35,540 bases of DNA from Gemmatimonadota bacterium (GTDB lineage: Bacteria > Gemmatimonadota > Gemmatimonadetes > Gemmatimonadales > GWC2-71-9), in contig QHTZ01000077.1 of assembly GCA_003221005.1 (NCBI GenBank), forward strand, positions 1-35,540, in the 5' to 3' direction. Below the pieces are notes generated by a model that saw only the letters and a list, made by a program, of their open reading frames with translations, was not told the DNA's origin and did not search any database. Of this stretch, positions 1-35,540 are shown in pieces. Position 1 is the stretch's first letter. Every line of letters starts with the position of its first letter. The translations under genes were made by a program, and so were the position numbers.

Positions 1-666
1 GTGGACCTGTATCTCATGGTCGGGGTCGGTGCGGCGAACGCCGGCGAGCTCGTGGTCGGCGGCCGGGGTATCGCGTTCGTGTGCCTCGAGCATTTCACCG
101 GGCGCGCCAATCCCCACACCTACGGGCTGGGCCTCGCACCGCACCTGTTGTCGCTGTGGATCGCGCACGAAGCGGCGCACGCGATCCGCTACACGTCCCC
201 GACCAGCCGCGCCGACCTGCGACGCCTAGTCGCGGAGCTGCGGGGCTCCTACGACTATTGGGACACAGGTAGCCGGGCGACGCTGCGCGAGCTGCTGGTG
301 AACGAGGGCGCGGCGGTCGCGGCCGCCCAGGCGGCGGCGCCCGGCTTCGAGCCGTGGGAGTACTTCGGCTACGCGCGGCGCCAGTTTCGGCGCTGCCGCG
401 AGCTCGACGCGTTCCTGCGACGGGTCGTCGCCCCGGAACTGGACCAGCGCGGCCTCGGGCTCCGGCTGCGCTACCTCTCGGGTGGGACGCGCGCCACGGC
501 CCGGCTCGCCGGGGGCAAAGTGCTGCCGGAGCGGTCCGGGTACTACCTCGGGCTGCGTCTGGTGGAGCCGTATCTTGCAGAAGCGGGGATCGCGTCGGCG
601 GTCCGGGCGGCGGCACCCGACTTTCAGAAGGCGGACGAGCGGGCGCTGGGAATGCAGACGGCATGA
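1..666 (+). CDS. Putative Zn-dependent protease, DUF2268-like (probably 5'-truncated by window edge)
   Basis: HEAAH (HExxH) motif followed by a downstream NEG third-ligand-type motif and a C-terminal GYxLG motif, typical of DUF2268-like gluzincins. Its stop overlaps the next ATG (ATGA). Confidence 0.65.
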   Translation: MDLYLMVGVGAANAGELVVGGRGIAFVCLEHFTGRANPHTYGLGLAPHLLSLWIAHEAAHAIRYTSPTSRADLRRLVAELRGSYDYWDTGSRATLRELLVNEGAAVAAAQAAAPGFEPWEYFGYARRQFRRCRELDAFLRRVVAPELDQRGLGLRLRYLSGGTRATARLAGGKVLPERSGYYLGLRLVEPYLAEAGIASAVRAAAPDFQKADERALGMQTA

Positions 667-863
667 GCCCGAAGCCGCGCGTGGAGCGGAGGACCAACCG
701 GCCGTTGCGCGAGGTGCTGGACGATCTGTTGACGCACGCGCGGGACGTCGCCCGGCGCGCCAAGGCGATGACGTCGGCCGAGTTGGACTACGCGCAGCAG
801 CGGCTCGAGTGGCTGGCTGACGAGGTGTGGCGCACGGCGACGGGCGACGAGCCGCCGCCGTGA
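663..863 (+). CDS. Small hypothetical helical protein (66 aa)
   Basis: MSPKPRVERR...GDEPPP; ATGA overlap with the upstream gene, fills the gap to the PTPS gene, amphipathic helical composition. Confidence 0.7.
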   Translation: MSPKPRVERRTNRPLREVLDDLLTHARDVARRAKAMTSAELDYAQQRLEWLADEVWRTATGDEPPP

Positions 864-880
864 GCACGGCGAAAGGGGCC

Positions 881-1390
881 ATGCCGGAGCGTAACGAGTT
901 CAGGGTGGCGGTCACGAACGACAACCTCGTGTTCGCGTCCGCGCACTTCATCATCTTCCCGGGTCACCGCTGCGAGCGGTTGCACGGGCATAACTACCGC
1001 ACCCGCGTCGTGGTCGAAGGCGGCCTCGACCCCGAAGCCCACTACGTCTTCGACTTCGCCGAGCTGAAGCACCTGATGCGGAGGCTCACCGACGAGCTCG
1101 ATCACCGGGTGCTGCTGCCGCTCGAGCACCCCAAGCTCCAGGTTCGAGAGCAGGGCGACACCGTCGCCGTGGCGTACGAGGGCAAGGCGCGCTACGTGTT
1201 CCCGAAAGCCGACTGCGCGTTGCTGCCCATCCCCAACACCACCGTGGAGATGCTCGCGCAGTACCTCGCCCGCCGCGCCCGCAGCGAGCTCGAGCGGACC
1301 GCCGGCGGCGCCGTGGCGCTGCGGGTGATCGAGGTCGAGATCGAGGAGAACTTCGGTCAGGCCGCCACATATCGCGAGTCGCTCGGGTGA
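881..1390 (+). CDS. 6-pyruvoyl-tetrahydropterin synthase / QueD family protein (COG0720), CExxHGH type
   Basis: FASAHF, CERLHGHNY, DF, LDH and PNTTVEMLA motifs of the T-fold PTPS family. Purine-rich SD (AAAGGGG) before ATG 881; alternative GTG at 860. Confidence 0.9.
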   Translation: MPERNEFRVAVTNDNLVFASAHFIIFPGHRCERLHGHNYRTRVVVEGGLDPEAHYVFDFAELKHLMRRLTDELDHRVLLPLEHPKLQVREQGDTVAVAYEGKARYVFPKADCALLPIPNTTVEMLAQYLARRARSELERTAGGAVALRVIEVEIEENFGQAATYRESLG

Positions 1391-1989
1391 CCGTCGAGAC
1401 GGTCGTCAAGGTGGGAGGCGGGGTGCTGAGCCGGGCGGGCGCCTTCGAGCTCGTCACCGGCGCGTTGGCGGCCTTCGGGCGGGGGCGCCGGGTGCTGGTG
1501 GTTCCCGGGGGCGGCCCGTTCGAGCAGGCAGTTCGCGAGCTGCTGCGTCGCCTCAAGATCGGCGTCGACGCCGCCCACTGGATGGCGGCCCTCGGCATGG
1601 ACCAATATGCGCACGCCCTCGTGGAGCGCACGACGGGTGCGGTCCTGGTGGAGCAGCCGCCCGAGATCGAGGCGGCGCTCGACGCGGGCAGCATCCCCGT
1701 GCTCGCTCCGTACCGCTGGCTGCGGACTGTAGATCCCCTGCCCCACACGTGGGACGCCTCGAGCGACAATGTTGCCGCGTGGATCGCCGGCGTCGTCGGC
1801 GCCCGGCGCATCGTGCTCATCAAGGCCGCCATGGGCGACCAACCCAAAGCGCTGGATCCCGCCTACCTGCGCGCTCTCCCCGCCGGCATGGACTCCGTGG
1901 TCCTCACCCCGAACGAATTGGAAAAGCTGGGCGACGCGCTCGCCCAGAGCCCAATCCCGCAGCAGCGACGTACGGTGCGCGAGGGCTGA
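1387..1989 (+). CDS. Amino-acid-kinase superfamily protein, MfnE/MJ0458/Orf21-like
   Basis: VVKVGGG, VVPGGGPF, AAHWMAALGMDQY and LPHTWDASSD motifs, characteristic of the short MJ0458-type kinases. GTGA overlap with the upstream gene. Confidence 0.8.
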   Translation: MTVETVVKVGGGVLSRAGAFELVTGALAAFGRGRRVLVVPGGGPFEQAVRELLRRLKIGVDAAHWMAALGMDQYAHALVERTTGAVLVEQPPEIEAALDAGSIPVLAPYRWLRTVDPLPHTWDASSDNVAAWIAGVVGARRIVLIKAAMGDQPKALDPAYLRALPAGMDSVVLTPNELEKLGDALAQSPIPQQRRTVREG

Positions 1990-2043
1990 GGGCGCCTTGT
2001 GGCGCCCGCGAAGGGTCCGGTAGGTTACGGTCCGGGAGATACC

Positions 2044-2874
2044 GTGTCCAAACAGAGTACAGAGGGAGCGGCCGCGCGACCCGCGCCTGCCGAGCGTGCC
2101 CGGGCGGGCGGGGAGGTGTCGCTCGCGGGCCAAGTTGTCCTCGTCACGGGGGCGTCGAGCGGGATCGGCCGGGCCATCGCGCTCGCGTGCGCGGGGTCAG
2201 GCGCGGACGTGGCCCTCACATACCACGGCAACCAGGCAGGCGCCGAGGGAACGGCTGACGCGGTCCGCGGCCTCGGGCGGCGGGCGGAAGTGCTGCGCGC
2301 GGACGTCGCCGAGCCTGCCGACGTCACGGCCCTCGCGCGCGGCGCCCAGGCGGCGTTCGGGCGCGTGGACGTGTGGATCAACAACGCCGGGGCCGACATC
2401 CTCACGGGGGCGGCGACCCGACTCTCCTGGGCAGAGAAGCTCGATCGCGTCCTGGCGGTAGATCTGCGGGGGACGGTGCTCGCCTCGTGGGCGGCGGTCG
2501 AGCTGATGCGACGACAGGAAACCGGTGGGACGATCCTCAACATGGCCTGGGACCACGTGCTCGGCGGCGGCACGAAGGGGGAATACGCCGAGATCTTCTG
2601 CGCCGCGAAGGGCGGCGTGTACAGCTTCAGTCGCGCGCTGGCGCGCACTGTCGCCCCGCACATCCGCGTGAACGTACTGGGACCGGGCTGGGTGGAGACC
2701 GCGTACGGGGCGGAGCTCGACCCCGCGGTCAAGGCGCGGATCACGGACGCGATTCCGCTCAAGCGCTGGGCCCATCCCGAGGAGATCGCCGCCGCTGCCG
2801 TGTTCCTCGCCTCCGACGCGGCGAGCTACATCACGGGACAGATGCTCGTGATCAACGGCGGCGCGGTGACGTAG
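2044..2874 (+). CDS. SDR family NAD(P)-dependent oxidoreductase, atypical active site
   Basis: TGASSGIG, NNAG and IRVNVLGPG motifs; FCAAK in place of YxxxK. GTG 2044 follows GGAG; the ORF is open from 1999, so the start is uncertain. Confidence 0.88.
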   Translation: MSKQSTEGAAARPAPAERARAGGEVSLAGQVVLVTGASSGIGRAIALACAGSGADVALTYHGNQAGAEGTADAVRGLGRRAEVLRADVAEPADVTALARGAQAAFGRVDVWINNAGADILTGAATRLSWAEKLDRVLAVDLRGTVLASWAAVELMRRQETGGTILNMAWDHVLGGGTKGEYAEIFCAAKGGVYSFSRALARTVAPHIRVNVLGPGWVETAYGAELDPAVKARITDAIPLKRWAHPEEIAAAAVFLASDAASYITGQMLVINGGAVT

Positions 2875-2891
2875 CCCCGAGGGAGACGATC

Positions 2892-3254
2892 ATGCCGAAG
2901 ACCAAGGAGCGCACCTACAGCGACGCCGAGATCCGGGACAAGCTCCACGCACTCCCCGGGTGGTGGCTCGAAGGCGGCATGATCTGCCGGACCTACCAGA
3001 CCGACGGCTGGCCGACCACCCTGATGCTCGTGAACGCCATCGGGTACATCGCCGAGGCCGCGTACCACCACCCGGACCTCGCGGTGTCGTGGGGTCAGGT
3101 GACCGTGAAGGTCAACAACCACGCCGCCGGCGGGATCACCGACAAGGACTTTGAGCTCGCTCGAAAGATCGAGGACGCCGCGCTGTGGCGGCCGCAGGGC
3201 GGCGCGCTCGAAGGGACACCGAACAAGTTCGTGCGGCCCGGCGACGCGCGGTGA
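2892..3254 (+). CDS. phhB: Pterin-4-alpha-carbinolamine dehydratase (4a-hydroxytetrahydrobiopterin dehydratase, PhhB/PcbD)
   Basis: AEAAYHHPDL and HAAGGITDKDFELA motifs; SD GAGGGAG upstream of ATG 2892. Confidence 0.92.
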   Translation: MPKTKERTYSDAEIRDKLHALPGWWLEGGMICRTYQTDGWPTTLMLVNAIGYIAEAAYHHPDLAVSWGQVTVKVNNHAAGGITDKDFELARKIEDAALWRPQGGALEGTPNKFVRPGDAR

Positions 3255-4711
3255 GCGACATGCTCCCGCTCGTCGAGGAGCTGTCACCGCCGCCCGACCC
3301 GCTCGAGACGTGCGCGCGGTTCGAGGGACTGCCTTTCCTGCTGTTTTTCGATAGCGCCACGCGGCACGAGAAGCTGGGGCGCTACTCGTTCCTCACGGCG
3401 GACCCGCCGGCCCTGATTCGCACCACTGGGGCGCACACCCAGCAGTGGACCCAGGCCACTGGGGACTGGACCCCCGCCTCCGGTGATCCGCTCGCCGCCG
3501 CACAACGCCTGCTCGGGCTTCACGCCGCCGCAGCGGTCCCCGGCCTGCCGCCCTTCCAGGGCGGCGTGGCTGGATACCTAGGATACGACTGGGGCGCGAC
3601 GCTCGAGCGCCTCCCGCGACCTCGCTATCCCGGCCTCCCCGTTCCCGATGCCGTGCTCGGCCTGTACGACTGGGTCATCGCCTGGGACCATGCCGGGCGG
3701 CGCGCGTGGATCATCGCGACCGGGCTCCCCGAGCGCGGGACGGCTCGAGTCGAGCGCGCAGCCGGGAGGCTCGCGTTCGTGCGAGCGCGGCTCGCGGACG
3801 GGCGCACGGGCGGACGGCCGGACGGGGCGCGTTCACGGCCCGCCGGTCCGCCGGTCCGCGTATCCGCCCCAACGTACCCCGTCCCCGGCGTACCAGGCGT
3901 TCGCTCGACCTTCACCCGCGACGGCTATCTCGACGCGGTGGCGCGCGTGATCGAATACACATTCGCGGGGGACATTTTCCAGGCGAACCTGTCACAGCGA
4001 CTCCAGTCACCCCTGATCGGGACGCCGCTGGCACTGTACCGCCGACTGCGCTCCCGCAATGCGGCCCCATTCTCCGCCTATCTCGATTGCGGCGACCACG
4101 TCGTCGCGAGCTCGTCACCGGAGCGGTTCCTCCGGGTGGCGGACGGCCAGGTGGAAGCGCGGCCGATCAAGGGGACGCGGCCCCGCGGGGCGGGCCCCGA
4201 GGACGACGCCGCGCTCGCCGTGGAACTCGCGACGAGCGACAAGGATCGCGCCGAGAACGTGATGATCGTGGATCTCCTGCGGAACGACCTGTCGCGCGTG
4301 TGCATGGCGGGGACGGTGTGCGCCCCGGAACTGTTCACCGTGGAGCGGTACGCCACGGTGCAGCACCTCGTGTCCACGGTCGTGGGGGATCTCGCCCTCG
4401 AGCGCGACGCGACGGACCTCGTGCGCGCGGCGTTCCCCGGCGGGTCCGTCACGGGCGCGCCCAAGGTGCGGGCCATGGAGGTCATCGCGGAGCTCGAGCC
4501 CACGGCGCGCGGCGTCTACTGCGGCGCGATCGGCTACTGGAGCGTGACCGGCGCCCTCGACACGAGCATCGCGATCCGGACCTGCGTTGTGTTGGGCGAC
4601 GAGGTCTTCTTTCAGGCCGGCGGCGGGATCGTCGCCGATTCGGATCCCGAGAAAGAGTACGCGGAAACGCTCGACAAAGCCCGCGGCTGGATCGCCGCGC
4701 TCGCGCCATGA
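3251..4711 (+). CDS. pabB: Aminodeoxychorismate synthase component I
   Basis: GRYS, PPFQGG, GDIFQANL, SSSPERF, PIKGTRPR (PabB-type), KDRAENVMIVDLLRNDL and FPGGSVTGAPK motifs. GTGA overlap; alternative ATG at 3260. Confidence 0.92.
   Translation: MSDMLPLVEELSPPPDPLETCARFEGLPFLLFFDSATRHEKLGRYSFLTADPPALIRTTGAHTQQWTQATGDWTPASGDPLAAAQRLLGLHAAAAVPGLPPFQGGVAGYLGYDWGATLERLPRPRYPGLPVPDAVLGLYDWVIAWDHAGRRAWIIATGLPERGTARVERAAGRLAFVRARLADGRTGGRPDGARSRPAGPPVRVSAPTYPVPGVPGVRSTFTRDGYLDAVARVIEYTFAGDIFQANLSQRLQSPLIGTPLALYRRLRSRNAAPFSAYLDCGDHVVASSSPERFLRVADGQVEARPIKGTRPRGAGPEDDAALAVELATSDKDRAENVMIVDLLRNDLSRVCMAGTVCAPELFTVERYATVQHLVSTVVGDLALERDATDLVRAAFPGGSVTGAPKVRAMEVIAELEPTARGVYCGAIGYWSVTGALDTSIAIRTCVVLGDEVFFQAGGGIVADSDPEKEYAETLDKARGWIAALAP
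3793..3868. repeat. Intragenic inverted octamer tandem repeat (GGCGGACG-like x4 / CGTCCGCC-like x4) in pabB
   Basis: cgcggacg-ggcgcacg-ggcggacg-gccggacg (3793-3824) and ggcccgcc-ggtccgcc-ggtccgcg-tatccgcc (3837-3868). Confidence 0.7.
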
Positions 4712-5658
4712 TCCTGCTGATCGACAACTACGACTCGTTCGTCCACAACCTGGCGCGCTACGTACGCGAGCTGGGGGAGGAAGCCGTCGTGCGGCGCCAC
4801 GACGCCACGACGCTGAAGGAGATCGCGGCGCTCGGGCCGTCGCACATCATCATCTCGCCGGGTCCGCGCTCGCCCGCCGAAGCGGGGATCTCGACTGAGG
4901 TGATCCGGCGGTTTCGGGCCACGACGCCGATCCTCGGTGTGTGTCTCGGGCACCAGTGCGTCGCGGCGGCGTACGGCGCCGCGATCGTGCGGGCGGCGCG
5001 GCCGATGCACGGCAAAGCTTCCGAGATCCGGCACGACGGCCGCGGCATCTTCACTGGGCTGCCCAATCCGTTCCGGGCGGCTCGGTATCACTCGCTCGTG
5101 GTCGCGCGCGAGAGACTGCCCCAGGAACTGCGAGTCACCGCGACCGCCGAGGACGGCGAGATCATGGCGATCGCGCACGCGCGCCATCCCGTGATCGGGC
5201 TGCAGTTCCATCCCGAGTCCGTGCTCACCGAGCACGGCTACCGCCTGCTCGACCGGTTCCTGAGCGGGCCCGCCGCGCGGGGCGAGCTGCTTCCCGACCG
5301 CGCCGACGGCGCGCGGTCACTTCCCGACGCAGAAGGTCGCGAACACACGCGCGAGGACGTCGTCGGGCGTCACGACGCCGATCAGCTCGTCGAGCGCGGT
5401 GACCGCGGCGCGGAGGTGCGTCGCCGCGGCGGCCGCCTCGACTCCCTGGGCCCGCGCCGCGCGGAAGCCGTCGACCTCGTCGAGCGCGCGCTCGAGAGCG
5501 AGGCGGTGGCGGGCGCGCGTCACAACGGGCTCGACGTCTCCTCCAGCGAGCAGACGCCCAAACGCGGCCTCGGCGAGACGGCGCTTGAGAGTGTCGAGCC
5601 CTTCGCCGGTCAACGCGGACACAAGAGGGACGGGGGACGGGGGACGGGGGACGGGTAA
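4708..5658 (+). CDS. pabA: Aminodeoxychorismate/anthranilate synthase component II (class I glutamine amidotransferase) with long C-terminal run-on
   Basis: MILLIDNYDSF, SPGP, GVCLGHQ, RYHSL and QFHPES motifs; ATGA overlap with pabB. The domain ends near 5265 but the first in-frame stop is 5656-5658. Confidence 0.9.
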   Translation: MILLIDNYDSFVHNLARYVRELGEEAVVRRHDATTLKEIAALGPSHIIISPGPRSPAEAGISTEVIRRFRATTPILGVCLGHQCVAAAYGAAIVRAARPMHGKASEIRHDGRGIFTGLPNPFRAARYHSLVVARERLPQELRVTATAEDGEIMAIAHARHPVIGLQFHPESVLTEHGYRLLDRFLSGPAARGELLPDRADGARSLPDAEGREHTREDVVGRHDADQLVERGDRGAEVRRRGGRLDSLGPRRAEAVDLVERALESEAVAGARHNGLDVSSSEQTPKRGLGETALESVEPFAGQRGHKRDGGRGTGDG

Positions 5659-6669
5659 GAGATCCGCCTTCGTCCGCACCATGATGACCGGTGCGCTACA
5701 CGCTGCGAGGAAGTCGTCGCGGTCGTCGCCGTCCCCCGTCCCTCGTCCCTCATCCCCCGCTTCGCAGAACACGATCAGGTCCGCGGCGCCGAGGTATCGT
5801 CGGGAGACCTCGATCCCCAGCCGCTCCACCCGCTCATCGCTCTCGCGCAGCCCCGCCGTGTCCACGAGCCGAAACGGAAACCCTTCGATCACCGCCGTGG
5901 CCTCGATCGCGTCCCGGGTAGTCCCGGGGATCTCGGTCACGATGGCGCGCTCGCGTCCCAGCAGCGCGTTGAAGAGCGACGACTTCCCGGCGTTGGGTGG
6001 CCCCGCGATCACCAGCAGCGCCCCCTCCCGCAGCCGCTCGCCTTCCGGCGCGGTCGCGAGCAGCTGGGCGAGCCGGTCGCGGACCACACACCACGCCCGC
6101 TCCACGCGCTCCGCGGAGACCGGCCCTTCGTCCTCTTCGGGAAAGTCGATGTCGTAGGCGAGCAGCGCCTCGAGCTCGAGCAGTTCGGCGCGCAGCGCCT
6201 CAAGGCGATGGGACAAACCGCGGTCGAGCTGCTGCAGCGCGCGGCGGCGCTGCGCAGGGGACCCGGCGTCGATCAAGTCCGCGGTCGCTTCGGCCTGCAA
6301 CAGGTCCAGCTTGCCGTTCACGACCGCGCGGCGCGTGAACTCGCCGGCCTCGGCGAGCCGCGCGCCCGCAGCGACGAACGCCGCGACCGCATCGGCCGGC
6401 ACCAGAAGTCCACCGTGGGCGAATACCTCCACCACGTCTTCGCCGGTGTAGGAGCGCGGCTCCGCATAACGGACGACGAGCGGCTCGTCGATCAGCTCGC
6501 CAGTGGTGGGATGCGCGAGGCGCGACCGCGTCACGGTGCGCGGCGTGTCGGGGAACGGACGGAGACACCGCCCGGCAACCGTGAAGGTTCCTGACCCGGA
6601 GAGACGGATCACAGCGAGCGCAGACCGCCCCGGCGGCGTGGCGAGCGCCACGATGGGATCCGACAACAC
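5317..6669 (-). CDS. mnmE: tRNA uridine-34 modification GTPase MnmE/TrmE
   Basis: IVALATPPG, SYTGEDVVE, GEFTRRA, G1 GPPNAGKSS, GTTRD, DTAG and C-terminal FCVGK motifs; conserved position after yidC. Confidence 0.97.
   Translation of the reverse strand: MLSDPIVALATPPGRSALAVIRLSGSGTFTVAGRCLRPFPDTPRTVTRSRLAHPTTGELIDEPLVVRYAEPRSYTGEDVVEVFAHGGLLVPADAVAAFVAAGARLAEAGEFTRRAVVNGKLDLLQAEATADLIDAGSPAQRRRALQQLDRGLSHRLEALRAELLELEALLAYDIDFPEEDEGPVSAERVERAWCVVRDRLAQLLATAPEGERLREGALLVIAGPPNAGKSSLFNALLGRERAIVTEIPGTTRDAIEATAVIEGFPFRLVDTAGLRESDERVERLGIEVSRRYLGAADLIVFCEAGDEGRGTGDGDDRDDFLAACSAPVIMVRTKADLLPVPRPPSPVPLVSALTGEGLDTLKRRLAEAAFGRLLAGGDVEPVVTRARHRLALERALDEVDGFRAARAQGVEAAAAATHLRAAVTALDELIGVVTPDDVLARVFATFCVGK
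5625..5758. repeat. Intragenic inverted heptamer tandem repeat (GGGGGAC x4 / GTCCCCC-like x4) in mnmE
   Basis: gagggac-gggggac-gggggac-gggggac (5625-5652) and gtccccc-gtccctc-gtccctc-atccccc (5731-5758). Confidence 0.8.
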
Positions 6670-6682
6670 CGTCCCTCTTCCC

Positions 6683-8338
6683 CTAGGTCTGCCGGCCCTG
6701 CTGCCGCAAGCGGCGCTGCGCGATGCGGTACTGTTGCGGGATGCTGAAGATGTTCGACACCGCGTAATACAGATTCAGTCCGGACGCGAACCGCAGAAAC
6801 AGCACCGTCATGAAGATCGGCATGAAATAGAGCATCGTGGTGGACTGCGGGTTCGGCGGTACGCCGATCTGCCCCACTTTCGAGAGCACGAACATCGACA
6901 GCCCCATCATGAGCGGGATGATGTAGTAGGGGTCAGCGCGCGACAGGTCTGGCAGCCAGAGAAACGGCACTCCGCGGAACTCGATCGTGTTGGCGAACAC
7001 GAAAAACAGCGCGAACAGCACCGGCATCGGCAGCAGCATCGGGAGACAGCCGCCCAACGGGTTCACCTGGTGCTCGCGGTAGATCTTCATCATCTCCCGC
7101 TGCAACCGCTCCGGCTCGTCCTTGTACTTCTCTTGTGTCGTCTTGATGAGCGGCGCCGCCCCCTGCATCCGGATACTCGACTCCATCGCCCGCTGATTCA
7201 GGGGCCAGAGCAGCACGCGCACCAGAATGCCGAAGATGACGAGCACCCAGCCGTACGCCAGGTGCAGCTGCTCGTGCATCCACAACAGAATGTTCACGAC
7301 CAGGTTCGAGACGGGTTGGATCACCGAGCGCAAGAAGCCGCCGTACGGGTTAGCGTCGTCGAGGTCGTGCCCGATGCGGGCGAGGCGGCGGTATTCGAGC
7401 GGGCCGGCGTATACGTCGTAGCGGAAGTCGCCCGCGGACGGCACGGGCAGCGTGACCGACACGGCGGCGCGAGGAGTCGCGTGGCCCCCGCCGGAGCGCG
7501 CACCGCCCACCGCGATACTGCCGGCGAACTTCGGCCGAGGGTCCTCCAGCGCCAGCGCCGCCACCAGGAAGTACTTCGACTTCACCCCGATCCACTCGAA
7601 CGGGCCATCGAGCACCTTCGCCTCGCCGGGCTTCAGCGATTGGAAGGACGTGCTCTGGGTTTTCGACGACTTGGTCACGACCGCGTAATGACGAGCGTCG
7701 TCGGCCGAGTCCGCTTCTACTGACTTCAGCCCGTCCCCCAACCCCACGACCAGCACCGCTCCCGTGGACCCGAGCCCGGCCACGTGGCCCGTGACCTGGA
7801 ACCGGTAGTCGTCGGGCGAGAACACGTACTCGAGCGTGATCCGCGCCCCCCCTCCGGCACGCTCGGCCGCGAAGGTGAGCCGCGTGCTGTCGTGCTCCAC
7901 GCGAAGCGCGGCGACGTTCGGCGCGAAGCTCCAGTCGGCGAGCCGAACGGTATCGCCGCCGCCGACAAGACGGGACGTGAGGACAGCGTCACCCCGCGGT
8001 ACGAGCTGCACGGGCCGCCCGCTGTCGCTCGGCGCAAACGACCGAAAATCAAGGAGTTCCGCATGGACGAGAGCACCACCGCGGGTGCTGAAGCCGAACC
8101 GGTAGCGGGGCGAGGTGACCCACACAGTGTCGGCCGGACGGTCGGACGGTCGGACGGTCGGATTGAAGGACGGTCGCTCCGCAGCCGCTGCCGATTCCGC
8201 GCGAGCGACTGGCGGAATCGCCGTGCTATCCGACCGTCCAACCGTCCGACCGACCGGCTTCTTGGGTGGAAACAGAATGCTCGGCACCACGGCCACGATC
8301 AGCATCAGGACGATTGCCAGAATGACGCGTCGTTCCAC
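6683..8338 (-). CDS. yidC: Membrane protein insertase YidC
   Basis: N-terminal TM, large periplasmic domain, YAGP, NPLGGCLPMLL, FLWLPDLSRADP and SGLNLYY motifs. Confidence 0.97.
   Translation of the reverse strand: MERRVILAIVLMLIVAVVPSILFPPKKPVGRTVGRSDSTAIPPVARAESAAAAERPSFNPTVRPSDRPADTVWVTSPRYRFGFSTRGGALVHAELLDFRSFAPSDSGRPVQLVPRGDAVLTSRLVGGGDTVRLADWSFAPNVAALRVEHDSTRLTFAAERAGGGARITLEYVFSPDDYRFQVTGHVAGLGSTGAVLVVGLGDGLKSVEADSADDARHYAVVTKSSKTQSTSFQSLKPGEAKVLDGPFEWIGVKSKYFLVAALALEDPRPKFAGSIAVGGARSGGGHATPRAAVSVTLPVPSAGDFRYDVYAGPLEYRRLARIGHDLDDANPYGGFLRSVIQPVSNLVVNILLWMHEQLHLAYGWVLVIFGILVRVLLWPLNQRAMESSIRMQGAAPLIKTTQEKYKDEPERLQREMMKIYREHQVNPLGGCLPMLLPMPVLFALFFVFANTIEFRGVPFLWLPDLSRADPYYIIPLMMGLSMFVLSKVGQIGVPPNPQSTTMLYFMPIFMTVLFLRFASGLNLYYAVSNIFSIPQQYRIAQRRLRQQGRQT
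8135..8256. repeat. Intragenic inverted octamer tandem repeat (CGGACGGT / ACCGTCCG) in yidC
   Basis: Three perfect CGGACGGT at 8135-8158 plus two degenerate units to 8174; gctatccg-accgtcca-accgtccg-accgaccg at 8225-8256. Confidence 0.8.
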
Positions 8339-8347
8339 GATGGACTC

Positions 8348-8575
8348 TCAGGGCACCGGGTCGAACCCGCCCGGGTGGAAGGGGTGGCAGCGGGCCACAC
8401 GCTTCACGCCGAGCCAGCTCCCCTTCATCGCCCCGTAGCGTGCGACTGCTTCGAGGGTGTAGTGCGAGCAGGTGGGAGTGAAGCGACACTGGGTGAACAC
8501 CAGATGCGCGAGCGTCATCTGGTAGCCGCGGATGAGTGCCATCACAGCGAACCGCGGCCAGCGACTCACGCTCAT
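8348..8575 (-). CDS. yidD: Membrane protein insertion efficiency factor YidD
   Basis: [10 protein letters not shown] and [14 protein letters not shown] motifs; ATG overlaps the rnpA stop. Confidence 0.95.
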
Positions 8576-8910
8576 GTGACGTGGCTCACGCCGCCCGTCA
8601 ATTCGGCGCGCAGCCCTGCAAAGGAGGCGGCGTACGCGGAGCGCTTCGCGCGGACGACGAGATCGATCGCCGGTACGCGTACGAGCAGCTCGCGCCTGAG
8701 CAACTCCCTCAGGCGTCGCCGCAGGCGATTGCGGGCCACGGCGGTGAACTGGAAGCGAGGAACGATGATGCCGACTCGCGGGTGGTGTGCTCGAGTGGGG
8801 CGCCAGGCGAACTCGAGGTGCGTGCCGCGCCAATGACGCCCTTCTTCCCAGCAGGCGGTGAGCTCCGAACCGCGCGCCAAGCGGACGCGGCGCGGAAACC
8901 GCTCGTCCGT
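8572..8910 (-). CDS. rnpA: Ribonuclease P protein component (start uncertain: first canonical codon is TTG at 8880)
   Basis: FPRRVRL N-terminal motif, RVGIIV and [13 protein letters not shown] (RNR motif); lies between rpmH and yidD. Confidence 0.92.
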
Positions 8911-9072
8911 TCAGCGACTCCGGTGCTTGGACGGCAGGCGGAGGGCGATGCGCTTGCGCCCCTTCTTGCGCCGCCGCGAGAGGACCGCGCGGCCCCACAC
9001 CGTGTTCATGCGCGCGCGAAAGCCATGCTTGTTGATGCGCCGCCGGTTGCGCGGGCGGTAGGTCGGACCCAT
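8911..9072 (-). CDS. rpmH: 50S ribosomal protein L34
   Basis: Manually translated (not in the ORF track): [53 protein letters not shown]; divergent from dnaA. Confidence 0.97.
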
Positions 9073-9096
9073 TAGATTCCTCTCGTGAGGCGGGGA

Positions 9097-9126
9097 AACC
9101 TACACCGCGCTCCGCGGACCGGTCAA
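9097..9126 (-). promoter_or_regulatory. Putative sigma70 promoter of the rpmH operon
   Basis: TTGACC-N18-TAGGTT on the minus strand. Confidence 0.55.
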
Positions 9127-9128
9127 GG

Positions 9129-9157
9129 TTGACTTTTCCACAGGCGAGCCGTAGTTT
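9129..9157 (+). promoter_or_regulatory. Putative sigma70 promoter of dnaA with an embedded DnaA box
   Basis: TTGACT-N17-TAGTTT. TTTTCCACA (9134-9142) matches the TTWTNCACA DnaA box and overlaps the -35/spacer, consistent with autoregulation. Confidence 0.65.
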
Positions 9158-9196
9158 CGGGCCGCCCTGCGAGACCCCCACCTTCTTTCATCGTCG

Positions 9197-10582
9197 ATGG
9201 AGCAGTCAACAAAGGAAGCCTGGAAGCGCCTCCTCGACGAGGCGCGGCGTGAACTCCCCGACGCGACAGTGCGGACGTGGCTCGAGCCGGCCGAGCCGAT
9301 CGCGCTCGACGACGGGCGGCTGATCGTCGGGGCCCCGGATCAGTTCGCCGTCGAGTGGAACGAGTCGAAGCACGCGGGAGTGCTCGCCCGCGCGGCCGAG
9401 CGGGTCTTCGGGCGACCCACCAGCATCGTGTTCCGCGTGCAAGAGGATCGCCAGCGGCGACCGCAGATGGATTTCTTCGTCGCGCCACGCGACGCCGGCG
9501 CCGCAGGCGACAAGCTCGCCGTCGCCACGACGCCGCTCAACGAGCGCTACACCTTCCAGACGTTCGTCATCGGCAAATCGAACGAGCTCGCCGCCGCCGC
9601 GGCTCACGCCGTCGCCGAAGCGCCGGGAAAGACCTACAACCCGTTGTTCATCTACGGCGCGACCGGCCTCGGCAAGACGCACCTGATGCAGGCGATCGCC
9701 CACGCGGTGCTGGAGAAGAACCCCGAGATGCGGCTCCAGTATTTCGGCGCCGAGCAGTTCATCAACGAGGTGATCGAGTCGATTCACGCGCGGACGATGT
9801 CTGAGTTCCGGCGGCGCTACCGCAACGACGTGGACCTGTTCCTGGTGGACGACGTGCATTTCCTCGAAGGCAAGGAGATGACGCAGGAGGAATTCTTCCA
9901 CACGTTCAACGCGCTGTTCGAGGCGCACAAGCAGATCGTGCTCACCTCGGACCGCCCGCCGAAGGAGATCCCGGGCCTGGAAGACCGGCTCATCTCGCGG
10001 TTCGAGTGGGGCATGGTCGCGGACATCGGTCACCCCGATCTCGAGCACCGCATCGCGATCCTCCGCAAGAAGGCCGAGCAGGATCATCTCGAGCTCACGA
10101 TCCCGGACGACGTGCTGCGCTTCATCGCCGAGCACATTCGCTCGAGCGTGCGCGAGCTCGAGGGCTGCATCATCAAGTTGTTGCTGTTCGCGTCGCTCAA
10201 GAACCGCGAGGTCACGATCGAGCTGGCCCGCGAGGCCCTGTCGGACAAGATTCGCCAGGGGGAGGAGGGCGCGAGCTACGTCGGCCAGCCGACGCCCAGC
10301 ATCGACCGCGTGCAGGAAGTCGTGGCGCGCCGCTGGGGCGTGACGCCGGAAGGCCTGCGCTCCAAGGCCCGCACCAAGACGCTCACGATCCCGCGACAGG
10401 TCGCGATGTACCTCGCGCGCGACATGCTGGGGATGCAGCTGGTGGAGATCGGTCAGGCGTTCGGCGGCCGCGATCACTCCACGGTCATCCATTCCGTGGA
10501 CAAGGTCGAGCGGCAGATGATCCGAGACCGGACGTTCAAGGAGCGCGTCGAAATGGCGCGCCAGGAGTTGTCCGCACTGTAG
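9197..10582 (+). CDS. dnaA: Chromosomal replication initiator DnaA
   Basis: YNPLFIYGATGLGKTHL, LVDDVHF, QEEFFHTFN, SRFEWG and GGRDHSTVIH motifs. Confidence 0.99.
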   Translation: MEQSTKEAWKRLLDEARRELPDATVRTWLEPAEPIALDDGRLIVGAPDQFAVEWNESKHAGVLARAAERVFGRPTSIVFRVQEDRQRRPQMDFFVAPRDAGAAGDKLAVATTPLNERYTFQTFVIGKSNELAAAAAHAVAEAPGKTYNPLFIYGATGLGKTHLMQAIAHAVLEKNPEMRLQYFGAEQFINEVIESIHARTMSEFRRRYRNDVDLFLVDDVHFLEGKEMTQEEFFHTFNALFEAHKQIVLTSDRPPKEIPGLEDRLISRFEWGMVADIGHPDLEHRIAILRKKAEQDHLELTIPDDVLRFIAEHIRSSVRELEGCIIKLLLFASLKNREVTIELAREALSDKIRQGEEGASYVGQPTPSIDRVQEVVARRWGVTPEGLRSKARTKTLTIPRQVAMYLARDMLGMQLVEIGQAFGGRDHSTVIHSVDKVERQMIRDRTFKERVEMARQELSAL

Positions 10583-10818
10583 CGCACATGTGGGAAGGAC
10601 ATGTGACGGGGTGTGGGTAGGCGCGGCGCGCGTGTGGACGGGCCTCAGGATGCCAACAGTCCCAACACTCCGCCAACATGCGCCGGCGAGGTCACGCCGC
10701 ATCGCCACCGAGCGTTAGCGCGACCGTCCACATCTCCCTGCTCTCTACTGCTACTACGAGTAGTTTCTATATAGTATAGAAGTAGAGTCTTTCACCGCTT
10801 CAAGAGGACTCGGCCGGC
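10583..10818. other. Putative replication origin (oriC)
   Basis: dnaA-dnaN intergenic region with degenerate DnaA boxes (TGTGGGAAG 10589, TGTGGGTAG 10612, TGTGGACGG 10633, CCGTCCACA 10724), DnaA-trio-like CTACTGCTACTAC (10745-10757) and a strongly AT-rich tract (10761-10793). Confidence 0.75.
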
Positions 10819-11925
10819 ATGAAGTTCACGATCACACGGCAGCAACTGCAGGAGGGCCTGGCGGCGGTGGCCGCAGCCGTGCCTGCCAAGACGACGCTCC
10901 CAGTGCTGGCGAACGTGCTGGTTGAAGTCGGCAAGCAGGGGCTGCGCCTGTCCGGCACGGATCTGGACATCGCCGTGAGTACCACCGTCGCGGCTGACGT
11001 CGACGCCGAGGGCGCCGTCACCCTCCCCGCGAAGAAACTGGTGGACATCGCCCGCGAGCTGCCCGAGGGACCGGTGCGGATCACCGCCGCCGGCGAATCG
11101 CGCGTGTCGATCGAATGCGGTCGCGCCAAGTTCAAGCTGCTTGGCCTGCCGCGCGAGGAATATCCGTCGTTCCCCGCGGTGAAATTCGACGGCGCGTGGA
11201 AGGCGGCCGCAGGAGTGGTCCACAAGCTCGTGGGGCACGTGGCGTTCGCAGCCTCGAGCGAAGAGAGCCGGCCGATCCTGAACGGCGTTCTGTGGGAGCT
11301 CCGCCCTGACCGGATGCGGATGGTAGCGACCAACGGTCACCGCCTCGCGAAGATGGATGTTCCCGCGAGCGGCGGCTCGACCGCCGACCTGATCGTGCCG
11401 CCCAAGGCCCTGGAGCAGATCCGGCGTCTGATCGCCGCCGATGCCGAGATGGAGATCGCCCGCAGTGACAACCACCTCGGCTTCCGGGCCGGTGGCACGC
11501 TCGTGTTCTCCCGCCTGATCGAGGGCCCCTATCCCAACTACGAGCAGGTGATCCCACGGGAGAACGACAAGTCGGCGACCGTGGACAAGGCCGCCATGGC
11601 CGCCGCGCTGCGGCGCATGAGCGTCGTCGCGAGCGACCAGACGCACCGCATTCGGCTCGCCTTCTCCGGAGGGTCGGTGCGTTTCTCGGTCCAGACGCCC
11701 GACCTGGGCGAGGCGCAGGACGAGCTCTCGGTCACCTACGAGGGCGAGCCGCTCGAGATCGGGTTCAACGCGATGTACCTGCTCGAGATCCTCAAGTTCA
11801 TGCCGACCGACGAGGTGCGCCTCACTTTCAAGGCGCCGGAGCGCGCGGCGACCGTCGAGCCAGTAGGCTGGGATGATCCCGCGAGCTATATGGCGCTCGT
11901 GATGCCTCTGCGCCTCGTAGACTAA
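10819..11925 (+). CDS. dnaN: DNA polymerase III beta sliding clamp
   Basis: TLPVLANVL, GTDLD, RPILNG, VATNGHRL, RLIEGPYPNY, IGFN and C-terminal LVMPLRL motifs. Confidence 0.99.
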   Translation: MKFTITRQQLQEGLAAVAAAVPAKTTLPVLANVLVEVGKQGLRLSGTDLDIAVSTTVAADVDAEGAVTLPAKKLVDIARELPEGPVRITAAGESRVSIECGRAKFKLLGLPREEYPSFPAVKFDGAWKAAAGVVHKLVGHVAFAASSEESRPILNGVLWELRPDRMRMVATNGHRLAKMDVPASGGSTADLIVPPKALEQIRRLIAADAEMEIARSDNHLGFRAGGTLVFSRLIEGPYPNYEQVIPRENDKSATVDKAAMAAALRRMSVVASDQTHRIRLAFSGGSVRFSVQTPDLGEAQDELSVTYEGEPLEIGFNAMYLLEILKFMPTDEVRLTFKAPERAATVEPVGWDDPASYMALVMPLRLVD

Positions 11926-11941
11926 ACCGGCCCGGCAACTA

Positions 11942-12040
11942 CTAGACGGACAGACGCACAGCGGTGAACAGTCGATCGTTTCTAGAGAGGGTTATCCCAG
12001 CCACTGTCCGCCGTAACCCGCTGTGCGTCTATCCGTCTAG
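11942..12040. repeat. 23-bp inverted repeat with internal 8-nt periodicity at the convergent dnaN/mtgA junction
   Basis: CTAGACGGACAGACGCACAGCGG (11942-11964) versus CCGCTGTGCGTCTATCCGTCTAG (12018-12040): 22/23 complementary. Confidence 0.85.
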
Positions 12041-12896
12041 CCGCTAGCGTGTCCTCCTCGCTATCCGCTGTCGGGCTGTTCACTGTCAGAGACTCGAGTG
12101 GCGGCACCAGCACGGGCGGCACGTTCAGGACGCTGTCCAGCTCTTCCATTTCGGGTGGGATGGCCACGTCCACGCCGTGATAGCGGGCGAGGATGAGGTC
12201 GCGTCGGCTCAGCATGCGCTCGGGCTGGTAGACCGGGTTCGACGTGCGGGGATGCGGTAACGTCGCCGCGAGCGCCGCCGCCTGGGCCTCGTCGAGCTGC
12301 GACGGGGCGACCCCGAAGTAGGCGCGGCTCGCGGCCCCCACGCCCCAAACGCCGGGCCCCCACTGTGCCACGTCGAGGTAGAGCTCGAGGATGCGCGCTT
12401 TCGGGAGCGCGAGCTCGAGCCGCAGTGCGGTCACCGCTTCCTTGAGCTTGCGCAGCGGATTGCGCGAGGGCGAGAGATACAGGTTCTTGGCGAGCTGCTG
12501 CGTGATCGTGCTCGCGCCCCGCAAGCGGTCGCGCCGCGCCCACGCATCGCGGAGGGTCGCCCAGAAGCCGGCGCCGCGATCCAGCCCGAGCGCGTCGGCG
12601 AGCTCGGCGGGGTCGATCCCGTGATGCGTCCAGAAACGGGAGTCCTCGCCGATGATCACCATCCGCTGGAGTGAGGGAGCGATCTGAGCAAGGGCGATCC
12701 GGCGAACCGCCGGACAGGCGGACCGTCGCTGCCCCTCCGCGCGACAATCCGCCTCTCTCATCAGCGCCGTCTCCCGCGGCCAGTGCGTTCGCCACCACAC
12801 CGGCGGGGGCCACACGCCGAGCAGCCACACCAGCGCGACGAGCGCGGTCGTCCCTAGCGCCACCTGGCGCGTCTTTCTAGGTTTTGCGTCCGCCAT
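11982..12896 (-). CDS. mtgA: Monofunctional biosynthetic peptidoglycan transglycosylase (GT51)
   Basis: EDSRFWTHHGID, RGASTITQQLAKNL, RKLKE and KARILELYL motifs; N-terminal TM; no transpeptidase domain. Start taken at ATG 12896. Confidence 0.9.
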   Translation of the reverse strand: MADAKPRKTRQVALGTTALVALVWLLGVWPPPVWWRTHWPRETALMREADCRAEGQRRSACPAVRRIALAQIAPSLQRMVIIGEDSRFWTHHGIDPAELADALGLDRGAGFWATLRDAWARRDRLRGASTITQQLAKNLYLSPSRNPLRKLKEAVTALRLELALPKARILELYLDVAQWGPGVWGVGAASRAYFGVAPSQLDEAQAAALAATLPHPRTSNPVYQPERMLSRRDLILARYHGVDVAIPPEMEELDSVLNVPPVLVPPLESLTVNSPTADSEEDTLAARRIDAQRVTADSGWDNPL

Positions 12897-14319
12897 GTCG
12901 CTGGATCTCTCTACACTGCGCGCGCGTCTCCAACTGGCTCTCGGGGACGAATTTAGCGTCGGCGCCCTGCTGGGCGAAGGCGGCTTTGCCGCGGTGTTTC
13001 GCGTGCGCGACAGCGCGCTGCGCCGCGACGTCGCCGTCAAAGTGCTCGATCTGGGCCAGACGCCGTCGCCGGTGCTCGCCGAGCGCTTCGTGCGCGAGGC
13101 GCGCACTGTCGCGAAGCTCGAGCACGCCAGCATCGTACCGATCTACAAAGTGGGAGGCTACAAGAACGAGGTGCTGTACATCATCATGCGGTGCGTCGAC
13201 GGTCCGTCGCTCCGCCAGCTCCTCGAAAAGCACCATCGCCTCTCGGTCGGCGACGCCGCCCGAATCGCGCGCCAGGTGGCGGACGCCCTGGCCTACGCGC
13301 ACAAGTTGGGCGTCGTGCACCGTGACGTGAAGCCGGACAATATCCTCCTGGATGGCACCGGCCGAGTCATGGTCACCGATTTCGGCATCGCCAAGGCCAC
13401 CGAGGCCGCGTCGTCGGGAGCGACGCTGACGACCGAGGGGATGGTGATCGGCACGCCGCAATACATGAGCCCGGAGCAGGCGACCGGAGACCGCACCGAC
13501 AGCCGGTCGGATATCTATTCCCTCGGCGTCGTGCTCTACCACATGCTCTCGGGCGCGCCGCCGTTCGATGGGGAGTCGGCGCAGTCGATCCTCATGAAGC
13601 AGGCGACGGCGACCCCGACGCCGATCCGCAGCCTCCGCGCCGACGTGCCGGCGGAGCTCGCCCTCGTGCTCGATCGCATGCTGGCGAAGGATCCCGGCGA
13701 GCGCTTCCAGGCCGCCGAGGAGCTGAGCCGCGCCCTGGTCCGGGCCCTGCCGACCGCCGCGCGCGACCGGGTCAAAGCTCGGCGCGGCGCCATGTCGCTC
13801 GCCATCGAGTCGCTCGTGCGAGTCGGGGTCGTCGGATGTCTGTTGGGCGCGGCGTTCCTGGCCGGCGCGGTCGTCGTGACCTGGACCGTGTTCAGCCGGC
13901 CCCCTAGGCTTCGCGCCACGGCGCCCGTGCCCGAGGCGCTGAACCGGACGTTGCGACGTCGCGGCGTCCTGGGGCGCGGGGACACCGCGGTGTTCGCGTT
14001 CACTCCCGACGGCGACCGGGAGTCGGCCCTGTTCGTCGTCACGCGGCGGCGGGTGGCCGTCGCGGAGCCGCGCCATGTGCGCAGCTATGCCCGGGATAGC
14101 GTGGCCTACGCCCTCGGCGCGACTTGGAGCGGCGGGCCGCACTTCGTCTTCATCCTCGTTCCTAAACGGGGCCGGCGCGACACCGTGTACACCGGCTTGT
14201 CGCCCCGAGCGCTGTGGGAGCTCTCGCGCGACGTGGACAAGCTTCTGCCCGCCGATTCGGTGGGAGACGGACTGCGGCTGCAGCGGACGCGCGGCCACAC
14301 ACGTATCCGCGGGCGCTAG
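12895..14319 (+). CDS. Hanks-type Ser/Thr protein kinase with TM helix and C-terminal domain
   Basis: GEGGFAAV, VAVK, HRDVKPDN, DFG, GTPQYMSPEQ and DIYSLG motifs, followed by a hydrophobic segment. Confidence 0.95.
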   Translation: MSLDLSTLRARLQLALGDEFSVGALLGEGGFAAVFRVRDSALRRDVAVKVLDLGQTPSPVLAERFVREARTVAKLEHASIVPIYKVGGYKNEVLYIIMRCVDGPSLRQLLEKHHRLSVGDAARIARQVADALAYAHKLGVVHRDVKPDNILLDGTGRVMVTDFGIAKATEAASSGATLTTEGMVIGTPQYMSPEQATGDRTDSRSDIYSLGVVLYHMLSGAPPFDGESAQSILMKQATATPTPIRSLRADVPAELALVLDRMLAKDPGERFQAAEELSRALVRALPTAARDRVKARRGAMSLAIESLVRVGVVGCLLGAAFLAGAVVVTWTVFSRPPRLRATAPVPEALNRTLRRRGVLGRGDTAVFAFTPDGDRESALFVVTRRRVAVAEPRHVRSYARDSVAYALGATWSGGPHFVFILVPKRGRRDTVYTGLSPRALWELSRDVDKLLPADSVGDGLRLQRTRGHTRIRGR

Positions 14320-14346
14320 CATCGCGGACGTGGGGCGTCGGGCGTA

Positions 14347-15231
14347 CTACGGCAGGACGGCGACGGTGGAGCGGAGTACCTGGGTGACGGGTACCGTGAG
14401 GCCCTGCGCCGGCAGCGAGATCGTCAGGCTCGACGAGTCCTGTGACTCGCCGCCCACGAACCGCCCGTCCTCGGCGAGAAACGTCCGTGCGGTGACGGTC
14501 CCCGCGCCGCCGATCTGGAAGAATTGCCCGCCGTTCTGCCCTGAGCCGGCCACGCTGTAGGTGCCGGTCGTCTCGAGTCGCAGGCTGCGCGCCCCGCTGT
14601 GCTCTTCCCAGGCCGCCGCGCTCGAATGCTGCACGGAGCGCCGCGTGACTTCTGAGCCGCCGGCGCGCTGGGTGAGGGAGAGGGTGTCGGTCCAGGCGGC
14701 GCCCAGACGGGCACCGTCCGTGGGAATACGCGGCAGGAAATCGCGAAAGTTGCCGAGCAGCTGCGCGAGGTTGCGCGCGAGGACGCTGTCGGACGTCGCC
14801 GTGCTCCGAAACTCTCCCTGGGCAACCACGCGGCCGCTCATGATCAACATGCGCGCCTTCGAGATATTGTCGGCGATCGGCGGAGGCGTGCCGGAGTCGG
14901 GAACGATCGAGTCCACGATAAACGTGGCCGGGTAGCCACTCGAGTCCGCCGGCCCCGTGACGATGGCCCGGACGAAGATGTGAGCACCCAGGTCCTGCGT
15001 CTGGGGCGCTCCGCTGAACGTCTGCTCGATGTGCAGCCGGCGGTGGATCAGATAGCGTACGGCGCTCGGGCCGTAGCGCACGGCCTGGGGGAGTGCGTGC
15101 CGCTCGCCGGGCCGCGGGGGCGGAGGTGGGGCGGGCGCGGGGTTGGGCGCGGCTGCTCCCGGGCCGGCCCCGCCGCGCGCCGCGCAGGCGGTGAGCAGTG
15201 CGGCGCCTCCCGCGCGGAGCCAGCGCCTCAT
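14347..15231 (-). CDS. Hypothetical lipoprotein
   Basis: Signal peptide MRRWLRAGGAALLTAC (lipobox), Pro-rich linker, beta-rich body; ATGA overlap with the upstream small ORF. Confidence 0.8.
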   Translation of the reverse strand: MRRWLRAGGAALLTACAARGGAGPGAAAPNPAPAPPPPPRPGERHALPQAVRYGPSAVRYLIHRRLHIEQTFSGAPQTQDLGAHIFVRAIVTGPADSSGYPATFIVDSIVPDSGTPPPIADNISKARMLIMSGRVVAQGEFRSTATSDSVLARNLAQLLGNFRDFLPRIPTDGARLGAAWTDTLSLTQRAGGSEVTRRSVQHSSAAAWEEHSGARSLRLETTGTYSVAGSGQNGGQFFQIGGAGTVTARTFLAEDGRFVGGESQDSSSLTISLPAQGLTVPVTQVLRSTVAVLP

Positions 15232-15476
15232 GTGCCCCCTACCGCGCCCCGGCCGCGCTCGTGAGCTCGATCGGTTTTCGTGCGTCCGAAGATCGCCACC
15301 ATCTCCGGCCCGTCGCTAGAAACGCGCAGCAGCTTCCAGCCGCGCTTGCGCATGTCGGCGCGCCACCCGATGAGCTTCTCCCACTCCTGGGACGTGGTGC
15401 GGAAGACCCGCAAGTCCGCCACCGTTTCCCATTGGGGCGGATACGGCTTTAGTTGGGAGGAGGGCGGTGGGGCCAT
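15228..15476 (-). CDS. Small hypothetical protein downstream of and overlapping rnpB
   Basis: 82 aa with complex Trp-rich sequence (PQWETVADLRVFRTT...RGWKLLRV); its stop is coupled to the lipoprotein ATG. Confidence 0.7.
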   Translation of the reverse strand: MAPPPSSQLKPYPPQWETVADLRVFRTTSQEWEKLIGWRADMRKRGWKLLRVSSDGPEMVAIFGRTKTDRAHERGRGAVGGT

Positions 15477-15831
15477 AAGCCGAGTTCTGTTTCCCCACGG
15501 ATCGTGGGCAGATGGTCATCTCTCTGGGATGGCTGTCGCCAGCCACCTCGATGCGGCCTACCCGCAGCTCGGGCGACCCGGGTCGGGTCTCGCTGCTTAC
15601 TTGGCCTTGCTCCGACTGGGGGTTACCGTGCCGCGCCTGTTACCAGACGCGCGGTGGGCTCTTACCCCACCTTTTCACCCTTACCCTTGGATACAGGGCG
15701 GTCTGTTCTCTGTGGCCCTATCCGTCGCCTTGCGGCGCCCAGGCGTTACCTGGCAGTCTACCCTGCGGAGCTCGGACTTTCCTCAACGCACCACTCCTGC
15801 CGGTGCGCTGCGACCATCGCGCCCCACCGCC
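15463..15831 (-). ncRNA. rnpB: RNase P RNA (bacterial type A)
   Basis: Conserved GAGGAAAGTCC and ACAGAACTCGGCTTA (P4) segments, GGGTGAAAAGGTGGGGTAAGAGCCCACC, and P1 pairing GGCGGTGGGGC/GCCCCACCGCC. Confidence 0.97.
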
Positions 15832-15842
15832 ACCCGGCGCGA

Positions 15843-15872
15843 AACTTACGAGCAGGGCGAGGCTCCGGGCAA
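15843..15872 (-). promoter_or_regulatory. Putative rnpB promoter
   Basis: TTGCCC-N18-TAAGTT followed by a GC-rich discriminator just upstream of the P1 5' strand. Confidence 0.55.
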
Positions 15873-15874
15873 GG

Positions 15875-17959
15875 CTAGCGCGCCAACCGCCGCAGCGCCT
15901 GGGCCACACTGTCGCTCGTCGACCGCCCGGCGTCGAGCCTGCCCCGCGCAGCGGTCCCCTCCCCTGCGGAGAGCCAGAAGCCGTCGTTCTGGCCAAAGAC
16001 GAGCGGCTTCAAAGTGGCCAGGTTGCGCACTCGCACGAGGGCCGAGGGAAGCTCCACCGCGTGCACGGCGTCGAGGCCGCGCGCGCGATAGGCGGCGAGC
16101 AGACGGCGCGTCATCACCTCCGGGGTGAAGACCAGCAACGGGCGGTCCGGGAGCGCAAAGCCGCGCAACAGGCCGAGCGAGAACCAGTCTCCCGGAGCCT
16201 GCCGCAGCCGGAAAGCGAAATACAGACCCGGGCGCTCCTTCAATACCCGGTCCCGGATACCGCGCGCGTGCTCGGCAACCAGCGCTTCGAGTGCCTGGTA
16301 GTACGCCGGTAGTAGCCCGGCATCCCGCAGGGTGCGATAGCGCTCGACCACGGGCAGCGAATCGAGCGGGCCGTGCCGGCCCATGCGCCTGATGGCTTGG
16401 CGCCACGCGGCGTCGCAGAATTCTTGCCCCATGGAGTAGCCGGTGAACTGGCCGCGCGGCAACGGACCGAGGTCGAAGGCGAGCGCGGGGACGAGCTGCC
16501 GGAGGCCGGCAGCGAGGCGGGCGAGGGTGACGACGGCGGGCACCACGCGGTCATCCCAGAACGCCGAGTCGAGGGCGCACGCCGCGCTCAGCGGCTCGCC
16601 GCGGATGCCGCGCGATGAATCGGCCCAGCCGGCGGGGGGCCGGAAGTCGCCGAACGCTGCCGCCGGAATCCAGGCCACACTGGTGGGCTGCAGCAGGCTC
16701 GCCGCGTCGCTCCAGGCGCGTCGCACGGCACTGCGCTCCTCCCACCGGTGGTGGAGCGAGTCGGCGACGGTCTCCGGGTCCGCATCGCCCGCCAGCAGGT
16801 TCAGTCCCGCCTGGTCGAGGAAGCCGACCAGCGAGTCGAGCGCCGCCGTGGAGCGCGGTGCGGGACCCTCCTCTCGCGGGAGCAGCAGCGGCGCCCACAG
16901 CGCCCGCATCCCCATCTGCCGGATCCATCCTGGGACGCCGCTCGCACGGGTGGTATCCCGCTTCGCCGGCCACGCTAGCGGCTCGGCCGTCACGCCCGGC
17001 GGCGGCTCCGCGAGGGGCGGCTGGATCTCGACCGGAAGTGGCGCGCCGGCGAGCGTCGCGGGCGTAGGGTGCTCCGCGGGCGGCACGTGTGCCCACTCAG
17101 CGGGGCGGCGGGTCCAGCGGGCGAGCGCCGTGAGAAAGTCGTGCGTTGCGGCGAGGGCGCCGAGCTGGAGCAGCGGCATGGTGCTAGGCCGATTCTCCGG
17201 TCCCAGGGCCCCAAGCGCGTGGCGACTGAGCACCACTACCAAGCCGTCGCCCACCCGAGCCGCCGCTGCGATCGGAGCGCCGCCGCGCGGCGTCGCGGCC
17301 TTCGGCGTGCGCACGAAGGCGCGGCGGCCTGCAACGGCGAGCACCTCGGAGCTGCGCCTCACTTCGAGCGCATGGTTGCGGCCCATGGGGAATGGGTCGT
17401 ACACGGATCCGAGGGGGTCGTCGCCGAGGCGTCGCCCCTCCGCCCAGGACTGGGTGCGCGGCGGGACGCTGCGCACTGTGGTGTCCTCCAGGGCCCCGTC
17501 CCCGATGGCGATGCCGGCCCCTTGTGAGGCGAGCCAGCGGTTCGCGACCCAGCGGTCGAGCGTCCCCTCTCCCTCTCCGGCGTACCCCAGCACGGCCACG
17601 CCGCCGCCCGGCACCCACGCGTCCAGGATGGCGAGATCGCCGGCGGTGAGCCCGTCCGACGGAGCCTCCGGCTCGCGGCCCAGGAGCAACAGCACCGTGT
17701 GGTAGCGGGCGAGGTCAGCGGTGGTGAGGTGGGGATAAAAACGGCGGTACTCGACGGTATATCCGGCGTCGTGCCAGGGGCGGGCGGTACCCTCGATCAA
17801 GGCGGGATCGGAGAGCATGAGGTCCAGTACCAGCGCGCGCCGCGCCTGCGGCTGGCACGCGCTGACGAAGAGCGCGGCGGCGGCGAGGAGCCGGCCACTC
17901 AGGGCGCGTACTGCGCGAACGGCTGGAGCGCCTCCCGCAGCTCGGCAGCGGTCTGCCAT
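15875..17959 (-). CDS. Large hypothetical lipoprotein (two-domain; start may be CTG 17902)
   Basis: Long ORF with signal and lipobox [12 protein letters not shown], an N-terminal alpha/beta region, a Pro-rich linker and a C-terminal domain; no family recognised with confidence. Confidence 0.78.
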
Positions 17960-18750
17960 CGCTCCGCCGCCGCCTTGGCGAGCGCGCGGACGATGATTGC
18001 GGCGAGCGGCTTGGGCACCTCGCGGCGCAGGGCGCGGAGGTCCGGGGGGGCCCGGTGCTGCTGCATGTCCAGGACCGCGGCGGCGCTGGGGGACGAGAAC
18101 GGCGGCCGCCCGGCGAGGGTCTCGAACAGCACGACCCCGAGCGAGTACAGGTCGGTCCGGCCATCGATGTCAGGGGAGCCGGCCGCCTGTTCCGGGCTCA
18201 TGTATTCCTCCGTGCCGACGACGAAGCCGCTGCGGGTCACACGGTCCTCGCCCGAGCGCGCGATCGCTCGCGCGATGCCGAGATCCACGAGGACGGCACC
18301 GTGGTCCGAGAGCACGATGTTGTCCGGCTTGATGTCCCGGTGCGCGATGCCGTGCGCGTGAGCGTACTCGAGCGCGTCGAGCACCTGGCACGCCAGCGTG
18401 ACCGCCCGTGCAATGTCCAGGCGGCGCTCGCGGCGGAGCACCTGCCGCAGGCTTTCGCCCTCGACGTAGGGCATCACGAACCACAGCAGGTAGTCCGATT
18501 CGCCGCTGTCGAGGAAGCGGGCGATGTGCGGGTGGTCGAGGCGCGCGGCATAGCGCATCTCCCGAAGGAAGCGATCAGCCGCCACCGATACGGTGAGCTC
18601 GGGGTGGAGCACCTTGATCGCGACCCGTCTTCCCGCCGGATCCGCGGCGCCGAATATCGCGGCGTTGCCGCCGCGCCCGATGGCGGAGATCACCGTGTAG
18701 CGGTCGCGCAGTGCCTCGCGTACCCGCTCGATCAGCTCGCGTCCCGGCAT
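17899..18750 (-). CDS. Stand-alone Ser/Thr protein kinase
   Basis: [31 protein letters not shown] and DLYSLG motifs. Confidence 0.93.
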
Positions 18751-18846
18751 GGCCTCGGATCCGGCAGGGTTTGTTCCGGTGGTCGGATGCGGTTAAGAAT
18801 AGACGCGGGCGCGGGGTCCGGCCAGAGAACCAGGGGGCGGGGGCGC

Positions 18847-19356
18847 GTGGCGACCATCGAAGCGGTGCAGGGCGACATCACCACTCAGGCCGTGGATGCA
18901 ATCGTTAACGCGGCCAATACGACACTCTTGAGCGGCGGCGGGGTGGACGGTGCGATCCATCGCGCGGCCGGCCCAGGGCTGCTCGAGGAGTGCCGGGCGC
19001 TGGGCGGTTGCCCCACCGGTGAGGCGCGCCTCACGCGAGGCCACCGCCTCCGGGCCCAATACGTGATCCACACGGTGGGTCCCGTGTGGAGCGGCGGGGG
19101 GCGGGGTGACGCCGAGCTGCTGCGGAGCTGCTACGTCACGTCGCTCGCGCTCGCGGCGCGACATGGCGTTCGCTCGATTGCGTTCCCGTCGATCAGCACG
19201 GGCGCGTACCACTACCCGATCGAGCAGGCTACCGAGATCGCGGTGCGGGCGGTACGGGAATGTCTCGCGCGCCCCAGCCCCGTGGAGGTGCTCCGGTTCG
19301 TGTGCTTCAGCGCGCGGGACCTTGACGTCTACCAGCGACTGCTCAGCGCGGACTAG
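18847..19356 (+). CDS. ymdB: Macro-domain O-acetyl-ADP-ribose deacetylase (YmdB/MacroD family)
   Basis: [32 protein letters not shown] and IAFPSISTG motifs; start at GTG 18847. Confidence 0.93.
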
Positions 19357-19696
19357 GGGCCGAGTCGGCACCGAGCCGCGTCAGGCCGCGCCGTGCGGCC
19401 GCGATGTACAGCTCGAAGGTGGGATCGCCGCCCGAGCCGACGGCGACCACGAAGCGGTACGCGGCGATGGCGGCGCCGCGGTCGCGCGCGCGCTCGGCCT
19501 TTTCCGCGCGCGCCAGCATCCGGTCAAGCACGTCCGGTGTGCGCCAGCTGCGCCCCGGGTCGACGCGCAGCCGCACCTGGGTGCGCGAGAACCAGAGGGC
19601 GCCGCCCCCGGCGAGCACGACGGCGAGGCCAGCGAGGATGAGCGCGAGGCGCCGTGCGCGGCGGGGATCGGGAGTCTGCGGTGCGACGCTGTCCAT
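19343..19696 (-). CDS. Hypothetical single-pass membrane protein with helical (TPR-like) C-terminus
   Basis: N-terminal hydrophobic helix; SD GAGGA upstream; fills the gap between ymdB and the AraC gene. Confidence 0.7.
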
Positions 19697-19789
19697 CAGT
19701 CCTCGCAGTGTTCGGGTGTCCGCAGCGGCGCGAACGGCGGCGCGCAGCGTTGAGCCGCGGTTGACGGGGGAGCGTTACCGTGTCGCCGC

Positions 19790-20653
19790 ATGGTGACGGT
19801 GTGCACGGTCCTCGCGCCGCCCGAGCGCCCTCGCGTCGACGCGGCCGGCGACGGGTACTTTACGGCACTGCACGTCGATTCGTTCCGAGACGTGTTGCAC
19901 ACGGCACGGAAACGCCGGGTGGACGCGCTGGTGATTTCCGTGCACGGCTGCGGCGGCCGGGAGCTGCCCGCCGTCGCCCGGTTTGTGCGCGAGTTTCCGG
20001 CCATTCCGGCGGTTGCGCTCGTCTCGCGGCACGACAATGCGGCCACGGAAACACTCCTCCGGCTCGGCGCTACCGGCGTGCGCGCCGCGGTCGACTGTAC
20101 CGCGCCAGGCGGCTGGCGGCGGCTGCGCGAGCTGCTGGGGCATCCCGCCTCGCCAGTCGTGGCGCTCGTGCTGGCGCGGATCCTGCCCGCGCTGGCGGAC
20201 ATCCCCGGCGACGCACGGCTGTTCTTCGAGGCGCTCGCCCGCCTCGCCCCTGTGCTCACCACGGTGCGCGGGCTGGCGCGGCACCTGCGGATCAGCCCCA
20301 GCACCCTGATGTCCCGCTTCTACCGGGCAGGGCTGCCGTCCCCCAAGAGCTACCTCGCGGGCGTCCGGCTGCTGCACGCGGCGTACCTGTTTCAGAACCC
20401 GGGCCTCTCGGTCGCCGACGTCGCGTACCGGCTTGACTACTCGTCCCCCCAGAGCTTCGGGCGGCACCTCAAGGCGATGCTGGGCGTGACGGCCGGCGAG
20501 TTCCGCCAGCGGTTTCCGTTCGACGTCGCGTTGACGCGGTTCGTCGATCTGCTGATCACCCCGTACCGGGAGGCCCTGCGCGCGTTTCACCCCCTCAACG
20601 CGGGGATGTGGCACCAAGGCCCGGACGCGGCTCGCGTCTCCCGGCCGGGGTGA
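19790..20653 (+). CDS. AraC-family helix-turn-helix transcriptional regulator with receiver-like N-terminal domain
   Basis: LARHLRISPSTL (HTH1) and SVADVAYRLDYSSPQSFGRHLKAMLGVTAGEFR (AraC signature). Confidence 0.88.
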   Translation: MVTVCTVLAPPERPRVDAAGDGYFTALHVDSFRDVLHTARKRRVDALVISVHGCGGRELPAVARFVREFPAIPAVALVSRHDNAATETLLRLGATGVRAAVDCTAPGGWRRLRELLGHPASPVVALVLARILPALADIPGDARLFFEALARLAPVLTTVRGLARHLRISPSTLMSRFYRAGLPSPKSYLAGVRLLHAAYLFQNPGLSVADVAYRLDYSSPQSFGRHLKAMLGVTAGEFRQRFPFDVALTRFVDLLITPYREALRAFHPLNAGMWHQGPDAARVSRPG

Positions 20654-22381
20654 TCAGTCCGCGGCGGCGTCCGCCCGGCGCTCCGCCGTTTGATGCTCGC
20701 GCGACAACACGGAAAAGCGCGCGATGCTGCTGCGCAGCCGCTCGGCGAGTTGGGCGAGCTGCTGCGACGTCACCGTCAGGTCGCCCATCGACGTGATCTG
20801 CGCTTGAGTAGACGCTGCCGCCCCGTTCGCACTCTCCGACGACGCGGCGGACGTCGCGGCCACCTGCTGCAGCGACTGGGCCAGGCTCGCGAGCCGCTGG
20901 GCCTGACTGCGGGAAACCTCAGCCGTTGCGTTCACCAGGTCGCCGATCAGCTGCACGCCCTGGTGCAGCTCCTGGAGCGCGCCGTCGGCTTCCGCGGCCA
21001 CGGCGCCGATGTCTCGCACCTTGCCCTCCCCTGACTGCATCGCCCGCGCGGCGGCGTCGATCCCGGCGCGGAGATCCGAGACCAGCTCTGCCACCTCACG
21101 CGCCGACTTCCCCGCTTCGGCCGCGAGGGTGCGGACCTCGTCAGCGACGACGGCGAAACCCTCGCCGTGCTGCTCCGCCCGGGCGGCCTCGATGGCGGCG
21201 TTCAATGCGAGGAGGTGCGTCTGCCGCGCGATCCGGGCAATGGTCTGAGCGAAGACGCCGATTCGCTCGGACATGCCCGACAGCCCGGCCACAGTCGAGG
21301 CTGTCGCGCGGACCTCCTCGCCCACGGTACGCAACGTCTGGCTCGCCCGCGCCACGCGTTCGCGCCCCCGCTCTGCCGCCGCAACGAGGCGGGCCGCGTC
21401 CACTTGCATCAGCTCCGCCCGGACGCGCAGCGACTCCGCCTGATCGGCGGCCTTGGCGCTCTCGCCGCGCGCGCCATCGACCGTGGCCCGCTGGCCGCCG
21501 AGGTCGGTGGCGAGCTGCTGCGCGGTGTGCGTCACGGCGTCCGATGTGGCGTGCAGTTCCTGGGCTGACGCCGCGAGCTGCTCCGCGAACGCCGCCACCT
21601 CGTCCGCCTCGCGCTGCACCGTGGAGATCGTCCCACTGATCTCCTCCAGCATCCGGTTGAAGCTCTTCTCGAGGAAGCCGAGCTCGTCCGACTCTCCGGC
21701 CGGCGCGCGGACGGCGAGCTGTCCCCGCTCCGCTACGCCCATGACGCCGCGCGTGTGGCGGATCCGCTCGATCAGGCGCGCCGGGATCCGCCGCAACGCC
21801 ATCGCGACCGCGATGAAGACCACCGTCTCGATGTACGACGCCGTGCCGAGCCCGGGGGCCCCGCCATAGAGCACGTAATGCAGGTGGCTCGCCGCCAGGT
21901 ACACGAGGGCGGAGATCAGGACCAGGAAGTCACCGACGGCTTGCCCCTGGTCGAACGCGTAGGGGAGCACCGCGATGAAGAAGGCCGCCACGAGGCCCCC
22001 GTGCCCGAACCACACCACGGGCACGCCCACCAGCAAGGCGTCCAGGAGCGCGAGCACGTAGATCAGCCAGAAGCGGTACCAGCCCCGCTCGGTAATGAGG
22101 CCGGTGATCGCGTTGAGCACCGCCGCGCCGCCGGCGAGCAGCACCATCGTGGTTGGCCGCGTCTTGACGACGCCGGCGATCCACCCCAGGACGCCGATGA
22201 GGAACCCCGTTCCCACCATGACCCAGCGGCGCCGGTGCGCGCGGGTGACGGCTTCGAGATCCCGGAGCCGCTGCTCGACGCCCGACGCATCGTCCTTCCA
22301 GCCGCGGACCCGTGCGGCCAGCGACTTTCTGAAGGGAGGGATGCCTGGCGGCGCTGTCACGTGTTGGGCCACTCCGGACAC
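20654..22381 (-). CDS. Methyl-accepting chemotaxis protein with multi-TM sensor and HAMP domain
   Basis: [19 protein letters not shown] and [13 protein letters not shown] hairpin tip; [17 protein letters not shown]; several N-terminal TMs. Exact GTG start uncertain. Confidence 0.95.
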
Positions 22382-22421
22382 ATCCTACACAGCGTGCCGT
22401 GCGACACAAGCGGCGGGACCC

Positions 22422-22982
22422 TCACCCGATGCCCAGGTCCCGGGCGGTGAGTAAAGCGTCGACCTGGTAACCCGCCAGCTCCACAGTCGCACGGCCACCT
22501 TCGTCGCGGTCTACCACGGCCAGAACGCCCAGCACCCGCCCGCCTTCCCCCTCGACGACGCGGATCGCCTCCTGGGCGGAGCGGCCGGTGGTGATCACGT
22601 CTTCCACGATGACCACACTGGCGCCGGGCGTGAAGCAGCCCTCGATGCGGTTTCCCGTGCCGTGGTTCTTCCGCTCCTTGCGGACGGTGAAGGCGTCCAG
22701 GATGGCTCCCCGCCCGCGCGCGGCGGCGGCGATGGCATAGGCGACGGGGTCGGCACCGAGCGTCAGCCCCCCGACCAGTTGGGGCTTCCACCCTCTGGCG
22801 GCGAGGCGCTCGAACCCCAGGGCGCCGATTAGGGCCAGACCCTCGCCTGACATGGTCGTCTGCCGAGCGTCGATGTAGAAGGAGGATCGCCGTCCCGAGG
22901 CCAGCACAAAGTCGCCCCGGCGTAGCGAGCGCTCGAGGAGCATTTCGCGGAGGCGTTCGCGCAGCCCGGGGCTCTCGCTCAT
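22422..22982 (-). CDS. pyrE: Orotate phosphoribosyltransferase
   Basis: GDFVLASGRRSSFYID, VRKERKNHG and PRPP-binding VIVEDVITTG motifs. Confidence 0.96.
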   Translation of the reverse strand: MSESPGLRERLREMLLERSLRRGDFVLASGRRSSFYIDARQTTMSGEGLALIGALGFERLAARGWKPQLVGGLTLGADPVAYAIAAAARGRGAILDAFTVRKERKNHGTGNRIEGCFTPGASVVIVEDVITTGRSAQEAIRVVEGEGGRVLGVLAVVDRDEGGRATVELAGYQVDALLTARDLGIG

Positions 22983-23018
22983 GGGGCCATAGTAGTATGG
23001 ATTACTACTACTACGTGC

Positions 23019-23942
23019 TCATCCCCGGTCGCTCACGATCCGTCTGAAGGTCCCCAGCAGGCCCGGCCCGCCCGGCCGCCCCGCCTCCGGTGAGGTCGTG
23101 ACTCCTGCCGCCACCTCGGTGCCGAACGCGGCCACGGTCGGCTGGCGCGCCGCGGGATCGCGCGCGAGGCCGCGCATGACGACGCCTTCGAGCGCGGGGG
23201 CGAAGGACCGCCGCGGCGCGGCGCGGCTCAGGGGGAGCGGGGGCTCGGTGAGCAGCCGTTGAAACAGCTCCCGCTGCGTGCGACCGCTGAAGGGGTGCCG
23301 CCCCGTGAGGAGGTAGTAGGCGATCGTCGCCAGGCTGTAGATGTCGGCCCGCTCGTCCACCAGCTCCCCGGAGAGCGCCTCCGGTGCCACGTACTGCAGC
23401 GTGCCCACGAAGAAGCCCGTGCGCGTGAGCCGCTCCTCAGGGGGCAGCTGGGCGTCCCGCGCGATGCCGAAGTCCAGCAGCTTCGCAGTCTCGCTCGCCC
23501 GGTCATACATGACGTTCTCGGGCTTCAGGTCGCGGTGGATGATGCCGGCGCCGTGGGCGGCGCTGAGCGCGTCGGCGAGCTGCTGCACCAGCTTGCCCAC
23601 CAGGGTCGGAGCCAGAGGTCCGCTGCGGTGTACGAAGTCGGCGAGCGGCTCCCCCTCAGCCCACTCCAAGGCGAGATATTGTTGGCCGTCCGCTTCCCCG
23701 TAATCGTAGGTGCGCACGACGCTCGCGTGACGCACCCGCGCCCCGTATCCCGCTTCGCGCAAGAAGCGCTTGACCGCGGTGGGGTCGCCCCTCAGCCCCG
23801 GCCGCAATACCTTGAATGCGCAGAGGCCGCGCTCGGGGTGACGGGCGCGGTAGACGTCGGCCGTGCCACCTTCGCCGACGCGCTCGAGCAACTGGTAGCC
23901 GGCGAGGGTGCGGCCCGCGAGGTTCTCGGCGGGCTTGGGAAT
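23019..23942 (-). CDS. Stand-alone Ser/Thr protein kinase (start uncertain: ATT 23942 or TTG 23891)
   Basis: LAGRTLAGYQLLERVGEGG, AFK, HRDLKPEN, DFG, GTLQYVAPE and DIYSL motifs. Confidence 0.93.
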   Translation of the reverse strand: MPKPAENLAGRTLAGYQLLERVGEGGTADVYRARHPERGLCAFKVLRPGLRGDPTAVKRFLREAGYGARVRHASVVRTYDYGEADGQQYLALEWAEGEPLADFVHRSGPLAPTLVGKLVQQLADALSAAHGAGIIHRDLKPENVMYDRASETAKLLDFGIARDAQLPPEERLTRTGFFVGTLQYVAPEALSGELVDERADIYSLATIAYYLLTGRHPFSGRTQRELFQRLLTEPPLPLSRAAPRRSFAPALEGVVMRGLARDPAARQPTVAAFGTEVAAGVTTSPEAGRPGGPGLLGTFRRIVSDRG

Positions 23943-23977
23943 GCGCGAAACTAACGTGCGGACTTGAGGTTGAGCAA

Positions 23978-25342
23978 GTGAGACGAGGCGCCGCGCTCAT
24001 CCTGCTGTTGGTCGGCCTGACGGGAGGGTGCGCGCAGTGGCAGCGAGCCGGCACCCAGCCGCATTCCCGTCCAGAGACCACCGTCCCCCAGCTGTTCGAC
24101 GCGCTCTCGATTTACCGGGCAATGGGGTTCATCGTAGGCACGCCGCCGCTGGCGTTCGTCGCTTCGATCCGCTTCCTCGCGGGTGTGACGCCCGAATCGA
24201 CCATGGCGGTCTTCGCGATGTCCCTCGCGAACCGGGCCCTGAGTTTTCGCCACAGCGGCGACGGTTTCGTGGCCGAGTATCACGTCGAGCTCGCGTTCGG
24301 GAGTGACAGCGCGACCGCGCGCCAGGTGACGCGGGATGAAGCGGTGCGGGTGCACGGCTTCCAGGAAACGCTGCGAGCGGACGAGAGCATCATCTTCCAG
24401 CAATTCGTCGCGTTGCGCCCCGGCATCTACACGGTGAGTCTCGTGGTCCGGGACCGCAACGGTCCGGCGTACGTCCGACAGGAAGTCGTCGACACGGTGC
24501 CGCGTCTCCAGGGGCCGGCGCTGGGAACGCCCGTGCCGATCTATCAGGGCGCGGGCCGCACGCAACTCGGCGCGGTGCCGCAGATCGTGGTGAATCCCCG
24601 CGCGGCGCTGCCGTACGCGTCGGATTCGCTGCGCTTCTACGTCGAGGGTTACGGCATGCCGGCAGGGACCCGGCTGGCAGCCCGTGTGGTCGATCCGGAT
24701 TCGGTCCAGTTGTGGCGAGATACCACGGTGCTTGCAGGGGACCGTGCGCTCGCGAGCGCGCGGCTGTTCATCGGACCGGGTGCCTTACCGATCGGGCGTG
24801 CCGAGCTGGAGGTGACGGCGGTAGGCACGACGGCGAGCGTTCGGGCACCACTGCTCGTGAGCCTCTCCGATCAGTGGGCGATCACGAATGTCGAAGAGAT
24901 GGCGAACCTGCTCCGCTACTTCCCGCGCCAGGACCTCGTGTCGAAGCTGCGGAGCGCCCCGCCGGATCAACGGGCGACGCGGTGGCGCGAGCTCTACAAG
25001 GCGACTGACCCGGTCCCCGTGACGCCGGAGAACGAGGCGTTGGATGAATACTTCAGCCGTCTCGCGATTGCGAACGCGCGCTTTCAGGAGCCCGGCATGC
25101 CAGGGTGGTTGACCGACCGGGGCGAGGTGTTCATCACGCTGGGCGAGCCCGACGAGGTGTTCGATATCGGCACCGATGCGCGGCCCACGCCCACCGGCAC
25201 GCGCGCGGTACGCTGGGACTACGCCAACCTGCGCCTGACACTCTACTTTCAGGACGAGACCGCGTTCGGGCAGTATCGCCTCACGCCCGCTTCGCGCGCC
25301 GAGTACCAGCGCGCGCTCGCGCAGGTGCGTCGCGCGCAGTGA
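23978..25342 (+). CDS. GWxTD domain-containing lipoprotein
   Basis: Signal and lipobox MRRGAALILLLVGLTGGC; DPxPxTPENE and GWLTDRGEVFITLGEPD motifs. Confidence 0.9.
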   Translation: MRRGAALILLLVGLTGGCAQWQRAGTQPHSRPETTVPQLFDALSIYRAMGFIVGTPPLAFVASIRFLAGVTPESTMAVFAMSLANRALSFRHSGDGFVAEYHVELAFGSDSATARQVTRDEAVRVHGFQETLRADESIIFQQFVALRPGIYTVSLVVRDRNGPAYVRQEVVDTVPRLQGPALGTPVPIYQGAGRTQLGAVPQIVVNPRAALPYASDSLRFYVEGYGMPAGTRLAARVVDPDSVQLWRDTTVLAGDRALASARLFIGPGALPIGRAELEVTAVGTTASVRAPLLVSLSDQWAITNVEEMANLLRYFPRQDLVSKLRSAPPDQRATRWRELYKATDPVPVTPENEALDEYFSRLAIANARFQEPGMPGWLTDRGEVFITLGEPDEVFDIGTDARPTPTGTRAVRWDYANLRLTLYFQDETAFGQYRLTPASRAEYQRALAQVRRAQ

Positions 25343-27558
25343 AGGCAGCCGCCACAGTCCTGCTCCTCCTGGCGGGTGCTTCGCTCGCGGTCGCCCAGGA
25401 TGACCGGCAGGTCGCGCAGCGCGCGGAGTCGCTCCGGCAGGCAGGCCGCCCGTGGCACGCGGCGGAGCTGCTGCTTTCGGCAGCGGCGCGCTCCTCCCGC
25501 CCCAATGCGAGCTTCATCGTGCAAGGAGCCGAGGCCGAGCTCGCGGCCCGGCGCTACGACCGCGTGCGGAGCCTCCTGGTTGGCCAGCCGTGGCTCGAAG
25601 ACTACGGCGACGGGGAAGCGCTCGCCGCGCTGGGGGAGGCCGAACTCCGGCTGGGGGCGTACGCGCTGGCGGCGAGCCACTTCGCGGCCGCCCGGGCGCG
25701 GGCCCGGGGCGCGCGCGCGGCGTTGCTGGCCGTCCGCACCGGGCTTGCCTGGGAGCTGCTCGGCGCGCGCGACTCGGCCGCGCACGCGTACGCTGCGGCC
25801 CGGACCGAGGGGCTCGCCTCTATCGATGCCTGGCTGCGGCTGCGCCAGGCCCGGGTCACCGACGACACTGCCCGCGCGTTCCGGCTACTCGCTGATCTCC
25901 CGCCCCCCGCCGCCCGCGAGGTGCCCGCGGCCCGGGCGCAGGCGTTGCTCGCCGCGGGGGACACGGTCCCAGCCATCACGGCGTTCGCCGAGGCGGGTCG
26001 CTCCCTCGACGTAGCGCGCCTGGCCCTCGCCGTCGGTGATTCGGCGCGGGCGCGCGACGCGTTGTTCGGACTGCTCGCGCGGGCTCCGGAGAGCGATGAG
26101 GCCGCAGCCGGCGTGGGTGTGGCGCTCGCAGCCCTCCCGCCCCGGACCCCGCCCGAGCGCGTCGCGCTCGCGCGGGCAATGAAACCGCACGGCGCCGCGG
26201 TGGACGCCACGACGCAGGTCGAGCGAGCAGTGCAGGCGGGGGATTCGAGCGGCCCGACCCTCGCGCTCCTGGGCGAGCTCTGGACCGGGGCGGGGCGCTA
26301 CCGCGACGCCGAGCGCGCTTACCGGGCTGCGGCGAAGGATCCGGCCCTCGCGCCCCTCGCCGTCTACCGCCGGGCGCGCATCCTGCTCCGGCTCGGCGAT
26401 GCCGGGGCGACCGAGGCGCTGTCGGCGTTCGCCCAGACGTTTCCGGCCGACACGGCTGCGCCCTCCGCCCTCTATCTCCTCGGGGATCAGCTGGGCGACC
26501 GGGGGGACTGGCAGGGTGCGGGCCGCTGGTTCGGAGAGCTCATCGCCCGCTACCCGGTGGATCCGCGCGCGTCGCAAGCTCGCTTCCGCCTCGCCGCCGA
26601 GGCGACGCTGCGCGGCCTGACGGATAGCGCCGCGGCGCTATATCAGTCGGAGGTGCTCGCTGCGGGACCGCAGCGGCTCGGGGCGCGTTTCTGGCTGGGC
26701 AAGCTGGCGCTGGTCCGGGGCGACGCGGCGGGCGCCCGCGCCCTGTGGACGAGCCTCGCGCGGGAAGACTCGATAGGCTACTACGGGCTGCGCGCCCGCC
26801 GCGCGGCGGGGCTGCCGCTCCCCCGCATCGCCGGGCCGGTGGAGTCGCCCGTGCCGGCCGCGGTCGCCGCAGGTCTCGCTCGCCTCGACACGCTGGTGCT
26901 CGCCGGGCTCGACTCCGAGGCTGAGGCGGAGGTGAGAACCGCGCTGACGCGCCCGGCCGCGGAGCTCGAGGGGTTGCTGGCGTGGAGCGAAGGGCTCGCG
27001 GCGCGCGGCTGGGGACCGGCCGCTGTGCGTCTCGCGTGGCAGGCGGCGCTGCGCTCACCCAACGACGCACGCGTGCTGCGCGCGATCTTCCCCTGGCCCA
27101 ACCGTGCGGCGGTCGAAGCGGAGGCCGCCGAATTCGGCGTGGACCCGCTGCTCCTCGTCGCGCTCGTGCGGCAGGAAAGCGTGTTCGATCCCGAAGCCCT
27201 TTCGCCGGCGGGGGCGCGCGGCCTGGCACAGCTGCTGCCCGGCACTGCGGCCTTTACCGCGCGTGGGCTCGACGTCACGTTCGATCCGGCGTGGATCACC
27301 GTTCCCGACTTGAATCTCCACCTCGGCGCCGCTCACCTCGCGGAGCTGCTCCGACGCTTCGGCGGGCGGGTGGAAGCCGCGGTCGCGGCGTACAACGCGG
27401 GAGGGCCGTCGGTGCTGCGCTGGGTTGCGCGCGCGGCGGGCGAGGACCCCGATGCCTTCATCGAGCTGATCCCGTATCAGGAGACCCGGGGCTACACACG
27501 CTCCGTGCTGCGCAACCGCGACCTCTACCGCTCCCTGTACACCCGTCCAAGCGATTGA
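25339..27558 (+). CDS. Soluble lytic transglycosylase (Slt70-like, TPR plus SLT domain)
   Basis: Signal peptide, helical repeats, RQES, GARGLAQL, AAYNAG and ETRGY motifs; GTGA overlap with the GWxTD gene. Confidence 0.92.
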   Translation: MKAAATVLLLLAGASLAVAQDDRQVAQRAESLRQAGRPWHAAELLLSAAARSSRPNASFIVQGAEAELAARRYDRVRSLLVGQPWLEDYGDGEALAALGEAELRLGAYALAASHFAAARARARGARAALLAVRTGLAWELLGARDSAAHAYAAARTEGLASIDAWLRLRQARVTDDTARAFRLLADLPPPAAREVPAARAQALLAAGDTVPAITAFAEAGRSLDVARLALAVGDSARARDALFGLLARAPESDEAAAGVGVALAALPPRTPPERVALARAMKPHGAAVDATTQVERAVQAGDSSGPTLALLGELWTGAGRYRDAERAYRAAAKDPALAPLAVYRRARILLRLGDAGATEALSAFAQTFPADTAAPSALYLLGDQLGDRGDWQGAGRWFGELIARYPVDPRASQARFRLAAEATLRGLTDSAAALYQSEVLAAGPQRLGARFWLGKLALVRGDAAGARALWTSLAREDSIGYYGLRARRAAGLPLPRIAGPVESPVPAAVAAGLARLDTLVLAGLDSEAEAEVRTALTRPAAELEGLLAWSEGLAARGWGPAAVRLAWQAALRSPNDARVLRAIFPWPNRAAVEAEAAEFGVDPLLLVALVRQESVFDPEALSPAGARGLAQLLPGTAAFTARGLDVTFDPAWITVPDLNLHLGAAHLAELLRRFGGRVEAAVAAYNAGGPSVLRWVARAAGEDPDAFIELIPYQETRGYTRSVLRNRDLYRSLYTRPSD

Positions 27559-27602
27559 CGGCGCACAAGTTACCGCACCGCGTCGCAGTGCGTTCCGCTT
27601 CC

Positions 27603-27631
27603 TTGACAAGCCTTCCGACGCTTCGCAATCT
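27603..27631 (+). promoter_or_regulatory. Putative sigma70 promoter of the cold-shock gene
   Basis: TTGACA-N17-CAATCT. Confidence 0.55.
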
Positions 27632-27699
27632 ATCGCGCCCGGCTGAAGTGTCGGGCGGCGTAATGCGCCCTACGTGTGACTTTGCAGGAGGCTGATCGG

Positions 27700-27900
27700 A
27701 TGGCTAAGGGAAAGGTGAAATGGTTCAATGATGCCAAGGGGTACGGCTTCATTGAGCAGGAAGGTGGCGAGGATGTATTCGTACACTTCTCGGCGATCCA
27801 GATGGACGGGTTCAAGACGCTCGCCGAGGGGCAGACCGTGGAATTCGAAGTGAAGACTGGCGACAAGGGGCTGCACGCGGCGAACGTGGTCCGAGTGTAA
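27700..27900 (+). CDS. Cold-shock protein (CspA family)
   Basis: [18 protein letters not shown] and DVFVHFSAI (RNP1/RNP2) motifs; SD AGGAGG. Confidence 0.97.
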
Positions 27901-27924
27901 ACGCCATCCCGCGCCATTCGTTCT

Positions 27925-27960
27925 GCCCCGCTCGGATTCGTTCCGGGCGGGGCTGTCGTT
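27925..27960 (+). terminator. Putative intrinsic terminator after the csp gene
   Basis: Stem GCCCCGCTCGGA / TCCGGGCGGGGC followed by a weak T-tract (TGTCGTT). Confidence 0.6.
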
Positions 27961-27982
27961 AGGGGTCTATTATCTTCCGCCC

Positions 27983-30781
27983 ATGCCCGCCGCGCCGAGC
28001 CCCGCGCTGTTCCTGGTCGACGGCTACGCGCTCATCTACCGGGCCTTCTTCGCCATGATCTCGCGCCCTCTCACCACGAGCCGGGGCGAGAACACGTCGG
28101 CCGCTTGGGGCGTCACGAACTTCCTCATCCGCCTCCTCTCGCAACACCACCCGGACTATCTCGGGTGGGTGCACGACATGGGCGTATCGTTCCGCGAGCA
28201 GCGCTACGCCGAGTACAAGGCGACGCGCGCCAAGCTCAACGAGCAGCTGCAGCAGGACTTCGATCGCTCGGTGGAGCGGATCAAAGAGATTCTCGGGGCG
28301 TTCCGGGTGCCGGTGCTCGGCATGGACGGCTACGAGGCGGACGACGTCATCGGCACGCTGGCTGCAGCAGCGGCGGACCGCGGCCTCCAAGTCGTGATCG
28401 TTTCGGGAGACAAGGACTTTTATCAGCTGATCGGTCCCCGCGTGGCGCTCCTCAACCCGGGCCGTGGCGGGCCCGCCGCCGTCGAGGAGCAGTGGGTGGA
28501 CGAATCCAACGCGAGCGACCGGCTCGGCGTTCACTCGGACCGGGTCGTGGACTTCCTCGCGCTGGTGGGGGACAGCTCCGACAACGTCCCCGGGGTCAAA
28601 GGCGTGGGCGAGAAAACGGCCCTCGAGCTGCTGCAGCGCTTTGGCGACCTGGACGGGGTGCTCGCTCACGCGGCGGAGATCCCCGGAAAGCGCGCGCGAG
28701 AAGCCGTGTCGCAGTACGCGGACCTGGCGCGTCTGTCGCGGGATCTCGTGACCATCCGGCGTGACGTCCCCCTCGACCTCGACCTCGACGCGCTCCGGGT
28801 GCGTCCGCCGGACGCCGCGCGGCTGGCGGAGCTGTTCGGGGAGCTCGAGTTCCGGTCTCTAATCCCGAAGCTCGAACAGCTGGCGCTTCCGCGCGCCGAG
28901 CCTGCGCCGCGGGCGGCGCCCTCTCCTCGACCCGCGCCGCCCCTCCTGGCCGAAGGCCGCGTGGTGGACGACCCCGAGCTGCTCGCCGAACTGCTCGCCC
29001 GCTGCCGTGCGGCGCCGCTCGTGGCGCTCGACACAGAGACGACCTCGCTCGATCCCATGCGGGCGGCGCTCGTTGGGATGTCGCTCGCCATCGGGGGCGG
29101 GGGCTCGTGGTATCTCCCCTTCGCGCACGTGGCGCCGGACGGCGAGCTCGCGGGTGGCGTCGCTCCCCGCAACCTCCCGCCGCTCGGGAGCGAGGCACTG
29201 CGTCCGCTCCGGGCGCTGCTCGAAGATCCGCAAGTGCCCAAGGCCGGACACAACATCAATTTCGGCTGGCTCGTGCTGCGACGCGCGGGAGTGGAGCTCG
29301 GCGGCGTCACGTATGATTCGATGCTCGCGAGTTTCGTGCTCGATCCGGGACGCCGCTCTCACGCCCTGGGGGAGCTGGCGCGTGAACGGCTCGGGCTCAC
29401 ACTCCCAGCGTACGGTGAGCTGGTCGGGAAGGGGAAGTCGGAGCGCCCGTTCGCGGCGGTGTCCGTCCCGGACGCCGCCCGCTATTGCTGCGCCGACAGC
29501 GAGGCCGTGCTGCTCTTGAAGCAGGCGCTTCAGGCGGAGCTCGAGGACCACCAGTTGCTGCGGTTGCTCGACTCCATCGAGGTGCCGCTGGTCCGGGTGC
29601 TCGTCGGGATGGAGTGGCACGGCGTGCTGATTGATCGGGAGCGTCTCGCCGAGATCTCCCGCGCGTTCGGGAAGGAGCTGGTCGAGCTCGAGCGCGCGAT
29701 CTACCGGGCGGCGGGCACCGACTTCAACCTCAACTCTACGCCCCAGCTGCGGAGCGTTCTCTTCGAGAAGCTGCAGCTCCCGACCCTCAAGAAGACCAAG
29801 ACTGGTGCGTCCACGGACTACGAGGTCCTGGAGCAGCTCGCCGCGATGGGTCACGAGGTGCCGAAGCTACTCATCGAGTACCGCGAGCTGTCCAAGCTCA
29901 AGTCCACGTATGTGGACGCGCTCCCCGGGTATGTGAACCCGACGACCGGGCGCATCCATACGAGCTTCAACCAGACCGGGGCGGCCACGGGCCGGCTCTC
30001 GAGCTCCGATCCGAACCTGCAGAACATCCCCGTCCGGACGCCGCGCGGCGAGGCCATCCGACGGGCCTTCGTGGCGCCGCCGGGAGCCGTTCTGTTGACC
30101 GCTGACTACTCGCAGATCGAGCTGCGACTGCTCGCGCACTTATCGGGCGACCCTGCGTTCGTGGAAGCGTTCGCGCAGGGAGGAGACATCCACCGGCAGA
30201 CGGCGGCGATCATCTTCGGGGTGCCGCAAGACCAGGTAACCCCCGAGATGCGGGCGCGCGCCAAGACGATCAACTTCGCCACGATCTACGGTCAGGGCGC
30301 TTTCGCCCTGTCACGCCAGCTCGGCATTACCCTGGATGAGGCGAAGGAATTCATCCGGCAATACTTCGCGCGCTTCGCCGGGGTGCGGGCGTGGCTCGAT
30401 CGTACCGTGGCTGCTGCCCGCGAGAAAGGCTTCGTCGAAACCATCTTCGGCCGCCGCCGCTACATTCCTGAACTACGCGACCGCAACTTCAACGTGCGCG
30501 CGTTTGGCGAGCGCACCGCGACCAACTCGCCGCTGCAGGGCTCGGCCGCCGACCTCATCAAGATCGCGATGATTCGCATCGACCGGGCGCTCGCCGAGCA
30601 GCACCTGGGTGCCCGCATGGTCCTGCAAGTACATGACGAGCTGGTGTTTGAGGTCCCCGAGGCGGAGCAGACGAGCGCGAGCGAGCTTGTAAAACGCCAT
30701 ATGGAAACGGCTGCCGAGTTGCGCGTTCCTCTGGTCGTAAGTACAGGTGTTGGAAGGAATTGGGTCGATGCCAAGGGGTAA
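27983..30781 (+). CDS. polA: DNA polymerase I
   Basis: 5'-3' exonuclease (LVDG, EADD, SGDKD, GDSSDNVPGV), 3'-5' exonuclease domain (DTET), polymerase motifs DYSQIELR, KTINFATIYG and QVHDEL. Confidence 0.99.
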   Translation: MPAAPSPALFLVDGYALIYRAFFAMISRPLTTSRGENTSAAWGVTNFLIRLLSQHHPDYLGWVHDMGVSFREQRYAEYKATRAKLNEQLQQDFDRSVERIKEILGAFRVPVLGMDGYEADDVIGTLAAAAADRGLQVVIVSGDKDFYQLIGPRVALLNPGRGGPAAVEEQWVDESNASDRLGVHSDRVVDFLALVGDSSDNVPGVKGVGEKTALELLQRFGDLDGVLAHAAEIPGKRAREAVSQYADLARLSRDLVTIRRDVPLDLDLDALRVRPPDAARLAELFGELEFRSLIPKLEQLALPRAEPAPRAAPSPRPAPPLLAEGRVVDDPELLAELLARCRAAPLVALDTETTSLDPMRAALVGMSLAIGGGGSWYLPFAHVAPDGELAGGVAPRNLPPLGSEALRPLRALLEDPQVPKAGHNINFGWLVLRRAGVELGGVTYDSMLASFVLDPGRRSHALGELARERLGLTLPAYGELVGKGKSERPFAAVSVPDAARYCCADSEAVLLLKQALQAELEDHQLLRLLDSIEVPLVRVLVGMEWHGVLIDRERLAEISRAFGKELVELERAIYRAAGTDFNLNSTPQLRSVLFEKLQLPTLKKTKTGASTDYEVLEQLAAMGHEVPKLLIEYRELSKLKSTYVDALPGYVNPTTGRIHTSFNQTGAATGRLSSSDPNLQNIPVRTPRGEAIRRAFVAPPGAVLLTADYSQIELRLLAHLSGDPAFVEAFAQGGDIHRQTAAIIFGVPQDQVTPEMRARAKTINFATIYGQGAFALSRQLGITLDEAKEFIRQYFARFAGVRAWLDRTVAAAREKGFVETIFGRRRYIPELRDRNFNVRAFGERTATNSPLQGSAADLIKIAMIRIDRALAEQHLGARMVLQVHDELVFEVPEAEQTSASELVKRHMETAAELRVPLVVSTGVGRNWVDAKG

Positions 30782-30895
30782 GCACGGCTCTTGCAGGAAA
30801 GGGTCGGGGTGCCCAATAATTGGGCGTCGGACTGGGGGGGCCCGCCGTCGGGCTCGCCGTTCGGCGCCCTTTCGCGCCCGGGGGGGTACGCGGTG

Positions 30896-31273
30896 ATGTC
30901 ACGTCGTGGCTTCACCCTGATCGAGCTGCTCGTGGTGGTGGTGATCATCGGGATCCTGGCGGCCATCGCCATCCCGAAGTTCTCCAACACGCGCGAGAAG
31001 GCGTACGTCTCCGCCATGAAGACCGACTTGCGCAACCTGGCAACCGCGGAAGAAGCGTTTTTCTACGATTCCGCCAAGTACACGACCAACTTCGTGCTCA
31101 TGTCGAATTTCGCGCCGACCCCCGGGGACTCGGTCACCATCAACGAGGCCACCTCGCTCGGCTGGGCTGCGACGATCAGCAGCATCAATACGGGCCGACG
31201 GTGTTACGTGTTCTCTGGGACCGCTACGCGACCAGGAACCGCTACGATTGAGGGCAATATTTCCTGCACGTAG
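30896..31273 (+). CDS. Type IV pilin / prepilin-type N-terminal cleavage-methylation protein
   Basis: MSRRG|FTLIELLVVVVIIGILAAIAIPKF; C-terminal Cys pair. Confidence 0.93.
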   Translation: MSRRGFTLIELLVVVVIIGILAAIAIPKFSNTREKAYVSAMKTDLRNLATAEEAFFYDSAKYTTNFVLMSNFAPTPGDSVTINEATSLGWAATISSINTGRRCYVFSGTATRPGTATIEGNISCT

Positions 31274-31311
31274 GCCCCGCCTACCGAGAGTTCACGCGCC
31301 GCCGCGAGGGG

Positions 31312-31560
31312 ATGTGCTTCGCCCTCGACGGCGGCGTTTGGCTTCATCGGCATCGCATCGAAGGCGAACCGATGGCCCACCTCGTGAGCGCGGACCGGGC
31401 TCGTCTGCTCGCCCTCGGCCGCAACCTCGGGCTACATCCGCACTGGCTGCAGTACAAGCCGCTCAAAGACCCGCGGACGGGCGAGCGGGTGCCGGCGTGG
31501 CACTGGGACCTCTGGGGAATAAGGCTTCAGCGATTAGATGAGCAGGGGGCGGGTCCCTAG
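31312..31560 (+). CDS. Small hypothetical protein, DUF4031-like
   Basis: HLVS...LG...WLQ...HWDL pattern resembles DUF4031; SD GAGGG upstream; the frame is open further upstream. Confidence 0.65.
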   Translation: MCFALDGGVWLHRHRIEGEPMAHLVSADRARLLALGRNLGLHPHWLQYKPLKDPRTGERVPAWHWDLWGIRLQRLDEQGAGP

Positions 31561-33821
31561 TCGCTCGCTTCCTGTTCCGGTCTGGGTGCTCTGACGCCCG
31601 GCCACCAGTTCCACCGTCCCGCGATGTGCATGATGGCCGGGACCAGGACCATGCGGATCAGCGTCGCGTCGAGCAGCACCGCTGCCGCGAGGCCGAACCC
31701 GATCAGCTGCACCGCGAGCACCCGCGCAAACGCGAACGTCCCGAACACGAGGATCATGATGAGCGCGGCGCTCGTGATCGTGGAGGCGGTGGCCGACAAC
31801 CCCTCCATGGTCGCGTGGTCATTGCGCCCGGTCTTGTCGAAGACCTCCTTGACGCGCGTGAGGAGGAAAACCTCGTAGTCCATCGACAGCCCGAACACCG
31901 TGGCGAAGACGAGCACCGGCGCCACGCCCCAAATCGCTTCGGTGGGGCCTTCGAGCCCGAACAGCCGTCCCCCGTAGCCGTGCTGGAATACGAGGACTGT
32001 GAGCCCGAAGGCCGCACTCACCGAAAGGCAGTTCAGGAGCACGGCTTTGAGCGGGACCAGGAGCGAGCGGAAGGCGAAGAAGAGCATGATGGCGGTGATG
32101 CCGAGAATGAAGCCGACCGTGATCGGCAGACGGCGCAGCAGTTCGAGCTGCGAGTCGAGCGAGCCTGCCGCGAAGCCACCGACCAGCACCTCGGCGCCGG
32201 CGAGGCCGCGCGTGCCACGGCGGGCGATCGCGCGGGCCCGGCGCGCGATGTCCATCATCCCGGTCAGGGACACGGTGTCGCCCGGGATCACGTCGATCAG
32301 CGTGGTGCGGTTGTCGGCGCTGAGGTAGGCGTTGAAGAACTTGGGATTCTTGGCCCGCACGGCGGGCGCGTCGCTGTAGTAAATCGCGAGCTGCAGCGTC
32401 GACATGCCCCGCCGGATGCTCGCGACGCCCCGCACTTCCTTGACCCGGGGACTCCGCGCGAGGGAATCGGTCAGCACTTTGAGCCCGGCGAGCCGGCGCG
32501 CCGACAGCGCCGATTCCCCTTCGGGGAGCTGGATGACCAGGCGGATGGGATAGACCACGCCCGCCGCCCCCATCTCCTTGAGCTCGGCCAATCCCTGCCC
32601 CGATTCGGATTGCGGCGGGAACCAGTTGCGCGCGGGCAGCCCCAGGCGGATCTGGGTGAGGGGGAACGTAAGCAACGCCACGCCGATGCCGCCGGCCGCC
32701 ACGGCGCGCCACGGCCGATGGCCCAGCCACCGCGCCCAGCGCTCCCACCCGGTGGGCGCGTGGAAGCGCGCCAACGGCCGGGCGAGCCACTTGGGGCGGT
32801 CGATGTTGCGCCCCAGAATGGCGAGCATCGCGGGAAGAAAGGTCGTGGCGAGCAGGACGGCCACCGCCACCACGAGCAACCCTCCCGTCCCGACGGAGCG
32901 GGTGTCCGTCATCGGCGTGGTGAGGACGAGCGCGAGGAACCCGACGATGACCGTGACCCCGGAGGTCACGACCGCCGACCCGGCGGTCTCGATGGTGCGG
33001 ACCGCGGCGTCGACGGGCGTGAGGCCACGGTTCAGCTCCTCGCGGAACCGCGTCACGATGAGCAGGGAGTAGTCAATCCCGACTCCCAGGCCCACCATGG
33101 TGGTGATGTTGAGCACGAACACCGACATCGTCTGGTACCGCGCCGCGATCGTCACGAGGCCGAGCGCGATCGTGATGGCGAGCACGCCGACCGCGACGGG
33201 GAGCGTGGCCGCCACGAGGGCGCCGAACGCGACCACCAGGACGACGAGGGTGAGCGGTAGCGCCCGCTGCTCGGCCTGCTCCGTGTCTTCGGCGCTGATG
33301 GTGCGGACGTCGTAGTCGAGGGCCGGGTTCCCGGTCACCTTCACATCGAATCCGCCGGCCTGCGGCACCCGATGCAGCGCCGCGTCGAGGGTCTCGCGCA
33401 GATCGGGGACGAAGTCCTCCCCGCGAACGGCGGTGAGGGCGGCGATCAGGAACGTGGTGTGCCGGTCCTGGCTGACGAAGGTGGATTCTCCGATGCTCTT
33501 GAGCGAGACGATCTGGCTGATGTAGGGCCGGCGCTCGGCGGCCGCCTTGAGCGAGTCCAGCGCCGCCTCGAAGCGCGCATCGGTCCACCGGACCGGCCCG
33601 TGGACCACGATCGCGACGTATTCGGCGAATGGGCTGGGGAAGGCTTCCTGGAGGATGTCGGAGGCGCGGCTGGCTTCGGTGAGCTTGATGTTACTACCGC
33701 GCACGTCGAGGACGTGCTGTACCCGCGCCGCGCGCGGCGCGAACAGCACCGCCAGCGCCGCCCACGCCGCGATCACCCAGGCCCGCCAGCGAATCAGGGG
33801 TCTCGCGGGTAACGCGATCAC
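31557..33821 (-). CDS. MMPL/RND-family transporter
   Basis: Two MMPL repeats with GVGIDYSL and GLSMDYEVFL motifs and many TM segments. Confidence 0.94.
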   Translation of the reverse strand: MIALPARPLIRWRAWVIAAWAALAVLFAPRAARVQHVLDVRGSNIKLTEASRASDILQEAFPSPFAEYVAIVVHGPVRWTDARFEAALDSLKAAAERRPYISQIVSLKSIGESTFVSQDRHTTFLIAALTAVRGEDFVPDLRETLDAALHRVPQAGGFDVKVTGNPALDYDVRTISAEDTEQAEQRALPLTLVVLVVAFGALVAATLPVAVGVLAITIALGLVTIAARYQTMSVFVLNITTMVGLGVGIDYSLLIVTRFREELNRGLTPVDAAVRTIETAGSAVVTSGVTVIVGFLALVLTTPMTDTRSVGTGGLLVVAVAVLLATTFLPAMLAILGRNIDRPKWLARPLARFHAPTGWERWARWLGHRPWRAVAAGGIGVALLTFPLTQIRLGLPARNWFPPQSESGQGLAELKEMGAAGVVYPIRLVIQLPEGESALSARRLAGLKVLTDSLARSPRVKEVRGVASIRRGMSTLQLAIYYSDAPAVRAKNPKFFNAYLSADNRTTLIDVIPGDTVSLTGMMDIARRARAIARRGTRGLAGAEVLVGGFAAGSLDSQLELLRRLPITVGFILGITAIMLFFAFRSLLVPLKAVLLNCLSVSAAFGLTVLVFQHGYGGRLFGLEGPTEAIWGVAPVLVFATVFGLSMDYEVFLLTRVKEVFDKTGRNDHATMEGLSATASTITSAALIMILVFGTFAFARVLAVQLIGFGLAAAVLLDATLIRMVLVPAIMHIAGRWNWWPGVRAPRPEQEASD

Positions 33822-33911
33822 CTACTGTCCAAGCATAAGCAGGCCACAATCATAGAGACGGCATCGCGGCAAAGCTAGCGGCTCGACGCCGCGTTTCGGC
33901 ATATTGCGCGC

Positions 33912-34724
33912 ATGCCTGACCGGAGACTCTCGGCGATGATCGCGGGACTCGCCGTGTTCCTGATCTGCGCGATTCTGTGGGACGCGTTCTACACGCCGTC
34001 CACTCGCCCCCGCCCACTCCGTGGCGTCGTCACTGTCACCGACTCCGCGAAGCCCGACTCCGCCGCTCCCGCCCCCCACGCCGACTCGGTCGTGGCGGCG
34101 GCGCCGGCTCCGCCCGCGTCGCCTGGGCAGCAGTTGAGCTACATCGACCAGCTGGCGCGGGCGGAGATCCGTCGCCGGCTCCGGGCGAGTGCCGGCTACA
34201 ACTACCTGGGCGAGGTGGTCGCCGAGAGCGAGGACTCGGCCCTGCACCGCTGGGATGACCGCGTGAGCCGCCCGGTGCGTGTGTGGCTGCCGGCCGGGAC
34301 GGCCGCGAACTTTCAGCCCGCTTTTCTGGACGCCGTGCGCAGCGCGTTTCAGCGCTGGGAGGAGGCAGCCGTTCCCGTCCGGTTCGATGTGGACGCCGAC
34401 TCGGAGCACGCCGAGGTGCGGTTCCGCTGGAAGGTGCAATTCGACATCGATCGTACGGGCCAGACCGACCTCACCTGGGATCAGGAGGGGCGCCTCCTGT
34501 CCGGCGCCGTGACGATCGCGACCTTCGATCCCAAGGGGCGCCCCCTCTCTGCGGACGACGTCCGGGTCGTCGCCCTCCATGAGATCGGACACCTGATCGG
34601 GCTCGACCACTCGTCCGACTCGAACGACCTCATGTTCGCGAACACGAAGGTGCGCGACCTCTCACCCCGCGATATCCGCTCGGCGGCGATGCTGTATCGC
34701 CTGGCGCCCGGGTCGGTGCGGTGA
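33912..34724 (+). CDS. Matrixin-family (M10-like) metalloprotease, membrane-anchored
   Basis: HEIGHLIGLDH (HExxHxxGxxH) plus Met-turn DLM; N-terminal TM. Confidence 0.9.
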   Translation: MPDRRLSAMIAGLAVFLICAILWDAFYTPSTRPRPLRGVVTVTDSAKPDSAAPAPHADSVVAAAPAPPASPGQQLSYIDQLARAEIRRRLRASAGYNYLGEVVAESEDSALHRWDDRVSRPVRVWLPAGTAANFQPAFLDAVRSAFQRWEEAAVPVRFDVDADSEHAEVRFRWKVQFDIDRTGQTDLTWDQEGRLLSGAVTIATFDPKGRPLSADDVRVVALHEIGHLIGLDHSSDSNDLMFANTKVRDLSPRDIRSAAMLYRLAPGSVR

Positions 34725-34771
34725 CCCCCCTCCGGCGGGCGGTATATTAAGGAAGGACGGAGCCCACCGGC

Positions 34772-35540
34772 ATGCCGCACCGCGGGATCGTGTCTTTCCT
34801 GACGCACGTCGCCCCCGATGGGGGAGCGGCGAGCCTCGCTCAGGCGCTCGACGCCCGCGTGCGCGAGGGGGATCTCGTCGCGAAGCTCCCCGACGGCGCG
34901 GTGCGCTGCTTCGCCTGCGGGCACCGCTGCCTCGTACGCCCGGGGCGTCGCGGCATCTGCAAAGTCCGCTTCAACCGGGACGGAACGCTGTACGCCCCCG
35001 CGGGCTACGTGGCCGCGCTCCAGTGCGACCCGACCGAAAAGAAGCCCTTCTTCCACTGTCTCCCGGGGAGCGACACGCTCACCTTCGGGATGCTGGGCTG
35101 CGACTTCCACTGCGGCTACTGCCAGAACTGGCTCACCTCGCAGGCGCTGCGCGACGACGCGGCCGGCGTGCTTCCGCAGGACGTCACCCCGGATGCGCTC
35201 GTCCGCCTGGCCCTGCGCCAGGGGGCGCAGCTCGTGGGATCGTCCTACAACGAGCCGCTCATCACAGCCGAGTGGGCGGTAGAGGTGTTCAAGGAAGCGA
35301 AGACGCGGGGCCTGAAGACCGCCTTCATCTCGAACGGCAACGCGACCCCCGAGGTGCTCGACTACATCCGGCCCTGGACGGACTGCTACAAGATCGACTT
35401 CAAGGCGATGGACGACCGGCGCTACCGCGAACTGGGCGGAGTGCTGGAACACGTGCTCGACGCCATCCGCATGGTGTACGAGCGCGGGTTCTGGCTGGAG
35501 CTGGTGACGCTGGTCGTGCCGGGGTTCAACGACGACGAGG
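34772..35540 (+). CDS. amrS: AmmeMemoRadiSam system radical SAM enzyme (3'-truncated by window edge)
   Basis: Manually translated (not in the ORF track): VRCFACGHRC...GICKVR...DPTEKKPFFH...GCDFHCGYCQNW (CxxxCxxC), SYNEP and SNG motifs. Confidence 0.92.
   Translation, partial: MPHRGIVSFLTHVAPDGGAASLAQALDARVREGDLVAKLPDGAVRCFACGHRCLVRPGRRGICKVRFNRDGTLYAPAGYVAALQCDPTEKKPFFHCLPGSDTLTFGMLGCDFHCGYCQNWLTSQALRDDAAGVLPQDVTPDALVRLALRQGAQLVGSSYNEPLITAEWAVEVFKEAKTRGLKTAFISNGNATPEVLDYIRPWTDCYKIDFKAMDDRRYRELGGVLEHVLDAIRMVYERGFWLELVTLVVPGFNDDE

Follow-up and report, generated by a model that had tools for sequence, protein, structure and literature searches.

A described counterpart of the locus reported here is the 'archaeal-like' H4MPT/methylofuran cluster of methylotrophic Proteobacteria, which comprises fae, mtdB, mch, fhcABCD, orf5, orf7, orf9, orf17-22 and mptG (PMC8141765). 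Methanofuran/methylofuran synthesis includes a [5-(aminomethyl)furan-3-yl]methyl phosphate kinase with an amino-acid-kinase fold, MfnE (MJ0458)/Orf21. On the folate side, PTPS-III paralogues (COG0720) are reported to bypass the dihydroneopterin aldolase FolB, and the motif CExxHGH marks PTPS-I/III hybrids; the available part of that source holds no description of a PTPS-III-type gene within a bacterial H4MPT/methylofuran island (PMC5041015). The functional set of the proteobacterial cluster recurs in an island carried by relatives of the bacterium studied here, although the Gemmatimonadota/Acidobacteriota version adds a PTPS-III-type gene, an SDR, a pterin-4a-carbinolamine dehydratase (PCD), a DHPS-like gene and pabBA, and the stretch of DNA analysed as a whole (35,540 nucleotides, hereafter the window) holds just six genes of it. 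These genes are probably the remnant of an ancestral H4MPT/methylofuran island that now serves mainly as a folate-precursor operon, and the overall verdict is that of a reduced variant of a known system.

The host (genome G000) is a Gemmatimonadota soil bacterium represented by a metagenome-assembled genome of 141 contigs that is 93.9% complete, so that a gene missing from the assembly could still be present in the organism. ORF calls and family profile scans confirmed the six genes at the expected place (Table 1), and the description of them as tightly coupled same-strand genes holds for their presence and strand but less well for their spacing, which is uneven: three gene pairs (PTPS/kinase, PCD/pabB and pabB/pabA) share 4 nt, 17 nt separate SDR from PCD, and the gap between kinase and SDR measures 54-126 nt. 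This gap contains a promoter-like element, both ends of which are conserved around a variable spacer in 41 of 102 loci that include island-type as well as reduced ones; it was not called by a strict sigma-70 consensus scan. Its position ahead of the SDR suggests that the locus may comprise two transcription units. Pfam scans of the GC3-selected ORFs bore out the absence of folP, folK, folC and phhA from the window.

Table 1. Features of the six-gene locus and its flanks, in window positions.
Feature	Position	Strand	Evidence
DUF2268 gene, cut at contig start	1..666	+	PF10026, 40.2 bits
small67, conserved small ORF of ~67 aa, always after DUF2268	660..863	+	tblastn
PTPS	881..1390	+	PF01242, 90.6 bits
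MfnE/Orf21-family kinase, amino-acid-kinase fold	1387..1989	+	PF00696, 54.5 bits; NCBIfam MfnE NF040622, 52.7 bits
Promoter-like element TTGTGGC-N17-TAGGTT	1997..2026	+	conserved ends, variable spacer
Classical SDR oxidoreductase (ORF 1999-2874; likely start GTG 2044 or 2116)	2044..2874	+	PF13561, 178 bits
Pterin-4a-carbinolamine dehydratase (PCD), COG2154 type	2892..3254	+	PF01329, 88.7 bits; NF002017, 96.7 bits
PabB, aminodeoxychorismate synthase component I	3251..4711	+	TIGR00553, 359.9 bits over 328.4
PabA, frame open to 5658; GATase domain 4708-5280	4708..5658	+	PF00117, 195.3 bits, residues 3-185; TIGR00566, 223.2 bits over 121.05
mnmE, convergent, conserved right flank	5317..6669	-	Pfam MnmE_helical, TrmE_N

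Both flanks place the locus at a defined chromosomal site. DUF2268 forms a conserved left flank, with orthologues of 74-84% identity occupying this position in relatives of the same family whether or not these carry the island, and it is adjoined in relatives and metagenome loci by small67 (69-83% identity in tblastn), for which no Pfam or NCBIfam match was found. On the right, mnmE is followed by yidC, rnpA, dnaA and dnaN. In the relatives G001, G003, G005 and G006 the DUF2268-small67 pair lies upstream of the island, and in G001, G003 and G005 mnmE lies downstream of it. Between these flanks G000 retains only the six genes, at the same site as the relatives' island.

Of 40 related genomes, 12 carry these genes within a conserved island (fae-mtdB-fhcADC-mch-...-PTPS-hisAF-mfnF-kinase-mfnB-SDR-PCD-DHPS-like-pabBA-DUF447-mptG), and eleven relatives have in common the order fhcA-fhcD-fhcC-mch-mptN-like-citG-like-PTPS-(hisAF-related)-mfnF-like-kinase-(mfnB-like)-SDR-PCD-DHPS-like-pabB-pabA-DUF447-mptG; in G003, Fae and MtdB are encoded upstream of it. 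Curated NCBIfam cut-offs were passed in the relatives by FhcA, FhcC, FhcD, Mch, TIGR03123 and MptG, and an island context was found for all 80 species-level loci and for 74 of 80 metagenome loci. Synteny thus supports the expected kinship with H4MPT-linked genes, in that all six genes are orthologous to members of a complete H4MPT/methylofuran island. This ancestral island of about 25 kb would have encoded H4MPT/methylofuran-linked formaldehyde oxidation together with the synthesis of its cofactors, and its reduction in the present lineage would have involved the deletion of five blocks, namely fae to the citG-like gene, the hisAF-related and mfnF-like genes, the mfnB-like gene, the DHPS-like gene, and DUF447 with mptG.

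The far end of the locus appears to preserve a trace of deletion. The earlier note had placed the end of the operon at about 5270, where the pabA frame has no stop; the frame continues antisense through the 3' end of mnmE, and the PabA proteins of relatives (215-224 aa) align only as far as 5319-5334. Positions 5222-5654 are covered without differences by contigs of three other runs. The loss of the pabA stop and the read-through into mnmE antisense would be a deletion footprint, and are counted in favour of the remnant reading.

With enzyme activities predicted from sequence, the operon most likely provides folate synthesis with hydroxymethyl-dihydropterin and aminodeoxychorismate, because its PTPS carries the CExxHGH motif, because PTPS of this type and FolB never occur together, and because FolE, FolK and FolP (DHPS) pass their cut-offs elsewhere in the genome. 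The motif reads CERLHGH in the window protein, includes the active-site Glu of the FolB-bypass type in ExxHGH, and is kept in 137 of 137 PTPS orthologues. FolB (PF02152) was not found in G000, and among 41 genomes the window-type PTPS is present in 22 and FolB in 15, with both in none and neither in 4. The solved structures closest to this PTPS, matched over its full length, are 3lze, 2a0s and 1y13, which we take to be Plasmodium PTPS. In relatives without the island the PTPS is always kept, usually with PCD and/or pabBA. Likeness to the PTPS-III and PTPS-I/III proteins, as they appear in the available part of PMC5041015, lies in the Glu of ExxHGH together with a QueD-type Cys, in the lack of FolB in the genome and in the clustering with pabB/pabA; the window PTPS, whose bypass activity is a prediction, differs in its ancestral place inside an H4MPT/methylofuran island. 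It may possibly act as QueD as well: its score against QueD TIGR03367 is 68.9 bits for a cut-off of 89.25, the CxxxHGH motif is present and QueC is encoded in the genome. A second PTPS paralogue, of the PTPS-II type, adjoins FolE.

In the proposed route, PTPS would convert dihydroneopterin triphosphate to 6-hydroxymethyl-dihydropterin in place of the missing FolB, PabA and PabB would form aminodeoxychorismate, and FolE, FolK and FolP from elsewhere would complete the folate pathway. The only other chorismate-binding gene in G000 is 40% identical to PabB and is split across the ends of two contigs (C77 and C102). On the other hand, no aminodeoxychorismate lyase, the enzyme expected for the last step to pABA, was found over the curated cut-off in G000, which weighs against the folate reading; the two class-IV aminotransferases of this genome score as IlvE and as D-amino-acid-transaminase-like. 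In the same scheme, PCD, which is near-universal in the order, would be a housekeeping gene located here by chance, and the SDR and the MfnE-like kinase would be surviving island genes, neither able to fill its presumed island role in this host.

The motifs AAHWMAALGMDQYAH and DPLPHTWD are both found in the window kinase, which, as expected from them, falls into the MfnE/Orf21 group. An assignment to the ordinary UMP, aspartate or acetylglutamate kinases was rejected, since MfnE is its best NCBIfam family, as it is for 23 of 23 homologues scanned, and homologues are fused to MfnF-like (TIGR03123) and MfnB-like proteins. Its score against MfnE NF040622 lies well below the cut-off of 300, which none of the 23 homologues reaches. 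Orthologues of the window kinase lie between mfnF-like and mfnB-like genes, an association found in the relatives (11 loci, 80 of 80 species-level loci, and the fusions) and not in G000. The window kinase further differs from its counterparts at two nearly invariant positions (T125S and S128N). Among the 41 genomes, Mch occurs in exactly the 12 kinase-carrying relatives, and G000 alone has the kinase but no Mch. MfnB-like and MfnF-like proteins are missing from G000, and therefore the known MfnE substrate would have no source there and its product no user. The orphan kinase is nevertheless under purifying selection, relaxed but real, with dN/dS values of 0.255, 0.294 and 0.325 within the reduced clade and 0.205 against locus L074, compared with 0.064-0.192 for ten island-type pairs.

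Orthologues of the SDR occur, among 41 genomes, only in the 12 island genomes, G000 and G004. The SDR retains full purifying selection (dN/dS 0.108-0.151 in reduced loci versus 0.111-0.214 in island-type pairs), and the solved structures nearest to it are those of FabG and glucose dehydrogenases. Pteridine-reductase-type SDRs (FolM/PTR1) carry the motif TGxxxRxG. An assignment to this type (FolM/PTR1; TmpR) was rejected, the window protein having TGASSGIG (TGxxxGIG) and scoring 140 bits against NF012208 for a cut-off of 325. PCD passes the cut-offs of both of its families (26 for PF01329 and 80 for NF002017), and its catalytic motif EAAYHHP...W...H...D appears intact when compared by eye with the catalytic signature of the family. 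Work by Naponelli et al. in 2008 is reported to have given this signature and to have described 'partnerless' PCDs (COG2154), whose hosts lack aromatic amino acid hydroxylases. The present protein resembles these in its scores, in its intact motif and in that no Biopterin_H (aromatic amino acid hydroxylase) gene was found in G000, and no difference from them was found. Of the 41 genomes of the order, 39 encode a member of the PCD family, and PCD evolves more quickly, in relation to the SDR, once the island is lost.

Two observations stand against the remnant reading: in lineages at 63-83% kinase identity, both the kinase and the SDR have kept intact ORFs and dN/dS far below 1, and the kinase was spared by deletions on both sides. 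Genes without a role should decay, yet these two are intact under selection, which points to a function independent of the island. It could accordingly be argued that PTPS, kinase, SDR and PCD constitute an independent pterin module kept by selection after the loss of the C1 pathway, with folate as only part of its job, an explanation that we consider rather unlikely. The kinase would then act on a second substrate, a hydroxymethyl or hydroxymethyl-phosphate compound such as a pterin or an isoprenoid phosphate, the SDR would reduce a pterin side chain or ring, and PCD would recycle the product. In favour of such a module, the order PTPS-kinase-SDR-PCD is found in G000 and six metagenome loci, four of them distinct lineages (kinase identity to G000 63-99%), with kinase dN/dS of 0.2-0.33, no frameshifts in four deep lineages and unchanged constraint on the SDR. 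Two separate deletions flank the kinase, whereas G004 lost it in one block, and the PTPS-II-type paralogue next to FolE could mean that a pyruvoyl-type pterin is also made. The identical GTGA junction of PTPS stop and kinase start in all these loci, which makes a single old deletion likely, also counts in its favour. Against the module, three of the four deep reduced lineages no longer have W122, which is invariant across the family and has been replaced differently in each (by A, R or G), and the L060 kinase also carries G42R and H64Y; such differing losses of invariant residues look like relaxation rather than a new conserved specificity. Moreover, the kinase is lost altogether in G004, the reduced form is found in none of the 80 species-level loci, and no tetrahydropterin-using partner enzyme was found in G000. 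A function of the MfnE-family kinase and the SDR independent of methylofuran and methanopterin, with the four genes kept as a module under purifying selection, is a doubtful proposition. If true, the kinase would phosphorylate a second substrate and the SDR would have as its target a pterin still required by the cell. Bacterial Orf21 homologues would then be incompletely annotated as 'MfnE', and the module would give a hint as to what partnerless PCDs do.

In the proposal of the earlier note, this host obtains a methanopterin- or methanofuran-like cofactor through the operon, and PTPS and the SDR stand in for the usual steps. What survives of this link is ancestry, expressed in the orthology of all six genes to H4MPT/methylofuran island genes and in the MfnE-group kinase, but supply of the cofactor by the present operon is very unlikely and already largely refuted. 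Nothing was found in the G000 assembly for mptG (beta-RFAP synthase, TIGR00144) or mch (PF02289), and fae, mtdB, fhcA, fhcC, fhcD, the mfnB-like, mfnF-like, hisAF-related and citG-like genes, the gene for the DHPS-like condensing enzyme and DUF447 were absent in tblastn searches with the relatives' proteins. These searches recovered only the six genes; the candidate for an mptN-like ATP-grasp gene proved to be a distant RimK-type paralogue of about 30% identity. The syntenic site is contiguous without the missing genes, as confirmed by soil contigs of other studies (three runs) that match without differences the junctions PTPS/kinase (X4, X6), kinase/SDR (X4), PCD/pabB (X4) and pabA/mnmE (X3, X4, X6). 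Among the outcomes that the earlier note had set against its own proposal, H4MPT/methanofuran genes are indeed missing from the assembly and the operon most likely serves as folate-precursor supply, whereas the kinase did not group with ordinary kinases. That faulty assembly or binning produced the reduced arrangement from a genome with the full island is hardly credible, for although the genome is fragmented and the window begins at a contig end, genes join cleanly through start/stop overlaps of 4 nt, four junctions are covered by the other runs' contigs, and the same order recurs in six independent metagenome contigs (L049-L052, L060 and L074).

The remnant reading documents the decay of a complex cofactor island and identifies the genes that it has in common with folate metabolism. 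In genomes without FolB the PTPS-III-type gene is never lost; PCD is retained as well, pabBA are frequently retained, and the C1-specific genes disappear. Also documented is a form of the H4MPT/methylofuran island that is conserved in Gemmatimonadota/Acidobacteriota and has its own PTPS-III-type gene, SDR, PCD, DHPS-like gene and pabBA; these are candidates for steps of bacterial methanopterin synthesis that still lack an assigned enzyme. A gene annotated 'MfnE' or an operon of methanopterin-like appearance is not in itself evidence of cofactor use, which is a warning for annotation.

Scans for open reading frames and protein families in the window (contig C100, bases 1-35540, of G000, the metagenome-assembled genome (MAG) under study, a 2.79-Mb assembly of 141 contigs with 93.9% completeness and a G+C content of about 70%) recovered all six genes that the earlier note had described, each of them on the plus strand, and confirmed its observation that folP, folK, folC and phhA are absent from among the window ORFs scanned. 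The tight coupling it reported holds only in part, as there is a gap between the kinase and SDR genes, and pabA, which had been taken to end near ~5270, has no stop there, its frame being open to 5658. The operon adjoins an mnmE-yidC-rnpA-dnaA-dnaN cluster (5317-11925), and the replication origin is probably near; further downstream (12688-24000) lie three Ser/Thr protein kinase genes, an AraC-type regulator and a chemoreceptor, and the ORFs at 14350-15315 and 15878-18169 are long and match no Pfam family.

Features of the six-gene operon and its flanks in the window
Feature	Position	Strand	Family match or remark
DUF2268 gene			left flank of the six genes
small67	660-863		~67 codons, no family match
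PTPS	881-1390	+	PF01242, 90.6 bits
Amino-acid-kinase family kinase	1387-1989	+	PF00696, 54.5 bits
Classical SDR	1999-2874 (ORF)	+	
Pterin-4a-carbinolamine dehydratase (PCD)	2892-3254	+	NF002017, 96.7 bits, cut-off 80
PabB	3251-4711	+	TIGR00553, 359.9 bits, cut-off 328.4
PabA	from 4708	+	TIGR00566, 223.2 bits, cut-off 121
mnmE	5317-6669	convergent	right flank, then yidC, rnpA, dnaA, dnaN

With regard to the kinase, the highest-scoring NCBIfam family was MfnE (52.7 bits versus a cut-off of 300), followed by ArgB with 22.5 bits. Of 1.84 billion representative proteins searched, 2422 were relatives at E <= 0.001, and among the 23 of these that were family-scanned MfnE was in every case the kinase family, with none over the cut-off. 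Seven of the 23 are full-length fusions of the kinase to a TIGR03123/MfnF-like protein that does exceed its cut-off, three are fragments of MfnF-like/kinase fusions, and in one an MfnB-like protein is fused to the kinase. According to excerpts of PMC8141765, MfnB, MfnE and MfnF act sequentially in furan core synthesis, with Orf22, Orf21 and Orf9 presumed to be the corresponding proteins of bacteria. The best-matching family and the fusions to these pathway neighbours therefore bear out the earlier placement of the kinase in the MfnE/Orf21 group. The nearest solved structure is PDB 7qrh (E = 4.4e-10), and the named homologues come from Gemmatimonadales.

Within the family of G000, 12 of 24 further genomes carry the kinase, and none of 16 genomes from two other families of the order does. 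Its surroundings were fetched in 11 of the 12 relatives, and all 11 loci share a common order, fhcA-fhcD-fhcC-mch-mptN-like ATP-grasp-citG-like-PTPS-(hisAF-related, minus strand)-mfnF-like-kinase, continued after the kinase by (mfnB-like, minus strand)-SDR-PCD-DHPS-like-pabB-pabA-DUF447-mptG. FhcA, FhcC, FhcD, Mch, TIGR03123 and MptG score over curated NCBIfam cut-offs in this island, and the MptN-like, MfnB-like and DHPS-like proteins below theirs; in one relative (G003) fae, an mtdB-like gene and a further ATP-grasp gene stand between small67 and fhcA. A species-level scan, with one genome per species, yielded 80 loci, assigned by their record titles to Gemmatimonadota (59), Acidobacteriota (18) and Actinomycetota (2, so labelled), with one unlabelled. 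The kinase adjoins mfnB-like, mfnF-like or hisAF-related genes in 80 of 80 of these loci, and in most of them SDR, PCD, DHPS-like and pabBA genes are present too. Considering the order shared by the 11 loci and the constant neighbours in the species-level set, the six window genes are therefore regular members of a conserved tetrahydromethanopterin (H4MPT)/methylofuran island. In the island of another relative (G001, locus L018) the hisAF-related gene is missing and tblastn matches are split for FhcD, Mch, PabB, PTPS and the citG-like, mfnF-like, mfnB-like and DHPS-like genes, which could represent many frameshifts, introduced by decay or by long-read errors. In the island-less relative G004, PCD is followed by a gene for a PQQ-dependent dehydrogenase (L029, 10118-11845). 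PQQ dehydrogenase matches also occur beyond mptG where many island loci of the species-level scan end, and contig C121 of G000 holds a homologue (47.5% identity).

No match to mptG (TIGR00144) or mch (PF02289) was found in the G000 assembly, and tblastn searches with the island proteins of relatives returned only the six genes, apart from a RimK-type ligase and HisA, which are distant paralogues. Mch is present in exactly the 12 kinase-bearing relatives among 41 genomes of the order, G000 alone possessing the kinase without Mch. The proposal that this operon presently supplies a methanopterin- or methanofuran-like cofactor was right on homology and wrong on present function, the other island genes not having been found in the G000 assembly. 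The six genes occupy the same chromosomal site as the island of relatives, which has the DUF2268 gene and small67 upstream in G001, G003, G005 and G006, and mnmE followed by yidC downstream in G001, G003 and G005 (dnaA too in G003); small67 is conserved (69-83% identity) and always stands after the DUF2268 gene, island or no island. Compared with these genomes, five blocks are absent from G000, namely fae to the citG-like gene, the hisAF-related and mfnF-like genes, the mfnB-like gene, the DHPS-like gene, and DUF447 with mptG. PabA proteins of relatives (215-224 aa) align to the window only as far as 5319-5334, and pabA (4708-5658), which lacks a stop after the GATase domain, continues for ~107 codons past the PabA-homologous part, overlapping the final 342 nt of the convergent mnmE in antisense. 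The run-on looks like a trace left when DUF447 and mptG were deleted, an event that would have taken the end of pabA and thereby opened the frame. An assembly error as the cause of the reduced arrangement was ruled out by contigs from other studies. Each of 19 soil DNA runs, spread over 15 studies, contains at least half of the stretch's sampled words. Contigs of X3, X4 and X6, three runs of other studies, were compared with the window; they cover the PTPS/kinase junction (X4, 1172-1472; X6, 1109-1433), the kinase/SDR junction (X4, 1531-2194), the PCD/pabB junction (X4, 3122-4269) and the pabA/mnmE junction (5222-5654 in all three), in each case with no differences.

The kinds of component involved, that is, the PTPS-III bypass, PabAB, PCD and an MfnE-family kinase, are already known. 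On the other hand, neither the Gemmatimonadota/Acidobacteriota form of the island with embedded pterin genes nor the six-gene remnant with an orphan kinase is described in the literature covered by a non-exhaustive search, and a search combining methanopterin, carbinolamine dehydratase and orf21 returned nothing relevant. The terms Gemmatimonad*, Acidobacteria, pabB and pterin are all absent from PMC5020050 (Chistoserdova 2016), and excerpts of PMC10994693 hold no passage on H4MPT genes of its Gemmatimonadales MAG.

The reduced order PTPS-kinase-SDR-PCD also occurs in six of 80 metagenome loci, whose kinases are 96-99% (L049-L051), 83% (L052), 68% (L060) and 63% (L074) identical to that of G000; in L060 mnmE comes after PCD and there is no pabB. 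Independent origins of this form are suggested by the SDR tree and the three-gene tree, both of which place L074 apart from G000 and L060. Despite this placement they were set aside, given that an AU test did not reject a single reduced clade (p = 0.085) and that in all reduced loci the PTPS stop overlaps the kinase start in the same GTGA; one origin is thus more likely. As to the state of the kinase after this event, it deviates at 5-7 of 49-52 island-conserved positions versus a mean of 0.25-0.38 in island-type kinases. This count is not specific as a sign of decay, as PCD (5/59) and PTPS (4/62) of G000 deviate as much, and distance ratios and dN/dS were therefore used. Kinase dN/dS is 0.255, 0.294 and 0.325 in the reduced clade and 0.205 against L074, versus 0.064-0.192 in ten island-type pairs, and reduced lineages have a kinase/SDR distance ratio of 1.33-1.58 versus 0.87-1.41 in 54 island-type loci; for the SDR, dN/dS is 0.108-0.151 in the reduced clade versus 0.111-0.214 in island-type pairs. 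The family-wide invariant W122 of the kinase has become A, R or G, different in each of three deep reduced lineages, with further invariant losses in L060 (G42R, H64Y), and a 7-codon in-frame deletion in L051 (96% kinase identity) removes part of the conserved IPVLAPY stretch. The G000 kinase keeps 16 of 16 invariants and carries T125S and S128N at nearly invariant positions; in G004 the kinase is lost. We read the kinase as an orphan on which constraint is relaxed but persists, and which may have taken on a new substrate or may slowly be disappearing, and the SDR as still doing something useful.

A TTGTGGC-N17-TAGGTT element lies in the kinase/SDR gap ahead of the SDR gene (1997-2026), with conserved ends and a variable spacer in 41 of 102 related loci, and is read as a promoter; a strict sigma-70 consensus scan of 500-5800 called none. 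Its translation could be mistaken for a conserved 'N-terminal extension' of the SDR protein. A single RNA run yielded one contig of 338 nt (2848-3185) besides two short pieces, for which DNA carry-over is possible; the uncovered parts, including the kinase, are uninformative.

Orthologues of the SDR are limited to the 12 island genomes, G000 and G004 among the 41 genomes, and it is therefore an island gene; motif, family score and structure comparison set it apart from the FolM/PTR1 and TmpR enzymes. Of the 41 genomes, seven encode FolA (PF00186, strong matches), and the 14 with the SDR are not among them. This exclusivity lends no support to the SDR as a dihydrofolate reductase replacement, as it results from a linked thyA-folA module (the two genes are adjacent in the same seven genomes, the other 34 having neither) and as 20 genomes have neither FolA nor the SDR. 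PCD adjoins PTPS in many island-less relatives, and a functional tie to the PTPS-III-type gene was considered; since 39 of 41 genomes, FolB-bearing ones included, have a member of the PCD family, there is no specific link and the tie was rejected. No aromatic amino acid hydroxylase was found in G000, whose PCD is a 'partnerless' one, and its retention needs no special reason.

The PTPS of the window carries the motif CERLHGH. According to excerpts of PMC5041015, ExxHGH marks PTPS-III, an enzyme that bypasses FolB, CxxxHGH marks QueD, and CExxHGH hybrids can serve both pathways. The hybrid form occurs in 137 of 137 PTPS orthologues collected. The best solved structures (3lze, 2a0s and 1y13, which we take to be Plasmodium PTPS) match over the full length with 80-88 bits and the Glu aligned, and QueD structures match the first half only (~47 bits). 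G000 contains two further PTPS paralogues, one with a C-x5-HGH motif (PTPS-II type, biopterin route) directly beside FolE (contig C118, ~43800-44790, L003), and one lacking the active-site Cys (contig C102, ~32780-33200, L005), whose neighbours, read by eye, are molybdenum-cofactor-like. FolB was not found in the G000 assembly. A tally over the order's 41 genomes gave 22 with the window-type PTPS, 15 with FolB above its cut-off, none with both and four with neither; one of the four is the unpublished genome G020, counted in this tally only. All nine relatives with window-type PTPS in the absence of kinase and Mch have kept it, together with PCD (G008, G010, G015, G016, G033), PCD and pabBA (G022), SDR and PCD (G004) or pabBA (G017, G023). 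Elsewhere in G000, FolE, FolK and DHPS score over their cut-offs. Apart from pabB and pabA, the genome's chorismate-binding and amidotransferase genes are TrpE-/TrpG-like, and no aminodeoxychorismate lyase exceeded its cut-off in G000, which leaves a gap in the route. The dihydropteroate synthase (contig C93, L001 1117-2283) has 388 aa, with an N-terminal extension of ~125 aa that matched no family in the scan. The motif, the absence of FolB, the presence of FolE, FolK and DHPS elsewhere and the persistence of PTPS in island-less relatives therefore point to a folate-precursor role, and the main present role of the remnant is taken to be the predicted supply of 6-hydroxymethyl-dihydropterin and aminodeoxychorismate for folate.
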